A stretch of 64,000 nt of DNA, taken from contig JBCCHQ010000008.1 in the NCBI GenBank assembly GCA_039028735.1, positions 6,955-70,954 of the forward strand, written 5' to 3'. The DNA comes from Planctomycetota bacterium. Lineage in GTDB: Bacteria > Planctomycetota > UBA8108 > UBA1146 > JAJFFE01. Position numbers and translations under genes: made by a program. The notes under the pieces are model-generated. The model saw nothing but the letters and a program-made list of their open reading frames with translations. It was not told the origin of the DNA and did no database searches. Below are positions 1-64,000 of the stretch, piece after piece (within the stretch, counting starts at the first letter, position 1; the number at the start of each line of letters is the position of its first letter).

Positions 1-2521
1 CAACGGCAAAAGCCCGCCGCAGATCGTGTTGTTCTCACCGCTGGCGCACGAGTACCTCCGCGACCCGAATCTTCCGACCGGTGTAGAGAACAACAAACGT
101 CTCTCGGCCTATGCGCAAGTCACCGCAGCAGTCGCTGAATCTCACGGTCTCCCCTACGTCGACCTGTTCGCTCACTCGAGCGAGATCTTCGACGATCCCG
201 CGCGATTGACGATCAACGGGATCCATTTGAACAGCGAGGGCAACCGACGGATCGCCATTTACATCGTTCGCGCGCTCTTCGGCTTGAGCGCTGCCGACGA
301 TGACGAGCAACTTCGTGCGATCCGTGCCGCCGTGCTCGACAAGAACAAGCATTGGTTTCGCCGTTATCGGGCGACCGACGGTAACGATGTTTGGGGTGGG
401 CGGTCCAAGCTCACGTTCGTCGATGAACAGTCGAACAAAGATGTTCTAGCGCACGAGTTGACGATGCTCGATGTCTTGACTGCCAATCGAGACGCTCATA
501 TCTGGGCGATCGCAAGCGGCAACGACGAACACGTCATCGACGACAGCAATGTGCCTGCGCCGATCCCCGTGACTTCGAACGTCGGTGGCGGGTCGGCAAG
601 CAGCAGCGCCGACAAGGAGGGGCAGCTGCGCTACCACACGCCATCGGAAACCGTAGCCCAGCTAGTTCTCGAGCCCGGGTTGCAGGCGAACGTGTTCGCG
701 TCGGAGGAGATGTTCCCGGAGTTGGTCAATCCAGTGCAAACCGCGATCGACACCAAGGGACGCCTCTGGGTTGCTGCCTGGCCGACGTATCCGAAATGGG
801 CGCCGCTGCAGCAACAAGAAGACAAGCTGTTGATCTTGCCGGACGACGATCGTGATGGCGTCGCCGATCGAGCCATCGTCTTCGCCGAGGTCGCAAATCC
901 AACTGGGTTCGAGTTCTGGGGAGGTGGCGTCATCGTCGCCAGTGCCCCAGACTTGATCTTCCTGCGAGATACTGACGGTGACGACCGGGCCGACGTACGA
1001 ATCCCCCTCCTGCATGGCCTGGACTCAGCCGATACCCACCACGCCGCGAATGGCCTCATCTACGGCCCGGGGGGCAACCTGTACTACCAACGAGGAGTGT
1101 TTCACGTCAGTAACGTCGAGACCCCTTGGCAAACGCCGCAGCTCCATACGACCAGTGGCATGTACCGCTTCAATCCGCGCACTTTCGAGTTCTCGTTTCA
1201 CGCAACCAACAGCCCGAATCCACACGGCATTTGCTTCGATCGCTGGGGCAACCACTTTGCAACGGACGGCACAGGGGGCGCAGCCTACCAAGTCAGACCC
1301 GGCCTGCTGGACGGCTTCGAGATGCAAAAGCTCCTCGACCACACGGTGCGACCAGTCGCGGCCAGCGGTATTCTCTCGAGCGCCCACTTCCCGGCGCACT
1401 ATCAAGGCAACTTTCTGATTCTGAACACGATCGGATTCCTTGGCATCAAGCGCTACACGCTGGCAACCGACGAGGACGGCGACGTGTGGGGAACTGAAGC
1501 TGCCAACCTGCTGGTATCTCCAACCGATCGCAACTTCCGGCCGACCGACCTGGAGATCGGCGACGACGGAGCCCTCTACGTGGCGGATTGGCAAAACGTC
1601 ATCATCGGCCACATGCAGCATCACGTGCGCGATCCGAACCGCGATCACGAGCATGGACGCGTCTATCGGATCGTCGCTGCGAACCGACCCATGCTTCCGC
1701 ATACGAAGGTGGATGGCGCGCCGATCCCGACGCTCCTCGATCGCTTGACCGATCCCACGAACGGGATCCGCCATCGAGCCCGTATTGAACTGAGCGAGCG
1801 CGACACACAGGAAGTCATGGTTGCTCTTGCCCAGTGGCGCAAACAATGGGATGCAACGCGCCGCGAGCACGCTGGGCCGCTGCTAGAAGCACTCTGGGTG
1901 CAGCAGCAACACAACGTCCGTAACCTACCACTAATGAGAAACTTACTGCGATCGCCGGAGGCACGGGCGCGGGTCGCGGCGGCGACGGTAGAACGTTTCT
2001 GGAGCGGGACCGCTCGCACGGACGCGACCATGGCCGAGGACCCGACGCCACGCCCCCAGACCACACCGGTCGCCCAGCTAAAGGCGCGTGGCTTTGGTAG
2101 AGCCGACCTGGACTCCTATGCCCGAGGGGCACAAATCTACGTCCGCGAATCCCACTGTGTGACCTGCCACCAGCTCGACGGCAGCGGCACCGAGAACGGT
2201 TACCCTCCGATCGTCGAGAACGATTGGGTCCTCGGTGACGAAGAGCGATTGATCAAACTCACGCTACGCGGGTTGACCGGGGAGCTGCAACTCGACGGCG
2301 TCACCTACAACGCCGCGGCCAGCAATCTGCCGCCGATGACGGCGTTTCGCGATCTTCTCGACGACGAAGAGGTGGCCGCCGTCTTGACCTACGTGCGCAA
2401 CAGCTTCGGCAACGTCGCGGCCCCAGTTTCCGCGGCGCAGGTGAAGCGAGTTCGCGAATCGATCGAGAACTGGGGGACTCCCTACACCGTCGAAGAGCTG
2501 CTGGCTCCGACCAGGCGGTAA
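1..2521 (+). CDS. 5'-partial multidomain protein: SGNH-hydrolase-like end, beta-propeller dehydrogenase-like region, HEAT-like region and C-terminal c-type cytochrome domain
   Basis: ORF 26..2521 is open to the window edge (frame 2). An HCVTCH (CxxCH) haem-binding motif lies at ~nt 2152-2169. The architecture matches planctomycete/verrucomicrobial 'membrane-bound dehydrogenase domain + putative haem-binding domain' proteins. Confidence 0.75.
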   Translation, partial: NGKSPPQIVLFSPLAHEYLRDPNLPTGVENNKRLSAYAQVTAAVAESHGLPYVDLFAHSSEIFDDPARLTINGIHLNSEGNRRIAIYIVRALFGLSAADDDEQLRAIRAAVLDKNKHWFRRYRATDGNDVWGGRSKLTFVDEQSNKDVLAHELTMLDVLTANRDAHIWAIASGNDEHVIDDSNVPAPIPVTSNVGGGSASSSADKEGQLRYHTPSETVAQLVLEPGLQANVFASEEMFPELVNPVQTAIDTKGRLWVAAWPTYPKWAPLQQQEDKLLILPDDDRDGVADRAIVFAEVANPTGFEFWGGGVIVASAPDLIFLRDTDGDDRADVRIPLLHGLDSADTHHAANGLIYGPGGNLYYQRGVFHVSNVETPWQTPQLHTTSGMYRFNPRTFEFSFHATNSPNPHGICFDRWGNHFATDGTGGAAYQVRPGLLDGFEMQKLLDHTVRPVAASGILSSAHFPAHYQGNFLILNTIGFLGIKRYTLATDEDGDVWGTEAANLLVSPTDRNFRPTDLEIGDDGALYVADWQNVIIGHMQHHVRDPNRDHEHGRVYRIVAANRPMLPHTKVDGAPIPTLLDRLTDPTNGIRHRARIELSERDTQEVMVALAQWRKQWDATRREHAGPLLEALWVQQQHNVRNLPLMRNLLRSPEARARVAAATVERFWSGTARTDATMAEDPTPRPQTTPVAQLKARGFGRADLDSYARGAQIYVRESHCVTCHQLDGSGTENGYPPIVENDWVLGDEERLIKLTLRGLTGELQLDGVTYNAAASNLPPMTAFRDLLDDEEVAAVLTYVRNSFGNVAAPVSAAQVKRVRESIENWGTPYTVEELLAPTRR

Positions 2522-2649
2522 CGCTCCCCGTCCACAACCGGGCCGGACGATCGATGGTCACTCCCCCCCGTCGACTTGCAGAACTGCAACGAATCTCACT
2601 TTGAGAACTGCCAACCCCAGCGCGCTACGGCAAGCATTCTCGCAAGAGG

Positions 2650-2677
2650 TTGGCTCTGGCAACTCTCGCCGTACAAT
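2650..2677 (+). promoter_or_regulatory. Sigma-70-like promoter candidate TTGGCT-N16-TACAAT upstream of giant gene
   Basis: Lies in a 237-nt lower-GC leader, ~85 nt upstream of ATG 2759. Confidence 0.35.
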
Positions 2678-2758
2678 TACGGGTCGTACTCTATGGGTCG
2701 AATCATCAGTGCAACAAGATACTCGAACTCCGGGATTCACGTTCCGAGGAGGAGCTCC

Positions 2759-5700
2759 ATGTTTCGCGTCACGCGCCATCTCGTCATATGTGCCATGACA
2801 CTTCTGCTGTCGCTCGGCTCGGGTGGACCTGGGTCCGCTCAAACCGCATCCGCGCAGCCTGCCCTAGCGGCCCCCGTGCAGATGCGCGGGCACGAGACTG
2901 CGCACGGCGTGCAGCTACGCTGGCTCAACTCCGCCAAGTACGACTCGCTGCAGATCCTGCGCAACGGCGACCCGATCGCGACGCTGCCAGGTGATGCCAG
3001 CGACTACTTTGACGGCGCCGCTTCGACCGGCTGCAACCACTACGATCTGCTGGCAACAACCGGAGGCATCAGCGCGAGCCCGATCGCTCACACCGTGCTG
3101 GTCGCCGGCGACCGCACCGACTTGATCTGGGCACCGGCCGGCACCGTTGGCGGTCTCACGGACAGCGCCCGGATGCTGTACCGAACGCTGCAGGCCAACG
3201 GACGCCATCCGCTGCGAATCACGACCCTTCCAGCCGGCGCGGACCTGGCACCGTTCGACTCGGTCTGGGTCACCCTCGGTACCTTCCCGTACAACCACGT
3301 GTTGACGCCGCAAGAGTCACAGGTGCTGCTCGACTACACGTCGGGGCCAGAGCGTGTGCTGTACCTAGAGGGTGGCGATACTTGGTTCGATGATCCTGCA
3401 ACGCCACTCCATGACCTCTTCGGTGCTTACGCTACTGACGGGGGTGACGCCGACTTGACGACACAGTTTGGTACCACGAACCTCTGCTTGATCGTCCTCG
3501 ACGCCGACTACGTTGGCGAACAAGAGAGCATCGATCGTTTGGCACCCAGCACTCACGGCGTACCGTTGTTGCGCAATGACATTCCTGCGTATGACACAGT
3601 CGTCCTGCGCCAATTGCCGCACGGCTCCTACACGGTTGCTGCGAGCCACGAGTTCGGTGGCCTCGAGCCAATCGCCGGTGATCTCGCGGGCCTGATGGAG
3701 CTCTACCTCGATTGCCTCGACATTCGCCGTCCGCACCAATTGGAACTGCATTCGATCGCACCGATACGGGGCCTGTCGACCGGTGGCGAACGGGTCACGC
3801 TGCAGGGCAGCTTCTCGCGCCAAACGCAGGTCTTCTTCGGCGGCGTACCAGCCACCAACTTCGTGTACATCGATCACGACACCGTCGAAGTCGTCGCCCC
3901 GGCGAATGTTGCTGGCCTCGTAGACGTCACCGCCAGCGACGCGCTGGGAAGCACGTCGCTGTTGCAGGCTTTTGAGTACCTGCCGGCGCCGATCGCGACC
4001 CATGCCAATTCCTCCAGTGGTGCCCTGGCATTCGGTCCCGGCAACATGCCGACAGTACAGAGCGGTACGCTTTCAACGAACGGCAACGGCGTATTCACTG
4101 CGACCATCGCTGCGGTCGACACCAGCCGTGCGTTCCTGATCTTCAACGCCCGCCACAACAACTCGGATCCGGACGGATCCATGTTGCGCGGACGCATCGC
4201 GTCCTCGACGTCAGTAGAGTTCGCTCGTGTGACCAATGGCGGTGACGTCATTGACGTGCAGTGGTATGTCGTTGAGTACCCGGCCGGCGTCATCAGCGTG
4301 CAGCGTGGCACGATCCCGACCATGAACTCGACGACGATCGACGTCGGAATCACGCCCGTCGACTTGGACCAGGCGTTCGTGACTTGGTCGAAGACACCCG
4401 CTGCAACCGATTCCTCCTGGGGATCGAACGACCCCATCCTGATGGAGCTCACGGCCACCGACAACTTGCAGCTGCGCGTGGCGGGCACCCACTCCGCCCA
4501 CGTAATCTGGTGGCAGGTCGTCGAATTCACAAATGCCGCAGACATCTTGGTTCAGCGCGGCACGACCTCCCTGACTGCAGGGCTCTCGTCGGTCGACGTA
4601 ACGCTCGGCACTGCAATCGACACTGATCAGACCTTCTTGATGACGGGCTTCACGAGTGGTGACGGTGGTTCCGACATCGGCTCGCGCATGCTTCGCGGCC
4701 AAGTCATCGACAGCGACACCATCCGCTTCGACCGCGATCTCACGTCGGACGACATTGACGAGATCGCGTGGCAAGTCGTCGAGCTGCGAGACGGCTCGAC
4801 GGTCCAACGCGGAAGCGCCTCATTCGCATCTGGCGTCTCTCAAACGTCCGAGGCTTTGACAGCAGTCGATCTGACACGCGCCGTCGCCTTCGCCTCCGCG
4901 CAGCCAGACGCTGGTCTGAGCATGGGCAAGACGGCCTACAGCGGTAATGACATCACTGGCGTCGGCTGTGCCACGCTGTCGTTGTCGACAACCTCTGTCA
5001 CATTGGAACGCAACAACACGTCGTCGACCGCAGATATCGGGTGGTTCGTCGTCGAGTGGGGTAGCGGCATTCTGCCGCCCAGCATCGCGACAGTATCGCC
5101 GAACAACGGCACACCGTTCGGCGGCGACACGGTGACGATCACCGGTAGTGAGTTCACAGCGGACGCCGTCGTCAGCTTCGATGGCATCGCAGCAGCAACG
5201 ACGTTTGTGAACACCAACACGCTTACAGCAACGACTCCAGCCCATGCTTCTGGATCTGTCGACGTCACCGTCGCCGGAAGCACTGGATCAGACACGCTGA
5301 GCAACGGTTTCACGTACAATCCAGCCCCGTCTCTCTCCGCTGTTTCGCCGACGAGTGGTACGCCGCTCGGTGGTGATACGCTGACAGTGACAGGCAGCAG
5401 CTTCACAGCGGACGCAAGCTTGACAGTCGACGGGGTCGCTGTCGCCACGACGTTCGTCAACTCGACGACCCTGACTGCAGTCACCGTTGCGCACGCGCCG
5501 GGCACCGTCGACGTCGCTGTGTCGAACCTCAACGGCTCCGACAGCCTCAGCAATGCCTTTACGTTCCTGACACCGCCCGCGATCACGACGATCGCGCCCA
5601 CCAGCGGTACGCCGCTGGGCGGCGAGACTCTAACGGTGACTGGAACAAACTTCACGGCGGACGCTACGATCGCGATCGACGGCGCCGTGCAAACGACGAC

Positions 5701-8700
5701 TTTCGTCAGCGCGACGACGCTCACGGCCGTAACCCCTGCTCATGCACCGGGCGCCGTCGACGTAACCGTCGCGAGCGTCAACGGCTCAGACACCCTGAGT
5801 AACGGCTTCACGTACCAGCAGCCCCCTGACATCACAGGCGTTCTTCCAAACGATGGGTCGCCGCTCGGCGGTGACAGCGTGACGATCACGGGGAGCAACT
5901 TCACAGCGGGCACAACCGTGGCCTTCGACGGCGTTACCATCCCGACGACTTTCGTCAACACCGTGACTCTGACCGTCACGACACCGCCCCACGCACCTGG
6001 GTTCGTACCCGTCAGCGTAACGAACGCCAACGGCTCCGACACTCTTGCGTTCGGCTTCACTTACAACAACCCACCTTCGATCAGTTCAGTCGCGCCGAGC
6101 AATGGAACCCCATTGGGTGGCGACACGGTCACAGTGTCGGGGTCGAACTTCACGCCGACCACGACCGTGAGCTTCGACGGGATCGCTGCGGCGACGACCT
6201 ATGTGACGACCACGTCTCTCACAGCCGTGACTCCGGCGCACGCCACAGGAACGGTTGACGTGGCCGTAGCCAACGTCAACGGCACCGACACCCTGGCTGC
6301 AGCGTTCACGTATGACGCCGGCCCAGTCTTGACCAGCTTGACGCCAACCAATGGTCCACCCGCCGGAGGCGTGACCGTCACCGTAACGGGATCCAACTTC
6401 ACGGCGGATGCGACGGTCTCGTTCGACGGCACGAACGCGACAACGAGTTTCGTGAACAGCACGACGCTGACCGCGTCCTCCCCGGCGCATGCTCCGGGAA
6501 CCGTGAACGTGACTGTCACGAGTATCAACGGCAGTTCGACCCTGACAGCGGCTTTCACGTACGACAACCCACCGAGCATCAGTAGCATCTCGCCGGCGAA
6601 CGGGACGCCACTCGGAGGAGACACGGTCAACGTCTCCGGGGCCGACTTCACCCCTTCCACAACAGTCTCCATCGACGGTGCAACCGTCGCGACGACCTTC
6701 CTCAGCGCCACGACGCTGACCGCTGTCACGGCAGCACACGCACCAGGGACCGTCGACGTCGCGGTCGCGAACGTCAATGGGGCCGACACCTTGCCGAACG
6801 CATTCACGTTCGACAGTCCCCCCGACGTGACCGGCGTTACCCCTTCGAACGGGTCCCCTCTGGGTGCTGAGAACATCACCGTCAGTGGCGCCAACTTCAC
6901 AGCCGACGCTGTGGTCTTCATCGACGGCATTGCAGCGGCGACAACCTTCGTCAGCAGCACGACGCTCACCGCAACGACACCGGCACACGCGCCTGGAGTC
7001 GTCAACGTGTCGGTATCCAACATCAACGGCTCTGACACCGTGATCGCGGCATTCAACTACGACAACCCACCCAGTCTCGCCAGCTTGGCACCAACCAATG
7101 GCAGCCCACTGGGCGGCGACACGGTCACAGTTACCGGAGCCGACTTCACACCAGATGCCACCGTCACTGTCGACGGTACCGCCGTCGCAACGACTTACGT
7201 CAACGCGACGACACTCACGATCACGACACTGGCCCATGCTCCGGGCGCAGTCGACGTCGCTGTGTCCAGCTTGAACGGCTCTGACACGCTGCTGGGTGCG
7301 TTCACGTACGACGAACCGCCGACTCTGACAGCGGTGAACCCTAACAACGGCCCTCCGGCAGGTGGTCAGACGGTCACCGTCACAGGGACCAACTTCACGG
7401 CCGATGCAGTCGTGGCCTTCGACGGGATAGCCGCCACGACGACGTTCGTGAGCGCGACGAGCCTGACAGCATTGACCCCGGCACACAGCAATGGGGTTGT
7501 CGATGTCAGCGTCTCGAACCTCAACGGGAGTGCAACGCTGGCTGCGATCTACACGTACAACGACGCGCCATCGATTGCGTCGCTAGCGCCAGCCAACGGC
7601 ACACCACTCGGCGGTGACACGGTCACGATCACCGGGTCTGGGTTCACCGGAGACGCGGCCGTCACTTTCGACGGAATTACAGCAGCGACCACCTTCGTCA
7701 GCACGACGACGCTGACAGTGATCACGCCAGCCCACGCCCCGGGCACTGTCGATGTCATGGTGACGAACATCAACGGCAGCGACACGCTCGCAGCCGGCTT
7801 CATTTACGATACCCCCCCAATCTTGACGAGTGTCTCGCCGGCGAGCGGCACTCCACTCGGCGGTGACACGCTGACGATCTCGGGGGCGAATTTCACACCG
7901 GATACAACGGCCACTGTCGATGGAATGGCAACGGCGACCACCTTCGTCAACACGACCACGGTCACTGTCGTCACAGCCCCCCATGCTCCGGGCGCGGTCG
8001 ACATCGCCGTAACCAACACGAATGGCTCTGCCACACTGACCGATGCCTTCACGTTCAATGCACCGCCAACGATTGCGACGGTCTCGCCGTCGAACGGCTC
8101 ACCCCTCGGCATGCAGACGATCACCGTCACAGGTACCGGATTCACTCCGGACGCCGTCGTTGCCGTGGATGGCATGGCGCTCAGCACGATCTACGTGTCG
8201 CCAACGACTCTGCTCGCCACGACCCTGGCGAATGCGCCCGGTGTAGTCGACGTCGCGGTCTCGAACGTCAATGGCTCGGCCACACTGGCGGGTTCATTCA
8301 CGTATGACAGTCCGCCAACGATTCAAAGCGTCACACCCAATTCCGGGACCCCGCTCGGTGGCGAAGTCGTGACGGTCACCGGCACGAACTACACGCCTGG
8401 GACGCTCGCATTGTTCGGCGGCGTTGTTGCGGCGACGACCTTCGTCGATGCCACTACGCTGACGGCGACAACCCCCGCTCATGTGCCTGGCAGCTTCGTC
8501 GTGAACGTCGTCAACACCAACGGCAGCGGTAGCCTGTTCGCTGGCTACACGTACGACGACTACGCAACGATCGCAGCCGCGGCCCCGTCCAGCGGCACGC
8601 CGTTGGGCGGCACGGCCGTCACACTAACCGGCACTGGCTTCACGGGGACGACTTCCGTGACGTTCGGAGGCGTGCCAGCCGCCAGCGTGACGTTCGTGAA

Positions 8701-11700
8701 CTCAACGACTCTGATCGCCGTCACGGCCCCTCAAGCCTCAGGCACGGTCAACATCGTGATCGCGAATGCCAACGGTACTGACACCCTGACGGGCGGCTTC
8801 ACGTTCGATTCAGTCCCAGCAATCTCGAGCGTCGCGCCGAGCGCTGGAACACCCTTCGGTGGAGACACACTGACGGTGGTCGGTACGAACTTCACTGCCG
8901 ACGCTGTCGTCAGCATCGACGGCACGAATCTCGTGACAACCTTCGTCAGCCCGACCATTCTGACCGCCGTAACCGCAGCTCATGCACCTGGGACCGAGAA
9001 CGTGACGGTCACGAACGTCAACGGCTCGGCAACTCTTCCGGGTGCATTCACGTTCGATAGTCCTCCAACACTCGCGACGGTTGCCCCACTAAACGGAACA
9101 CCGCTTGGTGGCGATCTTCTGACTTTGACCGGTGCCAACTTCACCGCGTCCACTTCGGTCACGATCGATGGAGCTGCTACACCGGCAACGTTTGTCAGCA
9201 GCACGACTCTGACGGTCGTCACGGCGCCGCACGCGCCAGGCACCGTCGACGTCGCTGTAGCAAACGTCAACGGATCAGACACGCTCTCGGGCGCCTTCAC
9301 GTACGACAGCCCTCCTGCTCTCACCAGCGTGGCACCGGCCAACGGTACACCGCTCGGCGGGGATACGCTGACCCTAACCGGGTCGGCGTTCACGCTGGGC
9401 ACCGACGTCTTGATCGATGGCAGCGTCGCGGTTTCCACATTCGTGAGTTCGACAACGCTGACTGTGGTGACCCCTGCACATGCGCCGGGTAGCGTCGACG
9501 TGGCAGTGACCAACGTCAACGGCTCAGCCACACTCGCTGCCAGTTTCACGTACGACGCACCGCCGCAGATCACCAGCGTTGCGCCGAGCGTCGGCACGGC
9601 TCTCGGTGGCCAGACCGTGACTGTAAACGGTAGCAACTTCACCGCAGACGCCGCCGTCGCTTTCGACGGCGTTACCGCAGCGACCAGCTTTGTCGACAGC
9701 AACACCCTGACGGCGATCACGCCGGCACACGCTGCAGGGGCCATCGATGTCAGCGTCATGAACCTGAACGGTACGGCAACCCTTGCGACCGGCTACAACT
9801 ACGTAGACCCGCCGACCTTGGCGAGCGTATCGCCGACCAGCGGCTCGCCTCTCGGTGGAGAAATCGTCACGATCTCGGGTGCAAACTTCACCCTGGGCAG
9901 TGTCGTCACCGTCGACGGTACGGCTGCCGCCGCGAGTTTCGTCGACTCTGGCACGATAACGATTACCACACCGCCACACGCTCCCGGCGCAGTGGACATC
10001 GGCGTGAGTAACTCGATCGGCAGCGACACGCTCTCACTTGCCTTCACCTACAATACTCCCCCGGGCTTGACGGCCGTGACACCGACAAACGGCACCCCGC
10101 TGGGCGGGGACACACTGACGATCTCGGGTACCAACCTAACCGCTGACAGCGTCGTCAGCATCGACGGGACAGCGGTAGCAACCACGTTCGTCAGCGCGAC
10201 GACACTCACCGCCGTAACGGTTGCGCACGCACCCGGCTTGGTCGATATCAGCGTTGCCAACGTCAATGGTGCGAGCGTGCTTGCAAGCAGCTTCACGTTC
10301 GACAACCCGCCGTCGGTGACTTCAGTATCTCCTGGTGCTGGTAGCCCTCTGGGCGGACAGACGATCACGATATCGGGTGTGAATTTCACAGCTGACGCCA
10401 CGGTGTCTTTCGATGGAATCGCCGCCGCAACGACTTTCGTCGACAGCATGACCCTGAGCGCCGTGACACCTGCACACGCGCCGGGAGCCGTCGATGTTAC
10501 GGTCACCAACCTCAACGGTAGCGCTACACTCTCGGGTGGATTCGCATTCAACGGGCCGCCAGTGGCTACTGGGATCTCTCCGTCTGATGGTAGCCAGGTT
10601 GGCGGTGACACCGTGACGATCACGGGTACCGGATTCATCGGCGATGAGACCGTGACGTTCGACGGGATCGCGGCAACTACCGTGAACTTCATCAACGGCA
10701 GCACGATCACGGCCGAAACGCCGCCGCATACCGCTGGCTTTGTCGACGTCGCCGTATCCAACGTCAACGGCACATCGACGCTCGTTGGCGCATTCGAGTA
10801 CTTGTCGACGCCGACCATCACGTCGTTGAGCCCGACCGAGGGCAGTTCGTTGGGTGGCACCACGGTCACGCTTACGGGAAGCAACTACATTGGTGGCGAG
10901 ACCGTCACATTCGACGGTATCCCTGCTCCATCAGTCACCCTGATCAACTCGACGACACTCGACGTTGTCACTCCCCCACACGCACCAGGTGCTGTCACGG
11001 TCGCGGTTTCAAACGTGAACGGCTCCGGCGCACTACCGCTGAGCTTCACGTACGAGGCCCCACCAGCGCTCAGCGGGTTGACACCGCCGTCGGGGTCGCC
11101 ACTGGGAGTGACCACGGTCGTCGTGATGGGCAGCGGCTTTGACAATGCAACTGTAGTGACCTTCGATGGGCTGCTGCCAGCAACCACGACCTTCATAGAC
11201 TCTTCGAACATCGAGGTTGTCGCACCCGCACACATTCCTGGCTTCGTCGACGTCACGGTAACGAACTCAAACGGTTCCGATACGGCTCTCGGCGCATTCC
11301 TCTACGAGTCGCCGCCGCAGACGCTGTTCGTGGCTCCGATCGTGGGAACGTCGTTGGGTGGAGATACGGTCACCGTAACCGGGATGGATTTCACGCCGGA
11401 CTCGGTGGTTCTGTTCGGCGCGACGCCAGCGGCCACGACCTATATTGACGCGACGACCCTCGAGGCCGTCACACCACCGCAGCCCGGTGGCTTGACGGAC
11501 GTGAGCGTCACCAACGCGAATGGGAACTCGGTACTCCCCAACGCGTTCACGTTCCAAGCGACGCTGTTCGTCACGGTCGTGACACCCGGCCAAGGCCCCG
11601 TTGCGGGAGGCACCACTGTTTCTGTCGTGGGTACAGGCTTCCAAGGAAATGAGGTCGTGCTCTTCGATGGCATCCCAGCTACTTCGCTGACGCTGATCAA

Positions 11701-12334
11701 CGCCGGTCAGCTAGAAGCGGTCACACCAGCGCACGCGGCCGGTTCGGTCGACGTCGATGTGGTCGGGCCAGTCGAGAGCGCTACGCTGCCGAATGGCTTC
11801 GTGTACGTCGCTCCACCAACTCTGACGTCGATCACTCCTTCTGGAGGTGATGTCGGGGGCGGCAACATCGTGAACATTACGGGGACGAATCTGGGGTCGG
11901 TACTGGATACGACCATCATGTTCGGCGCGAACCCAGCCAGTGTCTCGAGCGTCGCTTTGGACCAGTCTAGTGCGATCCTGATCTCGCCGCCGGGTCCCCC
12001 GGGCTTTGCGGACGTGACCGTCACGACTGCAGGAGGTTCGGCCACGATCACGGATGGTTTCCTCTACTCGAGCGGTGTGTTCACGCGCGGCGACTCGAAC
12101 CAGGACAACCAGATCAACCTCGCGGACGCGATCTTCAACCTCAGCTACCTCTTTGCAAATGGCGCCGCCCCACTTTGCTTCGACGCAGCGGATACCAACG
12201 ACGACAGTTTCATCGACCTCGCGGACGTGATCTATCTCGTTTCGTTCTTGTTCGCGAACGGTAGCCCGCCACCGACGCCGTTCGAAGTGCCAGGGCCCGA
12301 CCCGACGTTGGACACGCTGAACTGTCTCAACTAG
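2759..12334 (+). CDS. Giant (3192 aa) secreted surface protein: N-terminal globular region, 1 isolated + 28 tandem IPT/TIG Ig-like repeats, C-terminal dockerin-like module
   Basis: ORF 2576..12334. The preferred start is ATG 2759, with GGAGG 6 nt upstream, immediately followed by the signal-peptide-like MFRVTRHLVICAMTLLLSLGSGGPGSA. Repeats have the form SPxxGTPLGGDTVTVTGSNFTADAxVxFDG...TPAHAPGxVDVxVxNxNGS. The C-terminus is VFTRGDSNQDNQINLAD...DAADTNDDSFIDLAD. Confidence 0.85.
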   Translation: MFRVTRHLVICAMTLLLSLGSGGPGSAQTASAQPALAAPVQMRGHETAHGVQLRWLNSAKYDSLQILRNGDPIATLPGDASDYFDGAASTGCNHYDLLATTGGISASPIAHTVLVAGDRTDLIWAPAGTVGGLTDSARMLYRTLQANGRHPLRITTLPAGADLAPFDSVWVTLGTFPYNHVLTPQESQVLLDYTSGPERVLYLEGGDTWFDDPATPLHDLFGAYATDGGDADLTTQFGTTNLCLIVLDADYVGEQESIDRLAPSTHGVPLLRNDIPAYDTVVLRQLPHGSYTVAASHEFGGLEPIAGDLAGLMELYLDCLDIRRPHQLELHSIAPIRGLSTGGERVTLQGSFSRQTQVFFGGVPATNFVYIDHDTVEVVAPANVAGLVDVTASDALGSTSLLQAFEYLPAPIATHANSSSGALAFGPGNMPTVQSGTLSTNGNGVFTATIAAVDTSRAFLIFNARHNNSDPDGSMLRGRIASSTSVEFARVTNGGDVIDVQWYVVEYPAGVISVQRGTIPTMNSTTIDVGITPVDLDQAFVTWSKTPAATDSSWGSNDPILMELTATDNLQLRVAGTHSAHVIWWQVVEFTNAADILVQRGTTSLTAGLSSVDVTLGTAIDTDQTFLMTGFTSGDGGSDIGSRMLRGQVIDSDTIRFDRDLTSDDIDEIAWQVVELRDGSTVQRGSASFASGVSQTSEALTAVDLTRAVAFASAQPDAGLSMGKTAYSGNDITGVGCATLSLSTTSVTLERNNTSSTADIGWFVVEWGSGILPPSIATVSPNNGTPFGGDTVTITGSEFTADAVVSFDGIAAATTFVNTNTLTATTPAHASGSVDVTVAGSTGSDTLSNGFTYNPAPSLSAVSPTSGTPLGGDTLTVTGSSFTADASLTVDGVAVATTFVNSTTLTAVTVAHAPGTVDVAVSNLNGSDSLSNAFTFLTPPAITTIAPTSGTPLGGETLTVTGTNFTADATIAIDGAVQTTTFVSATTLTAVTPAHAPGAVDVTVASVNGSDTLSNGFTYQQPPDITGVLPNDGSPLGGDSVTITGSNFTAGTTVAFDGVTIPTTFVNTVTLTVTTPPHAPGFVPVSVTNANGSDTLAFGFTYNNPPSISSVAPSNGTPLGGDTVTVSGSNFTPTTTVSFDGIAAATTYVTTTSLTAVTPAHATGTVDVAVANVNGTDTLAAAFTYDAGPVLTSLTPTNGPPAGGVTVTVTGSNFTADATVSFDGTNATTSFVNSTTLTASSPAHAPGTVNVTVTSINGSSTLTAAFTYDNPPSISSISPANGTPLGGDTVNVSGADFTPSTTVSIDGATVATTFLSATTLTAVTAAHAPGTVDVAVANVNGADTLPNAFTFDSPPDVTGVTPSNGSPLGAENITVSGANFTADAVVFIDGIAAATTFVSSTTLTATTPAHAPGVVNVSVSNINGSDTVIAAFNYDNPPSLASLAPTNGSPLGGDTVTVTGADFTPDATVTVDGTAVATTYVNATTLTITTLAHAPGAVDVAVSSLNGSDTLLGAFTYDEPPTLTAVNPNNGPPAGGQTVTVTGTNFTADAVVAFDGIAATTTFVSATSLTALTPAHSNGVVDVSVSNLNGSATLAAIYTYNDAPSIASLAPANGTPLGGDTVTITGSGFTGDAAVTFDGITAATTFVSTTTLTVITPAHAPGTVDVMVTNINGSDTLAAGFIYDTPPILTSVSPASGTPLGGDTLTISGANFTPDTTATVDGMATATTFVNTTTVTVVTAPHAPGAVDIAVTNTNGSATLTDAFTFNAPPTIATVSPSNGSPLGMQTITVTGTGFTPDAVVAVDGMALSTIYVSPTTLLATTLANAPGVVDVAVSNVNGSATLAGSFTYDSPPTIQSVTPNSGTPLGGEVVTVTGTNYTPGTLALFGGVVAATTFVDATTLTATTPAHVPGSFVVNVVNTNGSGSLFAGYTYDDYATIAAAAPSSGTPLGGTAVTLTGTGFTGTTSVTFGGVPAASVTFVNSTTLIAVTAPQASGTVNIVIANANGTDTLTGGFTFDSVPAISSVAPSAGTPFGGDTLTVVGTNFTADAVVSIDGTNLVTTFVSPTILTAVTAAHAPGTENVTVTNVNGSATLPGAFTFDSPPTLATVAPLNGTPLGGDLLTLTGANFTASTSVTIDGAATPATFVSSTTLTVVTAPHAPGTVDVAVANVNGSDTLSGAFTYDSPPALTSVAPANGTPLGGDTLTLTGSAFTLGTDVLIDGSVAVSTFVSSTTLTVVTPAHAPGSVDVAVTNVNGSATLAASFTYDAPPQITSVAPSVGTALGGQTVTVNGSNFTADAAVAFDGVTAATSFVDSNTLTAITPAHAAGAIDVSVMNLNGTATLATGYNYVDPPTLASVSPTSGSPLGGEIVTISGANFTLGSVVTVDGTAAAASFVDSGTITITTPPHAPGAVDIGVSNSIGSDTLSLAFTYNTPPGLTAVTPTNGTPLGGDTLTISGTNLTADSVVSIDGTAVATTFVSATTLTAVTVAHAPGLVDISVANVNGASVLASSFTFDNPPSVTSVSPGAGSPLGGQTITISGVNFTADATVSFDGIAAATTFVDSMTLSAVTPAHAPGAVDVTVTNLNGSATLSGGFAFNGPPVATGISPSDGSQVGGDTVTITGTGFIGDETVTFDGIAATTVNFINGSTITAETPPHTAGFVDVAVSNVNGTSTLVGAFEYLSTPTITSLSPTEGSSLGGTTVTLTGSNYIGGETVTFDGIPAPSVTLINSTTLDVVTPPHAPGAVTVAVSNVNGSGALPLSFTYEAPPALSGLTPPSGSPLGVTTVVVMGSGFDNATVVTFDGLLPATTTFIDSSNIEVVAPAHIPGFVDVTVTNSNGSDTALGAFLYESPPQTLFVAPIVGTSLGGDTVTVTGMDFTPDSVVLFGATPAATTYIDATTLEAVTPPQPGGLTDVSVTNANGNSVLPNAFTFQATLFVTVVTPGQGPVAGGTTVSVVGTGFQGNEVVLFDGIPATSLTLINAGQLEAVTPAHAAGSVDVDVVGPVESATLPNGFVYVAPPTLTSITPSGGDVGGGNIVNITGTNLGSVLDTTIMFGANPASVSSVALDQSSAILISPPGPPGFADVTVTTAGGSATITDGFLYSSGVFTRGDSNQDNQINLADAIFNLSYLFANGAAPLCFDAADTNDDSFIDLADVIYLVSFLFANGSPPPTPFEVPGPDPTLDTLNCLN
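4140..5074 (+). repeat. Four ~90-aa coding repeats of an unassigned domain, each ending W(Y/Q/F)VVE...(VQ)RG(T/S)
   Basis: The four repeat ends are ...DVIDVQWYVVEYPAGVISVQRGT, ...HVIWWQVVEFTNAADILVQRGT, ...IDEIAWQVVELRDGSTVQRGS and ...ADIGWFVVEWGSG. The block lies between the isolated IPT domain and the IPT array. Confidence 0.55.
5075..12076 (+). repeat. 28 tandem ~255-bp (85-aa) IPT/TIG-like coding repeats inside the giant gene (diverged, ~50-60% aa identity)
   Basis: The (I/L)xSVSPxxGTPLGGDT.T.TGxNFT...FDG...TTFV..TTLT..TPAHAPG.VDV.V.N.NGS..L...FTY unit recurs 28 times in the translation. Confidence 0.8.
12077..12331 (+). other. Dockerin-like C-terminal module (two F-hand Ca-binding repeats + Cys-containing tail) of giant protein
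   Basis: Repeat 1 is GDSNQDNQINLADAIFNLSYLFANG and repeat 2 is DAADTNDDSFIDLADVIYLVSFLFANG, followed by the tail PFEVPGPDPTLDTLNC. Confidence 0.75.
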
Positions 12335-12366
12335 GCGCGGCAGGGCCGAGCGGCTACCTAAAAACA

Positions 12367-12416
12367 GAGAACGACGGAACTGCGCGCAGTGCGCGGCTCC
12401 GTCGTTCTCATTTTCA
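12367..12416. terminator. Bidirectional intrinsic terminator between convergent giant gene and 12436..13893 gene
   Basis: Perfect 12-bp stem GAGAACGACGGA/TCCGTCGTTCTC (12367-12378 / 12398-12409), flanked by an A-tract (ctaaaaaca) and ATTTTCA. Confidence 0.7.
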
Positions 12417-12435
12417 CCAAATCAGTACCAGCGCT

Positions 12436-13893
12436 TCAGGGGCAGTTTGCAAACGACAGACAGCCACGTCCTGGGCCACAAGCCGGAAACGGTGCGGCCG
12501 GCACCGGGCCGTGGGCAAACAGGTACATCGCAAGGAAGACTGCGTCAGCCAAGTCCACGTTCACGTCGTTGTTGGTATCGGCAGCGTCATAGCAACCGCC
12601 TGGCACTCCGGCTGCGGCAACCCAACGCGCAACAAAAACTACGTCTGATACATCCACGATGCCGTCATCGTTTGAGTCACCACGCACGAAGTCGACGTTC
12701 GCGGGCACGAGGCAGAAGTTGGTGTTCGGGGCAACGACTCCGTAGAAGATGCTGAGGTCAATCTGCATGGGGCAGATACCCGGGCCCAATCCGACTGGCA
12801 TCCCGATCGCATCAATAGCCACCTGACATGGGCCGATCGGGAGGTTACTGAAGACGTAGTCGCCAAGCGCGCCCGAGACCTGCGTTTCAGTGTAGTCGTC
12901 AGCCGTGCCTAGGATTCCATCGTTGCCAGCACAAGTCGCAACGACCGGGACGCCGGCGATTCCAACTTCGGCACTGTCTTCGACGCCATTGTCGTTCGCA
13001 TCGAGCCAGATCGTGCCGGAGACGTCACCCGAGGGTGGCGTTTGCAAGACGAGCGCCGAGGCCACCCAAGCAAAGGATGACGGCAGATTCGCACCTCCTG
13101 GTGGACCGGACAAGACCTGCACCGACAGAGACGAGACACCAGCGCCGATGGGAACGTCGAGCGCCAAGTGGTCCCATTCCGCACCAGACGTACTACCCAA
13201 CAGATCTGGATGATCCGTGACCACGCCATCTGTTTCGATACGAATCGAGTTGGGACGGTTCGCCTGGACGTCAGCGACGACGACCTGCAACGTCGCGGTG
13301 CGACTGGTTGGCAGCGGCGAGAACAGGAACGACTGTGGTTGGGTCGTGTCCAAAGGCGGTGTGAAGTAGTGAAAAGCCATGTCGAGGCCATCGGTCAAGA
13401 ACAGCTCACTGGCTGTCTGCCCATCATCGACAACGACAAACAGCGACGCGCCGTGTGCGAGAATGTCGAAGTCCAAGCCGGTGATTGCGACGCTATTGGT
13501 TCCCGGGTTCAACGTCACGTTGTTCGTTACGTCTGCACGAAACGCCGAACAATAGGTGCTCGAGAAGAACAGCGTCGGGCCTCCAGTCAAGACCCCCACC
13601 ACCTGCACTCCATTCACGAGCGCCGTGTCATCGCTGCCTGTCACGGGCCCCGTGTGAAAACCAGTCCAGCACAACAGTATCTGCGCCACCGACACGCCTG
13701 TTGGGACCTCGATTTCGATCGTGCTGGCGCCTGAGAGTAAACCAGTCCCGGCGCTGACCAGATCGCTCCCGGCAGCCAGCGGAGTGCTGAGGGGGCCCAA
13801 CGCCTCTGTACCATCCGCGTGAGCCGCGGCAGCAAAGCCCAGACTGAGAACCAGGGCCAGCAGAGTGCGAATGTACGAGTACTGAGGTGCCAT
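12436..13893 (-). CDS. Secreted protein with SdrD-B/Cna-B-like domain and C-terminal dockerin-like module
   Basis: ATG 13893 precedes the signal peptide MAPQYSYIRTLLALVLSLGFAAAAHA (the ORF track uses GTG 13902). An SdrD-B-like segment reads GTIWLDANDNGVEDSAEVGIAGV...TADDYTETQVSGALGDYVF. The dockerin-like tail is 12439..12690 (FVRGDSNDDGIVDVSD...DAADTNNDVNVDLAD...CGPGRGCLSFANCP). Confidence 0.8.
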   Translation of the reverse strand: MAPQYSYIRTLLALVLSLGFAAAAHADGTEALGPLSTPLAAGSDLVSAGTGLLSGASTIEIEVPTGVSVAQILLCWTGFHTGPVTGSDDTALVNGVQVVGVLTGGPTLFFSSTYCSAFRADVTNNVTLNPGTNSVAITGLDFDILAHGASLFVVVDDGQTASELFLTDGLDMAFHYFTPPLDTTQPQSFLFSPLPTSRTATLQVVVADVQANRPNSIRIETDGVVTDHPDLLGSTSGAEWDHLALDVPIGAGVSSLSVQVLSGPPGGANLPSSFAWVASALVLQTPPSGDVSGTIWLDANDNGVEDSAEVGIAGVPVVATCAGNDGILGTADDYTETQVSGALGDYVFSNLPIGPCQVAIDAIGMPVGLGPGICPMQIDLSIFYGVVAPNTNFCLVPANVDFVRGDSNDDGIVDVSDVVFVARWVAAAGVPGGCYDAADTNNDVNVDLADAVFLAMYLFAHGPVPAAPFPACGPGRGCLSFANCP

Positions 13894-14209
13894 TGGACAC
13901 ACTCCGTCCTAGCGCTTTGTAGAGGGATTGCCTGCGAAGAGGGCGCACGGCTTTCGCAATGCTTTGAGAGCGTGCGGTCGCAGCCCAACAGCTTGGCTGC
14001 TGGTTAGACCGTGGCGTGGAGAGGCGCCATCACCCGCTTGCTTGGCGGTGCCAGACAATTTGGGGGATCCATCTTAGCACTCGACCGCAGCAGCCCAAAT
14101 CAAAGCCCGCACGAAGTGACGAGAGCGCAACTTACGAAGCACTCCGCAAACGGCCAGACGAGCGGGATGTGCCCCGGCCAGAACGCCAGCAAAGTCGAAA
14201 CCTGGGGCC

Positions 14210-14238
14210 TTGGGGTCGCTGCTCGTGCGCCCTACAAT
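14210..14238 (+). promoter_or_regulatory. Sigma-70-like promoter candidate TTGGGG-N17-TACAAT upstream of 14307 CDS
   Basis: ~70 nt upstream of ATG 14307 in the divergent intergenic region. Confidence 0.3.
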
Positions 14239-14306
14239 GCGCCCTGGTGCCCGAGACCCACGGCGCGACTGCCCACCCTCCAAGACGGTGGCTGCGCCCC
14301 ACTTAC

Positions 14307-14867
14307 ATGGAAAGCGAGCAAGCACGCATGAACTGGACGGAACTACTCAACGCGGAGATCACTGGAGCCTATGGCGCCGCGGAAGGGCTGTTCGACCTCG
14401 TCGAGGACGGCGAGCTCGGTTGGAAGCCAGAGCAAGGCGCCAACTGGATGACGACCGGCCAGCTGCTACAGCACGTAACCGAGGCGTGCGGTTGCTGTTG
14501 TGCAGGTTTCGTCACTGGCGATTGGAAGATGCCAGACGGGACGGATCTCAAAGATGTTCCCCCCGAGGAGATGATGCCACCAGCCGAGAAGATGGGCGCT
14601 GTCGACAGCGTTGCGAAGGCCCGCGAACTGCTCGCCGCTGACAAAGCCGTCGCGCTCCAAATGGTCGAGCGAGCGGGTGAGGAACGACTGTCGAGCGAGA
14701 AGTGCTCGGCCCCGTGGATGCCAGGATTCGAGCAACCGCTCGGGCAACACTTGCTGCAGATGGTGGCGCATCTCAACACCCACAAGGCGCAGCTCTACTA
14801 CTACTTGAAGCTGCAAGGGAAGCCGGTACACACCGGTCATCTCTACGGGATGGGAAGTGGGTGCTAA
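14307..14867 (+). CDS. Small DinB/YfiT-like (four-helix-bundle metalloenzyme-like) hypothetical protein
   Basis: In-frame ATG at 14307 (or 14328); the long upstream part of ORF 14016.. is unlikely to be coding (promoter-like TTGGGG-N17-TACAAT lies at 14210-14238). The family call is weak. Confidence 0.5.
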   Translation: MESEQARMNWTELLNAEITGAYGAAEGLFDLVEDGELGWKPEQGANWMTTGQLLQHVTEACGCCCAGFVTGDWKMPDGTDLKDVPPEEMMPPAEKMGAVDSVAKARELLAADKAVALQMVERAGEERLSSEKCSAPWMPGFEQPLGQHLLQMVAHLNTHKAQLYYYLKLQGKPVHTGHLYGMGSGC

Positions 14868-14889
14868 CGCAGTCTGCCGGCGATCGCTG

Positions 14890-17361
14890 CTAGCAGCTGC
14901 TGGGTGACGGGCTCATGCAAGGCGTGAGCCCGTCCGCCGTCGCGTCGCTGCCGCACGCCGGATAGGGCGCCTGCGGCGCCGCGGAGCTCGGCACGAACAG
15001 AAAGTTCAGGAGCTGCACCGCATCGAGGATGTTGAGCGCCCCGTCGTCGCCAATGTCTGCGGCATCGGGGCACGCCAGGACTTGCCCCAGAAACAACGCT
15101 CCCAGGATCAAGACGGCATCATTGAGGGCCACCCCCCCATCCCCGGACACATCGCCGCGCAGGAATCGGTCTTGACCACCTTGGCCACGATTGAAGAGCA
15201 CAGCGACGGCGTCCGAATCGCGGCACGCAACGGCAAGATCAATTTGGCCGTCGCCGTCCAGGTCACCACTAGCAACGGCCGACGGCCACGCCCCCACGCC
15301 GAAACTCTGCACTGGAGCAAACGTACCCGAGCTCGATTCGAAGACGGCCACGGGCGCCTCGAGAATCGACAAGGCAACGACGTCACGACGGCCGTCGCCG
15401 TCGACGTCCACAGCCAACAAGTCTTGCTGTGCCCCACCCATGATCTCGACTCCACTGCTGAAGAACCCTCCAGCGCCGTCACCTGAGAGCAATCGTAGCC
15501 GCGGCGTCTGTAGGCCACTCGCCGTTGCGAGGTCCAAGATCCCGTCGCCGTCGAAGTCACCGCTAACAACGTCGAAGCCTACTTCCGGTAGCGTCATGAT
15601 TACGGAAGGCATCTGCAGCGTGCCGCCCGTCGTGCCGGCGAAGTAGTACAGTCTGGGGTCTCCCGAGAGCGTTCCTTGCGTCAAGACGACGACATCGAGC
15701 GCGCCGTCGTTGTTGTAGTCCCCAGTCGTAAGGTCGACAGGGATCAACGGCGCGCTGTAGTTGACCGGTGCCCCAAAACCACCGCCGCCGTTCCCTGGCA
15801 CGACGATCAGAGCATCGTTGCCCGGATCCAGCGCAAGGACGTCGAGGTTCCCGTCCCCGGTCACGTCCGCAACTGCCAGCGACGCGAGCGAGAAACCGGT
15901 CGCGATCGCCGCGCCCACGGAGAAGCCACCCAGGCCGTCCCCATTGCCGACAACGATCGAGCCCTGCACGGCTTCCAACATGACGACGTCGAGGTCCGCG
16001 TCTCCGTCGAGATCCGCCAGCGCCACTTCGGTGGGGTCCAGCGGTGCGAGATTGACCTGACTCGTCGTATACGCGCCGGGCACCGACTGCCGATGCAGCA
16101 CTAGCTGGTTGACTTCGGTCACTGCCACTACATCGACATTTCCGTCGTTGTCGACATCGCCAACGGCCGTCCCCACCGGCTGGTCGCCACTCGGCAAGTA
16201 GAGAGGTTGCTGCAAGGCACCAGAGCCGCTGCTCTTAACGGTCGCCACCGCATCGATTCCCAACAACACCAGCAGATCGTCGTTCCCATCCGCATCGAGG
16301 TCACTACTAGCAACCTCCAACGGCAGCTGCCCAACATCCAACTCGCTGACGTTCGAGAAACCGCCGGCACCGGTACCCAGCAGGACTGCGCCGTCGCCAT
16401 CGAAGGTGCTGACGACAACGAGATCGATGAACGCATCGCCGTTGAGGTGAACCGCATGGAGCGTGGATGCTAGCGCACCAGCAGGCACCGAGGCGCTGGA
16501 CGCGAAACCGCCGGCGCCGTCACCGAAACGAATCACAACATCGTCACTCGATGAGTTCGCGGTCGCGATGTCAATGAACCCGTCAGCGTTCAGGTCTTCG
16601 AGAATCAGGTCCTGCGGGTTGCTCCCCATGGGGAGAGCTATCGGCAGAGTCGACGAAGGTGCCAAACCGCCCGTGCCGTCCCCGAACAACACACGCACCT
16701 CATCCTGGATGCGCGCCGTCACCACGAGGTCGAGATTTCCGTCCTGGTCGAGATCGGCCAGCTGGGGCTTCCCTGGACTGGGCAACACCAGCGATGAGCC
16801 TGTCGTGAAGCCGCCGCTGCCAGTGCCCAATAGAACTTGACCTTGGTCATCTAGATTGCTGGTAACGAACAGATCGCTGACGGCATCGTTGTTCAAATCG
16901 CCGACGACCAGACCATCGGGCAGGCATATCGTCGCTGTATTCTGGCTCCACGCGAAAGAACCATCGCCGGGACCAACGAAGAGCGAAACGTTGTGGGAAC
17001 TCAAGTTGGCGGTACACACGTCGAGATTGCCATCACCGGTGAAGTCACCGACGGCGATGGCGTAGGGTTCCGTCGCCCCGGTGGCCCAGAACCGACTCCA
17101 ACTGGGAAAGGCTCCGCTGCCGTCATTGAGGGCAACGATGATCGAGCTGAGAAAAGGGGGATTGGGGGTCTGCACGGACGCGACGACATCCACGCAACCG
17201 TCGCCATTGAGGTCGCCGGTCGCCATCGCCGTCACACAAACGATACAGACGGTGTCTCCGAGGGGAAACGTTCGAAACGTCTCGAATTCAACCGCGCTGC
17301 TCGACGACGAGAGACTCACGAATGTCGAGAACACGACTACGGCCAGCGGAGACTTGCGCAA
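14890..17361 (-). CDS. Secreted FG-GAP/VCBS-type beta-propeller repeat protein with C-terminal dockerin-like module
   Basis: TTG start with an in-frame stop 5 codons upstream and a purine-rich RBS. Signal peptide is MRKSPLAVVVFSTFVSLSSSSSA. There are >10 repeats of the form GD(L/F)NGDGxxDxVxx. The dockerin-like tail is 14893..15165 (FLRGDVSGDGGVALND...DAADIGDDGALNILD...CGSDATADGLTPC). Confidence 0.8.
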   Translation of the reverse strand: MRKSPLAVVVFSTFVSLSSSSSAVEFETFRTFPLGDTVCIVCVTAMATGDLNGDGCVDVVASVQTPNPPFLSSIIVALNDGSGAFPSWSRFWATGATEPYAIAVGDFTGDGNLDVCTANLSSHNVSLFVGPGDGSFAWSQNTATICLPDGLVVGDLNNDAVSDLFVTSNLDDQGQVLLGTGSGGFTTGSSLVLPSPGKPQLADLDQDGNLDLVVTARIQDEVRVLFGDGTGGLAPSSTLPIALPMGSNPQDLILEDLNADGFIDIATANSSSDDVVIRFGDGAGGFASSASVPAGALASTLHAVHLNGDAFIDLVVVSTFDGDGAVLLGTGAGGFSNVSELDVGQLPLEVASSDLDADGNDDLLVLLGIDAVATVKSSGSGALQQPLYLPSGDQPVGTAVGDVDNDGNVDVVAVTEVNQLVLHRQSVPGAYTTSQVNLAPLDPTEVALADLDGDADLDVVMLEAVQGSIVVGNGDGLGGFSVGAAIATGFSLASLAVADVTGDGNLDVLALDPGNDALIVVPGNGGGGFGAPVNYSAPLIPVDLTTGDYNNDGALDVVVLTQGTLSGDPRLYYFAGTTGGTLQMPSVIMTLPEVGFDVVSGDFDGDGILDLATASGLQTPRLRLLSGDGAGGFFSSGVEIMGGAQQDLLAVDVDGDGRRDVVALSILEAPVAVFESSSGTFAPVQSFGVGAWPSAVASGDLDGDGQIDLAVACRDSDAVAVLFNRGQGGQDRFLRGDVSGDGGVALNDAVLILGALFLGQVLACPDAADIGDDGALNILDAVQLLNFLFVPSSAAPQAPYPACGSDATADGLTPCMSPSPSSC

Positions 17362-17533
17362 GATGGCTTCTTCCAGCTAGGAGCACCCGAGTAGTTGGAT
17401 GCATTGTTCCATCGAGTTGGATCCGGGGTTGACCCCGATCCGGTCCGGTGATTCTCCTGGCACCGGGGCGACACATCCAGCACTGCTTTTGCGCCTCGAG
17501 AGAACCAGCTTTGGCGCCGCTGCCGCGCGCAGA

Positions 17534-18634
17534 CTACACTGAGAAGCGAAAGTGCATGATGTCGCCATCCTGGACGACGTATTTCTTCCCTTCGAGGCGC
17601 ATGGCCCCCGCCTCTTTGACAGCTGCCTCGCTCTTGTGTTCCATCAAGTCGGCGTAGTGATACACGTCCGCTTTGATGAAGCCTCGTTCGAAGTCGGTGT
17701 GGATCACTCCGGCGGCCTGTGGCGCAGAGTCTCCCTCATGGATCGTCCATGCCCGCACTTCCTTCTCGCCCGCCGTGAAGTACGTCTGCAGGTTCAGCAG
17801 TCGGTAGCCAGCATGGATCACGCGATCCAAGCCGGACTCGGTCAGGCCAAGGTCTGCCAGGAACTCGCTCTTCTCTTCTGGGTCTAGCTCCGCGATCTCT
17901 GCCTCGGTCTTTCCACACAACGCAGTGACTTCTGCGCCCTCAGAAGCGGCATGCGCAGCGAGACGTTGGTAGTGTGGGTTGTTCGCCAAGTCTTCCATAC
18001 CACCGTCATCGACATTGCCGATGTACATCACCTTCTTCTGTGTGATGAGGTGGAAGTCACGAATGCATAGCGCATCGTCTTCGGAGAGTCCTAGCGCGCG
18101 TACGCACTTCCCCGCTTCGAGCGCGTCCTGCACGGGACGCGCCACTTCGAGCGCCTTGATCGCGTCCTTGTCGCCGCCGCGCGTCTTCTTCTCCAGCGCT
18201 GTGATCCGCTTGGTAACCGTCTCGAGATCAGCGAGGATCAGCTCGGTATCAATGATCTCGATGTCACGAATCGGATCGACTGAGCCGTCGACGTGTACAA
18301 CGTTCTCGTCATCGAAGCAGCGCACGACGTGCGCGATCGCGTTTGTCTCACGGATGTGAGCCAGAAACTTGTTGCCGAGTCCCTCTCCTTTCGAGGCTCC
18401 CGCAACCAGCCCCGCGATGTCGACAAACGTCATCGTCGTCGGAACCACCTTCTTCGGGACGATGTAGTTCGCGATGTCTTGCAGCCGCGGATCGGGAACG
18501 CTGACGATTCCCTGGTTCGGCTCGATTGTGCAGAACGGGAAATTGGCTGCCTCCGCCCCGACTGAAGTCAGGGCGTTGAAGATCGTCGACTTGCCGACGT
18601 TGGGGAGTCCGACGATTCCGCAGGTGAAACCCAT
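17534..18634 (-). CDS. ychF: Ribosome-binding ATPase YchF (Obg-family GTPase/ATPase)
   Basis: [24 protein letters not shown]-loop, a TGS domain at the C-terminus, and AAGAGG 10 nt upstream of the ATG. Confidence 0.95.
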
Positions 18635-18791
18635 CGCTAGGGACCTCTTTTCGATTCCACTGAGATTGGCGAGCGCAGAGGATACCGAATCGATCTGTGA
18701 CGACTAGCCCGCTTTTTGTCGGCAACCGGACACCTCGGCCTACATCGCCAGCCCCAACCCGTTTCGGGAGCGGCAGATAGTGACGTAGGAC

Positions 18792-20042
18792 CTAGTCCTC
18801 GGCCAGCAACTCTTCAATGATGCCTTCGAACTCTCGACGCAGGGCGTCGTACGCAGCACCTGTGGCCGGGCCCGTGAAGCCTGTGTGTATGGCGCGAATC
18901 CGACCGTCGGAGTGCAAGAACACCGTGGTTGGGTACGAACGTACCCGATCCAAGGCTCGCAACGCCTCGGTAGCCGCGGCCTTGTCCGACGGGCCGGCGA
19001 TCAGGACCGGGTACGGCGTGTCGTGACGCTCGATATAGCGCTGTACGATCGCGACGTTCCGGGCGAAGTCATCGGTAACTTCGAATGCGAGGCCAACGAT
19101 CGACAGGCCACGTGAGGAATACCGGCGGTGCAACTCGCCAAGGTACAACGCGGCGTCGTGGCAGTTTGGACACCACGACCCGAAGATCTGCAGCACCCGC
19201 GCCTTCCCGGCGAACTTTGGATCCGCCAGCGACGTCGGGTGTCCCGCGAGATCGGGAAACGACAGATCCGACAAAGCAACGGCCTCGCTCCAGGACGTCT
19301 GCCCGAAAGCATCCGGCAACTCCACGGCAGCGTCGCGCTCAGCTGTCCACGTCTCGTGCCAGACGTCTCGTGACCAGAAGTCGCCGGACAAAGTACCGTC
19401 TTCGTTGGCGATCGCCTTGAACAAGAACGCGTGGGCGCCATCAAAGCATGAGAGCCGCAACGTGCCGTCCTCGACCTGACCCGCAAGGAAGCGATAGTCG
19501 CCTGTGGTGGTCATGAAAGTCCCCTCGACCGCACCGGAGTCATCGACGGAGAAGATGCCCACCGCTGGATCGTCGTTGCTCGAGAACCGCACGCGCCAGC
19601 GGCCGGTGAAGCGATCCGCGGCAGCAGTCCGGGCTCGCGCTGGGGCCTCGGCTCGATCTTCATGGGTGGCTGCAAAGGGCAGCTGTGCCCACTGGGCTTC
19701 GCCAATCCGCTTCTTCCAGCTGCCCGTGAGCCGACCGGCGCCGTCCATGCGCGCAACGATCCGGGCATCGTAGTGCGGCAAGTCGAACACGACCGTCGCC
19801 GCGGCCACCGTCGTTGCTGGGACTACGATCCGTTCGCTGCCATTCCACAGCGCGCTGGAACCGTCGGCATTGATATCGAGTCCAAACTCCAATGGCCCGC
19901 CTGGGGACACTAGGTGAGCTTGCCATCGCCCGGCGCGCAGCAGCAGCGGGTGTGGGGCGGATGGGTCAGCGTCACGGTCAGGTGCCCAAGAGGCACACCC
20001 CCACAGCATGACGAGAAGCAACAACAACAAGGTCCACTGCAT
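18792..20042 (-). CDS. Exported two-domain protein with C-terminal TlpA/ResA-like thioredoxin-fold (WCPNCH CxxC)
   Basis: Signal peptide MQWTLLLLLLVMLWGCASWA. The N-terminal region is internally duplicated (GRWQAHL.../GRWRVRF...). The thioredoxin motif is FGSWCPNCHDAALYLGEL. Confidence 0.8.
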   Translation of the reverse strand: MQWTLLLLLLVMLWGCASWAPDRDADPSAPHPLLLRAGRWQAHLVSPGGPLEFGLDINADGSSALWNGSERIVVPATTVAAATVVFDLPHYDARIVARMDGAGRLTGSWKKRIGEAQWAQLPFAATHEDRAEAPARARTAAADRFTGRWRVRFSSNDDPAVGIFSVDDSGAVEGTFMTTTGDYRFLAGQVEDGTLRLSCFDGAHAFLFKAIANEDGTLSGDFWSRDVWHETWTAERDAAVELPDAFGQTSWSEAVALSDLSFPDLAGHPTSLADPKFAGKARVLQIFGSWCPNCHDAALYLGELHRRYSSRGLSIVGLAFEVTDDFARNVAIVQRYIERHDTPYPVLIAGPSDKAAATEALRALDRVRSYPTTVFLHSDGRIRAIHTGFTGPATGAAYDALRREFEGIIEELLAED

Positions 20043-20225
20043 CTTCGGTTCTCTCTCCGGCGGCGGCTAAGAAGTAATCAATGTAGCACGGTCCACGTCG
20101 ATCCACTCACTTCCGCCCAAATCCGCTGTCGCGAACGAAGGCTGCTGCGAAGAGTTGCGGTGAATTCTCGAAAAAATGTGTGTGTTCCGGGCCAGTTCGA
20201 GACACTCCCCCCTGAAGGAGCTGCC

Positions 20226-20750
20226 TTGGAGCTGAGAGAACTAGTTGAAGCTTTCCGCGGGCCGTTGACCGGCCTCCTCGCTTCTTGGGGATCCCCCTGG
20301 TACGACGCCGAGGAGCTCGCGCAGGAGAGCCTTGCCGATGCCTGGCTCCTTCGGGAGCGCTGCCGCGCAGACCTCACGGATCAAGAGGAGTTCGGCAAGT
20401 GGCTGCGCGGGATCGCTCGCAATCGCTACCGCAACTGGGCACGCGCCCGTCGCAACCGCGCCCGGATCTTGCCGCTGGGCGACCGTGACGTCGCCGATCC
20501 CAAAGCTGGTGGCGACAGCTCGGCTTCGCATGACGCATTGCGTCGAGCGATCCAACGCCTTCCGAAGAAGCTACGGCAAGTTGTTGTCATGCACTATCTC
20601 GATGAGGCCAGCCTGGAAGCCGTCGCTGGGCTCTTGGGATTGTCGAAACGGGCCGTCGAAGGTCGGCTCTATCGCGCGCGGCGCGAACTCAAGAGTCACC
20701 TCAGTGCCGAAGCCCCTACCAGACCCAAAGGAGGTCGAGTATGCCTGTAG
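20226..20750 (+). CDS. ECF (sigma-70 family, group IV) RNA polymerase sigma factor
   Basis: Region 2 (AQESLADAWLL...) and region 4 (VVMHYLDEASLEAVAGLLGLSKRAVEGRLYRARREL). The proposed start is TTG 20226 with GAAGGAG 5 nt upstream; the longer ORF from 19914 would overlap the opposite-strand thioredoxin gene. Confidence 0.75.
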   Translation: MELRELVEAFRGPLTGLLASWGSPWYDAEELAQESLADAWLLRERCRADLTDQEEFGKWLRGIARNRYRNWARARRNRARILPLGDRDVADPKAGGDSSASHDALRRAIQRLPKKLRQVVVMHYLDEASLEAVAGLLGLSKRAVEGRLYRARRELKSHLSAEAPTRPKGGRVCL

Positions 20751-22489
20751 ACGAAAACCCCTCGAACCTCATCGCAGAGAGCGACCTCCGTGCTGCGTTG
20801 CGACCGCACCGTTGCGACCCCGACGACTTCCTGGCAGGGGTCGAGTCGAAAGTACAGGGCGCATCGGAGCACTCGACCGGCGCGACACTCCCGCCGTTCG
20901 CGCAGAGCGCCGCCTCGTTCCTCCCGCTACCGCTACTGACTACGGGTAAGCTGACCGCCGGGACCGCCGCCAAGTCGAGCGTCCCGGTGCTCCACAAGAT
21001 TGCCTTGTGGCTAGCTCTACCCGCAACAGTAGTCTTCTTGCTCCTCGGTGCCGCCGTGTTCGGGGTGCTGGGATTGCGCAACCGCGCAGCTGGAGAGCCG
21101 GTGCCAGAAGACGCGACGCGCGACGCAGTCGTCGCTTGGGCAGGACGCCATCGCCTGCTGGGCTGGCTCGGATTGGTCATCGTGTTCGTGCTGCCGTTCT
21201 TCCTTTCGGCGGCTAGTTACTTCCTGGCACTTCTGCTGTCAGTCGGGGCACTCGTCTACATCACCCGCAGCCTGGCGGCAGCTGGGATCGGCAATCGCGC
21301 CGTCGTGGCCTCTTGGTGCACAGTCGGCCTCATGTTCGTTGCGGTGTCGCGCTTGCAGATGGTGCAGTTTCAGCCTGGATGGGGCATCGCGGATCCGCGC
21401 TGGATCTCGATCGTTACTCTGGTGGGCGCCTGCGTCATGCTGCTGATTGCGCGCAGCTCTGGGGGCTACGTCGTGCCACGCCGCGAACGCCTCGGCAACT
21501 CGTGGGTCGGAATGCTGCTACTCCTCACTGTCATGGCACTGCCGGTTTCATCACTCGTGGTCGACTGGTCGCGCGGACCACACACAGTGAAGGCTTTCGT
21601 CGAGAGCTTCGACGAGGCACCCTTTCGCAGTGCTTCGTGGCGTTGGTGGGGTTACTCAGCGCAGTGGTGCCAAGCTACTGGTGCCGAGCCTGACTTGGCA
21701 ATTCCGCAACAACTCCTCGAGCGCTCTGGCGGGCGCGACGATTCGTACATTGCTGCGATCGCCACGCGTGCCGGTCTGCAAGACCCCACTGCCGCAAAGC
21801 AGTTCCTGAGTTCGACCACGGCGCAGAGGGAGCTCGCGCAACTGTTGGACTCCAATCGCACAACGCCGATTCGCTGGATGGAGCAGCGTGAGTACCTCCT
21901 GCGCTGTTGGCACGAGTACGGTGACGCCGCCCCTGCGCAGATCGATCAAGTCGTTGCGCGACTGAACGCCACGTGGCAGGCCGAGGAAGCGTTGCGTCCG
22001 CTACTGCGTTGTGCCGAGCTGCTTGCCCTATTCGGAGCGGATTTGAACACGACCCAGTATCGCGCCAAGGCACACGAGGTACTCCGCAACTGTTGGGTGC
22101 CCGAGGGGCGCTTCGGGAACGCCGGAGGGTTCAACAACTATCCCGACCTCGAGCACTCGAACCTCGATACAACGGTTGAAGCGATCCAGCTCATGCAACG
22201 CGTCGGCATTCCGGAAGCGATCCCGACAGACCGGGTACGCGATTATCTGCACGGGCAAGCCGCGCTGTACTTGCCACTCTCGGTCACGCCAGAGACCGAC
22301 GTCAGCGCGCTCGTAGCGCTCGACATGCTACAGCAACTGCGCGACTTCCCGCCGACGTCGACCATCGACCGTCTCGTCGCGGCCCGAGGGCTGTTGGCAG
22401 CGGTGCTTCTGGTGCTGCTTTGTCTGTACGCAGCCGCGAGTTCCCCCGCTTTTTCGCAGCCCAGCTATGCACCCGGGCGCACTCAGTAG
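20741..22489 (+). CDS. Polytopic membrane protein translationally coupled to ECF sigma (candidate anti-sigma/sensor) with prenyltransferase/alpha-alpha-toroid-like C-terminal region
   Basis: ATG 20741 overlaps the sigma stop (ATGCCTGTAG), with AAAGGAGG 6 nt upstream. There are ≥5 hydrophobic helices. A GRFGNAGGFNNYPDLEHSNLDTTVEAIQLM prenyltransferase-like repeat and a C-terminal TM helix are present. Confidence 0.65.
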   Translation: MPVDENPSNLIAESDLRAALRPHRCDPDDFLAGVESKVQGASEHSTGATLPPFAQSAASFLPLPLLTTGKLTAGTAAKSSVPVLHKIALWLALPATVVFLLLGAAVFGVLGLRNRAAGEPVPEDATRDAVVAWAGRHRLLGWLGLVIVFVLPFFLSAASYFLALLLSVGALVYITRSLAAAGIGNRAVVASWCTVGLMFVAVSRLQMVQFQPGWGIADPRWISIVTLVGACVMLLIARSSGGYVVPRRERLGNSWVGMLLLLTVMALPVSSLVVDWSRGPHTVKAFVESFDEAPFRSASWRWWGYSAQWCQATGAEPDLAIPQQLLERSGGRDDSYIAAIATRAGLQDPTAAKQFLSSTTAQRELAQLLDSNRTTPIRWMEQREYLLRCWHEYGDAAPAQIDQVVARLNATWQAEEALRPLLRCAELLALFGADLNTTQYRAKAHEVLRNCWVPEGRFGNAGGFNNYPDLEHSNLDTTVEAIQLMQRVGIPEAIPTDRVRDYLHGQAALYLPLSVTPETDVSALVALDMLQQLRDFPPTSTIDRLVAARGLLAAVLLVLLCLYAAASSPAFSQPSYAPGRTQ

Positions 22490-22740
22490 CACCGGTACGG
22501 TTCAGGCGTTAGCTATTGTCTCAGAAGGCGTTGGGACACTCGACGTGAACCAGCTCTGAGCCCGCTGCCCGCTAACGACACCGCGGTCAGCGGCGAATCA
22601 ACCAGTTCGCGTGGCGCCGCCACGGCTCGTTGGATAGAGTCGCTCTCGGGTCGAAATCCTGCAGAGCGATTCTGCAAAACTCGAGGTTCCTGGGGTCCCC
22701 CAGCAGAGAGCGCTGTGCATCACGCACAGTAGGAGATGTC

Positions 22741-23598
22741 ATGTTCAAGTTGTCTTGTGCGCTCACAGCGGTGGCAGCGATGTCGCTCCTTGCAGCACCC
22801 TGCTACTCGCAAGGGGCCAGCGCTTCGTTCGCCTTTCCTGACCGCGAAGTGCCAGTGACCGGCACGTTCTTCTGCGACCTGGCGATTACCAACGATACGG
22901 ACCTTCAGGGGTTTCAGACATCGATCACTTGGGATCACACACAACTCGAGTTCCTGAGTGTGACCGGGATCGGCACGGATGCGGAAGCCGCCCTGTTCGC
23001 CGTCAATCCCAGCTTGATGCTTGGTTGTGAACCGTACGAGTTCTTCCTACCTGTTACCGTAGGCCCGATCGCGGCGACCAATCGATCGCGGCAACTGACA
23101 GGAGTCGTCTTCGACTTCGTGCCACCGTTCGGTAGCGTGGTGCTGGCGCCGGGTACCGACATGACCGCTTTGCGCTTCCGTTTCGAGTCGATCGGCGGCG
23201 CCCTGGGCGCAACGACCGACTTGCTGTTCGACACTGCACCTGGAGACAATTCTGTCATCGTACAGGGTTTGTCGATCATCGTCGGGCTCGATGACGCGAC
23301 GCTGACGTTCTCAGAACCGTTCCTGCGCGGCGACACCGATGGCGACGGCACCGTGAATCTCGTCGACGCGATCTTGGTGTTGAATTACTTGTTCAACAAC
23401 GGCGTGGCTCCGACCTGTCTCAACGCCGCCGACGCCAACGACGACGCGACTACGGGTATGATCAACACGGCCGACGCGGTCTACATACTCAGCTATCTCT
23501 TCAACGCAGGGGCCACGCCGCCGGCGCCTTTTGGTAGCTGCGGGGCGGACCCAACCCCGAGCCCGCTCAGCTGCGGCGGGCCAACGGCATGCCCGTAG
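22741..23598 (+). CDS. Secreted protein with N-terminal cohesin-like module and C-terminal dockerin-like module
   Basis: AGGAG lies 5 nt before ATG 22741. Signal peptide is MFKLSCALTAVAAMSLLAAPCYSQG. A cohesin-like core reads VPVTGTFFCDLAITNDTDLQGFQTSITWDHTQLEFLSVTG. The dockerin-like tail is 23320..23595 (FLRGDTDGDGTVNLVD...DAADANDD...CGADPTPSPLSCGGPTACP). Confidence 0.75.
   Translation: MFKLSCALTAVAAMSLLAAPCYSQGASASFAFPDREVPVTGTFFCDLAITNDTDLQGFQTSITWDHTQLEFLSVTGIGTDAEAALFAVNPSLMLGCEPYEFFLPVTVGPIAATNRSRQLTGVVFDFVPPFGSVVLAPGTDMTALRFRFESIGGALGATTDLLFDTAPGDNSVIVQGLSIIVGLDDATLTFSEPFLRGDTDGDGTVNLVDAILVLNYLFNNGVAPTCLNAADANDDATTGMINTADAVYILSYLFNAGATPPAPFGSCGADPTPSPLSCGGPTACP
22816..23319 (+). other. 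Cohesin-like module (type-I cohesin signature G-x-x-x-x-I-x-[YW]-D-x-x-x-LE-[FI]-[LI]-x-V-x-G)
   Basis: The segment GFQTSITWDHTQLEFLSVTGIG aligns with the clostridial cohesin motif GIANCDFVYSYDPNVLEIIEIEPG. Confidence 0.5.
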
Positions 23599-23619
23599 CC
23601 AAGGCTCGTCAGAACGGCG

Positions 23620-24681
23620 TTACGGACAAACCGGCGCGCAGCCGCTGGTCGGCTGGCAGTTCATACCGAGAACGTGCGGGGGTCCCGCGCTGAACGACCA
23701 GGCGATCAGATGAACGGCGTCAACGAGGTCGACAGAGTTGTCGCCATTCGCATCGAGAAGCATCAGGTTGTTGCCCTCGTTTGCAGAGGCCGAGTCGCAT
23801 GGCAACACCTGCTGTGTTACGCCAAACAGATAATCCAATAGCGAAACAGCATCGCTCAACCCAACAGCGCCGTCGGTGTCGAAGTCGCCCGGAAGAAAGT
23901 CGCCGCCGCGCGTGCCAACGATCTTCAGCAGCGACTGCTGCTGGCTACCAATCGCTGCTCTCGTTTGGAGGCAGATCGTCGCAGTGAAGTTGTCGGCATC
24001 GTGAAAAATCACTTCGCCGACAGTATCGCGCGGGTGGTTCGTGACGGTGCCTGCGTACGTAGCGTAGCTCGGAAGCCAGCCGGTGACGGTGTTGTTGATC
24101 ACTCGAATTCCGACATGATCGTTCGCGAAGAACAAGCCCTCGAAGAAGATACCATTGGGACGAGCAAGACGGAGCTTGTTGCCAGTAATCGTCAGGGTGA
24201 CCGTCTCATTGAACGTCGCGTTGACGGCACCGCTCTGCGGGTTGAGTCCTTGGGTCACGGCATCGTAGTCACCGCTGCGTGCGACGTCACCTGGAATCGC
24301 TGCGCTCGGCAGCTGCGTCGGGAAATTGACAGTAGTCCCTGGGCACCGAGTGCAGTTGTACAGGTAGCCGGCGCCATTGCCGACTTGCGTCGAGAATGCG
24401 TCGGGCCCCGTGAAGCTACCCGGAAACTGACCAGAGATCAGAATCGCACCACCCGGCCCGATCGTCCCGTTCCAGCCAAAGCCAAAGAAATCTCGCAACT
24501 CGTACTGATTGCCGGACACGTGGAGCACCGAGAACCACTCGGTGAATGTCGTTGGATTGCCACCTTGGGTGTTTTGCATATAGTACATGCCACGCGGGTT
24601 GATTTGCGCCGTGGCCGGCGGAGCTCCCACTAGCAGAAAGCAGCCCAGCAGGGCACCTATCGTCCAACTTCGCCGTTGCAT
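23620..24681 (-). CDS. Secreted protein of unknown N-terminal fold with C-terminal dockerin-like module
   Basis: Start at the ATG giving MQRRSWTIGALLGCFLLVGAPPATAQ, with GAGGAG 7 nt upstream. The dockerin-like tail is 23623..23898 (FLPGDFDTDGAVGLSD...DANGDNSVDLVD...CQPTSGCAPVCP). Confidence 0.75.
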   Translation of the reverse strand: MQRRSWTIGALLGCFLLVGAPPATAQINPRGMYYMQNTQGGNPTTFTEWFSVLHVSGNQYELRDFFGFGWNGTIGPGGAILISGQFPGSFTGPDAFSTQVGNGAGYLYNCTRCPGTTVNFPTQLPSAAIPGDVARSGDYDAVTQGLNPQSGAVNATFNETVTLTITGNKLRLARPNGIFFEGLFFANDHVGIRVINNTVTGWLPSYATYAGTVTNHPRDTVGEVIFHDADNFTATICLQTRAAIGSQQQSLLKIVGTRGGDFLPGDFDTDGAVGLSDAVSLLDYLFGVTQQVLPCDSASANEGNNLMLLDANGDNSVDLVDAVHLIAWSFSAGPPHVLGMNCQPTSGCAPVCP

Positions 24682-24946
24682 CGCGTATCTCCTCGTTCGT
24701 CGCTCGTATTGGCGCTCGTTTTCCAGACCTAGCCAGGCACCAAACATAGCAATTCGGAGGGCGTACCAACAATGGCAGTTGCACGCAACTTCATGCGTGG
24801 AATGATTCAAACACAGGAAAATGGGCCAGCGGCGTCGTAGAAAGCGGACAGGCTTTGCCCGCGGTCCACGGCGCAACGGACACTCTGTCGAGAGCGATCC
24901 AACCAACACGGCGCGATCAACGCGCCGCGAGAGGACCTATCACCGT

Positions 24947-27811
24947 ATGAACCGTCAATTCACGGCACGAGCGATCGGGTGCGGGTTGGCACTGACCTTC
25001 ATGTATCTTGCGCTACCGGCGGCAACTTACGCCAACAACGCTGCGCTGCAGAGGCTGCAGGAGGCCTACCCAGGAGTACGCGTCCTGAGACTCGAGGACC
25101 GCATGGCGATCTACGGTAAGCCCATGACTCGCGCGGCGACGCCCGACGCGGCCGCGGCGGCGTGGTTGGCCAACCACTCGCAGACCTTCGGTGTACCGGG
25201 ATTGGATCTACGTTTGCGCCGCAGCTACGATCTCCTCGGCAACGGTCTGGTCGTCTATCACTACGAGCAATGGATCGGCACGACGGCCGTCGAGTACGGC
25301 GCCGCTCGCATCGCCGTGCGCCCTGGCCCAGACGCGGCCGCCGTCGTCTACGCCGCAGCAACGTTGGCGGAGATCCACGACGAAGCGCTGGCACCTATCC
25401 GTATCAGCAGTGACCAAGCCTCGGCAATCGTCGCAAAGCATCGCTTCTTCGGCAATCTCGAGGAGTACTCGACACCGCAACTGTCGATCATCAAAAGCTC
25501 ACCGGTCCTCGACTCGGAAGGCGCACCGCTGCCGCGCCGTACTTGGCGCCTGACGGGCAGCGACTCGTCACTGACGCAGCCTCGCGCGTTCACGTTTCAC
25601 ATCGACGCGGAAACAGGCGCTCTCCTCGAGGCTCGGTCTGAGATTCACAATCTCGATGTCTCTGGCACGGTGAGTGGCTTGGCAAGCCCCGGCGACCGTC
25701 CAGACACCGCGGCGAACCCTCCGGTCAGCGTGCCGTTGGCGTCTGCCGAAGTGGCCATCGGCGCCACGACTGCAATCAGCGATGCCGCGGGTGCGTTCAC
25801 TGTACCGTTCGGCGGCACCGGCGCAGTGAACGTCGACGGCGTGCTGCGCGGCCCTTGGGTCGAGGTCCTCACGCAACAAGGTACGCCCGTCACGACAACG
25901 CTACTGGCGACACCACCGGGACCTGCGAACCTACTTCTCAACGACACACCATCGGAGTTCACGACGGCACAGGTCAACGCATTCGTGCACGTCAATCAAG
26001 CGCATGACTTCTTCGCGCAACGGGCGCCAACTTTCACCGACATCGATATTCCCCTTCCTTGCACCGTCAACGTGCCTGGCAGCTGCAACGCATCGTTCTC
26101 GAGCCTTTCGATTTCGCTGAGCTTCTTCGCCGCAGGAGGTGGTTGCGAGAACTCATCGTTCTCTGACATCGTCCAACACGAGTACGGTCATTTCGTTGTC
26201 AACCGCATTGGCCTGGCCCAAGGCGCCTTCGGGGAAGGCTTCGGCGACACGCTGTCGTTGATCTTCGCCGACGACGCGCAGCTGGCTGAGGATTTCGGTG
26301 GCCCTGGAACGGTGGGTCGAGACATCACCGGAGACAACGTCCAGTACCCGTGTCCCAGCACCGCAATTCACTTCTGCGGGGAGCTCCTCGCAGGTTGCTG
26401 GTGGGACCTCCGCGTCGCGTTGGGTGCCAGCTTGGGTAGCGCAGCCGGGCGTGACCTCGCGCAACAGTTGTTTGCGGACTGGAGCCAGCTCACCTTGGGT
26501 GGCAGCGGTTTCAACAGTGCGCACCCGATGACTGCCATCGAGTACATGATGGTTGACGACGACGACGGCAACATCGACAACGGCACCCCTCACCGCGACG
26601 ACATCTGTCTCGCATTCTCGAATCACAGCATCGACTGCCCAATCCTCCCACCCATCCTGTTCGAGTTCCCACTGGGCCTCCCGACGATGGTCAGCCCGGC
26701 AGCCACGACGACCGTTCAGGTCAGCATCGTCGAAACCACCGGAACATTGGTGCCTGGATCCGAGCGCGTTTGGTGGTCGTTGGACGGCTTCAACTTCACC
26801 GAAGGACAGCTGACCGCCCTGGGCTCGGGACTCTACGAGGGCACGCTGCCGGCAGCGATGCAGTGTGGCCGCTACCGCTACTACTTCTCGGCTGACTTGC
26901 TCGGTGGCGGGACCGAGTTGTCCGCGCCACAGCTCCCCCACTCGTTGACGGTCGCAGATGGGTTCACGGAGCTGCTGTTCGATGACATGGAAACCGACCC
27001 CGGGTGGACGGTTGGTGCGCCGACCGACACCGCGACCACCGGAATATGGACGCGCGACGATCCCATCGGCACAACTGCGCAGCCTGAGAACGACCACACC
27101 CCGACGGGCACGCTGTGCTGGTTCACTGGCCAGGGAACGCCCGGCGGCGCTCAAGGCGAGAATGACGTCGATGGCGGCCCCACCACGCTGGTCTCACCCA
27201 GTATCGATGCAACCCAAGGCGAGACGCGCATACAGTTCTATCTCATGTATGCAAACTCTACCGGCAACGCACCGAGCTCGGACGTGTTCCAGATCGAGAT
27301 CTCCAACTCTGGCGTGTTGGGTCAGTGGATACCCGCGCTCACGCTGGGCCCCGATGTCTTCTCGTTGCTTGGAGTTTGGCAGCTGTACGAACTTTGGGTC
27401 TCCGACTACGTCACACCGACGAATACGGTCCACGTTCGCTTTCGAGCCCGCGACGATGCTCCCGGATCCATCGTCGAGGCTGCACTCGATGACCTTCGCG
27501 TGGAAGTGGTCTTCTGCGACTCGACCCCATCGTTTCGTCGCGGTGACTGTAACGACGACGGCGGGGTGCAGATCGCGGACGCAGTGTTCTTGCTGTCGGG
27601 TCTGTTCGGCGGAGTAGGACTGACACCGCCATGTGCAGATGCCTGTGACGGCAACGATGACGGCAACCTCGACATCGCTGACGCTGTCTTGATTCTTGCT
27701 GCGTTGTTCTCAGGTGGTGGCCCATTGCCTGATCCAGGTATGGACAACTGTGGTGCTGACGCGACAACTGGCGACACTCTACTCGAGTGCGCGGGAGCTA
27801 CCTGCCTCTGA
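24947..27811 (+). CDS. Secreted zinc metalloprotease (HExxH: VQHEYGHFV) with C-terminal dockerin-like module
   Basis: ATG 24947 gives the signal peptide MNRQFTARAIGCGLALTFMYLALPAATYA. The HEYGH motif is at ~nt 26180. The dockerin-like tail is 27533..27808 (FRRGDCNDDGGVQIAD...DGNDDGNLDIAD...CGADATTGDTLLECAGATCL). Confidence 0.8.
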   Translation: MNRQFTARAIGCGLALTFMYLALPAATYANNAALQRLQEAYPGVRVLRLEDRMAIYGKPMTRAATPDAAAAAWLANHSQTFGVPGLDLRLRRSYDLLGNGLVVYHYEQWIGTTAVEYGAARIAVRPGPDAAAVVYAAATLAEIHDEALAPIRISSDQASAIVAKHRFFGNLEEYSTPQLSIIKSSPVLDSEGAPLPRRTWRLTGSDSSLTQPRAFTFHIDAETGALLEARSEIHNLDVSGTVSGLASPGDRPDTAANPPVSVPLASAEVAIGATTAISDAAGAFTVPFGGTGAVNVDGVLRGPWVEVLTQQGTPVTTTLLATPPGPANLLLNDTPSEFTTAQVNAFVHVNQAHDFFAQRAPTFTDIDIPLPCTVNVPGSCNASFSSLSISLSFFAAGGGCENSSFSDIVQHEYGHFVVNRIGLAQGAFGEGFGDTLSLIFADDAQLAEDFGGPGTVGRDITGDNVQYPCPSTAIHFCGELLAGCWWDLRVALGASLGSAAGRDLAQQLFADWSQLTLGGSGFNSAHPMTAIEYMMVDDDDGNIDNGTPHRDDICLAFSNHSIDCPILPPILFEFPLGLPTMVSPAATTTVQVSIVETTGTLVPGSERVWWSLDGFNFTEGQLTALGSGLYEGTLPAAMQCGRYRYYFSADLLGGGTELSAPQLPHSLTVADGFTELLFDDMETDPGWTVGAPTDTATTGIWTRDDPIGTTAQPENDHTPTGTLCWFTGQGTPGGAQGENDVDGGPTTLVSPSIDATQGETRIQFYLMYANSTGNAPSSDVFQIEISNSGVLGQWIPALTLGPDVFSLLGVWQLYELWVSDYVTPTNTVHVRFRARDDAPGSIVEAALDDLRVEVVFCDSTPSFRRGDCNDDGGVQIADAVFLLSGLFGGVGLTPPCADACDGNDDGNLDIADAVLILAALFSGGGPLPDPGMDNCGADATTGDTLLECAGATCL

Positions 27812-27843
27812 GCCCGGTACGTCGAAAACGGCCGCCCAAAGAC

Positions 27844-27890
27844 AACGCCCCGCTCCGCGCAATCGCACGGAACGGGGCGTTTCTGTTTTC
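27844..27890. terminator. Bidirectional intrinsic terminator between convergent genes 24947..27811 and 27906..28769
   Basis: Stem AACGCCCCG/CGGGGCGTT (27844-27852 / 27873-27881) followed by TCTGTTTTC, with an A-rich stretch upstream. Confidence 0.6.
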
Positions 27891-27905
27891 GTACAGGATG
27901 TGGGA

Positions 27906-28769
27906 TCAGTCCGTTGCGGGAATGACAAACCACACCGGATCCCCCTGAGAACCAAGCTCACCAAGATAGGTGCGGCGAACGAACTTGCCGTTCTCGTCTT
28001 TGACCGGATCACTCTCGACTTCGACGAACGCCGCAAAGGGTACCTCGAGGTGCAGTCCCATCTCAGCCAAATCTAGCGAGACTTCGTACTGGCGATGTGG
28101 TTGCAGCGTGCTACGACCCCGAGCTTCGCGATAGATGCGCCAGTCGCTGATCGCATGCTTCTTCCAGCGCTCATGGTCCTTGGTCGCCGGAGCTCCAGAC
28201 CACGTCACGTTGGTTTGACGGATACCGCCCAGCCGATCATCACGGCCGCGTCCTAGGTGAATTCGTTCGTTGACGATCGCCGAACACAGATCGGGATGGA
28301 TGTAGAAACGAAACTGATCGTAGCCGAGCTCAGTCTGATCTTCGGGGACGTCGCAGCCAAGGTACAAGCACTCACCATCCGAGAGTAGCCGGAGCGTCGT
28401 ATGCTCTCCGAGCTGCAGCGGCGTCGCGTCAGCCCAGACATCATCGCGCAAGCGACCGTCGATCTGCGGAGCAACGTCCAGCCGGGCGATCGACAGCACA
28501 GTAGCGCCTGGCGGCGATTGCTGTCGGCGCGACAGTTCCGATCGTAGCTCCTTGATGCGCTGTTCTTCCGGGAACTCCTGATAGCCCTTCGGAAGGCCCG
28601 GAGCGCTCTTCCACGCCTGATACGCGGTGTTGGCCAACTTCTCTTGGTAGGTAGCCTGCAGTTGACTCGCGAGTGCATGCGCACTCGGCTCCTGGAGCAT
28701 CCAGTAGCCACATATCCCAGCCAACAGCGCGACGACAGCCAATCGTAGATTCCGGCTCATCGAGGTCAC
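27906..28769 (-). CDS. Secreted hypothetical protein (possible CBM9/DOMON-like beta-sandwich)
   Basis: Signal peptide MTSMSRNLRLAVVALLAGICGYWMLQEPSAHA. The domain assignment is a guess. Confidence 0.6.
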   Translation of the reverse strand: MTSMSRNLRLAVVALLAGICGYWMLQEPSAHALASQLQATYQEKLANTAYQAWKSAPGLPKGYQEFPEEQRIKELRSELSRRQQSPPGATVLSIARLDVAPQIDGRLRDDVWADATPLQLGEHTTLRLLSDGECLYLGCDVPEDQTELGYDQFRFYIHPDLCSAIVNERIHLGRGRDDRLGGIRQTNVTWSGAPATKDHERWKKHAISDWRIYREARGRSTLQPHRQYEVSLDLAEMGLHLEVPFAAFVEVESDPVKDENGKFVRRTYLGELGSQGDPVWFVIPATD

Positions 28770-29062
28770 TCCTTGCGTTGGTCCCCTACTTTCTCAATCT
28801 ACCTCTACGGCACGCCAGCCAGCCACCGCCGGGATCCAGCCCAGCCCCGGCACGAGTCCTTCAACTCTTTTCCTCGAAGGTAGTTGGAAGCATCGCCGCG
28901 AGTCCTGCGCAGGGTCGTGGAGCGAGCACGATCGCTGGATGTGATTACGGGAGACAGCTAGCCTGCGGTCCGGGCGATTTTCACTTGAAGAAGCCGCGTT
29001 CCCACGCGTCTTGGACCACTGCGCAACAGTTGGCCGCGAAACGCTAGCTAGTCGGAGCCGAG

Positions 29063-31099
29063 ATGGACCCTGCACTCAAAGTTGTCTTTCGCCCGGTCGC
29101 CGCGTGGCACGAGCACCGGTCCCCTGCCAGCGCACTGCTGCAGGCAAGCGACCCGGCGCTACACGACAACGTCAGTCTCGCCGCGTGGCAGCACGGCCTT
29201 GCTGGTCTTGAGACTGGAGATGCAGTGACAACGCTGGTCGTGCCGGCGCAGCCCGTGTTCGACGACATGCTGGCTGTGTGGTTCTTGACGTGCCGCGAGC
29301 CGAGCGAGATGGATACAGACGTCGCCCAGACGCTGTGTCGCTACGCTCGCATGTGCCGTCACGGAATCCCGCAGGCGAGCGTCCCGGTAGAAGCGAGCCC
29401 GCGAAACATCGCAGAAGAGGTACTGCGCCAGTTTCCCGACCTTGCCAGCGAAGACCAGGCCAGTGCTTATCAACAACGGTGCTGGGCGCTGTTCGACTTC
29501 CTGGAACAACGCCTCGTTGCTGGCGCCGACTTGTTCGGGAACGAGTTGTTTGAGGGTCCTCACGACTTCCAGGAAGAAATCGCTCTCCTCAGTCACGACC
29601 AAAGCGTCTATGCCGAAGACCTGCTCCGTGGCGAGGTCTGGACCGGTCAACTGCCACAGGGCACTGCGACAAGGGACGTCAGCCTGCTGGTTCTCGAAGT
29701 CCCTCTGAGCAACCGTTGCGCGGATTGGGCGCGGCGCGATCCGAACGCCCCCGGGGGGAGTGGCTTCCCACTGCTGCTGTTGCGCTGGCCAAATGGCGAG
29801 TGGGTGCTCACGGCGGACCCAGCCAGGCGTCTCAAGGTCGGGTTCCTCGCCGCCCCTCTACAAGCCGTAGAAGACCAGAAGCGCGGGCGAGACCGGCCGC
29901 CCACAGACGATACCGACATCTGGTACGACGGAAGTCGCCATCGCAGCACCCTGGTCGCTTCCCCTCGTAGCGGCACTGTGCTCGAACGAGAAGATGTGAT
30001 CGCGGTCTTGAAGGAAGCCCTGCACCTTGTTGCTGCCAGCGACGCGACAATGCCAGAAGCACATCCTCCGCAAGCGGATCGCCGATCAAGAGTTTCGCCT
30101 GTACGAGGCCCGCTTTTGGCCGCAGCCGTCGCCCTCCTACTTGCCGTCCTGGGCTTCTTCTTCTGGCCCGGCGAGCCTGCCACCGACACCGCCTCCACGG
30201 CGCCGTGGCGCGATGCGGCCCGGGCGCAAAGACGTGGCCTCTCGATCGCTGGCGAAGGCGCAGACGCACCACCGTTGGCCGAAGTCGTCTACGAACGTTG
30301 TTGGGCGGTGCTGGTCGGGATCGACAACTACGTCGACTCGGCGATCCCGACGCTCGAGTACGCCAGTCGCGATGCGCGCGGCGTCGAGGCTGTTCTGCGC
30401 AAACGTTACGGGTTCGACGACGCCACGGTCACGGTGCTGCTGAACGAGGAGGCGACTCGCGAGGGAATCTTGCAAGCGTTCGGAGCGCTCAAGGAGAAGA
30501 TCGGCCCGGATGACTCACTGCTCGTGTTTTGGGCTGGCCACGGCACCGCTGAGAGCATCGGCGGCAACGACGAAGCGCTGGGCTACCTCGTGCCGCACGA
30601 CGGCACAATGGAGCGGGCGACAGCGATGTCGCGCAACATCACGATGCGCAGCTTGCGCGATGACGTGCTGAGGTCGATCCGGGCCAAACATCAGTTCGTA
30701 GTCCTCGATGCCTGCTTCGGAGGCCTATTGGCCAAGAAGCGGAGTGTCGGCGAACTGACGCGCCAGGATCAGGAGTACGTGTTGAGAATCGCCAAGAAGC
30801 CAATCTCGTACGTCCTCACAGCGGGCGACGCCCAGCAAGAAGTGCTCGATGGCGGCTACGGTGGGCATTCCGTCTTTGCAGGGCATCTGATTCGGATACT
30901 CGAGCAGGTGCAGGGCTTTGCAACCGCCACCGAGATCGGTCCAGCGATTCGACGCCTGGTGGCCGACGACGCCAGCGAGCATGGGCACCAGCAAACGCCG
31001 GTCTTCGGCGCGATCCGCGGTGACGGTGACTTCGTCTTCTTGCCGCGCCCCCTGGCCGCGGAATCCTCGAGCGGCGACAGCTCCCAAACTGGGCAGTAG
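29063..31099 (+). CDS. Membrane-anchored caspase-like (peptidase C14 / caspase-HetF fold) protein with ~370-aa N-terminal domain of unknown function
   Basis: GGAG lies 5 nt before the ATG. A single TM helix reads LLAAAVALLLAVLGFFFW. The His/Cys dyad context is LLVFWAGHGTAESIGG ... HQFVVLDACFGG. Confidence 0.8.
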   Translation: MDPALKVVFRPVAAWHEHRSPASALLQASDPALHDNVSLAAWQHGLAGLETGDAVTTLVVPAQPVFDDMLAVWFLTCREPSEMDTDVAQTLCRYARMCRHGIPQASVPVEASPRNIAEEVLRQFPDLASEDQASAYQQRCWALFDFLEQRLVAGADLFGNELFEGPHDFQEEIALLSHDQSVYAEDLLRGEVWTGQLPQGTATRDVSLLVLEVPLSNRCADWARRDPNAPGGSGFPLLLLRWPNGEWVLTADPARRLKVGFLAAPLQAVEDQKRGRDRPPTDDTDIWYDGSRHRSTLVASPRSGTVLEREDVIAVLKEALHLVAASDATMPEAHPPQADRRSRVSPVRGPLLAAAVALLLAVLGFFFWPGEPATDTASTAPWRDAARAQRRGLSIAGEGADAPPLAEVVYERCWAVLVGIDNYVDSAIPTLEYASRDARGVEAVLRKRYGFDDATVTVLLNEEATREGILQAFGALKEKIGPDDSLLVFWAGHGTAESIGGNDEALGYLVPHDGTMERATAMSRNITMRSLRDDVLRSIRAKHQFVVLDACFGGLLAKKRSVGELTRQDQEYVLRIAKKPISYVLTAGDAQQEVLDGGYGGHSVFAGHLIRILEQVQGFATATEIGPAIRRLVADDASEHGHQQTPVFGAIRGDGDFVFLPRPLAAESSSGDSSQTGQ

Positions 31100-31157
31100 A
31101 GAACTGCGGACTAGAGACTCGACGCTTCGGAGCTGGTGGCAGCGGAGCAACCCGAGT

Positions 31158-32894
31158 CTACGGGCACACCGAGTTCGTACAGGTCAGCAGGTCCGGCGTC
31201 GGCTCCGTCGCACACAGCGGAAAGGGCGCGATCGGTTGCGGCGCCAGGCCGAACAGGGCCTGAATCGAAACCACGGCATCGGCCACCGTCAAAGCCCCAT
31301 CGTCGTCGGTGTCACAAGCGCTTTGGCATGGCGCGCTGCTTCCCAGGAACAACACCTGCAAAAGGTAGGCGGGATCCGAAATGTCACGGATCAGGTCCGA
31401 GTTACAGTCACCGCGAACGAACTTAGGCGGCGGCGGCTGTTGCGGCCGCAAGTCAGCGACGCGCAGGAGGTGGTCGGACGCCTCGGAGTCAGGCGCCTGC
31501 AAACCAGCGGCGCTGAGCACAGCACTCGACATTTCCGGCGTGTACAGCACATAGTGATTCGCCGGTGCGACCACGGAGTCTGAATAGATCACGAAATCGA
31601 GCAGCCCGGGCCAGAAAGAAGAATTGTCATTGCGCCACGTGTAGGCCATTCGCTTTTCGGTTTGCGACGAAACGAGATTCACCAAGCCGGTGCCATCCCA
31701 ATCCAAAGCGACGTCCGCACCATACGTTGCTTCGTCAGCAACATCGCCAGTCAGCAGCGACGTCAACGTTGACGACAGGCCGACAAGATTCAGATCCCCG
31801 ACAACGACGATCGCGGTGTCAGCTGCGATCGTCAGGGGACCACCGCTGGCTTTGGCATCACGCACGAACGCCAAGATCTCGTCTACTTCGTCCTGCCGCC
31901 CAGTCTCGTTGCTGCAACAGGGCAAATGAGCGTTGATCAACAAAAGCTGCTGACCCAGCACCGCTGTCGTGTCCACGAGAACAGCCAGATTCCCCGATAG
32001 CGACCAAGACCCGAGGATCGCGTAGCGACTCACAACGATGCAGTCGTTGTTGTCGGCAGCCGACCAAACAGCACCACTGCCTGCATTGACCCAGGTTCCC
32101 ACCAGCGACGCCGTCTCTGCCGCGGTGTGATTGTAGATCTCTTGAAAACACCAAATGTCAGCGTCGACGGCCGAGAACTGGCGACCAAAGCGTGGTTCCT
32201 CGCCCGGGTCCCAAGGAGAATCGTTGTGCACGTTGTAGGTGGCGATGCGGAGGTCACTGGCTTGTTGACGTCCAAGTGGGATCGGTGCGGGCGGCACAGC
32301 GGTGCCTTGATCCATCGTATAGACAACGCTGCCGGTATTGGGAAGCTCATCCCCGGCACCGTCTTCGTCGCGCAAGATCAGACGCACTTGTGTTCCTGAA
32401 AACAGCGGCTGGGCGCCGTTGGGAAGCGTATCGCGACCGATACTCACCTCAAACCACGACGACGACACTGTCGGGCCCGAGCGTAGGCGTAGATCATCGT
32501 GAAACAGTGTGCTCCCGCCGCCGACATGAAACGTCCCGGTGCGGCTCCCGAAACGCCACTCGAGCTCTGCACCGATTCCGCGCACAGGCAGACCCGTCGC
32601 AGAGTTCATGTCGGTGTCGAGGTAGAGGACGAGATCGTTCCCCTCGTCGAGTTGGCTCTCGATACCCAGTTCCAATCGCAGGAACAGGAAGCGGGCATCG
32701 TCTGCAACGCTCAAGCCTGCAAAGTCCAATCCCGAGGGACCGGCGTCACCAGCCCCGTCGGTATGGGCCGGTAGCACCCCACCCCAGTCGAGATCACGGC
32801 CATCGACTTGGATCGGGTGTTGTTCTCCACAGGCATTTCCGCCAATGGCGAGGACAACCAGGAGCACGGTAAATGCAAGGTGTTGCGTCGACAC
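31158..32894 (-). CDS. Secreted endonuclease/exonuclease/phosphatase (EEP)-family protein with C-terminal dockerin-like module
   Basis: GTG start with signal peptide MSTQHLAFTVLLVVLAIGGNACG. The EEP motif is LRIATYNVHNDSPWDPGEEPRFGRQFSAVDADIWCFQEI. The dockerin-like tail is 31161..31421 (FVRGDCNSDLIRDISD...DTDDDGALTVAD...CATEPTPDLLTCTNSVCP). Confidence 0.8.
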   Translation of the reverse strand: MSTQHLAFTVLLVVLAIGGNACGEQHPIQVDGRDLDWGGVLPAHTDGAGDAGPSGLDFAGLSVADDARFLFLRLELGIESQLDEGNDLVLYLDTDMNSATGLPVRGIGAELEWRFGSRTGTFHVGGGSTLFHDDLRLRSGPTVSSSWFEVSIGRDTLPNGAQPLFSGTQVRLILRDEDGAGDELPNTGSVVYTMDQGTAVPPAPIPLGRQQASDLRIATYNVHNDSPWDPGEEPRFGRQFSAVDADIWCFQEIYNHTAAETASLVGTWVNAGSGAVWSAADNNDCIVVSRYAILGSWSLSGNLAVLVDTTAVLGQQLLLINAHLPCCSNETGRQDEVDEILAFVRDAKASGGPLTIAADTAIVVVGDLNLVGLSSTLTSLLTGDVADEATYGADVALDWDGTGLVNLVSSQTEKRMAYTWRNDNSSFWPGLLDFVIYSDSVVAPANHYVLYTPEMSSAVLSAAGLQAPDSEASDHLLRVADLRPQQPPPPKFVRGDCNSDLIRDISDPAYLLQVLFLGSSAPCQSACDTDDDGALTVADAVVSIQALFGLAPQPIAPFPLCATEPTPDLLTCTNSVCP

Positions 32895-32904
32895 GGTCCT
32901 ACGC

Positions 32905-34413
32905 CTAGATCCCCTTGTCCGTGGAGTAAGTGCGTTGCATGAAGCTCTGCCACTCTTCCTCGAACTTGTTCATGTTCAGGCGACCGAACGTAACACGATA
33001 CGCTTCGGCCCCTGTCTTCCCCTTGCGGATCGATTTGAAGTATTCCTTCAGCGCCTTTTGATACTTGCGGTTGCCACCCTCGATACAGAAGTAGACCACT
33101 GCCCAAGCCTGGCAGTAGTGCTGGTACATGCGCTTGTTCTTGTTGCGCATGTCGTACATCTCTGCCTGTGACATGTTCATCAACTCGGCGACTGTCGGTC
33201 GCGGGATCTTGCGATTGAGGATTGTGATCATGAACTTCAGACGATCCGCGGCCGGGCGAATCTTCATGACTCGACGGTTGCCCTTCTTCACCAGTTGCGA
33301 AGCGGAGAAGTAGTCGGCCAACCCTTCGTTGAACCAAGACGGGATGTTGTCGAGGTACTCGTGGCAGTACTGGTGAAAACCCTCGTGTTTCAACGTAATC
33401 AAGGTCTTGGCCATGTCCGGCTTCTTGAACAACATGATGCGCCGCGCCAGCGGCCAATAAACACCCCCGGAGTTAGCCGGCGCGCCCGCCCGCACATAGC
33501 TTTCACGATCGCCGAAAATCATGATCAAGTACTTACGATCCGGTTTGGCAATGTCGGGGAACACGCCGTCGTAGAGCTCGCGCACCAGCTCGACTGTCTC
33601 GGAGAACTCCTGAGCTGACGCCTGAGATACGTTCGTCTTAATGATGTAGTTTTCGCTCTCGACGACAAACGTCTCGCCCCAGTCTGGGTCCTTGGTTGCA
33701 AACTCGATTGCCTGGCGGCACTGCTCCCGCATGGGATTCGTGCCACGCGACAACGCGCGCTCGAGATAGGGGCGTGCGTCCTCGAAACGTCCCAACTCGA
33801 CCAAGACCATCAGAATGCGATCGACGCCATACTCATAGTGCGGATAGATGTCGAGCGCTGCCTCGTAGCGCGGGATCGCGTCTTCGCGCTTGCGCTGCCA
33901 GACATCGACGTCGGCCAGTTCGACGTAGGCCTCGTAGAACTCGGGGGCCGCCTTGATAACTTTCTTCAGTTCACGGCGCGCTTTCGGATAGTCACGATCC
34001 CACTGATACAGGATTCCCAGGTAGTACCCAGGAAGCGCAGAAGTTGCGTTCATCTTGCGCTGCAGCTTCTTGAACGCACGGATCGCGTCCTTGCGCGGTT
34101 CTTCTTTCGTGTAGCGACGCCGGGCCTCGGCATACAGCTTCATCGCGGCGACGAAGCGCTCCTTGACATCCGGCTCGATCGAATCGGGAAGGCTCAAGTT
34201 GTCGGCCGGCGGCGGCGGAATCTCGACCTTCTCCTTCTTTTCCTCTTCGTCGCCGTCACCCGTCTTGTCCGATTCAGTAGCCTCTTGCGGCGTGGCAACG
34301 ACGCCTTCCAGAACGGGCGGTACCGCGGGCGCGGCTTGAGTCGCTAGGACGCAGATTGCAACTGTGACCCAAGCCAGGGCCCAGAACTTCTGCGGGAGCA
34401 CGAACTGCGGCAT
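32905..34413 (-). CDS. Secreted TPR-repeat protein with DUF1570-like HExxH (HEGFHQ) putative peptidase-like domain
   Basis: GGAGG 6 nt upstream. Signal peptide MPQFVLPQKFWALAWVTVAICVLATQA. TPR-like helices and LKHEGFHQYCHEY are present. It lies 10 nt upstream of the EEP-dockerin gene (co-directional). Confidence 0.7.
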   Translation of the reverse strand: MPQFVLPQKFWALAWVTVAICVLATQAAPAVPPVLEGVVATPQEATESDKTGDGDEEEKKEKVEIPPPPADNLSLPDSIEPDVKERFVAAMKLYAEARRRYTKEEPRKDAIRAFKKLQRKMNATSALPGYYLGILYQWDRDYPKARRELKKVIKAAPEFYEAYVELADVDVWQRKREDAIPRYEAALDIYPHYEYGVDRILMVLVELGRFEDARPYLERALSRGTNPMREQCRQAIEFATKDPDWGETFVVESENYIIKTNVSQASAQEFSETVELVRELYDGVFPDIAKPDRKYLIMIFGDRESYVRAGAPANSGGVYWPLARRIMLFKKPDMAKTLITLKHEGFHQYCHEYLDNIPSWFNEGLADYFSASQLVKKGNRRVMKIRPAADRLKFMITILNRKIPRPTVAELMNMSQAEMYDMRNKNKRMYQHYCQAWAVVYFCIEGGNRKYQKALKEYFKSIRKGKTGAEAYRVTFGRLNMNKFEEEWQSFMQRTYSTDKGI

Positions 34414-34739
34414 GCAAACCTCCGAACGGCTAGGTCTGCTAACAGCGCGGGTTGGCAGACGTAAATAGTGGCAATGCGAGTGTTGTTTAGCGTACCCGAT
34501 GCGTACGGGCGGTGGGAGTCTGGAGTTGCCGGTTCAGTCCAGCGATTTCGTTGCCGGCTTCGAATTGATCAAACCTCACGAAGTGGCGCCTCGTCCCTCC
34601 CCCCACGCCGTCCGTTTCGTGCCTCTGTTTCTTGACTTAGACATGGCTTCCGTAGAAAATTTCGCGCGATACTTCGTCGATTCCGGCGCCCTCGGGAAGT
34701 GCGGTGGCCGACAGAGCTTGCTTGCCGAAAAGAGGTAGG

Positions 34740-35816
34740 ATGGTGTCGGCCGAGACGCCAAGAGTCGCGTTCTTCACGAAGAGCAAACGCACGACTCTCT
34801 ACACCACTTTCATTATCCGCGCACTCCGTCGCATCGGCTGCAAGATGCTCAGCATCAACATGAGCTCATTGCGCCGCCTCTATGGACAATCCGGAGCCAA
34901 CGCCATCGCCCGGCGGCGCCTGGACAACTTTCGACCTGACGCCTGCGTTATCTTCTCCAGCGACATCGAAGACGCGACGTTGGACTACCTGGTCGGACGT
35001 ACAAAAACCGCGCTGCTCCTCGATGACTACTACCCTGTGGACAGCCCGCTGTTATCCAAGATTCGCAAGGTCGATGTCTTCTTCCTGACGTCCACCGGTC
35101 AGATTCAAGCCTACAAGGAGGCCGGCGCCAAATCCGTGGTCTATCTACACAGTGGAGTCGACCCCGATGATCACCGCCGCGGACGCTTCAAGAAGCGCTT
35201 CCAGAGTGACGTTGCATTCATCGGCAAGGCCAACTTCGCCGAGCGTGTTGACATGATCACGCTGTTGTCACAGCGCGTCGACCTAAAGGTCTACGGTGCG
35301 CGCTGGGATCAGTACGGAATCAACGCCACGAAGGAAACCGTCGGCGTACGTGACTTCCGGCGGGTCTGTGCGAGCGCCAAGATCGTCTTCGGCATGGACA
35401 AGACTGTCGATCAAGAACTCTACTTTTCCAATCGGACTTGGTTCGTACTCGGCTGCGGTGGTTTCCTGCTCACACGCTACGTGCCGCGACTCGAAGACCT
35501 GTTCGCAAACCATAGACATCTAGCTTGGTTTCGAGAGCTTGACGAAGCGGTCGAATTGATCGACTACTACCGCAAGAATGACCGCGCGCGAGAACAGATC
35601 CAGGAAGAGGGCTTTCGCTTCGCCCACGAACACTATCCGTTCGACCGTATGGCGAGTAACATTCGCCGCGTCTTGTTCGCGGGCGAACAACCGCTGCCGT
35701 TCACAGCGACGGGGCCGGACGGCCCCGTTCCTGGCGCTACTGACGATGCCAACGGGACTGACTCCGCACGAGCACTTCGCGCCTGGCAACCGGAGCCCAA
35801 GGAGACTGGGTCTTGA
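34740..35816 (+). CDS. CgeB-like / DUF3880-type glycosyltransferase-family protein
   Basis: ATG 34740 with AAAGAGG upstream. The C-terminal region is GT1/CgeB-like (FVLGCGGFLLTRYVPRLEDLF...FRFAHEHYPFD). Confidence 0.6.
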   Translation: MVSAETPRVAFFTKSKRTTLYTTFIIRALRRIGCKMLSINMSSLRRLYGQSGANAIARRRLDNFRPDACVIFSSDIEDATLDYLVGRTKTALLLDDYYPVDSPLLSKIRKVDVFFLTSTGQIQAYKEAGAKSVVYLHSGVDPDDHRRGRFKKRFQSDVAFIGKANFAERVDMITLLSQRVDLKVYGARWDQYGINATKETVGVRDFRRVCASAKIVFGMDKTVDQELYFSNRTWFVLGCGGFLLTRYVPRLEDLFANHRHLAWFRELDEAVELIDYYRKNDRAREQIQEEGFRFAHEHYPFDRMASNIRRVLFAGEQPLPFTATGPDGPVPGATDDANGTDSARALRAWQPEPKETGS

Positions 35817-36658
35817 AGAGTCTGCTCCGCGATCTGACAAGTGCGTTTCGCTACCGCCGCTTCGTCACGAACCCCTGGATGGCAGCCACGGCTCGCCGCA
35901 GTCGCGGCGCCGGCACAAACGACGAGACCGTCGTGCCGTTGTTTCTCCGTGGGCGAGGTGAGCTCTTCATCCGACGAATGACGTCTGACATTCATGTCTT
36001 CAAGGACGTCTACATGAAGGATGCCTACCACCTGGATGCGTTGGCCGCGGCTGCGGCACGGGGCAAGCCACTGGACCGGGTGATCGAGATCGGCGGGCAC
36101 ATCGGAGTCTTTGCTACGCGCGTCGCTACTCTTGCAGGTCGCGTATTGTCCTGCGAGCCGATGCCGCCCAACGCCGCCCTGTTTCGTCGCAACGTCGACA
36201 GTCTCCATTGCGACAACGTGACACTGCTCGAAGCAGCAGTCACTGCGACGGGTGAGAGCCTGACGTTGTTTGCGTCCGGCAACACTGCTGGGCACTCCGC
36301 GTTCCAAGAGCTGGCCGGCGAACGCTCGACGACCGCTGACGCGCAAGCGCACACTGTTGATTCGGTAACTCTGCAAGAGCTGTTGGCACGCGACGGTGGC
36401 GGTCGTTGCAACCTCTTGAAGATCGACTGCGAGGGGGGCGAGTACGACATACTGCTCAACGCCGACGAGGACTCGCTGGCCCGCGTCGACCGAGTCGTCC
36501 TCGAGTACCACAATGTGCCCTACGGCAACTACGAGCAGCCACACGAGTCGGTCGTAGAACGTTTGCAACAATCCGGTTTCACCGTCAACCTGGAGCCATC
36601 GCACCGCCACCCGTCGTACGGATACATCCAGGCGTGGCGCGGGCCGAGCTGGGTCTAG
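35813..36658 (+). CDS. FkbM-family SAM-dependent methyltransferase
   Basis: VIEIGGHIGVFA and LLKIDCEGGEYDIL motifs. The TTG start overlaps the upstream stop (TTGA). Confidence 0.8.
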   Translation: MKSLLRDLTSAFRYRRFVTNPWMAATARRSRGAGTNDETVVPLFLRGRGELFIRRMTSDIHVFKDVYMKDAYHLDALAAAAARGKPLDRVIEIGGHIGVFATRVATLAGRVLSCEPMPPNAALFRRNVDSLHCDNVTLLEAAVTATGESLTLFASGNTAGHSAFQELAGERSTTADAQAHTVDSVTLQELLARDGGGRCNLLKIDCEGGEYDILLNADEDSLARVDRVVLEYHNVPYGNYEQPHESVVERLQQSGFTVNLEPSHRHPSYGYIQAWRGPSWV

Positions 36659-36661
36659 AAC

Positions 36662-37510
36662 GTGATCGAGCAAAAGCATCCCACCATGAGTAGCGAACAC
36701 ACCGTCATCGTCACGAGCTACAATCAACCGACAACGCTGCGGCTGGTTCTGGAGGGGCTCAGGCGCCAGAGCGAACTCAACTTCGACGTCGCGATCGCCG
36801 ACGATGGCTCCGACCCAGACACCAAAGAGATGCTGGACGAATTCGCGGTCGACTCGCCGTTTGACATCCGCTTCTGTACGCAGGAAGACAAGGGGTTTCG
36901 CAAATCACGGGCGCTCAACAACGCGATCCGAATGAGCGATGCTGACTACTACTACTTCCTGGACGGAGATTGCATCCCGCAACAACACTGGCTGCGTCGC
37001 TACCGACGCGCTTTCCGCCGCGGATTCGACTTCAGTACGTCCACGTACATCACGCTCGACTTGGAGACAACCAAAGCGCTCGCGCCAGCTCAAGTCGCCG
37101 ATGGCAGCTTCGAACGCTTCGCGACGTCGGACAAGCTCGCCCGCGCTCGTCGAGCTCACGCCCGGCAGTTGTTCTATCGAGCGATCTTCTACCGAAGAGC
37201 CCGGATTCGTGGCGGTAACTGGGCCTGCAGCGCCGCCGCCCTCGAGGCCGTGAATGGTTTCGACGAGAACTTCGAGAACTTCGGCAAGGAAGACTCCGAC
37301 ATTCGCAACCGACTGATCAACGCCGGATTCCGACCACTATGCCAGTGGTCTACGAACTGGGCCGCGCATTGCCACCACGATGTGGATCCACGGCGGGTAC
37401 GCCCAGAAGTACAGCGCAAGGCACCGGACCTCGAGTACTACGTCAGTCGCAAGACGGCAAAGTTATGTCAGCGCGGGCTGCGCAATCTGGACGCCCCGTC
37501 GTCGCCCTAG
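36662..37510 (+). CDS. Family 2 glycosyltransferase
   Basis: TVIVTSYNQPTTLRLVLEGL...DVAIADDGSDPDT and DGDCIP motifs. The start is GTG 36662 or ATG 36686. Confidence 0.8.
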   Translation: MIEQKHPTMSSEHTVIVTSYNQPTTLRLVLEGLRRQSELNFDVAIADDGSDPDTKEMLDEFAVDSPFDIRFCTQEDKGFRKSRALNNAIRMSDADYYYFLDGDCIPQQHWLRRYRRAFRRGFDFSTSTYITLDLETTKALAPAQVADGSFERFATSDKLARARRAHARQLFYRAIFYRRARIRGGNWACSAAALEAVNGFDENFENFGKEDSDIRNRLINAGFRPLCQWSTNWAAHCHHDVDPRRVRPEVQRKAPDLEYYVSRKTAKLCQRGLRNLDAPSSP

Positions 37511-37528
37511 GCAGTCGCGCCGGGGCCG

Positions 37529-38248
37529 CTACGAGGCCGGTGGTTGCTGCGCCTTGCGCCCCTCCATGTACAGCGTCCCGAATCGCCGCATCGGAGCATC
37601 CACTGATTCGAGTTCGGGGACACTACTACTGGCGAAGTCTCGGCGCTCAACATCTACGAAGCCAATCTCCTCGAGCAGCTTCGTCATCGTCTCCGCGTCA
37701 TACATGTAGAAGTGTTGGTGCTTCCAGCGAAAAGCGCTGTTGACGACATCCATTCGCGTGCCGTGGAAGCGCGAGTGCGTGCTCTTCATATCTGCAGCGG
37801 TTTCCTCGTCCTCGAGGTCACCGGTGTAGTAGGCAATGTAAGCGGCAGCATCGGGGATCGTGATCCGTAGAGTTCCTCCAGGGACGAGGCAGCGCAAACA
37901 CTCACGAAGCAGCCACGGGCCATCGTGCTCGCGATAGAAATGCTCGAGCGTATGCTCGGAGTACATCAGCTGCACGGACTCGTCGCGAAACGGCAACCCC
38001 TCACGCAAATCGGCCGTAAAGTCGCCCTTCTTGTTCATGTCGACGTTGGTCCAACCAGGAAATAGCCGACTACCGCACCCAAAGTGCACGTTCTGGATTG
38101 GCTGGTTGATGATTCGACGGTAGCGAAGAAGACGCCAGGGGAGCAGCACGTTCAGCCAGACCCTAGCGAAGAGCTTCGCTTCCGAGAAGATTGGGCGCCC
38201 AAGGCGTCGCACACCATGTGGCAAGATGTAGCGCGTCCAACGAGCCAT
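37529..38248 (-). CDS. Class I SAM-dependent methyltransferase (type 11-like)
   Basis: Preferred ATG start gives MARWTRY with AAGGAG 6 nt upstream. The motif block is HFGCGSRLFPGWTNVD...LRCLVPGGTLRITIPD. Confidence 0.75.
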   Translation of the reverse strand: MARWTRYILPHGVRRLGRPIFSEAKLFARVWLNVLLPWRLLRYRRIINQPIQNVHFGCGSRLFPGWTNVDMNKKGDFTADLREGLPFRDESVQLMYSEHTLEHFYREHDGPWLLRECLRCLVPGGTLRITIPDAAAYIAYYTGDLEDEETAADMKSTHSRFHGTRMDVVNSAFRWKHQHFYMYDAETMTKLLEEIGFVDVERRDFASSSVPELESVDAPMRRFGTLYMEGRKAQQPPAS

Positions 38249-38366
38249 GGGATCTCCTTCGGGAACCGGGGAACGATTGCTGGTCCCTCGTACCCAAATC
38301 ACCGACAGCGGTCAAGAGTCGGCTATGGCTACCGCACCGCTCCGCTCTTGTGACGGACTCGCAAAC

Positions 38367-39173
38367 CTACCGACGTCGCGACTGCGGGCGGTCATAGAGA
38401 CCATCCCCATCGGCGTCCTCGAAAAGGGTCTCGGTTCCATCCTGAGTCCTGATGATAATCACCTCGGGGAAGCTATCCTGGTCCTTGTCGTGACTCGTAT
38501 AGATCGAATCTCCGGATGGCCCCAGCAGGTCGTGACGCTCGTAGAGGCCGTTCTCGTCAGAGTCGAGACTCAGCCAGGTGACTCGCCCCTCGGGGTCGTA
38601 CTCATGCAGCTTTTCGATCTTGCGGTCACCATCCACATCGAAGTGAGTCGCCAGCAGCTTCCCCGTCGCGCGCTGGTACAGCTCAATCTGACCATTGTCG
38701 CCATACACCCACTCATAGACGGGATCGTCGCGCATCTGGCGCAGCTCTGAGTTTGCAGACAGCCAAGCCAACAGCAACCCCACCACAGTACAACCGAGAA
38801 GAAACACCGTCACTTCGGCGCCCACCGGCCACGATCGCGCGGCGGCATCGTCGTCTCGCCAAGGCTCGCCGATCTGGTCACTGGACTCACTTTGAGCTGC
38901 GGTCTCGCCTTGCCACTCACCCGCTTCTTGCTGAAAGTCGAGGCCCCGAGCTTGTGCTTCCTCGAGCACGGCATGCGCCCGTTCCACCGCAGAAGCCGGC
39001 ACCTTCACTTCTGCCCCAACGCGACCCAGCATCCGCTGTGAGACGGCCCATTCATCCATCAGGGCCTCCCCTTCGACGATGGCCGGAATTCCGACTCCCT
39101 GCAGGATGGCTTGGATGACACGTGCCTCTGCGGAGTTGCTAGCCGTCGTCAGGACGACGAGTTCATCGGACAT
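38367..39173 (-). CDS. Membrane protein with N-terminal DUF2007-like domain and C-terminal repeat region
   Basis: AAGGAG 7 nt upstream of the ATG. MSDELVVLTTASNSAEARVIQAILQGVGIPA is followed by one TM helix (VFLLGCTVVGLLLAWL). Confidence 0.6.
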   Translation of the reverse strand: MSDELVVLTTASNSAEARVIQAILQGVGIPAIVEGEALMDEWAVSQRMLGRVGAEVKVPASAVERAHAVLEEAQARGLDFQQEAGEWQGETAAQSESSDQIGEPWRDDDAAARSWPVGAEVTVFLLGCTVVGLLLAWLSANSELRQMRDDPVYEWVYGDNGQIELYQRATGKLLATHFDVDGDRKIEKLHEYDPEGRVTWLSLDSDENGLYERHDLLGPSGDSIYTSHDKDQDSFPEVIIIRTQDGTETLFEDADGDGLYDRPQSRRR

Positions 39174-39363
39174 CGGGGACTCCTTGATGGCTCGAAGTTT
39201 TCTATTCCTAGGATCTGAGTGCGGCAGCCTGGCAGCACTGTGCGGCTCCTGCGCTCCGTTCTCAAGTTTCTGTGTCCAGAATCGAACAGTTTCCGCAATA
39301 CGACATCAGTGGGAGGTGCCGGCGCCAGCACTCGCCCGGCGAAGAGCCTCCTTGTTTGCCCAA

Positions 39364-39428
39364 CCTCGTTGCTACGAGGCACGAACGTCGCCCGCGGCTG
39401 TCACACACACGGCCGCGGGTCCTTTTCC
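39364..39428 (+). other. Two adjacent hairpins in 456-nt intergenic leader of ECF-fusion gene (second has CACACACAC loop and T-rich tail)
   Basis: First: CCTCG-TTGCTA-CGAGG (39364-39379). Second: CCCGCGGC/GCCGCGGG (39391-39398 / 39412-39419) with loop TGTCACACACACG, followed by TCCTTTTCC. Confidence 0.4.
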
Positions 39429-39629
39429 AACGCAGTCAGAAAGCTCTCTCAAGGGCGTACAGTCGCTTCCGGGACGAGCCGCTGGTACGATCGCGTCACT
39501 CCTGAGTTTGCGGGCTCACCCAGCCAAAAAGTGCAAGATTCTCCGAAGAATCCGCGCCGTGTCTCTGTCCTCATGGGTAGTTGCCGGCAAGTCGTCGGCT
39601 CCGCAGTGCCCTGACACAGAGGGAGCGAC

Positions 39630-41972
39630 ATGACTACACTCGCGACAGAACAGCTGCTGGCTGCGATTGCTGACTACCACGCCAGCGTCTATCGCGTTGC
39701 CTATCGCACTCTTCACAACGCCGCCGACGCTGAAGACATGGCACAGGAAGCGTTTCTCCGCCTCTGGCGCAGCGACCCTCCCCCCGCTCGGGCAGCGCTG
39801 CGTGCGTGGCTGGTGCGCGTCACCCTCAACCTCTCGATCAATCGAATCCGCGCCGAACGCAGCCGTCGCAATCGCGAACGAACCTGGTCGCAAGCAAGGA
39901 ACGCTGCCAGCGAGGAGAAGGCGATGGACACCGAGTCCCTAACAGCTGCCCTGGAGAATCTGCCACAAGAACTACGACTCCCGATATCGCTCCACTATCA
40001 CGAAGGGCTCCACTACCGTGAGATCGCGACGGTCCTCGAGTGTCCAGAGGGTACGGTCGCCAGCCGGATCTCGCGGGGGCGACAGGAGCTTCGGCAACAA
40101 CTACGGCTGGCTGGCGTTGCCTTCGTGCCGACCACGCTGGACGCTTCTCTGCAAAGTAGCTCCCCGGTCGCTGTGCCGACGCAACTGGCCAACCGCATCA
40201 TCGGCAAGCTCGGAGTCGAGCTGCCAACGACCCGCGCCTCGGTGCGTCCCAGCAAGGTCGTCGCTGCCGTGGCTTGTGCCGTCTTGCTCGGCGCCAGCCT
40301 CTGGTGGGCAGCCGTCAGTTCGCACGAAGACGCGAGTCCCAGCCGCTTCGATGTTGCTGGTAACGACACAGCAAGCAACGCACCAGCTCCGCAGAGTCGC
40401 CACATCGGAGGGAGGTCAACGGCCGCGGATCCTCGCGCCCCGCAGCCGGTCGCGGCGGAGGCGCTGCAAACGGGTGCCGGGGCCCTGCAGCCGGTCGGCG
40501 GCGACGCGGTGCCCCGAGACGATCTTCAGGGTCTTCAAGGTCTTCCAAAATTTCCGGAGCTGTCGCTGCGTCCCATCGCACTCCATGTAGACGACGATTC
40601 CAGCGCCACGATCGCAGGTCTTGTTCTCACCCCCGAGCAAACTCCGATCCGTGACGCCCGAGTGCAGGTAGTCGGCAGCAGTGGCGCGACGCCGAAACCC
40701 AACCCGGTCGCCAGCTGCCCGAAAGGTAGCTTCCACATCGCGAGCCTTGGCCCAGGCATTCACGTCGTCGAAGTTGCTGCCGCCGGGTACTGCACCCGCG
40801 TCGTGGCGATCGACACGCAAGACGCAGAGACAACCATCACGCTACTTCCAGCCGCCTCGTTGACGGTATTGGTCGAAGGCGCTAGAGGCACGGCCGGCGA
40901 CACGTTCGCGGAGTACACTGTCGAACTGACAACCGGCGACGGTCGCCGCCACCGCCGCGACTGCGACCACACGGGGACCGCACGGTTCACGACGCTCCCG
41001 GTCGGCCTGGCCACAGCGCGAGTGCTTGCTGGGCGCCGCAACGTCTGGCACGACCACTGCAGCGTAGCCCCTGGCGACTCACAGAAGCGCATCGTGCTGG
41101 GCCGTGGTGCGCGGCTGGACGTGATCCTCGAGGCTGCTGGTTCCCAATCTGAAGACACTCGCGAAGCGAGCCCGCTGCGCCTCAGTGCACAGCGCCGCAG
41201 CCGACCAGGTGCACCTCCGTTCCCAGTGCTGCGCGGCGCAACCTTCTCCACGAAGGAAAACCACTTCGAGTTCAGGGGGCTGCTCCCAGGAACGTACGAC
41301 CTGCTGGTGCTACGCCAGTGGGGCTTCTCGTTCGTCGTAGTTGCCACGGCCACGTTCGAACTACCCAAGCCAACCGCAACCGAGACCGGCGCTGACCTGC
41401 AGGGCTACAGTACCGTGATCGATCTCGCCGCTACTCAGCACCGCGACATGACCTGCTCGGTCTTGACCGGAACTGGCGAGCCTGTCGCCGGCGCCTGGGT
41501 GCGCTTGGAGACAGCAAGCGGCCACGCGGTTATCAACGGCCGCACGGACGCTGCGGGAGGTTACACCGCGCCCAACGTCCCTGACGACACGGTCTCGGTC
41601 GACGTGCACCACCCATCGACAGGCTGGAGCACGCATGCCATACCCGCCGGCGCGGCTATCGTCGAGTGCCGCCTCCCTGCACTGGAAGTGCAGCCTCATG
41701 CAGACACACTCTTCGGCGCAGACTGCGCCCTCTGCTTCGACACACCGGTAACGCTGCGGACGTACTTGCTGGCGCTGCGCAACTACACCGGCGACGAACT
41801 GCAACTCTCCCGCGCGCTTGCAAGCCACCCACGACTCGACCAGTGGTTCGAACCCGGAACCAGTCACCTGCCGTTGGGCTTGGAGGCACTGCTACGCCAA
41901 TTCGACCTCAAGCTGACCCGCGCGCCGGCATTCTCCGGCGGCTTCGTGCTCGACGTCGGTGGATCCAGGTAG
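39630..41972 (+). CDS. ECF sigma factor fused to a long C-terminal extension (TM helix + three CarboxypepD_reg-like beta-sandwich domains)
   Basis: GAGGGAG RBS upstream. Sigma region 2 and region 4 (LHYHEGLHYREIATVLECPEGTVASRISRGRQEL) occupy the first ~170 aa. A TM helix (VVAAVACAVLLGASLWWAAV) follows, then ~550 aa of extracytoplasmic-type domains. Confidence 0.75.
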   Translation: MTTLATEQLLAAIADYHASVYRVAYRTLHNAADAEDMAQEAFLRLWRSDPPPARAALRAWLVRVTLNLSINRIRAERSRRNRERTWSQARNAASEEKAMDTESLTAALENLPQELRLPISLHYHEGLHYREIATVLECPEGTVASRISRGRQELRQQLRLAGVAFVPTTLDASLQSSSPVAVPTQLANRIIGKLGVELPTTRASVRPSKVVAAVACAVLLGASLWWAAVSSHEDASPSRFDVAGNDTASNAPAPQSRHIGGRSTAADPRAPQPVAAEALQTGAGALQPVGGDAVPRDDLQGLQGLPKFPELSLRPIALHVDDDSSATIAGLVLTPEQTPIRDARVQVVGSSGATPKPNPVASCPKGSFHIASLGPGIHVVEVAAAGYCTRVVAIDTQDAETTITLLPAASLTVLVEGARGTAGDTFAEYTVELTTGDGRRHRRDCDHTGTARFTTLPVGLATARVLAGRRNVWHDHCSVAPGDSQKRIVLGRGARLDVILEAAGSQSEDTREASPLRLSAQRRSRPGAPPFPVLRGATFSTKENHFEFRGLLPGTYDLLVLRQWGFSFVVVATATFELPKPTATETGADLQGYSTVIDLAATQHRDMTCSVLTGTGEPVAGAWVRLETASGHAVINGRTDAAGGYTAPNVPDDTVSVDVHHPSTGWSTHAIPAGAAIVECRLPALEVQPHADTLFGADCALCFDTPVTLRTYLLALRNYTGDELQLSRALASHPRLDQWFEPGTSHLPLGLEALLRQFDLKLTRAPAFSGGFVLDVGGSR

Positions 41973-41981
41973 TAGCTGGCA

Positions 41982-44333
41982 CTAGCCATCCGACTCGGTC
42001 TTCTCCAGCGCCTCTTTGGCCTTCTGCATCGGATTCTTTTTCTTCTCGCGCGGCTGCGAGCGGAACGATCCTTCGATTGCTTTGCGCGGCCAATGGTTGT
42101 TCGAGAGATCGGTGTCGGCCGTCTCTAGTCGCGGGTCCAACACGATGCTCTCGATCTCGCTGTCAGTGATGAACAGCTTCGATGCCCCGGCTGCATTCTT
42201 GCGCCAGATCTCCGCAGGGATTCGGTACGACTGGGTCGAGCCATCGGCGAACGCCACGTCCAAGATCACCGGCATCACGAGCCCACCGATATTCTCGAGG
42301 TCCAACACGTAGAAGTGTTTGTCAGCTGCCTCGAAAACCGGCTTGTCACGAGTCTCTAGCTCTTCGAGAAACTTCGAAAACTGCTCTCGGTCCTGCGGCG
42401 TCACGTCCAAATCGTCGTAGTCGTTGTAGAAGTCCAACAGCCCTGGAAACCTCTCGACGCGTCGTTTCAGCGGTTTGTTGCGGAGTTTCGTAATCGACTC
42501 GGGTTCGGCGTCGCGAAGCCGACGCTTGACAGCCTTGTCGTGCTCGGGGTCGCCGTTCTCCATGCGATAGTGCCGCAGCTGCACCAGCGACACGTCCACT
42601 CGGTCGGTCGTGTAGAACCAACCGCGCCAGAACCAATCGAGATCGACGGCTGAAGCATCCTCCATGGTTCGGAAGAAGTCTGCCGGCTGTGGCCTCTTGA
42701 AGGCCCACCGCCGCGAATACTCCCGAAACGCAAAGTCGAAGAGCTCTCTTCCGAGGACCGATTCCCGCAGAATGTTCAGAGCAGTCGCCGGCTTGCCATA
42801 GGCGTTGTTGCCGAACTGCAAGATCGACTCGGAGTTGGTCATGATCGGCACCTGGTTGGGGCTCTTCATGTACTTGACGATGTCTCGCGCCTCGCCACGT
42901 CGTGACGGGTACTTCTCTTCCCACTCTTCCTGGGCAAGGAACTGCACGAAAGTGTTGAGTCCCTCGTCCATCCAAGTCCACTGGCGCTCGTCGGAATTGA
43001 TGATCATCGGGAAGTAGTTGTGCCCAACCTCGTGAATGATCACGGAGATCAGACCGTACTTGGTTCGCTTCGTGTAGGTCCCGTCCTTCTCCGGCCGCGG
43101 CCCATTGAAGCAGATCATGGGGTACTCCATACCACCCACGGGTCCATTCACCGAGATCGCAACCGGGTACGGGTATGGAATCGTGTAACGGGAGTAGACA
43201 TCGAGCGTGTGCATGATCGCATGTGTCGAGTAACGACTCCACAGCGGCTCGCCCTCGTTCGGAAAGTACGACATCGCCCAGACGGGCTTCCCCTCGACGT
43301 CGTGGAGCATCGCGTCCCACGCAAACTTTCGCGACGTCGCGAATGCAAAATCGCGCACATCCTTCGCTACGAACCGCCAGGTCTTGGTGCCCTTTGCTTT
43401 GCTCTTCTCGTTCTGCTTGGCTTCTTCGGGCGTCACGATGAACATCGGCTCTGTCGTGTCTCGCGCCGAGTCCAATCGCTGTTGCTGCTCGGCAGTCAGC
43501 ACGTCGTCGGGATTCTGCAGCACCCCCGTCGATGCGACGACATGGTCTGCGGGTACCGTGATCGAAACATCGTAGTCGCCAAACTCGAGGGTGAACTCAC
43601 CACGCCCCAAGAACTGCTTGTTCTGCCACCCGTTGACGTCGGTGTAGGCCGCCATCCGTGGAAACCACTGCGCGATCTCATAGATGTAGTTGCCGTCTTC
43701 CTCGAAGTACTCGTACCCGGTGCGAGCTCGCAGCGCCTTCGCGTCGTTGATCGCATAACTCCAAGCAATGCTGAACTGCACGCTAGCGCCCGGCGCCAGC
43801 GGCTCCGGGATGTCGATTCGCATCATCGTTTCGACGACGGTGTGTGCGAGCGGCTGACCTGACGCATCTCGGACAGACTCGAGGTCAATGCCACCGTCGA
43901 AGTGCAGCTTCTCCAACTCGCCCCGCATCCGTCGAAAGTCAGCGTCGTCGGGATCGAACTCCCGTCCGATCATGTTGCTGTGCGACTGCAGCGCGAAGAT
44001 GTTTGCATCCAGTTGCACCCATAGGTAGCGCAGAGTGTCCGGCGAGTTGTTGTGGTAGTGAATGTCCTCAGCGCCAATCAAACGTTGCTTCTCATCGTCG
44101 ATAGTCACGTCGATGCGATAGTCAGCGCGTTGTTGCCAATAGCTGTGCCCCGGCGCACCGGAAGCTGTGCGGTAGCTGTTTGGCGATGGCAAGATCTCCT
44201 CGAGCTGTCGGAACTTGTCGAGACGCAGCGGCGGCTGCCCGTGGTGGCGATGGAGGTGCGGTGGATGAGCAACGCAGGGCAACTGCACCACGAGGGTGAT
44301 GGCCAAACCAAGGGCGAAACGATAGATATTCAA
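41982..44333 (-). CDS. Secreted M1-family (gluzincin) zinc metallopeptidase
   Basis: TTG start with AAGAGGAG 7 nt upstream. Signal peptide MNIYRFALGLAITLVVQLPCVAHP. The zinc-ligand motifs are HEVGHNYF ... WMDEGLNTF. Confidence 0.8.
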   Translation of the reverse strand: MNIYRFALGLAITLVVQLPCVAHPPHLHRHHGQPPLRLDKFRQLEEILPSPNSYRTASGAPGHSYWQQRADYRIDVTIDDEKQRLIGAEDIHYHNNSPDTLRYLWVQLDANIFALQSHSNMIGREFDPDDADFRRMRGELEKLHFDGGIDLESVRDASGQPLAHTVVETMMRIDIPEPLAPGASVQFSIAWSYAINDAKALRARTGYEYFEEDGNYIYEIAQWFPRMAAYTDVNGWQNKQFLGRGEFTLEFGDYDVSITVPADHVVASTGVLQNPDDVLTAEQQQRLDSARDTTEPMFIVTPEEAKQNEKSKAKGTKTWRFVAKDVRDFAFATSRKFAWDAMLHDVEGKPVWAMSYFPNEGEPLWSRYSTHAIMHTLDVYSRYTIPYPYPVAISVNGPVGGMEYPMICFNGPRPEKDGTYTKRTKYGLISVIIHEVGHNYFPMIINSDERQWTWMDEGLNTFVQFLAQEEWEEKYPSRRGEARDIVKYMKSPNQVPIMTNSESILQFGNNAYGKPATALNILRESVLGRELFDFAFREYSRRWAFKRPQPADFFRTMEDASAVDLDWFWRGWFYTTDRVDVSLVQLRHYRMENGDPEHDKAVKRRLRDAEPESITKLRNKPLKRRVERFPGLLDFYNDYDDLDVTPQDREQFSKFLEELETRDKPVFEAADKHFYVLDLENIGGLVMPVILDVAFADGSTQSYRIPAEIWRKNAAGASKLFITDSEIESIVLDPRLETADTDLSNNHWPRKAIEGSFRSQPREKKKNPMQKAKEALEKTESDG

Positions 44334-44636
44334 CGGGAACTCCTCTTCAGGCGCTGAGGACTACGGAGTCAACGCATTGCTTGCTGGATGGTGTACCGTG
44401 ACCGATTCGAGCCAAACAAGGGCGCCCATTCTAGCTGGAAAACACCGCGAAGTCGTAGGACCAATCCGCCTGAAATGCCAGCGCAGCGCGTCGAGGGAGG
44501 TGCACAACCTGCGGGGGCGAGAGCTGTTCGTGAGATTGCTGCGCTACTGGGCGTGGTAGCTGCTTGACCACGTCGATGCGGGATCCTAACCTGCGGGAAG
44601 TCCCGCGCCTTTCTGCAGAGAACCGAGGTGAAGCCC

Positions 44637-47126
44637 ATGGCCCGATCACCCCATCGCAGCAGCGTCGTGCTCGCCCTATTGTCGGTCGCTCTGGTGTGTC
44701 AGACGTTACCGGCAACTCCGTATGACAGCGATCGGTACGGCTTCGAGATCAACCCTGGAGCCCTGGCAGTAACCGACACACCGGCCAGCGACACCGATAC
44801 GTTCTCGATTGCCGTGAGTTCACCCCAAGGGTGGCAGGTACGTGTACGCGTCGCCCCAGTAGATCCAACCACAACTGTACACACGCTGCAGCAGCAGGCG
44901 CTCGATCGCATCAGCGATGATCCACGCTACGTGATTCGCGAACAGTTCGAGAAGACCGTAGCAAAGCACCCAAGCCGTGGGATCGAAGTCGACTACGACT
45001 ACCACGGAACGCAGTATCGAATCGTTGCCTCGTTCATCGTCGCCAACAACCTGCGCTACATTCTCCAAGGGAACGCCAAGACGACAGACTATGATCGCCA
45101 CAGTCGAGCGATCCAACAGCTACTGCAGACCTTCAAGATACTGCCTGTAGCAGCCTCCGTACGAGAACAACATCGCCTCGAAGGGCTGGCCCGCAGGTGC
45201 GGAAGCGAGCTCTCCTGGGCACCTCGTTGGCAAGTCGCCGCAGCGCGCGCCCGAAGAGAGAACAAGCTCGTGCTCGTGACCGCGCGCTTCTATCCAGGCT
45301 TCGAGATCTCTGACTCTCTTGCGGCTGGCGCGCTGTTCGATCGCGACGTCGTGAAACTGATCGAAGAACGGTTTGTGCCGCTGCGCCTCGACAAGAGCGA
45401 TGACACACCGTTTCGTTCGCATGATGTGTATGGACTGGGACCCAGTACGTTTGGGCAAGCCATCCTGATCGTCAGTGCCAACGGCGAGGTCCTTCGCGAG
45501 ATCTCAGCTGCCAGTACCACGGCCGTGGATGAGTTCCTTCGGAGTTCGCTATCCAACTCGCCGAGCGCCGCGTCCGGAGAGCTGGAACAGGCGCAGCAGA
45601 GCTTCGACCAAGGCGACCTGAACGCCGCCGCAGAACTACTCCGGAAAGCAGATAACGTTGCCGCACTCCGCTTGCGCGCGGCGGTGCATCGTCGCCAACG
45701 CAACGGGCCAGCCGCGCTCGCAGATTTGCGGCGTGCCCGCGCGCTCCCGGCCGCTCCAGCCGAGCTAGCGATCGATGAGGCGACGATCCTGACGCTTTCA
45801 GGCAACGCGGGCCGAGCTGCAGAGCTACTACAGACGTTCATCGAGAAGCACCCTGGGCATCCCCGCGTTGCGGAAGCGAAGTGCCGTCTCGCGGCGCTCG
45901 CAACAGCGCAGGGGGACTCCGCACGCAGCGACCAGTTGTTGCTCAGCGTAGTCGCCGACCACGAAACGGATCGCTGGGCCTGGAAGGCCGCGGCGGTCTT
46001 GACCAGCACCGCTCGTGGCATGGGCCTCAAAGGGCGCCTCACGTGGCCCGAGGAGGAGTTGCTGAGGGAGCTCCAACCACCCGGCAATCATCGTACTGCG
46101 CGACCAGCGCGCGCCGCCCGAGAGGCCATCGAGTTTCTCGTTGCGCAGCAACGCCCCAACGGGAGTTGGATCTATCCACCCATGGCCTTCACCGCTGAAG
46201 ACAACCCGCCAGAGCCTGTCGGCGCTGCTGTGTCGGCGCTCGTCGCCTGGAGCCTTGTGCCGGAGCGCACGAAGCCGGGAGTCCGCCCGGCGTTGCAACG
46301 TGCATTGAACGAGCTCTTTGCAAACCGTGCGGCAACGGCAGCAGCTGGGGAGCAGCTGCACTTCATGGATTACTGGGTCTGGGCGAAGACCTATCAACTA
46401 TTGCTGGTCACAAGCTGCATCGAGGCCGACTTCGGACCCCGAGAGCAACTCATCGAGACGGGCACCGAACTCGTCGCGGAACTCGCACAGCGGCAGCGGC
46501 AATCCGGCGGCTGGAGCTACTATCTACGACGAGATCTCGCGGCAGCCGCCAACACTTCGGAAGCGATCAGCTTCGTCACTGCACCCGTCGTCTTGGCCCT
46601 GCTGGCCGCCGATCGAGCGGGACTGCAAGTTCCTGCCTCGGTGATGTCGCGTGGCGTCGCTTGCCTGGAGGCGATGCGAAACGACAACGGCACCTTCGAC
46701 TACATGGGTGGATCGGGCATCGATAATGGGTCGACCGGACTCGGTGGCGCCGCTGGTCGTGGCCCACTCTGTGAACTGGCCCTCCACCGCGCGGGTCGCA
46801 ACAACGATGCACAGCTACGACGCACTCTGCGAATCTTTGCGGAGCACTATCCGGAACTGGCTCGCGAACAGGGCAAGAACTTGATGCACGCGGGTCCGGA
46901 CTCACAGGGTTCGCACTACCTCCTGTTCGACTACGCGTACACCGCGCTGGCCCTGCGCGAGATACCCGCAGCCGAGCAGCCGCCTTATCGGAAGATCCTG
47001 CTGCAACTCGTGAACGCTGCCCGCTATGAAGACGGCTCCTACCTCGACAATCCGGGGATGGGACGTGCGTGCGGTACGGCGCTGGCTCTGGTAGCGCTCC
47101 GGGAGCTGCGACGCAGCCAGCTGTAG
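44637..47126 (+). CDS. Secreted protein with TPR-like region and C-terminal prenyltransferase/squalene-cyclase-like (alpha/alpha toroid) repeats
   Basis: ATG 44637 with GAGGTG upstream and an MARSPHRSSVVLALLSVALVCQT signal peptide. Toroid-like repeats include QQRPNGSWIY, RQRQSGGWSYY, NDNGTFDY and ARYEDGSYLDNPGMG. Confidence 0.65.
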   Translation: MARSPHRSSVVLALLSVALVCQTLPATPYDSDRYGFEINPGALAVTDTPASDTDTFSIAVSSPQGWQVRVRVAPVDPTTTVHTLQQQALDRISDDPRYVIREQFEKTVAKHPSRGIEVDYDYHGTQYRIVASFIVANNLRYILQGNAKTTDYDRHSRAIQQLLQTFKILPVAASVREQHRLEGLARRCGSELSWAPRWQVAAARARRENKLVLVTARFYPGFEISDSLAAGALFDRDVVKLIEERFVPLRLDKSDDTPFRSHDVYGLGPSTFGQAILIVSANGEVLREISAASTTAVDEFLRSSLSNSPSAASGELEQAQQSFDQGDLNAAAELLRKADNVAALRLRAAVHRRQRNGPAALADLRRARALPAAPAELAIDEATILTLSGNAGRAAELLQTFIEKHPGHPRVAEAKCRLAALATAQGDSARSDQLLLSVVADHETDRWAWKAAAVLTSTARGMGLKGRLTWPEEELLRELQPPGNHRTARPARAAREAIEFLVAQQRPNGSWIYPPMAFTAEDNPPEPVGAAVSALVAWSLVPERTKPGVRPALQRALNELFANRAATAAAGEQLHFMDYWVWAKTYQLLLVTSCIEADFGPREQLIETGTELVAELAQRQRQSGGWSYYLRRDLAAAANTSEAISFVTAPVVLALLAADRAGLQVPASVMSRGVACLEAMRNDNGTFDYMGGSGIDNGSTGLGGAAGRGPLCELALHRAGRNNDAQLRRTLRIFAEHYPELAREQGKNLMHAGPDSQGSHYLLFDYAYTALALREIPAAEQPPYRKILLQLVNAARYEDGSYLDNPGMGRACGTALALVALRELRRSQL

Positions 47127-47266
47127 CGAGGACGTCGCGGGGTCGCAGATACCACGGTCGCTGGCGATGTTAGACTTTAGGGACCTACTACACGTCGTTG
47201 CGGAGAAGTCCCGGGGATCTCTCCTCTGGGGCAACTCTGTCGATCGAACGCAACTCTGAGGAACCT

Positions 47267-48850
47267 ATGGGCTCGGACTTCACGACCAACGGCTACGCAG
47301 GACCGGTGCCAATCTTCAGCCGTACCGAGTCACACCGTTTCCTCAGGGAGCTGCTGGTCAACACGCGGGATGCCCCACTCGACTGGGAAAAGGGTTGGGC
47401 ACCGGCGTCGCGACCATACTTCGCACTCGCCTGCCATCCTGCGATCTTGTGTCGCTTGCGCGAGTGGCTGGGGCCAGACGTGCTCCTGTGGGGAGCAATG
47501 CTGATTCACAAGAATCCCGGAGTCGTGCACGCCTGGCACACCGACCTCGAATCTTCAGACCCCAATGGCAAGACCGTAACCGTGTGGTTGGCCCTCAAAG
47601 ACTGCACGCCCGAGTCCTCGCTGCAGGTGATCCCTGGCTCCCACCTCTTCGGACAGACCGTACAAGAGGTCCGTGCTGCAGATGGCATGACTCGTGGAGA
47701 CAGCGGCCCCGAGGACGCGCTACGGTGGGCGCAACAACGCGACGCCAACAGTCAGCTGATGACGCTTGCTACCAGCGACGGCGAAGCGGTCTTCTTCGAT
47801 GGTAGGCTGTGGCACGGCACCGACAACACCTCCACTGTCACACGCACTGCCCTGCTGCTGCAGTACGCAACACCGGAGACGTCCATCCGGATCCCAATGA
47901 ACTTCGATTGGCCGTACGAGACCCTGCCCCATCCACTCCCCCCCTGCGTTCTGGTCAGCGGAGAGGACCACCACCAAGTGAATCGAATTGTCCCCGGCCC
48001 TACTGCATCAGGATCAGCTCGCGGCCCTCGGCTTACCAGCCAGGCACGCCCGTTGGAGTTGCCGCTGGCTCTGGGCAGCGAACCTTGGAAGCCGTTCCCA
48101 ATCTTCCACGGCACAACGGCCGGACAAAGAGAGCTGCACTGTCACATCTCTGCTCTGGCGCCCGGGCACTCGCCACACCCGCCGCACCGCCACGATGAGG
48201 AAGAACTGTTGATGGTCTTGAGCGGGTCGGCTGACGTTGTTCTGCCGGACCTCGCCGAAGACCAACAGCGCCAGCGCCTAAGCGTTGGCGACTGCGTCTA
48301 CTATCCAGCAAACTTCGCCCACACGTTGGAGGGCGTTGGTGACGAGCCCGTCAACTACTTGATGTTGAAGTGGCTCGCTGACCCGACGGAATGCACCGAC
48401 CCGCTAGGGTTCCAGCGCTTCTCATTCACAGCCGCCAACGATGAAAACGCGGGCCCTGGTTTCCAGATTACGCGGCAACTCGACGGCCCCACGGCTTGGT
48501 TGCACAAGCTGCACTGCCACACTTCGGCGATGGAACCCGGCGCCGGCTACGAGCCACACGTCGACGGCTACGACGTGGTGATGATCGTACTCGATGGCGA
48601 ACTCGAGTCCTTGGGCCAGACCCTGACGCCCCATGGCGTCTACTTCTATGCTGCCGGCGAACCTCATGGAGCGCACAACCCGGGAAACAAGACGGCACAC
48701 TACGTAGTTTTCGAGTTCCACGCGCACCCGACCGTCGCCAGCGATCAACCGCCACACATTCCCTACTGGCGGAAGCTCGCAGACCCACGACGCTGGCGCC
48801 GTCGAATCCGCAATGGCGTGCAGCGGCTAGGACGCCTGTTGCGCCGTTGA
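47267..48850 (+). CDS. Phytanoyl-CoA dioxygenase (PhyH)-family domain fused to two cupin domains
   Basis: ATG 47267. The PhyH region reads HAWHTDLESSDPNGKTVTVWLAL...GSHLFG. The cupin motifs are GHSPHPPHRHDEEELLMVLSG and GYEPHVDGYDVVMIVLDGE. Confidence 0.75.
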   Translation: MGSDFTTNGYAGPVPIFSRTESHRFLRELLVNTRDAPLDWEKGWAPASRPYFALACHPAILCRLREWLGPDVLLWGAMLIHKNPGVVHAWHTDLESSDPNGKTVTVWLALKDCTPESSLQVIPGSHLFGQTVQEVRAADGMTRGDSGPEDALRWAQQRDANSQLMTLATSDGEAVFFDGRLWHGTDNTSTVTRTALLLQYATPETSIRIPMNFDWPYETLPHPLPPCVLVSGEDHHQVNRIVPGPTASGSARGPRLTSQARPLELPLALGSEPWKPFPIFHGTTAGQRELHCHISALAPGHSPHPPHRHDEEELLMVLSGSADVVLPDLAEDQQRQRLSVGDCVYYPANFAHTLEGVGDEPVNYLMLKWLADPTECTDPLGFQRFSFTAANDENAGPGFQITRQLDGPTAWLHKLHCHTSAMEPGAGYEPHVDGYDVVMIVLDGELESLGQTLTPHGVYFYAAGEPHGAHNPGNKTAHYVVFEFHAHPTVASDQPPHIPYWRKLADPRRWRRRIRNGVQRLGRLLRR

Positions 48851-48890
48851 AGCTTCGACTCTCGTGACGCTGCGGTCGATTCCAACCCAA

Positions 48891-48931
48891 AGAAAAACGA
48901 GAGAGACGCCCGCGCGGGGAGCCTCTCTCGT
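48891..48931. terminator. Bidirectional terminator-like hairpin between convergent genes 47267..48850 and 48964..50178
   Basis: AGAAAAA then stem ACGAGAGAG/CTCTCTCGT (48897-48905 / 48923-48931) enclosing a GC-palindromic loop (CCCGCGCGGGG). There is no strong T-tract. Confidence 0.45.
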
Positions 48932-48963
48932 CATCGTCGCTTTGCGACCGCTTTGTTCGTTCG

Positions 48964-50178
48964 CTAGCAGCCGGTCACTTGGCAATCGAGCGTGTCCGGA
49001 GACAGATCCGGACCACAGGTCTCGACGATCGGTGGGCCACCGCCAAACATCGACAGCAGCAGCGCCAACGGATCGGCAATATTGACGCCACCATCGTCGT
49101 TCATGTCACCGGCGTCCATGCAAAGCATGGGGCCGTTGTTGAACAGGAAGTTCAGCATGTTGATCGCGTCGGCGATGTTGCAGGCGCCATCGAGGTTGCT
49201 GTCACCACGCAAGAAGGAATCACCAGCTGCAGCGATCGTCACGTCGGCGATCGAGGCTTGGCCAACGTCGTTGAGTACGGTTACTTGGGTCGAACCTGGA
49301 GTCGTCGCCACCACGTCGCACGTGATGTTGACGAAGTCGGTTCCGTAGAGCGCCGTATCGAACGGCACCAAGAAAAGCATGAAGACGACAGCCTGGCTGC
49401 CTCCCATGGTGATGTCACAAGGAATCGGTCCGTTCGCAGCAATGTAGGCGCTGAGACCAGCTCCCGGGTCGATACTAGAGATGGACAGCTGAGTTGGATC
49501 CACAGTGACCGTGAACATCGTCAAGACCAAGGGCATTGTCGACGTCACATCAACCGGCAGCGACACCGGCTGGCCGATCGTCGCTGTCGCGTCAGCGATG
49601 GTGTAGTCGCCAAAGCCCATCGGTACCGGCAGCGGCGGCTGCGGCGGCTGTGGGATCTGGCTTGGATCGATCGGCGTCCCCCCTGGGAAGTTGACCGTGG
49701 CCGTTGAGACGAGTCCCGACATCGTATCTGTCAGAGTCGCAGTCGACGTGCCGACTTGCTGCGCGATTGCCAGACAATCGACGACGACGAACTCGTCGCC
49801 GTAGACAGCCGCGTCGTAGGGAACTCCAAAGAAGAAGAACGCGTTCAGAGCAGAACCGGTGTTCGAGTCATCGCACCCGATCGGGCCGTTGGCGGCGAGG
49901 TATGCCGCGAGGCCTGCGCCCGGATTCCAGCCGGTGATGAGGATATCAGCCGGTGCCACGTTCAGCGTGAACGAGGCCTGCGACGCGATGCCAACGGAGT
50001 CGGCGGAGATCACCATCTGAAACGGCACGCCCAAATCCGATGTTGCGTCCGCAATCGTCAGATCCAGCGTGTTCGGTCCCCCACCTCCGATGGGCGGCAA
50101 CGGGAATGGAATCCCCTGCCCTTGCGCTCCTGAAGTAGCCACCAGGCACAAGAACATCGTAATGGCGAGTCGTCTCAC
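48964..50178 (-). CDS. Secreted protein with two tandem cohesin-like modules and C-terminal dockerin-like module
   Basis: GTG 50178 (GGAGAGGA 8 nt upstream) gives MRRLAITMFLCLVATSGAQG. Modules lie at 49681..50067 and 49216..49614 and contain ...ASFTLNVAPADILITGWNPGAGL... and ...MFTVTVDPTQLSISSIDPGAGL.... The dockerin-like tail is 48967..49215 (FLRGDSNLDGACNIAD...DMNDDGGVNIAD...CGPDLSPDTLDCQVTGC). Confidence 0.75.
   Translation of the reverse strand: MRRLAITMFLCLVATSGAQGQGIPFPLPPIGGGGPNTLDLTIADATSDLGVPFQMVISADSVGIASQASFTLNVAPADILITGWNPGAGLAAYLAANGPIGCDDSNTGSALNAFFFFGVPYDAAVYGDEFVVVDCLAIAQQVGTSTATLTDTMSGLVSTATVNFPGGTPIDPSQIPQPPQPPLPVPMGFGDYTIADATATIGQPVSLPVDVTSTMPLVLTMFTVTVDPTQLSISSIDPGAGLSAYIAANGPIPCDITMGGSQAVVFMLFLVPFDTALYGTDFVNITCDVVATTPGSTQVTVLNDVGQASIADVTIAAAGDSFLRGDSNLDGACNIADAINMLNFLFNNGPMLCMDAGDMNDDGGVNIADPLALLLSMFGGGPPIVETCGPDLSPDTLDCQVTGC
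49216..50067 (-). other. Two homologous ~130-aa cohesin-like modules (49681..50067 and 49216..49614) separated by a Pro-rich linker
   Basis: Internal repeat TIADAT...F.(L/V).V.P..L.I.....PGAGL.AY.AANGPI.CD...VPFD.A.YG..FV. The segment FTVTVDPTQLSISSIDPG matches the cohesin signature F.Y.YDP.VLEI..IEPG. Confidence 0.5.
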
Positions 50179-50484
50179 GATCTTGATCCTCTCCGACGGA
50201 CCCAGTTTCAAAGCGCACGAGGAAGCAGCACGGGGTCCGTCGTGCCAGCGCTTTCGGTTGTTCACGTAACGCCGTACTAGACGCAAACCTGCAACTTGAG
50301 ACAAGGGGGCGTCGGCAGATTCCGGCGAGCGGCCCCTGAGGGGCACGCAGCCGCGAATCGCGGCCCCCATAGCTTGATGAACGAGGGATGCGAACGCCTG
50401 TGACGACTCGAATCACAGTGGCCCGTTCAGCTGCGAACGGGAGTCTCGCACCCGCGCCGTTTCGGCCACATCAAGCGTGAACGG

Positions 50485-53400
50485 CTAGGGACAGAGTGAG
50501 CCGCTGCACGAGACTCCATCGATCGTGCTATCTGCCCCGCAGCCAGAGTTCGGTTCCGCAAACTCCGGACAGGCTCCCGGGAGGCAGGTCGGGGGGAACA
50601 GCACCGTCAGCGTGTAAACGGCGTCGGCGATGTCGACACGTCCGTCGTCGTTCGAATCGCAACGGTCGAGGCAGGTAAGATTCGGCGCCGGACCTGACGG
50701 AAACAGGTGCGTAAGCGTCCGCACAGCGTCGGCAATGTTCGTTGTAGCATCGGCGTTACAATCTCCGCGCTCGAACGGCTCGGACTCGACGGCCTCGAAA
50801 CACATTCGTAGCGACCAGAACTCGATCGTACCCGTCGCCAACGGCGTCTGGTCGACCGCGCGCAACAACCACGTGCCATCTACAGTTTCACCGTCGAACG
50901 TGGACAAAGGCGTAGCACCGTCGGGAGGACGAGTACCGTTGACATCGTCGAAGCCATTGCTCCCCAAGTCGTCAATGTGTCGGCGGACTAAAGTTCCCTC
51001 GTGGGCGTACTGGCGCAACACGACGATCGTTCCGGTTGGCGACTGTAGCTCGATCCGAACATCGCCGACAAAGTCGTGCTGCATCTCCACGACCACTTCG
51101 ACGTCAGCGACTGTCCGTCCGGTCATCGAAAAACTCAGGGGTACTTCGAGCGGCGTACCATCATCGGGAACGGGCCACGGCCCCGTGGCCGTGAGCGCAG
51201 CAGAGTTGACGACCGAACCGTGGCAACTGACAGAACTGAAATCCGAGCCGGGATTGGTCGAGACGATCTCGACGACCTCGTTGTTGGCAGCGTCAATCGC
51301 ATAGAAGGATGCGACGTCGGGGGTGCCGGCTGCCGTCCACGCCAACCCAACGACCTCGCGAGTGGCACTGAGCAGCGGCGTGCGTGCACGTCGGTCGCCA
51401 GCGCTGTTGAGGACAACCGCGAATCGTTCCTCGAGGACATCGCTCTGGACGACATCGAAGAAGTCGCCCGGTCGTGCGGCAACTCCTGCGCCCAACGCGC
51501 CTCCTTCGTTCGGCGCCAGCTCGTCACCAGTCGGCGTGCCGTCGAGCCAGTAGGCGAGCAACCGATCCGCAGCCAAGTCGGCGACCCACAACCGCCCGGC
51601 CGCATCGATCGTTGCCCCTCCCGCTTCCACGAGCCCGGGCAACGCGAGTGGCGGTGTCGGAGCCGAACCGTCGAGACCGGTGATTGTCAGCTGTTCATTG
51701 ATGATCCAGTACAGCGACGTGCCGTCAGTGGCCAGCCCTTCGATGGTCGGGTTCGGTCCGAACCCACTCTGCCCAGGAGAAGTGATGCTAGCGATCTGAC
51801 TGCTGAGATCGCTGGCCACATAGCGGTAGGTAGTGCCAGGCTGTCGCTCAGCAACATAGACATGGGACCCGACGACCGCGATCGCGGCCGGATCGAGGCC
51901 AGAGAAGCTCGCCGATTGGACTTCATCGCCCCCGAGCGGCAGCGGCACGAGCACCTGAATCGATGTTGGAAGACTCTTGGAGCTCCCCACCGTGGCTCGG
52001 ACCGTGACCGTGTGAGCGCCATAGGAGAGCGGTATCGTTGCAGAGCTAGGTCCTTCGAGCACTGAGGACACGGAGCCGACAACGACACAATCGACCAGGA
52101 CCTCAACAAGATCTGAGTCCTGTACGTTCATCCACTCCACCAATGCCGTCGTGCCTTGAGGAGTGACATCGAGATCGTCCGGAGCTGCGACCAAACTTGA
52201 CGCTGGTAGGAACACCGACGAGAAACTGGCGGGACTCGCGACCCCACCGGCGACCCCGTGAACCTCGAGAACGTGCATACCGGGGTCCAGCGCGGCAGGC
52301 GGCGTATACGTTGTGTCCGTCGCGCTCAGCGCGATGATGGGACCGTTGTCGAGCCTGGCCCACGCTGCGGTGTAGTTGGCGCCTGGGGTCCAAGACCATG
52401 TGACGGTGGCACCGGTTACGGTCGCTCCCAGTCCGGTGACAGCAGGCACCGACGATGGGATCTCAACGATGCTACCTGCGACGCCAATCATTCCCCCGCG
52501 CTGACCAATCATCGATACCAGATCGTAGGCACCCGGGGCGAACGGCGCGACCAAAGCAGATTGTTGGGTCCCTTGTACCGTCAACTGCGGTTTGTCGTTC
52601 ACCAGCAGAGTGTAGAAACCACCCGCGAGCGCCGAGGCGCAGTTCACGTTGATGCCGCCACCGGCATCGACCGTGAAGAGGCAGGGAAAGAGCGGCGCCG
52701 GGTCGATGTGACCGATACTGTCGACGTCGGCGTCCGGGTTCGACGCGAAGAAGTGCGACTGCAGCCCAATCGACTCTGCCGTCATGTACAGCTGCGACAA
52801 CAAATCGCCATACGTCTGGCCAGTTTCGAAGCGAAACAAGTCGGCGGCACTCAGACGCTCAGCGCCGCTAGTCAACGAAGGGCTAGCTCGATCGAGCGAG
52901 TACCAACCCAACTCGTATGGCACGATGATTCCGGTCGCGTCGACGGCTAGACCATCGATGTTGTCATCCATGGTCAGCCCGAGCTCGGTCGCCGATTGGT
53001 AGACACTCAAGACACCGGCAGGAGTCAGCTTGTAGACACTGGCAGGGTGAAAGTTCGGCACTCCGCGCCCGACGGAGAAGTAGATGTCGCCAGTACGCGC
53101 GTGCGACGGCGTGTTGTACGTGAACGCTGCCACGTTGGCTACGTGCGGCGGGGTTCCTGACGGTCGTCCCGACAGCCCAGTGAGACCCAGCTGCTCGGCA
53201 AACAGAATCGGGGGCTCCAGGATCGCGCCCGCGGACGCCGTGTTCTCGTCGATGATCTTCATATGCGGACCTGGATCACGGCTGGTGGTCGGCTTGTCGT
53301 TCACAATGAAGATGTCGGCCTCGGACTCATCGGGTGGCTCGTTGAAGAGCGGCGTGTGAGGCAAGCCTGCCGTACGACCTGACGCGGTGCGGCGAATCGA

Positions 53401-53691
53401 AAAGAAGAAAAAGGTGTGATCAGCGCCCTCTTCGCCAAAGTCTGTCCCATACGAGATCGCGTCGACTTCCCCGGCAAGACCCAAGCTCGACAGCCGATCG
53501 GAACCGAAAGTCGTCGTGGCGAGTCGCTGGCTTTCGTTATAGGTAAGGATCGTGTTCGCCGGGAGCCCCATCATTTCGGGGTTCGTGGCATGTGGCGTGT
53601 CTTGCAGTATGTAACTGTGGAAGTCGGCGTGGGCATTGACGGTGAGTAGGCACAGTAGCAGCAGCACGCAAGAACTGTGGCGGGTCAGCAT
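50485..53691 (-). CDS. Large secreted protein: N-terminal unknown region, Fn3-like and NHL/beta-propeller-like segments, proprotein-convertase P-domain, C-terminal dockerin-like module
   Basis: ATG 53691 (GGGAGG upstream) gives MLTRHSSCVLLLLCLLTVNAHA. The P-domain reads GDVRIELQSPTGTIVVLRQ. The dockerin-like tail is 50488..50775 (FERGDCNADATTNIAD...DSNDDGRVDIAD...CGADSTIDGVSCSGSLCP). Confidence 0.75.
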   Translation of the reverse strand: MLTRHSSCVLLLLCLLTVNAHADFHSYILQDTPHATNPEMMGLPANTILTYNESQRLATTTFGSDRLSSLGLAGEVDAISYGTDFGEEGADHTFFFFSIRRTASGRTAGLPHTPLFNEPPDESEADIFIVNDKPTTSRDPGPHMKIIDENTASAGAILEPPILFAEQLGLTGLSGRPSGTPPHVANVAAFTYNTPSHARTGDIYFSVGRGVPNFHPASVYKLTPAGVLSVYQSATELGLTMDDNIDGLAVDATGIIVPYELGWYSLDRASPSLTSGAERLSAADLFRFETGQTYGDLLSQLYMTAESIGLQSHFFASNPDADVDSIGHIDPAPLFPCLFTVDAGGGINVNCASALAGGFYTLLVNDKPQLTVQGTQQSALVAPFAPGAYDLVSMIGQRGGMIGVAGSIVEIPSSVPAVTGLGATVTGATVTWSWTPGANYTAAWARLDNGPIIALSATDTTYTPPAALDPGMHVLEVHGVAGGVASPASFSSVFLPASSLVAAPDDLDVTPQGTTALVEWMNVQDSDLVEVLVDCVVVGSVSSVLEGPSSATIPLSYGAHTVTVRATVGSSKSLPTSIQVLVPLPLGGDEVQSASFSGLDPAAIAVVGSHVYVAERQPGTTYRYVASDLSSQIASITSPGQSGFGPNPTIEGLATDGTSLYWIINEQLTITGLDGSAPTPPLALPGLVEAGGATIDAAGRLWVADLAADRLLAYWLDGTPTGDELAPNEGGALGAGVAARPGDFFDVVQSDVLEERFAVVLNSAGDRRARTPLLSATREVVGLAWTAAGTPDVASFYAIDAANNEVVEIVSTNPGSDFSSVSCHGSVVNSAALTATGPWPVPDDGTPLEVPLSFSMTGRTVADVEVVVEMQHDFVGDVRIELQSPTGTIVVLRQYAHEGTLVRRHIDDLGSNGFDDVNGTRPPDGATPLSTFDGETVDGTWLLRAVDQTPLATGTIEFWSLRMCFEAVESEPFERGDCNADATTNIADAVRTLTHLFPSGPAPNLTCLDRCDSNDDGRVDIADAVYTLTVLFPPTCLPGACPEFAEPNSGCGADSTIDGVSCSGSLCP

Positions 53692-53850
53692 CGAAGTATT
53701 CCTCCCTGATTGTCCCTCGTAGGTAGCTGCGCGACGCCGCGATCGACGCATGGCACCTATCTCTACCCTACTTGCGTGTGCAGTCAGTTTCTGGACAAAG
53801 AACCTGCGAGATTTGTGCAGATCGAGCCCTAAGTCCTTGCCCGCAAAGCT

Positions 53851-54447
53851 CTACGCGTCTTCGATGATTCCAGCTGGCACTCCTCGCTTGCGTAGCCGGC
53901 TACGCAGGCGCTGCCAACGCTTCTCCGCGGATACAGTCGTTAGCTGGAGCAGGGTCGCGACTTCTTTGTGCCCGAGCCCCTCCAACCCGCGATAGATCAA
54001 CAGGCGACGATCTTCGTCACCTAAGTCAGCGACTTCATCGACGAACAACTGTAGCTTCTCGTCTCGAACCACGCGCGACGAGATACTCGTCGCTTGGTCG
54101 GCGACCCGCTCGAGCCCTTCTCGAGTCCCTTGAAAGACGGATTCGCCACGCGCCTTGAGACCACGCAGCGCCTCTCGCAATACGTTGTTTGCGATCCCGA
54201 ACAGCCAGCCGCGAAAGGGGCGCTTCTTGTCGTAGTTTGCGAACCCCAGATAGGCGCGACAGAACACTTCCTGCAGGACGTCCTCAGGATCGATCGAGCG
54301 GCGAAGCCGGGCGCCAATGTGCAGGCGAGCCCACGTGTAGATAGCCGGTGCAACGGGATCATACAGTTCGGTGAACCCACCCATCGGTGGCACACCTACG
54401 CCCCCACCCTGCGGTGGACGCGGATCCGGCATCAGCTCCTCAGGCAT
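53851..54447 (-). CDS. ECF (group IV) RNA polymerase sigma factor
   Basis: Preferred start gives MPEELMPD with GGAGG 6 nt upstream. Regions 2 and 4 include DVLQEVFCRAYLGFANYD and GLGHKEVATLLQLTTVSAEKRWQRLRSRL. Confidence 0.8.
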   Translation of the reverse strand: MPEELMPDPRPPQGGGVGVPPMGGFTELYDPVAPAIYTWARLHIGARLRRSIDPEDVLQEVFCRAYLGFANYDKKRPFRGWLFGIANNVLREALRGLKARGESVFQGTREGLERVADQATSISSRVVRDEKLQLFVDEVADLGDEDRRLLIYRGLEGLGHKEVATLLQLTTVSAEKRWQRLRSRLRKRGVPAGIIEDA

Positions 54448-54637
54448 GCCTACCTCCAACAGTAGCGAAATCAGAGAACCCAGAGCTTCGATCGTAGCGC
54501 CCGCCCAGCCGCAGTGCAACGAACGGCGCCCCCCCTTGATGCGAGGACGCGCTTCTGGGCAGCATGGGGCAGCGAACGCCGCAACTCGGGTGCGATCGCA
54601 GACCAGCAGTCAGACAACGTCGTGAGAATACGCAATC

Positions 54638-57055
54638 ATGAACCATCGAACCAATGACCGCAGAGATCGCGTCGCGCTCGAGTTTCTACTGTTGTATCGC
54701 AGCGACGAAGAGGCTGGGCGACGGCGTTCGCTGGCTTCGTACCTAGAACTGTTCGACGGCGACGAGGAGTTGATCGCAAGCGAGTATCTGCAGCTCCAGC
54801 AAGGCTACGCGTCGCACTCGGCGGCCACGCACAGCGGCACCAGCAACGGCGCCCCACCGGGACTGCCTAGCGCTCTTGGCGATGAGCCGCGCTACTTGAC
54901 GGGACCCCGTGTCGGTAGCGGTGGAATGGGCGATGTACATCGCGGTCATGACCGGTTGCTCGATCGTCACGTCGCGATCAAGTACCCAAAGCGCTCCGCT
55001 CCGTCGGCGGATCGTCGAGCCTTCTTGTTACGCGAAGCGGTCACCGCCGCTCGCCTAGACCATCCCAATATCCCCCCCGTCTATGACCTAGGAGTCGACG
55101 AGACGAACCGCCCGTTCCTTGTCATGCGATTAGTCCAAGGACGGCCACTCGACGCGGCTCTCGCCGACAACGAGACGCCGCGGGCTCTGCAGCACTGGCT
55201 TGCTCTGTTCCAGCAGATCTGCCTCGCGATCGACTATGCGCACCATCGAGGCATCCTACATCTCGATTTGAAGCCCGCCAACGTGATGCTGGGCGAGTAT
55301 GGCGAGATGCAGATCATCGACTGGGGACTGTCGAGCATCGCGATCGACGGTCGCACAGACACCGAAGGAGTGCGCGGCACGCCCGGCTACATGGCACCTG
55401 AGCAGCTCCAAGGAAAGCGAGTCACCACTGCGACCGACACCTATGCACTTGGACTGATCCTCTTCGAGATTTGTACGGGGCAGGCCGCATTCCATCGCCG
55501 CGATCGCAAGAAGGCGCTTGCCGCGAGCTTCTCGCAAGGTGAGGCTTGGGAAGCCACGCCCCCACCGCTGCGCGAGATCATCCACCGAGCACTGCAGCGC
55601 GTACCGAAGCAGCGCTACCAGTCGGGTCGCGCCCTCGCTGATGACGTGGGCTTGTTCTTGCAGGGTGTCCGCGAGAGGGAGCGGCGGCAACTTGCCGCGC
55701 GCAAGGCCGTAGAGCTGGCCACTGCCGAGCAAGCTCGACGTCAACAAGCCCTTGCCGAGGCAGCGGCTCTCGCTGAGCAACTTGCGCAACATCCCGTGGA
55801 GACGTGGGACAGCTTGGCTGCGAAACGCCCACTGTGGCAGCTCGAAGATGCGATCGACAGCGAGCAGCTGACAGCCGAGCGGGCCCTCGAGGACGCAACG
55901 AGCCATCTACTCGAGGCGTTTCGCCAAGCCCCCGACGACCCGGAAGTCATCGCAGAGTGGGCTAGCCTGTGCTGGGAACGCTTCCAAGCAGCCGAACTTG
56001 CCAGTGACCGCTTTCAGTGTACGTACTTCGAACGGGAACTCCGAGCTCTGCAGCTCCCGCACTACGATGACTTGCTGCGTGGCGAAGGCACACTCCAGAT
56101 TGACTGCAAGCCGCGCCCCCAACGCATCACTTTGCACCGGATTGAGGAGCGACAGCGCAGACTGCGCCCCGTGCAAGCGCGAGATCTCGTTGCGAGCCCC
56201 CTACCGGATGGGGTCATTGCTCACGGCAGTTGGCAACTCACCCTCGAGCGGGACGGCTATCGAACGCTCGTGGCGCCGGTGCATGTACACCGCGGCGAAC
56301 GGGTACGGGTCCGTTGGCGGCTGCGCCGTGAACACGAGATCGGTGCGGAGTTTCAGCTGATTCCGGCCGGATCCTTCACCATTGGTGGCGATGCCGCGAC
56401 GCTCCAATCACTGCCGCGCGCACGACGGCATGTGGCTGAGTTTTGCATGGCGCGTTTTCCAGTGACCTTCTCTGAGTACTCGGAGTTTCTCCGGGACCTG
56501 CCGCGCACTCAAGCCACCAAACGTCTCCCGCGTGAGGCTGGCCACGGTGCGCCCCATCCCTTTATCGATGCCGACACCCTCCGCGTGCCGGGACGCCGCT
56601 CGTTCGCTCAGAGATGGCCCGTCTTCGGGGTGAGTTGGAGTGACGCCACTGCGTATGCGCGGTGGCGCAGCAGCCGCGACAACAAGCGCTACCGCTTGCC
56701 GTCAGACGCGGAATGGGAGAAGGCGGCTCGCGGCCCTGACCGCCGCATCTTTCCGTGGGGCAATCGCTACGACGCGCGCTTCTGCAAGAACCTCGGTTCG
56801 ACGCCAGCCAGGACCCAGCCCGAACGCGTTGGGAAGTACCCAGCAGACACCTCTCCGTATGGAGTCCGTGACATGGCTGGCGGCGTCCGAGAGTGGTGTC
56901 GATCGTGGTTCTCCCAAACCAACAACCAGCGGCTCGTGCGCGGGGGCGGCTGGAATCAAACGCCGATCGGATCTCACTGTGCCTACCGGCTCCCCTGCCC
57001 TCCGCACCTGGTGTATCCATTTATCGGTTTCCGTCTGACTCACAGCTGCAAGTAG
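54638..57055 (+). CDS. Ser/Thr protein kinase fused to C-terminal formylglycine-generating-enzyme (FGE/SUMF1)-like domain
   Basis: Kinase motifs are GSGGMGDVHRG...VAIKY, HRGILHLDLKPANVML and DWGLS...GTPGYMAPE. The FGE-like region reads FPVTFSEYSEFL...GVSWSDATAYARW...RLPSDAEWEKAARG...RGGGWN. Confidence 0.85.
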   Translation: MNHRTNDRRDRVALEFLLLYRSDEEAGRRRSLASYLELFDGDEELIASEYLQLQQGYASHSAATHSGTSNGAPPGLPSALGDEPRYLTGPRVGSGGMGDVHRGHDRLLDRHVAIKYPKRSAPSADRRAFLLREAVTAARLDHPNIPPVYDLGVDETNRPFLVMRLVQGRPLDAALADNETPRALQHWLALFQQICLAIDYAHHRGILHLDLKPANVMLGEYGEMQIIDWGLSSIAIDGRTDTEGVRGTPGYMAPEQLQGKRVTTATDTYALGLILFEICTGQAAFHRRDRKKALAASFSQGEAWEATPPPLREIIHRALQRVPKQRYQSGRALADDVGLFLQGVRERERRQLAARKAVELATAEQARRQQALAEAAALAEQLAQHPVETWDSLAAKRPLWQLEDAIDSEQLTAERALEDATSHLLEAFRQAPDDPEVIAEWASLCWERFQAAELASDRFQCTYFERELRALQLPHYDDLLRGEGTLQIDCKPRPQRITLHRIEERQRRLRPVQARDLVASPLPDGVIAHGSWQLTLERDGYRTLVAPVHVHRGERVRVRWRLRREHEIGAEFQLIPAGSFTIGGDAATLQSLPRARRHVAEFCMARFPVTFSEYSEFLRDLPRTQATKRLPREAGHGAPHPFIDADTLRVPGRRSFAQRWPVFGVSWSDATAYARWRSSRDNKRYRLPSDAEWEKAARGPDRRIFPWGNRYDARFCKNLGSTPARTQPERVGKYPADTSPYGVRDMAGGVREWCRSWFSQTNNQRLVRGGGWNQTPIGSHCAYRLPCPPHLVYPFIGFRLTHSCK

Positions 57056-57103
57056 TACAATCCTCCAGCAACATTCATCAGTAGACCGGGAAGAAAGAAC
57101 CTC

Positions 57104-57616
57104 ATGCCCAACATTCGCTGGCAAGACACAATCTGGAACCAGTTCGCCGCTGCTATCGACACGCTCGAGAACGCGATCAGCAACTGTCCCGACGCCCTTT
57201 GGTCACAGCCCGGCGACGGCCCCCAGTTCTGGCGGGCGGCGTTTCATACGCTGTTCTTCTTGGATCTGTACTGTGCTGAATCCATGGAGGCACATACCCC
57301 TCCACAACCATTCACGTCCTCTGAGCTCGAAGACGGCGGAACCCCACCACGCATGTTCACGAAGCAGGAGCTGCAGGACTACCTCGAATATGGACGCAGC
57401 AGGTGCCAGGAAGTTGTGCGCAATCTGACCGACGCTGATCTCGAGCGCCGCTCCGGATTCAGCTGGCTCGAAATGAGTGTCGTCGAGAGCACACTCTACA
57501 ACCTCCGTCACGTGCAGCACCATGCGGCTCAACTCAACCAGCAACTACGCCAAGCAGAAGACATCGCGTCTCCTTGGGTGTTTCGGGGCGCCGACAGCAC
57601 AAAAAGCAGCTCTTGA
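57104..57616 (+). CDS. DinB-family (DinB_2-like) protein
   Basis: MPNIRWQDTIWNQFAAAIDTLENAISNCPDALWSQ... is typical of DinB/YfiT-like four-helix-bundle proteins. Confidence 0.65.
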   Translation: MPNIRWQDTIWNQFAAAIDTLENAISNCPDALWSQPGDGPQFWRAAFHTLFFLDLYCAESMEAHTPPQPFTSSELEDGGTPPRMFTKQELQDYLEYGRSRCQEVVRNLTDADLERRSGFSWLEMSVVESTLYNLRHVQHHAAQLNQQLRQAEDIASPWVFRGADSTKSSS

Positions 57617-57760
57617 CTCGTTTCACCGCTTCGCATTGAATCCACGGACGCCGCCGCGTTTTCGCCAGCTGGGGATGTGTCTTCCGATGGAGTGCCCTGC
57701 CATCGGGTCATGAAGCGACGACGGAGTTGCAGGACCGTCCCCCTTGAGTGAGCATCGAGT

Positions 57761-59413
57761 ATGCACCAAGTCGAACTACTCAAGGACATCGTCATCGTCC
57801 TTGGGGCATCGGTCGTTGTCGTCGCCGCTCTTCGCCGTATCGGCATTCCGTCCATTGCCGGCTTCATTCTCACTGGAGTCATTGCTGGCCCGACCTCTCT
57901 GGGACTTGTCGACGATCCGCAGATCGTAGAGCTCCTGGCAGAATCGGGCGTCGTCCTCCTCTTGTTTGGTATCGGCCTCGAGCTCTCCATCGAGCGCTTA
58001 CAGAGGCTGTGGAAGTCCATCTTGATCGGCGGCGGCGTCCAGGTGGCGCTGACGCTTGGTGCCGCAGCGGGGATCGCGTATTCCATCGGCCTGGCGACGG
58101 GTCCAGCGATCTTCGTCGGCTGCCTGATCGCAGTGTCCAGTACCGCTGTGGTCTTGCGTGGTCTGTCTCGTCGCGGGGAACTGGATGCTCCTCACGGTCG
58201 TCTAGCCGTCGGCATTCTCGTGTTCCAGGACTTTTGCGTCATCCCGATGATCCTCGCCGTGCCCTTCTTGGCCGGCGAAGGAGGTTCGACCCAGGACGTT
58301 CTTTGGACGATGGGCAAGGCGACAGTGATCTTGGTTGGCGTCCTGATTGCCGCCCGCGTGCTCGTACCTCGGATCCTCGCTTTCATCTCGAAGACGCGCG
58401 AACGCGACTTGTTCATCCTGACAGTCTTCCTCGTCTGTTTCGGCACCGCGTGGGTCGTCTCTCTTGCCGGTATTTCGCTGGCACTCGGTGCGTTCCTCGC
58501 CGGACTCGTCGTAGCAGGCAGCGAATTCCGGCACCAAGCACTCACAGATCTGATCCCAGCGCGCGAAGTGTTGGCGAGTCTGTTCTTCGTCTCGGTCGGC
58601 ATGCTGTTGGACGTGTCCGACATCATGGACAACATCGTCCCCAGCATCAGCCTTCTCGCTGCGATCCTCGCCGGCAAGTTCTTGATCGTGATGGGGACAG
58701 CGAAACTGCTACGCTTGCCTCTGCGCGTCGCCATCTTGTCTGCAGCAGCCTTGTGCCAAGTCGGCGAGTTTTCGTTCGTCTTGTTGGATGCTGCCGCCGA
58801 CTCGTCGATCCTTGCTCACGCCGAGACCCACAACTTGCGCGTTGCGATTATTCTGTCGATGCTTGTCACGCCAATGGCGATTGCTCTGGGACCCTATCTC
58901 GTTACGACAGCCACGCACCTTCCTTGGGTGCGACGCATGCTAGGGGCTTCCCCAAACGTGCCTGTTGCTGACGCGACCGCAGAAGACCATGCCGTCGTCG
59001 CCGGATACGGCCCCGCTGGAGTCGCGGTCTGCCGTGCTCTGCAAGGCACTGGCCTGTACTGCATGGCCGTCGATATGAACCTCGACAACGTGCGAACCGC
59101 CCATACTAATGGCGTGCCAATGCTTTTCGGTGACATCACTCAACCTACGGTCGTCGCAGAGTTGGGCTGCGCAAAGGCGCGCTTGATCGTCCTCGCCATC
59201 AACGACCCGAAGGCCACGGAGCTAGCGATGCGCGCGATCCGCGATCTAGCCCCAGACGTACCAGTCATCGCGCGGGCACCGTACGAACTGGACCGTGATC
59301 TCCTCGCTGCAGCGGGGGCCACGCAGATCGTAACTGCTGAAGCCAGCGCCAAGGACGCGCTGGTCGCTGCATCGCTGGCCACGGTTGCAGAGCCTCGAGA
59401 CACAACGGCCTGA
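57761..59413 (+). CDS. Monovalent cation:proton antiporter-2 (CPA2, KefB/KefC-like) with C-terminal RCK/TrkA-N domain
   Basis: ~12 TM helices; the Rossmann motif AVVAGYGPAGVAVCRAL lies in the C-terminal domain. Confidence 0.85.
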   Translation: MHQVELLKDIVIVLGASVVVVAALRRIGIPSIAGFILTGVIAGPTSLGLVDDPQIVELLAESGVVLLLFGIGLELSIERLQRLWKSILIGGGVQVALTLGAAAGIAYSIGLATGPAIFVGCLIAVSSTAVVLRGLSRRGELDAPHGRLAVGILVFQDFCVIPMILAVPFLAGEGGSTQDVLWTMGKATVILVGVLIAARVLVPRILAFISKTRERDLFILTVFLVCFGTAWVVSLAGISLALGAFLAGLVVAGSEFRHQALTDLIPAREVLASLFFVSVGMLLDVSDIMDNIVPSISLLAAILAGKFLIVMGTAKLLRLPLRVAILSAAALCQVGEFSFVLLDAAADSSILAHAETHNLRVAIILSMLVTPMAIALGPYLVTTATHLPWVRRMLGASPNVPVADATAEDHAVVAGYGPAGVAVCRALQGTGLYCMAVDMNLDNVRTAHTNGVPMLFGDITQPTVVAELGCAKARLIVLAINDPKATELAMRAIRDLAPDVPVIARAPYELDRDLLAAAGATQIVTAEASAKDALVAASLATVAEPRDTTA

Positions 59414-59482
59414 CTGGAGCTCGCTGCTAATTTTCTGGTAGATCGCCACGCAGAGCTTTATCGTCATGCACAGGGAGGTCCT

Positions 59483-61642
59483 GTGCCCATGGGGTCGCAA
59501 CCCACTCGACAATCTGCCAAGTCACGGCCCTGGCCGTTGGCGTCACGTTCAGAAGCTCGGCGGCCGCTTTCACTGTCGGCGGCTCAAATCTGTGCGGCCA
59601 ACGTCACCATTGCTGCCATAGTTCTGTCTGCCAGCTATCTGTTCCTGCAGCTCGGGATCGCGCACATGATGTGGCCTCCCGTGGGGTTGGGTTTGGCCGC
59701 TCTGATTGTCTGCGGCCCCCGCGTCACACCGGGCTTTTGGGTTGGTACGACTGCGTTTCACTGGGCTGCCGGGGAGCCGCTCGCGGAAGCGCTGCTCTAC
59801 GGCACTGCCGAAACGATCGAAGTAGCAGTCGGTAGCTTACTGCTCGTGCGGCTCACGGGTTTTCGAACTGGCTTCCGACGGCTGCATGACATCGTCGCGT
59901 TTCTCGCTATCGGTGTAGTGCTGACTCCCTTTGTTGGCGCCCTACTCGGTGCAACCGCGTTCTGTGCAGCTGGTCGTCCATGGGCATTCTTTCAACCTAG
60001 CTTGCAGTACTTTTGGTTCGAACACGCCCCTGGGGCGCTCGCATTTGCAGCGCCGTTTCTAGCGTGGCGTTGGTATGGCATGCGCCCACTCGTCGAGCTG
60101 CAACAGCCGCAGAAGCGTGCCCTGGAGTTCACCCTGGTCAGCGGCTGCATCATCGGCTTCGCCGTTCTGTCTTGGCAAGATCCCTGGGGCCTGGCGAGCG
60201 ACGTAGTCGCCTTGTCGTTCTTGCCCCTCATCTTCTGCGTCTGGGGAGCTCTGCGATTTGGTTCCGCCACCGCTGTCAGCCTGTCGTTCGTCGCGATCGG
60301 ACTGGCAGCGTGGGGTGCAACAACAGGCCACGGCGCGTTCGCCCGTGAAGACCCACACGCTGCCACGAACCTACTCATGGTGTTCGCAACGGTTACCATG
60401 TCGACGACGCTGCTGGCAGTTTCGATCCTTGCCGAGCGGGATCGCGCGGAAGACCAGAGGCATCAGTTGGAGTTGCGAGTGCAGCAGAGCCAGAAGTTGG
60501 AGAGCCTGGGCCTGCTTGCTGGCGGCATTGCACACGACTTCAACAACCTGCTGACGCCGATCCTCGGCGGCGCAGGCTTGCTCGAACGTGAGCTTTCTAC
60601 GCGACCAGCGCGCGAGACTCTCGGGGACATGGAGCAGGCTGCCGAGCAAGCACGAGACCTCTGCCAACAACTGCTCGCCTACTCTGGGCGAGCAGGTATC
60701 GAACGTAGGAACGTCGACGCCGGGCAAATCGTTCGAGAGATGCGCAGGCTGCTGCAGCATTCCGTACAGGAGTCGACGCAGCTGGTCGTGGATACAGATC
60801 CCAACAACGTAACCGTCGAAGTCGATGTGACACAGCTGCGGCAAGCGCTACTGAATCTGATCCAGAATGCGGCTGATTCGATGCGAGACCGCTCCGGCAC
60901 TGTCGAACTCCGGGTCTGGGCCCGAGAATGCGATGCTGCGTTCTTCGCCGACATGCTGGTTGGACGCGACATCACTCCCGGCAAGTACGTTGGCTTGGAA
61001 GTCCGCGACGAGGGCCACGGTATGTCCGCTGACACGATGACAACCATGTTTGACCCCTTCTTCTCGACGAAGGGGACGGGGCGGGGACTCGGTCTCGCCG
61101 CCACGCTGGGTTTCGTGCGCGCACATGACGGTGCGATCGAGGTCCAGAGCACCAGTGGCGAAGGCACCGACATCACGATCTGGCTTCCTGCCTCGAGTCG
61201 CCCAGTCGATTCCGACCTGATGCCGGCTGCTCCCACTCATCGGACCGGTAATGGCACCATCTTGATCGTGGATGACGAGCCCGTCGTCCGCTCCGTCGTC
61301 CGAATGATTCTCGAGAACCAGGGTTTCGGTGTTGATGAGGCCGCCGACGGCAAGACAGCCATCGACAAATACGAAGCCGGTGCAACTTACGACCTAATCC
61401 TCTTGGATCTCACGATGCCGGGTCTCGATGGGCACGCAACGTTCGCGGCGCTGGAAGCCCTCGGCAACCGGGCCCCGGTGATTCTGTCGAGCGGTTTCGA
61501 TGAGAACCAGGCGCGCGACTGCGGCGCAAAGCACGGCTACGGGGGCTACCTGCAAAAGCCGTTCACTGCCGAAGCGTTGTTGGCCCGCGTCCATGCCGCG
61601 ATCGAGAAGGATGCCACGACAGCGACACCGCACGGTTCCTGA
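59483..61642 (+). CDS. Hybrid sensor histidine kinase / response regulator with polytopic membrane N-terminal domain
   Basis: GGGAGG lies 4 nt before GTG 59483. The HisKA H-box is LAGGIAHDFNNLLTPILG. An HATPase_c (G-box GRGLGLA) is present. The REC domain reads ILIVDDEPVVRSVV...DLILLDLTMPGLDG. Confidence 0.85.
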   Translation: MPMGSQPTRQSAKSRPWPLASRSEARRPLSLSAAQICAANVTIAAIVLSASYLFLQLGIAHMMWPPVGLGLAALIVCGPRVTPGFWVGTTAFHWAAGEPLAEALLYGTAETIEVAVGSLLLVRLTGFRTGFRRLHDIVAFLAIGVVLTPFVGALLGATAFCAAGRPWAFFQPSLQYFWFEHAPGALAFAAPFLAWRWYGMRPLVELQQPQKRALEFTLVSGCIIGFAVLSWQDPWGLASDVVALSFLPLIFCVWGALRFGSATAVSLSFVAIGLAAWGATTGHGAFAREDPHAATNLLMVFATVTMSTTLLAVSILAERDRAEDQRHQLELRVQQSQKLESLGLLAGGIAHDFNNLLTPILGGAGLLERELSTRPARETLGDMEQAAEQARDLCQQLLAYSGRAGIERRNVDAGQIVREMRRLLQHSVQESTQLVVDTDPNNVTVEVDVTQLRQALLNLIQNAADSMRDRSGTVELRVWARECDAAFFADMLVGRDITPGKYVGLEVRDEGHGMSADTMTTMFDPFFSTKGTGRGLGLAATLGFVRAHDGAIEVQSTSGEGTDITIWLPASSRPVDSDLMPAAPTHRTGNGTILIVDDEPVVRSVVRMILENQGFGVDEAADGKTAIDKYEAGATYDLILLDLTMPGLDGHATFAALEALGNRAPVILSSGFDENQARDCGAKHGYGGYLQKPFTAEALLARVHAAIEKDATTATPHGS

Positions 61643-61663
61643 GGCGCGACCTCCCGTCGCGAC

Positions 61664-62728
61664 CTAAGGAGAGTCTTCGTTCTTTGCCGCCGGAGGTTGG
61701 GCGTTGAGCCAGCGCTCCCAGGACTTGAGATCGGCACCGTGCTCTTGGCCAGAGATGCTCTGCAACGCGGCAATCGTCGACTGCTGCAGACGCTCAATGA
61801 CTTCGACCGGCACCTCGGCCGACGTCATCACTTGGATCAACTCGATTCCGGGGGTCTCGATCACGACGCTCTGCCCGCCAGAACCCAAACTGACAGGGAT
61901 CTCCTTTAGCCCTGTCGAGCGGGCCAACTGCACACGCACCGTCGTCTGCACGTAGCGCAAGACGCGCACCAAAGTCGGCGCAGCGGCGCGGCTGCCAATA
62001 CTCTGCAAGTGTCCGACCGCTCGCAATCGCTGCGAGAACGGACTCACCTGAGCACTGTACTCGTAAAGCCTGCGCGCCAGGTCGTCGTTGCGCTGCACAG
62101 CCATCTCATGCGTAACAGCCGCCTCGTCGTCTGCGCCAGTGGTCAGAGAATCCTGTACCAGCGGAATCACAGCGAGGTCGGTCTTGAACGCAGCGAGCCG
62201 CTTCAGAGCATAGTCGCGGTTTCCAAACTTCTTCGTTCCTAGCAGCTCGCTCAGCGCCGGTAGCAGCTCGACCTCAGCAAACTCGTCCAGCTTCTCTGTC
62301 AACTCCGCGCGCTGCTCTGGTTTCTTTTTCGCGCTCAGCCGGCGAGCGATGCGACTGGCTTCTTTGCGACGCTTCTTTAGAAAGCGCAGACGCATTTCAG
62401 CCGCCCGTTGCTCGAGTCGATCGGACAAACGGTGGCGACCATCGACCCACACGACCTCAGAACGCTGCAACTCGCGCCGCTTCCCCTCCTCGGTCAACAC
62501 GGTGATGACATCACCGACCTCGCTGATGTAGGCAGCCGCCAGGTCTGAGCCATCTTGAAGACGAAACAGCGCAGCCTGAACAACGGTCGGAACACCGAGC
62601 ACCAGTAGCAACGAAGCGGTCGCCCAAACCTTGCGAGGAGTAGCGCATCGACGGCGAATTGAGGTTGGCGAGAGACGGCACATTGAGGCCGCTCGGACAA
62701 CGAGACTAAATTGCATGTTCTTCTCCAA
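61664..62728 (-). CDS. Exported HEAT/armadillo-like repeat hypothetical protein
   Basis: The ORF has a hydrophobic N-terminal segment (WATASLLLVLGVPTVVQAA); the domain call is weak. Confidence 0.5.
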   Translation of the reverse strand: MEKNMQFSLVVRAASMCRLSPTSIRRRCATPRKVWATASLLLVLGVPTVVQAALFRLQDGSDLAAAYISEVGDVITVLTEEGKRRELQRSEVVWVDGRHRLSDRLEQRAAEMRLRFLKKRRKEASRIARRLSAKKKPEQRAELTEKLDEFAEVELLPALSELLGTKKFGNRDYALKRLAAFKTDLAVIPLVQDSLTTGADDEAAVTHEMAVQRNDDLARRLYEYSAQVSPFSQRLRAVGHLQSIGSRAAAPTLVRVLRYVQTTVRVQLARSTGLKEIPVSLGSGGQSVVIETPGIELIQVMTSAEVPVEVIERLQQSTIAALQSISGQEHGADLKSWERWLNAQPPAAKNEDSP

Positions 62729-62860
62729 GGCTTGCCGACGACTCAGCGCGAGTCCGGAGAGAGGAGGTAACTCGCGGCTGGAGGGATGTCGTCACTGGCA
62801 TAGGGTAGCGCATTGCTCCACACTGGGCAATCGCGCCAAGAAAGTGTAGCCCAACCGTCG

Positions 62861-64000
62861 TCAGCGGATCTCTTGGGCGTCTGGATCGACAACGATCCGC
62901 ATGGGGAAATCCTGGCGAAGATAGCGGCAGACACCCCCTTGTGCTTCGCAAACCGCGTAGCTGACATAGCCCATCAGAACCAGGGGGCCCGCGGGAGCAG
63001 CAGACGGCACAACCAGCTCGAACTCGCGGATCCGCGGTTCTCTGGTTTCGGCCTCCTTCGGGAGTGTAGCTTTGCCAGCCGGCGCCAGCGCACGCACACC
63101 ATCGACCGGTTGCCACGACACGGACAGCGATTCGGCCTCGTTGTTCCAATACGACTTGGCGCCGGGATCGAGATACAATCGGACTCTGGCGCGGCCTCCG
63201 GGTCGAACACGTGGCGGCGTGATCGACACCTCGACGCGAACCAACGGAGCCTCGTCCGTCGGCAGCTGCGCCTTCGGATCGATCAACGGCAATGGCGCGA
63301 AGTCGCTCGACGCTGTGCGCCCGATCACCTCGGAGCCAAACGGCTCGACCCTCAAGGAAACCGGCGTCTCGCCACGCTGGCGGATCTCGCGGCGCGCTTC
63401 CTCGACCCATGCATAGAAGTTGTAGGGTTTCGTCAGCAGTGGACCATACTGTTGGATTCGACGTCTCCAGATGTATTGGGAAGGTCGCAGAGTAAGCGCC
63501 TTCTGCCACATATCTACAGCCCGCTGGGCATCGCCGGGCTGCCGTTGCGGTGACTCGAAGCGCCGGCGCAGCGCAACTCCCAGACGAAACAGAGCTCGGG
63601 CATCGTTCGCGTCTCGGTCGACGGCACTGCCGTAGTTGCGCACAGCCAGATCTAGGCTAGTGCCGGCTTCTGGTGAAGACTCAGCCCCCCACAGAAACCA
63701 CCAGTCACCGGTCTGTCGAAAGGTGGCCTGCGCTGGAAGCTCTTTCGGAGCCGTTGCGAGCTCTCGGGGTACTTTCCCGAGCGCCGCCGTCTCCGCCGCA
63801 ACGAACTGTTTCAAGTGCTCCTCGGAGATGCGCCCGACCCGCTGCACGACACCGTGCTCGTCGATCAACACCGGTACGGGGACCACCTCGTAGTCGAGCT
63901 GATTCAGAGGGTCGATGGCCAGGGGCCAGTCCAGCTGTCGCCACTGTTGATACAAGCGCGCGCGTTCAGGGTGCTGCTCTTGGACGACACCGACGACAAC
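62861..64000 (-). CDS. Probably 5'-partial thioredoxin-fold (TlpA-like C-terminal end) + DsbD-alpha-like domain protein
   Basis: The ORF track starts at M (63955), but the first residues (YEVVPVPVLIDEHGVVQRVGRISEEHL) look like the C-terminal strand and helix of a thioredoxin fold, so the true start probably lies beyond the window end. The C-terminal region has GYVSYAVCEAQGGVC. Confidence 0.5.
   Translation of the reverse strand, partial: VVVGVVQEQHPERARLYQQWRQLDWPLAIDPLNQLDYEVVPVPVLIDEHGVVQRVGRISEEHLKQFVAAETAALGKVPRELATAPKELPAQATFRQTGDWWFLWGAESSPEAGTSLDLAVRNYGSAVDRDANDARALFRLGVALRRRFESPQRQPGDAQRAVDMWQKALTLRPSQYIWRRRIQQYGPLLTKPYNFYAWVEEARREIRQRGETPVSLRVEPFGSEVIGRTASSDFAPLPLIDPKAQLPTDEAPLVRVEVSITPPRVRPGGRARVRLYLDPGAKSYWNNEAESLSVSWQPVDGVRALAPAGKATLPKEAETREPRIREFELVVPSAAPAGPLVLMGYVSYAVCEAQGGVCRYLRQDFPMRIVVDPDAQEIR

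Follow-up and report, generated by a model that had tools for sequence, protein, structure and literature searches.

Dockerin modules with a conserved cysteine framework at the C-termini of secreted proteins in an uncultured Planctomycetota bacterium

Dockerin-cohesin pairs, familiar above all from the cellulosomes of anaerobes, have found wide use as engineering parts. The type I dockerins of clostridial and ruminococcal cellulosomes (PF00404; PDB 2vn5, 4fl4, 5m2o and 8ajy) have a core of ~60 residues made of two duplicated F-hand Ca loops with their helices. The loops sit at opposite ends of the dockerin, with helices 1 and 3 antiparallel. The dockerins of anaerobic fungi, which resemble the modules described here functionally only, are Cys-rich, disulfide-stabilized docking modules on secreted enzymes that have an unrelated small beta-structure fold and no F-hand Ca loops.

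Dockerins can also be stabilized by an intramolecular clasp, in which residues -3 to -1 before the first loop touch C-terminal Pro or aromatic residues and stabilize the Ca-bound fold (Slutzki et al. 2013, PMC3821032). The clasps described in that work are non-covalent, formed by stacking, hydrophobic contacts and salt bridges, and disulfides are not mentioned. Outside cellulose degradation, a non-cellulosomal cohesin-dockerin pair is found in the archaeon Archaeoglobus fulgidus (2xdh). Moreover, a 'planctosome' has been proposed for freshwater Planctomycetes, on prediction only, that would combine cohesin/dockerin proteins and proprotein-convertase P-domain proteins with non-cellulolytic cargo (Andrei et al. 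2019, PMC6461901). That proposal mentions neither cysteines nor disulfides.

We analyzed a 64,000-nucleotide stretch of a Planctomycetota metagenome-assembled genome (MAG), referred to here as the window. We found that nine C-terminal tails of its secreted proteins are dockerin modules of the Ca-binding type with an extra, apparently Cys-pinned extension of 25-30 residues. All nine parent proteins have signal-peptide-like N-termini. The modules, each with its parent open reading frame (ORF), are as follows:

12439..12696, - strand: Cys-dockerin module of 86 aa with 4 Cys, at the C-terminus of SdrD_B-domain protein 12436-13902 (-); the tail named in the earlier note, whose segment 12439-12690 (-) forms the final 84 codons of the ORF.
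12074..12331, + strand: Cys-dockerin module of 86 aa with 2 Cys (C35 and C84 only), ending the 3252-aa IPT/TIG-repeat protein 2576-12334 (+).
14893..15171, - strand: Cys-dockerin module of 93 aa with 4 Cys, ending FG-GAP repeat protein 14890-17361 (-).
23314..23595, + strand: Cys-dockerin module of 94 aa with 4 Cys, ending protein 22630-23598 (+).
23623..23904, - strand: divergent Cys-dockerin module of 94 aa with 4 Cys, an insertion before loop 2 and a shortened terminal motif, ending protein 23620-24909 (-).
27527..27808, + strand: Cys-dockerin module of 94 aa with 6 Cys, including RGDC and ACD, ending the 996-aa protein 24821-27811 (+).
31161..31427, - strand: Cys-dockerin module of 89 aa with 6 Cys, ending endonuclease/exonuclease/phosphatase (EEP)-family protein 31158-32894 (-).
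48967..49221, - strand: Cys-dockerin module of 85 aa with the 4 framework Cys and one at loop-1 position 8, ending two-cohesin protein 48964-50370 (-).
50488..50781, - strand: Cys-dockerin module of 98 aa with 8 Cys, ending P-domain protein 50485-53751 (-).

Each module spans ~85-98 aa and consists of two F-hand Ca loops, a Pro-rich stretch that the earlier note had correctly picked out, and a terminal segment C-G-x-D-P-T-x-D-x-L-x-C-x4-5-C(P). Measured against the first tail of their alignment, the tails show only 35-43% identity. Cys makes up 43 of their 819 residues (5.25%) vs 66 of 7625 (0.87%) in the rest of the same proteins, an enrichment (Fisher p = 8e-17) that places the tail Cys pattern beyond chance. 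The cargo is mixed: an IPT/TIG giant, an FG-GAP protein, an SdrD_B protein, a P-domain protein and an EEP hydrolase. Domain scans of the window ORFs found no recognizable glycoside hydrolase among it.

The earlier note had described a Cys 2-5 residues before the second Ca loop in all nine tails, a terminal motif C-G-x-D-x-T/S-x-D-x-L-x-C and a usual CP ending. A Cys in this linker is indeed invariant (9/9), as Cys35, five residues before the loop's first Asp, but the note's list mixed it with a second position: three of the nine tails carry an extra Cys directly before the first Asp of loop 2 (ACD or RCD), and these three also show RGDC in loop 1. The terminal motif is present in six tails; its first Cys is missing in 2576-12334, and the motif is shortened in 12436-13902 and 23620-24909. 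Five tails end in CP, two in C, one in CL and one in CLN.

The cysteines remain conserved once more copies are aligned. Across 129 modules, the window tails plus 120 database matches, Cys occupies column 35 in 99%, column 84 in 98%, column 73 in 88% and column 89 in 76%. The Ca ligands D7/N9/D11/D18 and D40/N42/D44/D51 are 88-100% conserved in the same alignment, and the modules presumably bind Ca2+.

These modules share the dockerin fold, as far as structure prediction can tell. The AlphaFold (AF2) model of 12439-12720 (-) has a pLDDT of 90.1 and a pTM of 0.82 and contains three helices, one of them following each Ca loop. Every one of its 32 best fold matches in the PDB is a dockerin (probability 0.91-1.00, TM on target 0.35-0.82, rmsd 1.7-3.4 A); Foldseek E-values are weak for this small domain, about 1e-2, though every match agrees. 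The predicted three-helix fold superposes on solved dockerins, with 2.1-2.5 A for the type I dockerins. As with type I dockerins, the usual place of the module is the C-terminus of a secreted cargo protein, and the genome that encodes it also encodes cohesins. Dockerin_1 gives the top Pfam match in eight of the nine tails, the remaining tail having no match. Its gathering score of 22.9 bits is reached only by the 23314..23595 tail (26.9 bits); the others score 15.5-21.5 bits, including 21.2 bits for 12439..12696.

How do the modules differ from type I dockerins? A single tail of the nine reaches the Pfam cut-off, the modules come from a Planctomycetota MAG, and no recognizable glycoside hydrolase is among their cargo. 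The modules also have a Cys in the inter-repeat linker and a Pro-rich, Cys-bearing extension of 25-30 residues (columns 63-90). The match between the module profile and PDB dockerins is confined to columns 2-62, and we found no solved counterpart of columns 63-90 among PDB dockerins. The earlier note had stated that clostridial dockerins lack the framework. This holds for the solved clostridial and ruminococcal dockerins, which align to columns 2-62 only and have no Cys at column 35 in three alignments.

The cysteines are gained and lost together. Among 614 further modules, 411 have both C35 and C84, 138 have neither and 65 have one of the two. For C73 and a terminal Cys the counts are 217 with both, 317 with neither and 80 with one, and for C8 and C39 they are 56 with both, 538 with neither and 20 with one. 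These counts are drawn from related sequences, so that Fisher p-values overstate their independence. The co-occurrence of C8 and C39 recurs in 162 modules from genome loci (36 with both, 117 with neither, 9 with one). Because the framework Cys come and go pairwise in nested classes (191 modules with 2 Cys, 146 with 4 and 48 with 6), one to three disulfides are suggested. The framework and its co-variation would pair C35 with C84, C73 with the terminal Cys, and C8 with C39. The 6-Cys form may re-pair, for example as C8-C73 and C39-C89, since C8 and C39 adjoin the two Ca loops at opposite ends of the dockerin.

The extension recalls the described clasp. Residues F(-3) and R(-1) and the C-terminal P-F-P of the module fall at clasp positions, and in the 12439-12720 model an N-terminal strand (residues 9-11) pairs with an extension strand (82-84). 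Unlike the clasps of PMC3821032, this region is longer and apparently stapled by one to three disulfides. The predicted dockerin fold, the conserved Ca ligands and the paired co-variation thus favor the "disulfide-locked dockerin variant" that the earlier note had offered as one of its readings.

We therefore consider it probable that the tails are dockerins in which a disulfide-stapled extension replaces or reinforces the usual clasp, and that they serve a non-cellulosomal cohesin-dockerin assembly. The extension, P-x-x-P-F-P-x-C-G-x-D-P-T-x-D-x-L-x-C-x4-5-C-(P), would fold back on the N-terminal F-x-R-G-D segment and be pinned to the dockerin core by disulfides. Cys35, in the linker before loop 2, and Cys84 would form the core staple; most modules would add the pair of Cys73 and the terminal Cys, and about a tenth a third pair of Cys8 in loop 1 and Cys39 before loop 2. 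Such an extension would be the covalent counterpart of the non-covalent intramolecular clasp, with a presumed stabilizing role, and would suit proteins exported into oxidizing water. Through the module, secreted proteins of many kinds would dock onto adaptors or scaffolds that bear cohesins, and the outcome may be a non-cellulosomal, 'planctosome'-type surface or extracellular assembly.

A candidate partner is encoded in the window itself. The protein at 48964-50370, which may be such an adaptor, combines two cohesin-fold repeats with a terminal Cys-dockerin module:

49231..49632, - strand: cohesin-fold repeat 2 of gene 48964-50370, candidate docking partner; Pfam Cohesin 24.7 bits when scanned alone vs a cut-off of 24.1.
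49684..50085, - strand: cohesin-like repeat 1 of gene 48964-50370, 36% identical to repeat 2.

The AF2 model of repeat 2 has a pLDDT of 93.9, and its best 33 PDB fold matches are cohesins. The top match, 2xdh (E = 7e-8), belongs to the Archaeoglobus fulgidus cohesin-dockerin pair, which stands outside cellulose degradation; unlike the window modules, that pair is archaeal, and no Cys-stapled extension was seen among solved dockerins. As in the planctosome proposal (PMC6461901), secreted proteins with cohesins and dockerins occur together with a P-domain protein: the two-cohesin adaptor adjoins a P_proprotein protein, 50485-53751 (E = 7.6e-13), which has a dockerin tail of its own. Unlike in that proposal, the lamin-tail (LTD) anchor and the dockerin-bearing M12B and M14 peptidases were not found among the window ORFs scanned. 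A paralogue of the adaptor, P0273, occurs in the same MAG. A relative's contig shows partial synteny only (the adaptor, an 851-aa protein and an M1 peptidase). A third cohesin, in protein 22630-23598, looked cohesin-like by eye and was rejected, as both hhalign to the two-repeat alignment and phmmer against the PDB came back empty.

The modules may instead be partner-less, binding Ca2+, polysaccharide or the cell envelope rather than cohesin and acting as stabilizers or matrix-binding units, a role that many non-cellulosomal dockerins may share. The numbers lend this reading some weight. Dockerin-like modules far outnumber recognizable cohesins, and the window's single cohesin-bearing gene, with its two repeats, vs nine dockerins counts against docking. 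A profile of the two window repeats, admittedly narrow, found no further cohesins in the large database, 116 other loci or representative proteins. In addition, P0126, P0128 and P0121, which are among the top matches, have long dockerin-repeat arrays with EF-hand or TSP3 matches and no cohesin. However, the putative contact positions N-I-A-D-A-V/I (loop positions 9-14) are strongly and symmetrically conserved in both repeats across divergent modules, which fits a conserved protein partner. Cohesin-fold domains are also fused to the module or alternate with it in several proteins, among them P0135 (Pfam Cohesin, 37.6 bits) and P0138 and P0124 (23.7 bits each). We thus regard a partner-less role as unlikely and take the modules to be candidate cohesin binders.

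Could the tails be C-terminal sorting or secretion domains, as the earlier note had suggested by comparison with PEP-CTERM and Por-type signals? Here a dedicated export or attachment machinery would recognize the dockerin-like surface, followed by removal or covalent attachment, as for the C-terminal domain (CTD) of the T9SS (Por) system. Like T9SS CTDs and PEP-CTERM or LPXTG signals, the module is a single conserved tag shared by the C-termini of many unrelated secreted proteins. Its cargo is very diverse, and a genome can have many copies, with nine in the 64 kb of the window and 14 of the listed loci from a single MAG. The C-terminal bias is strong. In the first match set, 119 of 138 matched stretches (129 sequences) end ≤2 residues from the protein end; in genome loci, gathered with a degenerate DNA pattern of the extension motif, 146 complete modules have a stop downstream, and 125 of these lie at the C-terminus. 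Among 247 C-terminal modules, the last Cys is followed by 0-2 residues in 212, and 122 end in CP. However, ordinary dockerins are likewise mostly C-terminal, and complete Cys-bearing modules are internal in 173 of 614 cases and in 21 from loci. They also occur four in a row in P0129 and directly after the signal peptide, at the mature N-terminus, in P0138 (residues 22-106). By contrast, the known signals are strictly terminal and cleaved, with a beta-sandwich in the T9SS CTD and a motif, transmembrane helix and basic tail in PEP-CTERM and LPXTG; the module is predicted to be helical and Ca-binding. No NCBIfam or Pfam sorting-signal model matched the nine tails even at E ≤ 1, where the only hits were sub-threshold dockerin and EF-hand matches. 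The tails have no hydrophobic stretch, transmembrane segment or basic tail after the terminal motif, and no conserved protease or sortase was seen nearby. A sorting role is therefore quite improbable.

Finally, it is most improbable that the Cys are metal ligands, a redox switch or intermolecular cross-links rather than structural intramolecular disulfides: odd Cys counts in about 10-15% of modules, the conserved fifth Cys of the adaptor (48964-50370) module and the engineered intermolecular disulfides that can lock cohesin-dockerin pairs (cited in PMC12484212) speak for such roles, but Cys are gained and lost pairwise, about 385 of about 450 complete modules have 2, 4 or 6 of them, and there is no His/Cys cluster typical of Zn sites. 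The fifth Cys itself lies at loop position 8, which is probably buried because the family residue there is V/I/F/L, and we judged it an unlikely cross-linker.

The Cys-framework dockerin is not restricted to this genome. Up to about 25,000 cluster representatives match at E ≤ 1e-10, and the carriers are uncultured bacteria, mostly Planctomycetota. In the literature searched, we came across no account of bacterial dockerins with a natural Cys framework, and the modules are apparently a widespread, undescribed dockerin variant. A bolder proposal is that they make up a separate and very large class of dockerins and act as the standard C-terminal plug for cohesin-based surface display in uncultured aerobic Planctomycetota and a few other phyla, with the D-P-T-x-D loop as a third Ca2+ site or second recognition surface and a binding mode unlike that of cellulosomes. 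We offer this as a possibility that is, on balance, rather doubtful.

Why would a stapled dockerin matter? If true, such a class in bacteria of oxic waters would show adaptation of the module to oxidizing environments and would offer more robust docking parts. It would also provide a testable handle on the hypothetical planctosome, namely which secreted proteins of uncultured Planctomycetota assemble together. Because the Pfam threshold is passed by one of nine tails and NCBIfam has no model for the module, thousands of module proteins are annotated as hypothetical, and a dedicated profile that includes the extension would fix this under-annotation.

The earlier note had also pointed to two TlpA-like genes near the modules. 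Searches with phmmer against the ORFs of 116 other module-bearing loci found no homologues of 18792-20042 or 62861-63955, and a link to the modules is unsupported; 18792-20042 does encode a Redoxin-domain protein.

The cysteine-bearing C-terminal tails encoded in this window are best read as a disulfide-locked dockerin variant, with bonds and pairing deduced from cysteine patterns, and not a PEP-CTERM or Por-like sorting tag. The tail at 12439-12690 (-) comprises the final 84 residues of a 488-aa ORF (12436-13902) whose product also has a signal peptide and an SdrD_B-like domain. A six-frame search for the motif, followed by alignment, finds the same kind of 85-98-aa module at the C-terminus of nine ORFs of the window:

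2576-12334 (+), tail-bearing ORF
12436-13902 (-), tail-bearing ORF
14890-17361 (-), tail-bearing ORF
22630-23598 (+), tail-bearing ORF
23620-24909 (-), tail-bearing ORF
24821-27811 (+), tail-bearing ORF
31158-32894 (-), tail-bearing ORF
48964-50370 (-), tail-bearing ORF
50485-53751 (-), tail-bearing ORF

All nine proteins have signal-peptide-like N-termini, and their other domains are unrelated to one another: about 30 IPT/TIG repeats, FG-GAP repeats, SdrD_B, endonuclease/exonuclease/phosphatase, a proprotein-convertase P-domain, cohesin-like repeats and some regions of unknown function. Identity to the alignment's first tail is just 35-43%, and the nine share the consensus xxFxRGDxNxDGxVxxxDAVxxLxxLFxxGxxxxCxDAxDxNDDGxxDxADAVxLLxxLFxxGPxPxAPxxxCGxDxTxDxLxCxxxxCP. 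The IPT/TIG repeats of 2576-12334 (+; 3252 aa) are old and diverged, since no DNA-level tandem repeat is present; the many antisense ORFs inside this gene are mechanical artefacts of repeat composition.

The conserved cysteine framework described in the earlier note is real. The tails are 5.25% cysteine, vs 0.87% for the remainder of the same proteins (p = 8e-17). The cysteine that the earlier note placed ahead of the second Ca loop is invariant among the nine tails, five residues before the loop, and CP forms the C-terminal end of 5/9. Across 129 aligned modules, cysteine occupies profile column 35 in 99%, column 84 in 98%, column 73 in 88% and column 89 in 76%, with columns 8 and 39 at 32% each.

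By fold and Ca-loop criteria, the module as modelled is a dockerin superfamily member, predicted to bind Ca2+. An AlphaFold2 model of the 12439-12690 tail (pLDDT 90.1, pTM 0.82; 122-sequence alignment) has helices at 24-35, 44-47 and 57-69, and a short strand near the N-terminus (9-11, the V-D-F ahead of R-G-D) is paired with strand 82-84 of the C-terminal extension (columns 63-90). Its best 32 PDB fold matches are all dockerins (probabilities 0.91-1.00, TM on target ≤0.82, rmsd mostly 2.1-2.5 Å), with the weak E-values expected of so small a domain. The canonical Ca ligands of both F-hands and the N-I-A-D-A-V/I segments of both repeats are 88-100% conserved in the 129 modules; the counterparts of these segments in known dockerins are the cohesin-contacting helices. 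Solved dockerins match the sequence profile in columns 2-62 only; no solved structure extends over columns 63-90. Pfam Dockerin_1 is the top match in 8/9 window tails and passes its gathering score in one; it is called in two of the eight relatives sampled, and NCBIfam offers no model. Thus, the family is systematically under-annotated.

Why do the modules so often lie at the end of the protein? In a first match set, 119/138 matched stretches (129 sequences) end ≤2 residues from the protein end, 125/146 complete modules at genome loci are C-terminal, and of 247 modules at the C-terminus, 212 stop 0-2 residues past the last cysteine and 122 end in CP. Such placement would suit the PEP-CTERM- or Por-like sorting tag raised in the earlier note, but it is also usual for ordinary dockerins. 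Moreover, 173 of 614 analysed modules have both C35 and C84 and are internal, one database protein (P0129) consists of four tandem modules, and the mature chain of another (P0138) begins with a module. No hydrophobic anchor follows the motif, sorting-signal models do not match the nine window tails, and the modelled fold is not a T9SS-type beta-sandwich. We therefore take the terminal position to mark the edge of a domain, pinned there by the last disulfide, rather than a signal for cleavage.

The earlier note's other suggestion, a disulfide-locked dockerin, agrees with the modelled fold, the conserved Ca ligands and the cysteine classes.

Cysteine co-occurrence in 614 modules from 279 proteins
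C35 and C84: both present 411, both absent 138, one only 65
C73 and a cysteine after column 84: both present 217, both absent 317, one only 80
C8 and C39: both present 56, both absent 538, one only 20

Fisher p-values for these associations overstate independence because the sequences are related. A set of 162 non-identical modules, drawn from independent genome loci, shows the C8/C39 association again, with both cysteines in 36, neither in 117 and one only in 9. Among complete modules the classes are nested: 10 have no cysteine, 191 only C35 and C84, 146 these plus C73 and a terminal cysteine, and 48 all four plus C8 and C39, which occur almost exclusively on the 4-Cys background. The giant IPT/TIG protein has a 2-Cys tail. 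This nested, even-numbered pattern is as expected from intramolecular disulfides, and points to C35-C84 as the best-supported pair, with C73-terminal Cys second. Dockerins have antiparallel helices and two Ca loops at opposite ends, so a direct C8-C39 bond is doubtful; re-pairing in 6-Cys modules, such as C8-C73 plus C39-C89, is possible.

Known dockerins are stabilised by a non-covalent clasp between the residues just ahead of the first loop (-3 to -1) and Pro or aromatic residues at the C-terminal end; mutating it lowers Tm by up to 20 °C and weakens binding about tenfold (Slutzki et al. 2013, PMC3821032). In the module, F(-3) and R(-1) stand at the first of these sites and P-F-P at the C-terminal one, with the Cys-pinned extension following; on the simplest mechanistic reading this would be a covalently reinforced clasp. 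The D-P-T-x-D of the extension (columns 76-80; 94/70/81/84% conserved; e.g. 50488-50781, 23314-23595) resembles half of a DxDxD-type Ca2+ site, which makes it a candidate third metal site or recognition loop; it is absent from the tail at 12439-12696.

In a 2025 review on the structure of cellulosomes, disulfides figure solely as engineered additions (PMC12484212), and our incomplete literature coverage yielded no description of a natural cysteine framework in bacterial dockerins. We regard the variant as new because its conserved Cys-stapled extension is described neither in solved structures, nor in Pfam/NCBIfam models, nor in accessible papers. It is not a new principle, but is useful for annotation, engineering and testing the 'planctosome' proposed from cohesin/dockerin and P-domain proteins of freshwater Planctomycetes (Andrei et al. 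2019, PMC6461901), a paper that never mentions cysteines.

The nine-tail profile retrieved 221 proteins (E ≤ 1e-3) from a 5.8-billion-protein collection, the named ones almost all from Planctomycetota MAGs. An exhaustive library of representatives yielded 52,179, 25,394 and 624 proteins at E ≤ 1e-3, 1e-10 and 1e-30, respectively; as complete modules score a median 81 bits vs 34 for extension-less cores, the 1e-10 count is a maximum for proteins that bear the extension or several dockerins. In species-representative genomes, a degenerate DNA pattern for C-G-x-D-P-T-x-D-x-L-x-C matched at least 116 stretches. Of the 116 listed, 114 hold a bona fide module and about 97 are labelled Planctomycetota, Planctomycetia or Pirellulales, others including Bacillota MAG 7, Proteobacteria, Ignavibacteria, Zixibacteriota and unclassified; all listed are MAGs, with no cultured isolates. 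Eight sampled relatives carry FG-GAP, CotH + TIG, cohesin-like or unknown cargo, one of the last with a HEFGH zinc-protease motif.

What might these dockerins bind? Gene 48964-50370 (-), NCBI 'hypothetical protein AAF581_03035' of the MAG Planctomycetota bacterium, encodes a signal peptide, two ~135-aa repeats and then the module:

49231-49632 (-), cohesin-fold repeat 2 (Pfam Cohesin 24.7 vs cut-off 24.1 bits, scanned alone)
49684-50085 (-), cohesin-like repeat 1 (36% identical to repeat 2)

The best 33 PDB fold matches of the AF2 model of repeat 2 (pLDDT 93.9) are cohesins, led by a non-cellulosomal Archaeoglobus fulgidus cohesin (E = 7e-8). This architecture suggests a small adaptor-like protein, whose cohesins are candidate partners for the dockerin modules. 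Each repeat has two invariant cysteines, so these cohesins look disulfide-stabilised as well. The adaptor's dockerin has a fifth cysteine at loop-1 position 8, kept in homologues P0272 and P0273; it is probably buried rather than cross-linking, because this position is V/I/F/L in the family. Echoing the planctosome parts list, the adaptor gene directly adjoins 50485-53751 (-), which encodes a secreted protein of 1088 aa that combines a P-domain (E = 7.6e-13) with an 8-Cys dockerin tail; no known family matches its N-terminal 880 residues.

In database proteins such as P0138, P0124, P0135 and P0144, complete Cys-modules alternate with Pfam Cohesin-matching domains of at least ~180 aa (37.6 bits in P0135). 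A 'G-W-S-F-G-V-C-H-D' motif recurs in cohesin-like domains between Cys-dockerins of several unrelated MAG proteins (P0144; ORFs at genome loci L033 and L029), which at sequence level suggests a second, distinct cohesin-like family co-occurring with the module. The N-terminal domain of 22630-23598 (+; residues ~60-235, ..LQGFQTSITWDHTQLEFLSVTG..) is cohesin-like by eye; hhalign against the window cohesin repeats gave no match, nor did a sequence search of the PDB.

Two TlpA-like genes that the earlier note pointed out near the tails, 18792-20042 (-; lipoprotein-like Redoxin/AhpC-TSA domain, WCPNC active-site motif) and 62861-63955 (-; TPR repeats, weak DsbD_N match, running off the window end), have no homologues in the 116 listed module-bearing loci, and no functional link is indicated. 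The remaining window is ordinary-looking chromosome (YchF, glycosyltransferases, sigma factors, kinases, a Na+/H+ exchanger). It also encodes unusual fusions of a kind typical for Planctomycetota: a Ser/Thr kinase joined to an FGE-sulfatase-like domain (54638-57055, +), CarboxypepD_reg repeats joined to ECF sigma-70 regions 2 and 4 (39630-41972, +) and a caspase (C14) domain protein of 678 aa (29063-31099, +).

Follow-up and report, generated by a model that had tools for sequence, protein, structure and literature searches.

A putative transmembrane signaling protease of Planctomycetota that joins a conserved, unannotated N-terminal domain to a metacaspase-type domain predicted to be periplasmic

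To our knowledge, very few of the abundant bacterial caspase homologues have a known role, and most discussion of them assumes cytoplasmic action in cell death or defense. The best sequence and fold matches of the protease domain described here are the orthocaspases (MEROPS C14B; Geobacter GSU0716, PDB 3bij) and the eukaryotic metacaspases AtMC4, AtMC9, Yca1, and TbMCA2, with which it has in common the caspase-hemoglobinase fold, a His/Cys dyad, and two Asp at S1-pocket positions. None of the solved relatives, however, carries a 335-aa cytoplasmic domain and a transmembrane (TM) helix ahead of the protease, and the protease studied here is predicted to be periplasmic. In the catalogue of Asplund-Samuelsson et al. 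(2012; PMC3501461), about 15% of the 671 prokaryotic metacaspases had TM helices, and the notation "iTMHo" (inside, TM helix, outside) was defined for architectures with extracellular C-terminal domains. Given that their survey was limited to Pfam domains, a protein such as ours would appear in it as "TM + C14" with an empty N-terminus, and neither the N-terminal domain family reported below nor its kinase, cyclase, and trypsin fusions are described there. The protease-effector defense modules (EACC1-, MBL-, and Pepco-associated; bioRxiv 10.1101/2025.11.14.688446; Kaur et al., eLife 2020, PMC7159879) are similar in that caspase and trypsin are interchangeable on a common partner. Our protein differs from them in having no STAND/Avs-type sensor and no adjoining effector gene, in scoring below the cut-off of the EACC1-associated caspase model NF047832, and in having its partner domain fused in cis, across the membrane from the protease. 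With the predicted topology, the protease could not cleave the N-terminal domain on the same side, because the membrane separates the two. Bitopic signaling proteins (the anti-sigma factors RseA/RsgI, ToxR-like regulators, and PknB-type kinases) likewise have a cytoplasmic N-terminus, one TM helix, and an extracytoplasmic C-terminus, and such proteins must pass information through the one helix, most often by changing their oligomeric state. They have no sequence relationship to our protein, whose outer domain is a protease and not a sensor that binds a ligand.

The complete gene (29063..31099, + strand) lies in a window of 64,000 nucleotides, the whole stretch of Planctomycetota DNA that was analyzed. 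The open reading frame runs from an ATG start to a TAG stop and encodes 678 aa in the order N-terminal domain, TM helix, linker, C14 protease. The product is identical to an NCBI MAG protein labeled "caspase family protein [Planctomycetota bacterium]." A promoter and terminator scan of the gene flanks gave nothing above shuffled expectation.

A Peptidase C14 (metacaspase/orthocaspase-like) domain occupies aa 413-655 (30299..31027, +), as identified with Pfam, Foldseek, and a family profile compared with the PDB. The Pfam model Peptidase_C14 (PF00656) matched aa 413-648 (E=1.3e-17; 64.8 bits against a cut-off of 21.4) over profile positions 2-223 of 233. The dyad lies in the motifs FWAGHGT (aa 489-495; His493) and LDACFGG (aa 548-554; Cys551), and in an alignment with Arabidopsis metacaspase-4 (6w8s) the two residues fall on its catalytic His and Cys; in the mutant entry 6w8r, the column aligned to Cys551 holds Ala. 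Both codons were verified (His493, 30539..30541, +; Cys551, 30713..30715, +), with His present at the first position in 98/100 family members and Cys at the second in 99/100. The original prediction of a caspase-like (C14) protein with this catalytic pair is therefore borne out. Of the two Pfam families raised at the outset, C14 was found and CHAT (PF12770) had no match in the 678-aa protein even at E<=10. The AF2 model has pLDDT >90 across most of aa 413-655, and Foldseek matched the domain to GSU0716, Yca1, AtMC9, and MALT1 with a probability of 1.00, E ~1e-11, and TM scores of ~0.6 when normalized to target length; model and matches together indicate the caspase-hemoglobinase fold. Against the PDB, the family profile gave its best matches to AtMC4 (8e-19) and Yca1 (3e-18), with metacaspases ranging from 8e-19 to 1e-11, MALT1 at ~1e-5, and a caspase-3/6/7 ancestor at 0.02. 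By these scores, the domain is nearer to metacaspases than to caspases or paracaspases, and we predict that it is a catalytically competent cysteine protease of the metacaspase/orthocaspase type.

The metacaspase/orthocaspase branch has acidic S1-pocket positions before helix 1 and two residues before the catalytic Cys, and two candidate residues match them. The first, Asp437 (30371..30373, +), is Asp in 93/100 members and aligns to the metacaspase ND; the second, Asp549 (30707..30709, +), is the D of the D-x-C motif, is Asp in 99/100 members, and aligns to the D of metacaspase DSCHSG. The placing of Asp437 in the S1 pocket is carried over from published metacaspase structures and presumably holds here. 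Given that two conserved Asp occupy the metacaspase S1-pocket positions, cleavage after Arg/Lys would be expected, and this is the P1 specificity that we predict. Just 3' of the catalytic Cys codon lies a flexible basic loop (aa 559-570, KRSVGELTRQDQ; 30737..30772, +) with pLDDT <50, in which position 560 is Arg or Lys in 74/100 family members and position 561 is Gly in 61/100; it may be an autoprocessing or regulatory loop.

A single TM helix, as originally predicted, was found at about aa 349-370 (GPLLAAAVALLLAVLGFFFWPG; 30107..30172, +; Kyte-Doolittle 2.43). AF2 models it as a helix (aa 352-365) with disordered flanks. It is preceded, on the presumed cytoplasmic side, by an Arg-rich juxtamembrane segment (aa 336-348, ...QADRRSRVSPVR; 30068..30106, +; low pLDDT at aa 337-349) and followed by a disordered, predicted extracytoplasmic tether (aa 371-412; 30173..30298, +; pLDDT <50 over aa 368-402). 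The 15 residues before the helix hold 4 Lys+Arg, compared with 1 after it. The helix sits at the same place, directly after the N-terminal domain, in 121/135 family members; mean Lys+Arg is 4.90 in the N-flank and 2.12 in the C-flank, the N-flank is the richer in 108/121, and the positive-inside bias across the family is strong (Wilcoxon p=1e-19). Signal-peptide-like N-termini were seen in 0/133 members. Given this bias, the lack of signal peptides, and the TM-free kinase and cyclase fusions described below, the N-terminal domain is most likely cytoplasmic and the caspase extracytoplasmic, as judged by the heuristics of hydropathy, the positive-inside rule, and fusion logic. A protease placed outside could therefore in principle meet exported proteins. 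Since a few members (e.g., P0045) seem to have no TM helix, the placing of the caspase across the membrane is not universal in the family.

The region ahead of the helix had been described as a 370-aa domain with no recognizable motif. That it matches no Pfam family held up even at E<=10; its extent and apparent isolation did not, given that the globular part covers ~335 aa (aa 1-335; 29063..30067, +) and belongs to a large conserved family. A profile search with this N-domain recovered 957 clusters (50% identity) at E<=1e-3 and 256 at <=1e-30, and its named members fall in Planctomycetota and Myxococcota. A word-indexed search was nearly blind to the family, returning 2 matches against 957 by exhaustive search, and a pattern scan of genome contigs with only two short patterns returned a single locus. 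Conserved stretches from which such patterns can be drawn are scarce in the family. No model in NCBIfam, PHROGs, or PADLOC matched the N-domain, nor did PDB sequence searches with 5-sequence and 100-sequence profiles reveal a relative; we therefore put it forward as a putative new domain family, one that Pfam and these three databases do not cover.

An initial structure model built from only 4 sequences (pLDDT 59.9) was replaced by a full-length AF2 model from 100 sequences, in which pLDDT is mostly >90 over aa 1-330. The key conserved residues of the N-domain are D67, Y94, R99, G101, D179, D186, P214, W222, R224, D252, P253, E270, W287, D289, G290, T296, P301, and G304. In the model, D67, R99, D179, D186, R224, D252, E270, D289, and T296 lie mostly at strand-to-helix junctions, as would be expected of a ligand-binding or active site. 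The invariant acidic residues would suit an enzyme, and thus an output function, equally well. One strand-loop-helix with P-x-x-D-D resembles motif I of the DHH phosphoesterases (yeast PPX1, 2qb6; MYG1), and DHH proteins were the top named noncaspase matches in two Foldseek searches (TM ~0.2): PPX1 (2qb6) at a probability of 0.72 from the low-confidence model and a Pithovirus DHH protein at 0.69 from the confident full-length model. However, no position holds a conserved His at >=80% among 152 N-domains, and hence there is no DHH motif. Homology to MYG1, considered because of the motif resemblance, reached 0.06% in hhalign, and homology to DHH/PPX1 reached 0.24% against 0.03% for a reversed control; Pfam DHH, DHHA1, DHHA2, and MYG1 did not appear at E<=10 among the families that recur in 70 members. 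The second Foldseek match, 6mtz, was not matched by MYG1 at E<=1, and our literature search found no paper naming this entry. A degenerate caspase and an internal duplication were also rejected as origins of the N-domain (hhalign ~0.2% each). The DHH relation thus stands as a weak and unproven hint of a common fold.

The partners of the N-domain were surveyed by a Pfam scan of 142 family members in sets of 70 and 72. About 77% of them have the layout N-domain, TM helix, C14, with Peptidase_C14 in 57/70 and 53/72 members of the two sets. The other partners were Pkinase (5+4), Trypsin_2 (1+3), CHAT (2), HATPase_c (1), and Guanylate_cyc (1). In some members, the caspase is replaced by an HtrA-like trypsin or CHAT joined to the N-domain across the TM helix; the replacing protease of P0146 is S1C/HtrA/MarP-like, a type that is typically periplasmic. 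Other fusions have no TM helix and attach the N-domain directly to Ser/Thr kinases, a class III cyclase, or a histidine-kinase ATPase; those with kinases and the cyclase occur in either domain order. An apparent TM segment between N-domain and kinase in P0137 was rejected, given that the helix contains Asp and appears to belong to a pseudokinase; a true TM helix there would contradict the topology.

On top of these observations (what the domains are, how well the catalytic residues are conserved, a recurrent architecture, and a topology read from sequence), we propose that the protein is a putative transmembrane signaling protease in which a cytoplasmic input domain controls a periplasmic, Arg/Lys-specific protease, a reading to which we assign a probability of roughly 0.55. 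The protein would span the inner membrane once, N-terminus in the cytoplasm and C-terminus outside, and the disordered tether of ~40 residues would keep the protease in the periplasm. The N-domain would act as an input or regulatory module that binds a cytoplasmic ligand or partner and, once bound, controls the attached output enzyme; in the protease forms, this would amount to inside-out control of a periplasmic protease. An input role is the most parsimonious one given that the same domain recurs both with extracytoplasmic proteases across a TM helix and with cytoplasmic signaling enzymes. Activation may come about by bringing protease domains together, which is plausible because caspase-family enzymes are activated by dimerization. 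We infer here the direction of signaling, activation based on oligomerization, and the substrates. A broader proposal, which we hold tentatively and at less than even odds, is that the N-domain is a new cytoplasmic signaling domain, widespread in Planctomycetota and Myxococcota and perhaps of a new fold. It would sense a ligand or partner within the cell and drive several interchangeable outputs, namely Ser/Thr kinases, a cyclase, a histidine kinase, and, on the far side of the membrane, caspase- or HtrA-type proteases. The commonest form of the domain would then serve as an inside-out switch.

Given that anti-sigma factors and ToxR-like proteins have the same topology, we considered that signals may instead run from the outside in, as in regulated proteolysis of the anti-sigma type. 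The periplasmic caspase would then be the end that senses or processes, with Ca2+ or envelope damage as possible activators, and its activity or its own cleavage would alter the state of the N-domain, which would be the true output and possibly an enzyme. The enzyme-like set of invariant Asp, Glu, and Arg in the N-domain would fit such a role, as would the weak fold matches to DHH phosphoesterases, and the conserved basic residue in the flexible loop near the catalytic Cys could be an autoprocessing site. The NCBIfam "antisigma" model NF052375 also matched weakly, over the juxtamembrane/TM segment only, at 17.7 bits, which is far below its cut-off of 100. However, the DHH similarity fails every sequence test, and the TM-free fusions to kinases, a cyclase, and a histidine-kinase ATPase, all typical outputs, favor the N-domain as input; we therefore regard outside-in signaling as unlikely. 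We would be surprised to find the topology reversed, with an exported N-domain and a cytoplasmic caspase. Cytoplasmic metacaspases are common in prokaryotes, and PMC3501461 describes cyanobacterial forms that are anchored in the membrane with the protease inside the cell. This arrangement is nevertheless opposed by the strong positive-inside bias, by the absence of signal peptides in all 133 N-termini, and by the fusion of the N-domain, without a TM helix, to kinases and a cyclase that use ATP or GTP. It would also need a folded N-domain to be exported without a signal sequence, and we know of no route for the export of a folded 335-aa N-terminal domain in this way.

A role in defense or programmed cell death would make the N-domain a cytoplasmic sensor of an invader signal and the protease a destroyer of envelope proteins, in a stand-alone abortive-infection or stress-triggered suicide module. 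The PADLOC "caspase" model matched the protein (E=4e-18), and the best NCBIfam match was the EACC1-associated caspase type; further, caspase, CHAT, and trypsin are swapped on the N-domain, a swapping of caspase- and trypsin-like proteases that has been described for defense modules (bioRxiv 10.1101/2025.11.14.688446), and one family member carries the conflict-system domain TCAD9. The PADLOC match, however, reflects only the generic caspase fold, and NF047832 scored 76.1 bits against a cut-off of 140 (42-74 bits for eight other family members). No EACC1-type small effector gene or other known effector gene adjoins the caspase gene, related loci hold no candidate for one, and no defense genes recur in the eight contexts compared. 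Given also that the known modules are cytoplasmic and the protease here is predicted to be periplasmic, we find a defense role improbable. The original prediction had instead tied the protease to its locus, as a possible processing enzyme for the surrounding secreted, dockerin-bearing proteins. Its description of the surroundings was largely accurate, given that genes for secreted dockerin-type proteins lie around the caspase gene. The downstream gene (31158..32894) is convergent, and its product has both an Exo_endo_phos domain (27.8 bits against a cut-off of 24.5) and a C-terminus homologous to the dockerin modules of neighboring proteins (E=4e-18), in agreement with the EEP-dockerin gene that was foreseen. 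The upstream gene (27906..28769) is divergent, and its 287-aa product has a signal-peptide-like N-terminus as expected of a secreted protein; the further description of that product as CBM-like found no Pfam match at E<=1. At least five neighboring secreted proteins have a C-terminal dockerin-like module; in four of them, the module starts with a conserved Arg-Gly (F-x-RGD), a possible fit for an Arg-specific protease. The caspase is also predicted to face the periplasm. These dockerin-type proteins, however, are scattered along the whole window rather than placed just beside the caspase gene, which is not co-transcribed with its neighbors given their divergent or convergent orientation. The eight contexts have no gene neighborhood in common: neighbors vary among the seven other loci and have no dockerin annotation, a TPR gene is found upstream in just two loci, which are close relatives, and no conserved neighbor gene hints at a partner or substrate across the contexts examined. 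This lack of a conserved context leaves a dedicated link with the dockerin/EEP locus unsupported, and we give little credence to a locus-specific maturation protease.

In summary, what the original prediction missed above all is that the N-terminal region belongs to a widespread and conserved domain family, so far unannotated, whose members are also joined to kinases, a cyclase, and other proteases. The fusion partners of the N-domain provide several independent routes to what it senses, and the sequence-based topology call is a directly testable prediction. None of the sources that we consulted describes inside-out triggering of a periplasmic caspase, which would be a mode of controlled envelope proteolysis. 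Planctomycetota and Myxococcota are known for their complex cell biology. If the inside-out reading is true, the cytoplasm would trigger a caspase-family protease in the periplasm; an intact metacaspase would then lie in the periplasm and be controlled from the cytoplasm by a conserved domain, and this placing would point to regulated envelope or surface proteolysis in these two phyla.

The caspase-like ORF (29063..31099, + strand) runs from ATG to TAG and encodes 678 aa, which match the NCBI entry "MAG: caspase family protein [Planctomycetota bacterium]" exactly from end to end. The two motifs on which the original prediction rested, FWAGHGT (aa 489-495) and LDACFGG (aa 548-554), are present, and a Pfam search matched Peptidase_C14 over aa 413-648 (E=1.3e-17; 64.8 bits against a curated cut-off of 21.4 bits). 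In pairwise alignments with Arabidopsis metacaspase-4 (AtMC4; PDB 6w8s), His493 lies opposite the catalytic His of "SGHGT" and Cys551 opposite the catalytic Cys of "DSCHSGG," and the mutant entry 6w8r has Ala in the column of Cys551. Given that the dyad aligns with the AtMC4 catalytic residues, the caspase-like assignment stands. The family profile ranked metacaspases first in the PDB (AtMC4, 8e-19; Yca1, 3e-18), followed by MALT1 (~1e-5) and reconstructed caspase-3/6/7 (0.02). A full-length AlphaFold2 model, built from an alignment of 100 relatives, had a mean pLDDT of 85.9, with the caspase domain mostly >90, and Foldseek matched it in the PDB to GSU0716 from Geobacter, metacaspases 9 and 4, Yca1, TbMCA2, and the MALT1 paracaspase (E ~1e-11, probability 1.00). 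Both dyad residues are kept among 100 full-length relatives (His493 in 98, Cys551 in 99), as are Asp437 (93) and Asp549 (99), candidate residues of an acidic S1 pocket, whose counterparts in published metacaspase structures give that pocket its preference for Arg/Lys. Together, the conserved dyad, the Asp pair, and the metacaspase-first ranking suggest a protease that looks active and metacaspase/orthocaspase-like. A loop directly past the catalytic Cys (aa 559-570) is disordered in the model, and position 560 is basic in 74 of the 100 aligned members; this loop may be an autoprocessing site. The best-scoring named subfamily, the EACC1-associated caspases of NCBIfam, scored 76 bits, below its cut-off of 140, and PADLOC matched only the generic caspase fold. 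As a protease it is unexceptional within a known family, and its GenBank record already says so.

The ~335-aa region preceding the protease, here called the N-domain, had been described as an unknown N-terminal domain. This was correct in that it had no match in Pfam, even at E<=10, or in NCBIfam, PHROGs, or PADLOC, and sequence searches of the PDB with shallow and deep N-domain profiles found nothing; however, it is a widespread conserved domain. An exhaustive HMMER search of 1.84 billion cluster representatives with a five-sequence N-domain profile recovered 957 proteins at E<=1e-3 (573 at <=1e-10 and 256 at <=1e-30), whereas a word-indexed search, which gave few relatives and 2 matches with the N-domain profile, was nearly blind to a family this divergent. 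Named members belong to the Planctomycetota (Pirellulales, Pirellulaceae, Planctomycetaceae) and Myxococcota and are annotated as "hypothetical" or by the name of the partner domain only. When 142 N-domain representatives were scanned against Pfam in two sets, Peptidase_C14 was found in 110 (57/70 and 53/72), and the other partners were Ser/Thr kinases (9), trypsin-like proteases (4), CHAT (2), and a histidine-kinase ATPase (1); a class III cyclase fusion was found apart from this census. The majority layout, which includes our protein, is N-domain, transmembrane (TM) helix, C14. In member P0146, named at source as an S1-C (HtrA-type) serine protease, Trypsin_2 takes the place of C14, and in P0073 Trypsin_2 precedes the N-domain, TM helix, and C14. 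TM helices are absent from P0124 (cyclase, then N-domain) and from P0017, P0021, P0044, P0101, and P0137, in which the N-domain either follows a kinase or precedes a pseudokinase-like segment and a kinase. P0073, a 1471-aa protein from a Myxococcales MAG (Trypsin_2 aa 99-288, N-domain 837-1147, TM 1151-1169, C14 1211-1405), is predicted to carry two different proteases on opposite membrane sides. At another family locus (L008, from MAG GCA_030428695.1), adjoining convergent genes at 8001-10850 (+) and 11020-13737 (-) both encode an N-domain, a pseudokinase-like segment, and a Ser/Thr kinase, as paralogues side by side.

The N-domain appears confidently folded in the deep-alignment model (pLDDT mostly >90 over aa 1-330). 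N-terminally it has a four-stranded alpha/beta part, then a long stretch of helices (aa 66-189), and C-terminally two beta-hairpins, a ninth strand, and additional helices. Among polar residues, conservation over 152 representatives is highest at D67 (99%), Y94, R99, D179, D186 (100%), R224, D252, E270, D289, and T296, with G101, P214, W222, and W287 likewise conserved; our protein has all of them. They lie mostly at strand-to-helix junctions of the model, the usual place of ligand-binding and catalytic sites in alpha/beta domains, and may mark such a site here. Foldseek searches with the confident full-length model were dominated by caspase matches, and the best named non-caspase match was a Pithovirus "DHH family phosphohydrolase" in the viral library (probability 0.69). 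A poor N-domain-only model (pLDDT 59.9) had as its top match yeast PPX1 (E=2e-3, probability 0.72, TM 0.23), an exopolyphosphatase that is a DHH enzyme, and the strand-loop-helix "VVPAQPVFDDML" is similar to DHH motif I. Profile comparison by hhalign (152 sequences) gave 0.24% for PPX1, 0.03% for reversed PPX1, and 0.06% for MYG1; no DHH-type Pfam model matched any of 70 members at E<=10, and the 152 representatives share no conserved His. We treat the modeled DHH resemblance only as a tentative lead. The possibilities that the N-domain is a degenerate caspase or an internal duplication were considered and rejected.

A membrane anchor had been proposed, with its orientation left open. We found a hydrophobic helix immediately past the N-domain in 121 of 135 members with a C-terminal domain, in our protein flanked as ...QADRRSRVSPVR | GPLLAAAVALLLAVLGFFFWPG | EPATDTAS... 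and followed by a tether of ~40 disordered residues (pLDDT <50 over aa 368-402). The 15 residues before the helix carry on average 4.90 K+R versus 2.12 after it; of the 121 members, 108 have more K+R on the N-flank and 3 have fewer (Wilcoxon p=1e-19). A signal-peptide-like hydrophobic stretch is absent from all 133 N-termini examined, the partners in the TM-free fusions are enzymes requiring cytoplasmic ATP or GTP, and in P0146 the caspase is replaced by a domain of the HtrA/DegP/MarP type, proteases that are typically periplasmic. By these sequence heuristics, the N-domain is predicted to be cytoplasmic and the caspase to lie outside, which answers the topology question at the level of prediction. 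P0137 was rejected as an exception, as its apparent TM segment is an Asp-containing helix of the pseudokinase-like insert.

The downstream gene (31158..32894, -) is convergent with the caspase gene, as originally described, and encodes an endonuclease/exonuclease/phosphatase domain and a dockerin-type C-terminal module homologous to the ends of three neighbors (E=4e-18 to 2e-14). The upstream gene (27906..28769, -) is divergent with a signal-peptide-like start, but its "CBM-like" label lacks any Pfam match. Dockerin-type proteins occur throughout this part of the window, interspersed with YchF, a redoxin, glycosyltransferases, and a sigma fusion of the ECF type. A ~90-aa end module is shared by five secreted proteins that are unrelated in their N-terminal parts (12436-13902, -; 22630-23598, +; 23620-24909, -; 24821-27811, +; 31158-32894, -). 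It consists of a dockerin-like pair of EF-hands, opening with F-x-(R/P)-G-D, and then a Cys-containing tail at the extreme C-terminus (final 'CP' in four, 'CL' in 24821-27811), and could be a common sorting or anchoring signal. The 996-aa product of 24821-27811 has a weak PepSY propeptide-like match and an HEYGH metalloprotease motif before this module; its listed start overlaps the neighboring minus-strand ORF (overlap 24821-24909), and a start called too early in one of these two ORFs is the probable reason. The sigma fusion (39630-41972, +; 780 aa) joins N-terminal ECF-type sigma-70 regions 2 and 4 to CarboxypepD_reg and SdrD_B-like Ig-fold domains, a sigma factor with a long extension of apparently extracytoplasmic type. 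A giant ORF (2576-12334, +; 3252 aa) lies upstream of the dockerin-protein region, and a TPR-repeat protein with a DUF1570/Peptidase_MA-like C-terminal domain (32905-34413, -) lies two genes downstream of the caspase gene. TPR genes also stand directly upstream of the caspase gene at two other family loci, L001 and L003, and not at the rest.

A shared domain that has kinases, a cyclase, a histidine kinase, and proteases as alternative partners is normally an input or regulatory element, and we infer this role for the N-domain. The protease forms would then work inside-out, with an Arg/Lys-specific protease in the periplasm under the control of a cytoplasmic cue. Dimerization activates enzymes of the caspase family, as established for caspases and MALT1, and hardly any signal but a change in association could cross a single TM helix; the most economical mechanism would thus be that the N-domain drives oligomerization and thereby controls the protease. 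We give this reading a probability of roughly 0.55. Signaling could instead run outside-in, with the N-domain as an enzymatic output, which we consider unlikely beside a partner range that points to input. Still more doubtful is a defense or cell-death module like the protease-effector systems described in bioRxiv 10.1101/2025.11.14.688446. Maturation of the local dockerin proteins, the role raised originally, would suit the setting of this gene; however, seven other family contexts have different neighbors (including TPR proteins, T2SS pseudopilin-like genes, a trypsin-like protein, ParB/RecX, kinases, and prophage-like genes) and no dockerin annotation. Dedicated processing is therefore not supported, a locus-specific protease is quite improbable, and the caspase gene behaves as a stand-alone unit. 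Least probable by our estimate is the reverse topology, against which the flank bias and the missing signal peptides argue.

Membrane-associated bacterial metacaspases were catalogued earlier (PMC3501461), and in the domain libraries and literature searched we found no description of the N-domain family or its conserved pairing with a predicted extracytoplasmic caspase. The main value of our findings lies in the definition of a new signaling domain and in the clear prediction of a periplasmic metacaspase that would be controlled from the cytoplasm.

Follow-up and report, generated by a model that had tools for sequence, protein, structure and literature searches.

Non-cellulosomal cohesin-dockerin systems have already been published. 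For freshwater Planctomycetes, a non-cellulolytic cellulosome-like complex, the "planctosome", was put forward as a hypothetical model, with cohesins and dockerins but no cellulases, with dockerin-bearing peptidases and proprotein-convertase P-domains, and with a cohesin-carrying lamin-tail-domain anchor and a hyalin-repeat adaptor, one adaptor combining a cohesin with a dockerin (Andrei et al. 2019, PMC6461901). The amylosome protein Amy4 of Ruminococcus bromii, likewise from a non-cellulolytic setting, combines both module types in a single chain, binds its own dockerin and self-aggregates (PMC4611034). Here we describe a window of 64 kb (the whole stretch of DNA analysed) in which a protein with two cohesins is encoded together with eight dockerin-tailed proteins. 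The reading we favour, and consider moderately probable, is that this protein is a secreted adaptor of the cohesin-dockerin type, which would bind the tails of the co-encoded exoproteins.

The 48964..50178 protein and its modules

The gene at 48964..50178 (minus strand, stop codon 48964-48966), delineated from its open reading frame and translation, encodes a predicted secreted cohesin-cohesin-dockerin protein of 404 aa, identical to the NCBI entry MEM7164408.1 ("hypothetical protein AAF581_03035") from a Planctomycetota MAG. The GTG start codon at 50178, which is also the start in MEM7164408.1, has a Shine-Dalgarno sequence GGAGAGGA ~8 nt on its 5' side, and a scan for sigma-70 promoters found none. 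Residues 1-20 (MRRLAITMFLCLVATSGAQG; 50119..50178, minus strand) exhibit the charged n-region, hydrophobic core and A-Q site of a Sec-type signal peptide, the A-Q site being common to nearly all family members; the protein is confidently predicted to be exported via Sec, and would probably be cleaved at that site. Given the even GC content of the window and the existence of orthologues and of a paralogue, neither horizontal transfer nor an assembly artefact is a likely origin.

An initial sequence-only reading had placed two homologous modules of ~130 aa at 49216..50067, which corresponds to aa 38-321 of the product, i.e. exactly to both modules, and every string it quoted (TIADAT, PGAGL.AY.AANGPI.CD, VPFD.A.YG, FTVTVDPTQLSISSIDPG and PSQIPQPPQPPLPVP) is present in the translation. 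Module 1 (aa 36-167; 49678..50073, minus strand) and module 2 (aa 187-320; 49219..49620, minus strand) are indeed homologous, aligning without gaps over 111 aa with 41% identity (E-value 1e-26). Module 1 has no Pfam match of its own and was assigned on the basis of its homology to module 2, its AlphaFold2 fold (a β-sandwich, pLDDT 75-94) and the family module HMM (83.6 bits). For module 2, Pfam Cohesin (PF00963) was reported with E-values of 8e-5 to 2.5e-4 and scores of 21.7-23.3 bits, slightly below the curated cut-off of 24.1, which one relative (L006:1227-2000) clears with 26.7 bits. In the structural comparison, all of the top 32 Foldseek matches are cohesins, with 2xdh as the top match of module 2 (E-value 9.6e-9, TM 0.63) and the type II cohesin dyad 3l8q as the best match of the two-module model (E-value 1e-12); the modelled topology is the nine-stranded flattened β-sandwich (jelly-roll) of the cohesin fold.

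A word-indexed homologue search with an 8-module alignment returned no matches, missing even the query proteins, and likewise none among PDB sequences; relatives and PDB matches were detected with an exhaustive profile search and a 43-sequence family profile. The PDB matches of this profile are cohesins and dockerins only (CipA, 3kcp, 1.5e-7; 2ccl_A, 1ohz_A and 1anu, ~0.007-0.015; the CelS dockerin, 1.3e-6), while the module profile reaches the Pfam-certified cohesin proteins P0039, P0043, P0045 and P0061. Altogether, predicted fold and profile-detectable homology uphold the assignment of both modules as cohesins, and the modelling shows the product as two predicted type-I-like cohesin β-sandwiches with a Pro-rich spacer between them. 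This linker (TPIDPSQIPQPPQPPLPVP, aa 168-186; 49621..49677, minus strand), recognized from the sequence and from the low pLDDT in the AlphaFold2 model, is nearly invariant across orthologues (I170, D171, P172 and Q174-P182).

The family motif CD(V/I)I(I/V)YPD, which aligns with FDTAVYPD of CipA and is kept by the single-cohesin relatives, is replaced in the window modules by CDITMGG and CDDSNTG. The motif presumably includes a Tyr that contacts the dockerin, and its loss here is a point against the adaptor function.

The C-terminal tail of ~84 residues (aa 321-404; 48967..49218, minus strand) ends in a Cys-rich extension and contains two EF-hand-like, 12-residue Ca loops, DSNLDGACNIAD and DMNDDGGVNIAD (49168-49203 and 49072-49107), with the D1/N3/D5/N9/D12 positions intact. 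Each loop is followed by a helix, as in the duplicated segment of type I dockerins, and AlphaFold2 placed the tail helices at aa 150-162 and 183-193 of a 219-aa construct. Both repeats have Ile-Ala at loop positions 10-11, and so do several of the cargo tails described below. The predicted dockerin fold, the match to Pfam Dockerin_1 (PF00404, E-value 0.007), the CelS dockerin match of the family profile and the intact Ca ligands substantiate the earlier suggestion of a dockerin, and the tail is confidently predicted to be a Ca-binding dockerin of the type-I-like kind. Its C-terminal extension may be stapled back onto the domain by two disulfides, C168-C214 and C203-C219 as numbered in the 219-aa construct. 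An interdomain disulfide between C69, the conserved module Cys, and C148, the Cys of the "DGxC" dockerin motif, was considered but is not supported, as no more than 21 of 43 members possess C148; it is also disfavoured by the location of C148 at a normally hydrophobic core position and by the lack of co-variation of the two Cys residues.

The last cohesin and the dockerin are separated by a linker of only ~5 residues, and AlphaFold2 modelled the cohesin-dockerin construct with pLDDT 95.6 and pTM 0.78. This linker and the pTM suggest, at the level of the model, a fixed cis arrangement of cohesin and dockerin, which speaks against the adaptor function. The short, constant linker and the same pTM would suit a protein whose cohesins recognize only the carrier-type dockerin, in cis or in trans, and which forms homo-oligomers, chains or a matrix, or caps itself, with no recruitment of cargo. 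The self-aggregation of Amy4 (PMC4611034) provides a precedent, and the tails of cohesin carriers constitute a distinct subgroup, with 94-107 bits on a carrier-tail HMM as compared to 33-85 for cargo tails (103 for L007, 101 for the second copy of L006 and 97.6 for L001, all outside the building of the HMM) and with a shared P[LI]xExC at the site of the Pro-rich PxPxPFPxCG of cargo tails. However, the subgroup signal may merely mirror a shared ancestry of the entire protein, carrier and cargo tails are alike (Ile/Leu-Ala) at positions 10-11, where recognition presumably takes place, and canonical cis docking may require more than a ~5-residue linker. We consider self-association alone unlikely.

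Dockerin-tailed neighbours and the search for an anchor

The 85-position tail HMM matches eight further proteins of the window (E-values 1e-9 to 1e-22, mostly over the full HMM length), the very number of other dockerin-bearing proteins counted in the sequence-only reading. The 5' neighbour of the cohesin gene on the same strand (50485..53751, minus strand) encodes a 1088-aa P-domain (proprotein-convertase) protein (Pfam P_proprotein, 7.6e-13), with the dockerin tail at ~50488-50775 (tail HMM: 61 bits, E-value 6e-18). A giant of 3252 aa (2576..12334, plus strand) comprises 29 TIG repeats (Pfam TIG), matches the "choice-of-anchor Z" repeat NF058597 of NCBIfam (E-value 4.5e-280) and has its tail at ~12080-12331 (tail HMM: 4e-19). 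Three tailed products are encoded on the minus strand and assigned by Pfam: an SdrD_B-like protein of 488 aa (12436..13902; SdrD_B: 9.5e-8; tail at ~12439-12690, Dockerin_1: 2.2e-4, tail HMM: 4e-13), an FG-GAP repeat protein of 823 aa (14890..17361; FG-GAP_3: 4.8e-78; tail at ~14893-15165, tail HMM: 5e-22) and a member of the endonuclease/exonuclease/phosphatase family of 578 aa (31158..32894; Exo_endo_phos: 2.5e-6; tail at ~31161-31421, tail HMM: 3e-19). The product of 24821..27811 (plus strand; tail at ~27533-27808, tail HMM: 1e-21) is a zinc metalloprotease-like protein, recognized by the HEYGH...GAFGEGFGD (HExxH) motif and showing weak PepSY and M36 matches. The remaining two are function-unassigned: 22630..23598 (plus strand, ~285 aa from the likely start at 22741; tail at ~23320-23595, tail HMM: 2e-21), with 26.4 bits for Pfam Dockerin_1, above the cut-off, and 23620..24909 (minus strand, likely start 24684), with a divergent tail at ~23623-23898 (Dockerin_1: 0.0029; tail HMM: 3e-9). 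The PDB sequence search gave no matches for the metalloprotease-like and P-domain proteins, and a homologue search with one cargo tail alone retrieved only 13 short fragments.

None of the eight tailed proteins contains a carbohydrate-active domain according to Pfam and NCBIfam, so that no plant-cell-wall-degrading cargo is seen among them and the non-cellulolytic cargo proposed at the outset is corroborated; the 48964..50178 protein is therefore scaffoldin-like at most, and not a component of a cellulosome. The dockerin genes do not form one dedicated locus; they are scattered among housekeeping genes, such as those for a redoxin, a YchF GTPase and glycosyltransferases. With 9 of the ~31 window genes encoding dockerin tails, the adjacency of cohesin and dockerin genes could be due to chance, which weighs against the adaptor function.

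The search for a further cohesin-bearing ORF in the window yielded nothing except one weak lead, the 322-aa ORF at 22630-23598, which contains the string LQGFQTSITWDHTQLEFLSVTG. It was rejected as a second cohesin: the module HMM match is weak (E-value 5.6e-4), and no cohesin body was recognized by Pfam, by hhalign or in the PDB search.

N-terminal cohesins followed by a C-terminal dockerin are the layout of an adaptor scaffoldin, as the sequence-only reading had stated. Its further suggestion of a surface complex found no counterpart in the window, which revealed no anchoring module or surface-attachment device. The domain search of the 48964..50178 product detected no anchor domain, none was seen in the single-module relatives of the alignment (43) or in the multi-module ones that were read, and a link to the cell by an SLH domain, sortase signal or the like was found neither within the window nor in the relatives. 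The Pfam scan of the window ORFs also detected no LTD or HYR domain, by which the anchor and adaptor of the planctosome would be recognized. All cohesin carriers that were found have a dockerin as well, which leaves the system without an obvious end point and is a further consideration against the adaptor function.

In other phyla, related "choice-of-anchor" proteins have sorting signals at their ends; thus the dockerin tail of the TIG giant would occupy the expected anchor position, which also lends support to the adaptor function. This location, the presence of the tail in all cohesin carriers and the divergence of the window modules at the YPD motif would agree with a cohesin fold that serves another ligand, the tail being a general surface-attachment tag for a non-protein component of the envelope and the modules binding a glycan or the surface of a host or prey. 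We hold this to be very improbable, as the closest matches, by structure and by sequence, are to dockerin-binding cohesins in particular, and genomes and neighbourhoods with cohesins contain dockerins as well.

Relatives in other genomes and the ECF sigma cassette

The profile search of 1.84 billion cluster representatives identified a family of 58 representatives at E-values <= 1e-3. The relatives P0009-P0062, from Planctomycetota, are mostly ~250 aa long, with one cohesin and one dockerin, and exhibit 27-45% identity to the window protein. Profile scans of genome contigs and of metagenome contigs provided 2 loci and 1 locus, respectively, and neither P0003, the paralogue, nor P0018 could be placed on a contig. 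The expected co-occurrence of cohesin and dockerin genes is borne out in most of the loci of other genomes that have enough flank: the two are adjacent at L001, L005, L006 and L012, but not at L009.

In 8 distinct loci, the single-cohesin gene is followed directly on its 3' side by an ECF sigma-fusion gene on the same strand, at a distance of at most ~140 nt, and in five of these loci the two genes overlap or nearly abut. The sigma fusions of this cassette (~1000 aa) consist of an ECF sigma domain, one TM helix and ~750 aa of β-sandwich repeats, and they are orthologous (mutual matches with E-values of 1e-110 to 1e-163). The cassette points to a regulatory link with the cohesin-dockerin family, and its single-cohesin members provide a hint, against the adaptor function, that the family may do something else than scaffolding. 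Outside the cassette lie the window gene, the orthologue of it at L001 and a relative with 3 modules (L016); the window gene is a multi-module derivative of the single-cohesin family.

The cassette could mean that the family acts as an accessory of signalling, either as a sigma-controlled output or as an extracytoplasmic partner or sensor of the membrane-tethered ECF sigma factor, and not as a structural scaffold. The window itself contains an ECF sigma factor (53851..54519, minus strand; Pfam Sigma70_r2, Sigma70_ECF and r4_2) directly 5' of the P-domain gene and the cohesin gene, at the head of their strand, which may be linked to the latter, and a sigma fusion of the same architecture as those of the cassette at 39630-41972, 7 kb from the cohesin gene. 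However, this fusion is a distant paralogue, matching the cassette orthologues only in the sigma and TM part (E-value 1e-13), and the location of the window gene, L001 and L016 outside the cassette argues against such a function, as does the failure to find a shared promoter motif: a candidate two-block promoter 5' of the cassette cohesin genes and the window gene did not rise above shuffles. Membership in a sigma regulon would moreover be compatible with a scaffold function, and we give little credence to a purely signalling role.

We speculate, as a combination that is very unlikely in its entirety, that the ancestral single-cohesin-dockerin protein is part of a surface signalling device, co-transcribed with the tethered ECF sigma factor and its large extracytoplasmic β-sandwich region, the two jointly sensing how many dockerin-tagged exoproteins are loaded or in which state they are, or else a bound substrate, and tuning the expression of that secretome. 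The two-cohesin gene would then be a multivalent offshoot that cross-links the dockerin-tagged secretome, and the tail a phylum-wide surface-retention tag in place of classical sorting signals.

Proposed function and comparison with known systems

According to the adaptor function that we favour, each cohesin would bind, in a Ca-dependent manner, the dockerin tails of many co-encoded exoproteins, with the metalloprotease, the nuclease/phosphatase, the P-domain protein and the adhesin-type proteins with TIG, FG-GAP and SdrD-like domains as potential cargo. In its favour are the predicted folds and profile matches, the intact Ca ligands, the tail shared with eight window proteins, the adjacency of cohesin and dockerin-tailed genes in most other loci, the signal peptide, and Amy4 and the planctosome proposal as precedents. 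The protein's own dockerin may plug into another cohesin, possibly that of a further copy of itself or of a single-cohesin relative, and two cohesins per dockerin could give rise to branched extracellular or surface assemblies with non-carbohydrate cargo. Because no dedicated anchor is visible, a classical anchored scaffoldin may be the wrong model for such an assembly, and a network the better one.

If the modules bind the tails, one plug-and-socket system would organize a large part of the proteases, nucleases and adhesin-like proteins that this bacterium secretes, which would provide a concrete and testable version of the hypothetical planctosome. The family has been missed by routine annotation, with Pfam scores under the cut-off and a "hypothetical" label at NCBI; thus a dedicated model would reveal cohesin partners in genomes with seemingly orphan dockerins. 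The cassette of the single-cohesin and ECF sigma genes offers a handle on the regulation of such systems, and the small, confidently modelled and putatively disulfide-clasped cohesin-dockerin unit could serve the engineering of protein assemblies.

Among the known systems, Amy4 has enzymatic activity and additional modules; the window protein consists of cohesins and a dockerin only. The non-cellulosomal cohesin of Archaeoglobus fulgidus (2xdh), although the top fold match of module 2, has an identity of only ~14%. The single-cohesin relatives P0009-P0062 share the same module and tail, but most of them, unlike the window gene, are located directly 5' of a sigma gene. The planctosome differs in its additional domains, the window protein being two cohesins and a dockerin and nothing else, but is alike in the phylum, in the P-domain-dockerin protein encoded next to the cohesin gene and in the tailed HExxH metalloprotease. 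In comparison to adaptor scaffoldins, the host is a Planctomycetota MAG and not a member of Bacillota, the cargo is not carbohydrate-active and the window contains no anchoring scaffoldin; a conserved Cys and a helix of 10 residues that separates strands 4 and 5 set the cohesin apart, and the dockerin, joined by only ~5 residues, has a C-terminal extension that is probably rich in disulfides. ScaB of Acetivibrio cellulolyticus and ScaA of Ruminococcus flavefaciens exhibit the same order of signal peptide, tandem cohesins, Pro-rich linker and C-terminal Ca-binding dockerin, and the two-cohesin dyad of the window protein resembles 3l8q.

Two cohesins and a dockerin in a secreted protein

The protein encoded by 48964..50178 (- strand) comprises a secretion signal, two cohesin folds and a dockerin fold whose Ca sites are intact. 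The ORF (404 aa) starts with GTG, with a Shine-Dalgarno sequence GGAGAGGA ~8 nt 5' of it, and from this start a Sec-type signal peptide is encoded. The product is 100% identical to MEM7164408.1 ("hypothetical protein AAF581_03035" from a Planctomycetota MAG), which has the same start in NCBI and no precomputed Pfam domain. The sequence-only reading described two homologous tandem modules at 49216..50067 (aa 38-321); they encompass aa 36-167 and 187-320 and exhibit 41% identity over 111 ungapped residues (E-value 1e-26), far above chance, and every sequence string quoted in that reading is found in the protein.

Module 2 matches Pfam Cohesin (PF00963) with E-values of 8e-5 to 2.5e-4 (21.7-23.3 bits, slightly under the cut-off of 24.1), while module 1 has no Pfam match of its own. 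An exhaustive search of 1.84 billion cluster representatives with an 8-module profile (E <= 1e-3) reported 58 proteins, and the weaker matches include P0039, P0043, P0045 and P0061, multi-cohesin proteins certified by Pfam with E-values of 7e-18 to 1e-53. A family profile of 43 sequences, compared with all PDB sequences, identified only cohesins and dockerins, bar two weak EF-hand matches (E-values 0.56 and 0.76); the CipA fragment 3kcp was matched at 1.5e-7, with its cohesin aligned over the "YDPNVLEI..EPG" hallmark and "FDTAVYPD". AlphaFold2 predicted two confident β-sandwiches and a poor tail for the whole protein (4 sequences), and a model of module 2 with the tail (43 sequences) reached a pLDDT of 95.6 and a pTM of 0.78; the latter value, together with a short fixed linker, suggests that the cohesin-dockerin unit is rigid. 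The best 32 Foldseek matches of this model are cohesins, and the type II cohesin dyad 3l8q is the best match of the two-module model. The Pfam and profile matches and the predicted folds therefore identify both modules as cohesins, nearest to type I, in agreement with the fold proposed from the sequence. Distinctive traits of the family are two helices and a near-invariant Cys: one helix (10 residues) lies in the connection of strands 4 and 5, within the best-conserved motif PG.GL..Y...NG.PP.CD, and the other, which is short, lies between strands 6 and 7.

The linker between the cohesins, IDPSQIPQPPQPPLP (49621-49677, - strand), is nearly invariant across orthologues with only 62-66% overall identity, a degree of conservation above that expected of a passive spacer. 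A similar motif, IPFP.PP, comes after the signal peptide.

The dockerin-like tail was likewise confirmed: residues 321-404 form two 12-residue loops with complete Ca ligands and a helix after each loop, Pfam Dockerin_1 matches with an E-value of 0.007-0.018 (below 0.01 in 28 of 43 family members), and the family profile matches the CelS dockerin at 1.3e-6. Beyond the second helix there is a Cys-conserved extension. The four Cys of the tail are invariant or nearly so among carriers (proteins with cohesins and a dockerin tail), and C203 and C219 (numbering of the 219-aa construct of module 2 with the tail) are jointly absent from four tails of cargo (other dockerin-tailed secreted proteins), namely the TIG protein of the window and cargo in the homologous loci L005, L006 and L012. 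From this joint absence we infer two disulfides (C203-C219 and C168-C214), by which the extension would be clasped to the dockerin.

Relatives and the sigma-factor cassette

Close relatives are few: an orthologue (P0002, 66% identical), a paralogue from the same MAG (P0003, 62%) and a fragment (P0004). Modules 1 of the orthologues are 65-71% identical to each other, but only 34-37% identical to modules 2; the duplication is therefore old, with both copies maintained. Most of the 58 profile matches are ~250 aa long and consist of a signal peptide, one cohesin, a ~5-residue linker and the same tail. Three cohesins occur in one relative, and every carrier found ends with a dockerin. A scan for the family's CD(V/I)I(I/V)YPD motif in 185,579 species genomes and JGI metagenomes revealed only 3 loci, of which those bearing a name are all from Planctomycetota.

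In 8 distinct loci the single-cohesin gene lies directly 5' of an orthologous ~1000-codon gene on the same strand (L005:9749-13722, identical to L010 and L011; L006:1227-5775; L007; L008:148-1311; L012:6001-9903; L013:5001-8940; L014:5001-6119; L015:5001-8814). The two reading frames overlap or are almost contiguous in 5 loci and are separated by ~110-140 nt in L014 and L015; L006 contains a second cohesin-dockerin gene 3' of the sigma gene. The ~1000-aa products match between loci with E-values of 1e-110 to 1e-163. They combine an ECF sigma domain with a single TM helix (around aa 210-245) and a large extracytoplasmic β-sandwich region made up of ~750 aa of CarboxypepD_reg/Big_1/MG4-like repeats. 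The ECF reclassification paper mentions neither cohesins, dockerins nor this cassette.

An alternative to a scaffolding role is that the window protein acts within an ECF sigma system. A 780-aa sigma fusion built like the cassette factors (sigma, TM, CarboxypepD_reg/Big_1) is encoded 7 kb away (39630-41972, +), and a plain ECF sigma gene (53851-54519, -) lies directly upstream, heading the strand of the gene for a dockerin-tailed P-domain protein and the gene studied here. However, the fusion is no more than distantly paralogous to the cassette sigma factors (E-value 1e-13), the multi-cohesin genes (that of the window, its L001 orthologue and the three-module gene in L016) lie outside the cassette, and no shared promoter motif was found. 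Divergent from the plain sigma gene is 54638-57055 (+), encoding an 805-aa protein with Ser/Thr protein kinase, PEGA and FGE-sulfatase (formylglycine-generating-enzyme-like) domains.

Dockerin-tailed proteins of the window

An 85-position tail HMM matched 8 further proteins of the window, in most cases over almost the whole model (E-values 1e-9 to 1e-22), in accord with the number counted in the sequence-only reading. The largest (3252 aa; 2576-12334, +) has 29 TIG repeats, an NCBIfam "choice-of-anchor Z" repeat (E-value 4.5e-280) and a tail in which two of the four conserved Cys are missing. Relatives of "choice-of-anchor" proteins in other phyla bear sorting signals, the place of which is occupied here by the dockerin tail. 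The product of 24821-27811 (+) was not assigned above cut-off by any library, but HEYGH and a subsequent GAFGEGFGD (a gluzincin motif, as in M4/M36), with a weak PepSY-like propeptide ahead, make it a likely secreted zinc metalloprotease. The others are an SdrD_B-like protein, an FG-GAP protein, an endonuclease/exonuclease/phosphatase protein, a proprotein-convertase P-domain protein (encoded immediately upstream of the carrier gene on the same strand) and two proteins without an assigned function. None of the 8 has a carbohydrate-active domain, so the proposal of non-cellulolytic cargo stands. One of the two proteins without an assigned function, the small dockerin-tailed product of 22630-23598 (+), has in its body a string, LQGFQTSITWDHTQLEFLSVTG, similar to the cohesin hallmark; the module HMM matches it weakly (E-value 5.6e-4), while Pfam, hhalign and a PDB search were all negative for a cohesin.

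The dockerin genes have no operon-like arrangement and are dispersed across 50 kb among genes for a YchF GTPase, a redoxin, glycosyltransferases, a methyltransferase, an M1 peptidase and others. A gene for a 678-aa caspase-domain (Peptidase_C14) protein (29063-31099, +) is also found between the dockerin genes. A 550-aa PhyH-dioxygenase and double-cupin protein is encoded at 47198-48850 (+), between the carrier gene and an 832-aa gene (44628-47126); in L001 this position is held by a glycosyltransferase gene.

Presumed assembly and comparison with known systems

We propose that the two cohesins bind, Ca-dependently, dockerin tails like those of the eight neighboring exoproteins, and that the tail of the carrier itself docks into a further cohesin; with two cohesins for each dockerin, proteases, a nuclease and adhesin-like proteins would be joined into branched assemblies. 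Elsewhere, cohesin genes often adjoin dockerin-tailed genes (L001, L005, L006 and L012); no such gene lies within the 7 kb of L009. An excess of this adjacency over chance is not demonstrable, given how common the tails are in these genomes. Alternatively, the cohesin modules may bind a non-dockerin ligand.

Another alternative is a strictly homotypic or cis association of the carrier's cohesins and dockerin. At positions 10-11, where recognition presumably takes place, the carrier tail and several cargo tails alike have Ile/Leu-Ala. This makes self-binding, demonstrated for R. bromii Amy4 (PMC4611034), and cargo binding equally plausible. Nonetheless, the tails of the window, L001, L005, L006 and L012 (e.g. 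48967-49218 and 12080-12331 in the window) fall into two subtypes: P[LI]xExCxxDxTxDxLPxC in carriers, with "DGxC" in half of them, and the Pro-rich PxPxPFPxCGxDPT in cargo, with RGDCN...CxxxCD in some. Carrier tails are a recognisable subgroup, which could reflect a separate specificity, as in type II dockerins, or mere common descent. The metagenome protein P0005 (494 aa) is built solely from the same Cys-containing dockerin, present in five tandem copies, and could cross-link cohesin carriers.

Tandem cohesins followed by a C-terminal dockerin are the architecture of an adaptor scaffoldin, and the structural reading made from the sequence was correct in this respect. With neither carbohydrate-active cargo nor a known anchor, the system does not qualify as a cellulosome: SLH, lipobox, LTD and TM modules are absent from every cohesin-bearing protein found. 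Non-cellulosomal cohesins and dockerins are already well documented, and for freshwater Planctomycetes a cohesin-dockerin "planctosome" that includes P-domains and peptidases has been put forward, as a model only (PMC6461901). What is new here is a divergent cohesin family overlooked by routine annotation, its fusion to a dockerin with a putative disulfide clasp, its multi-cohesin derivatives, and the conserved association of single-cohesin genes with the gene of a membrane-tethered ECF sigma factor.
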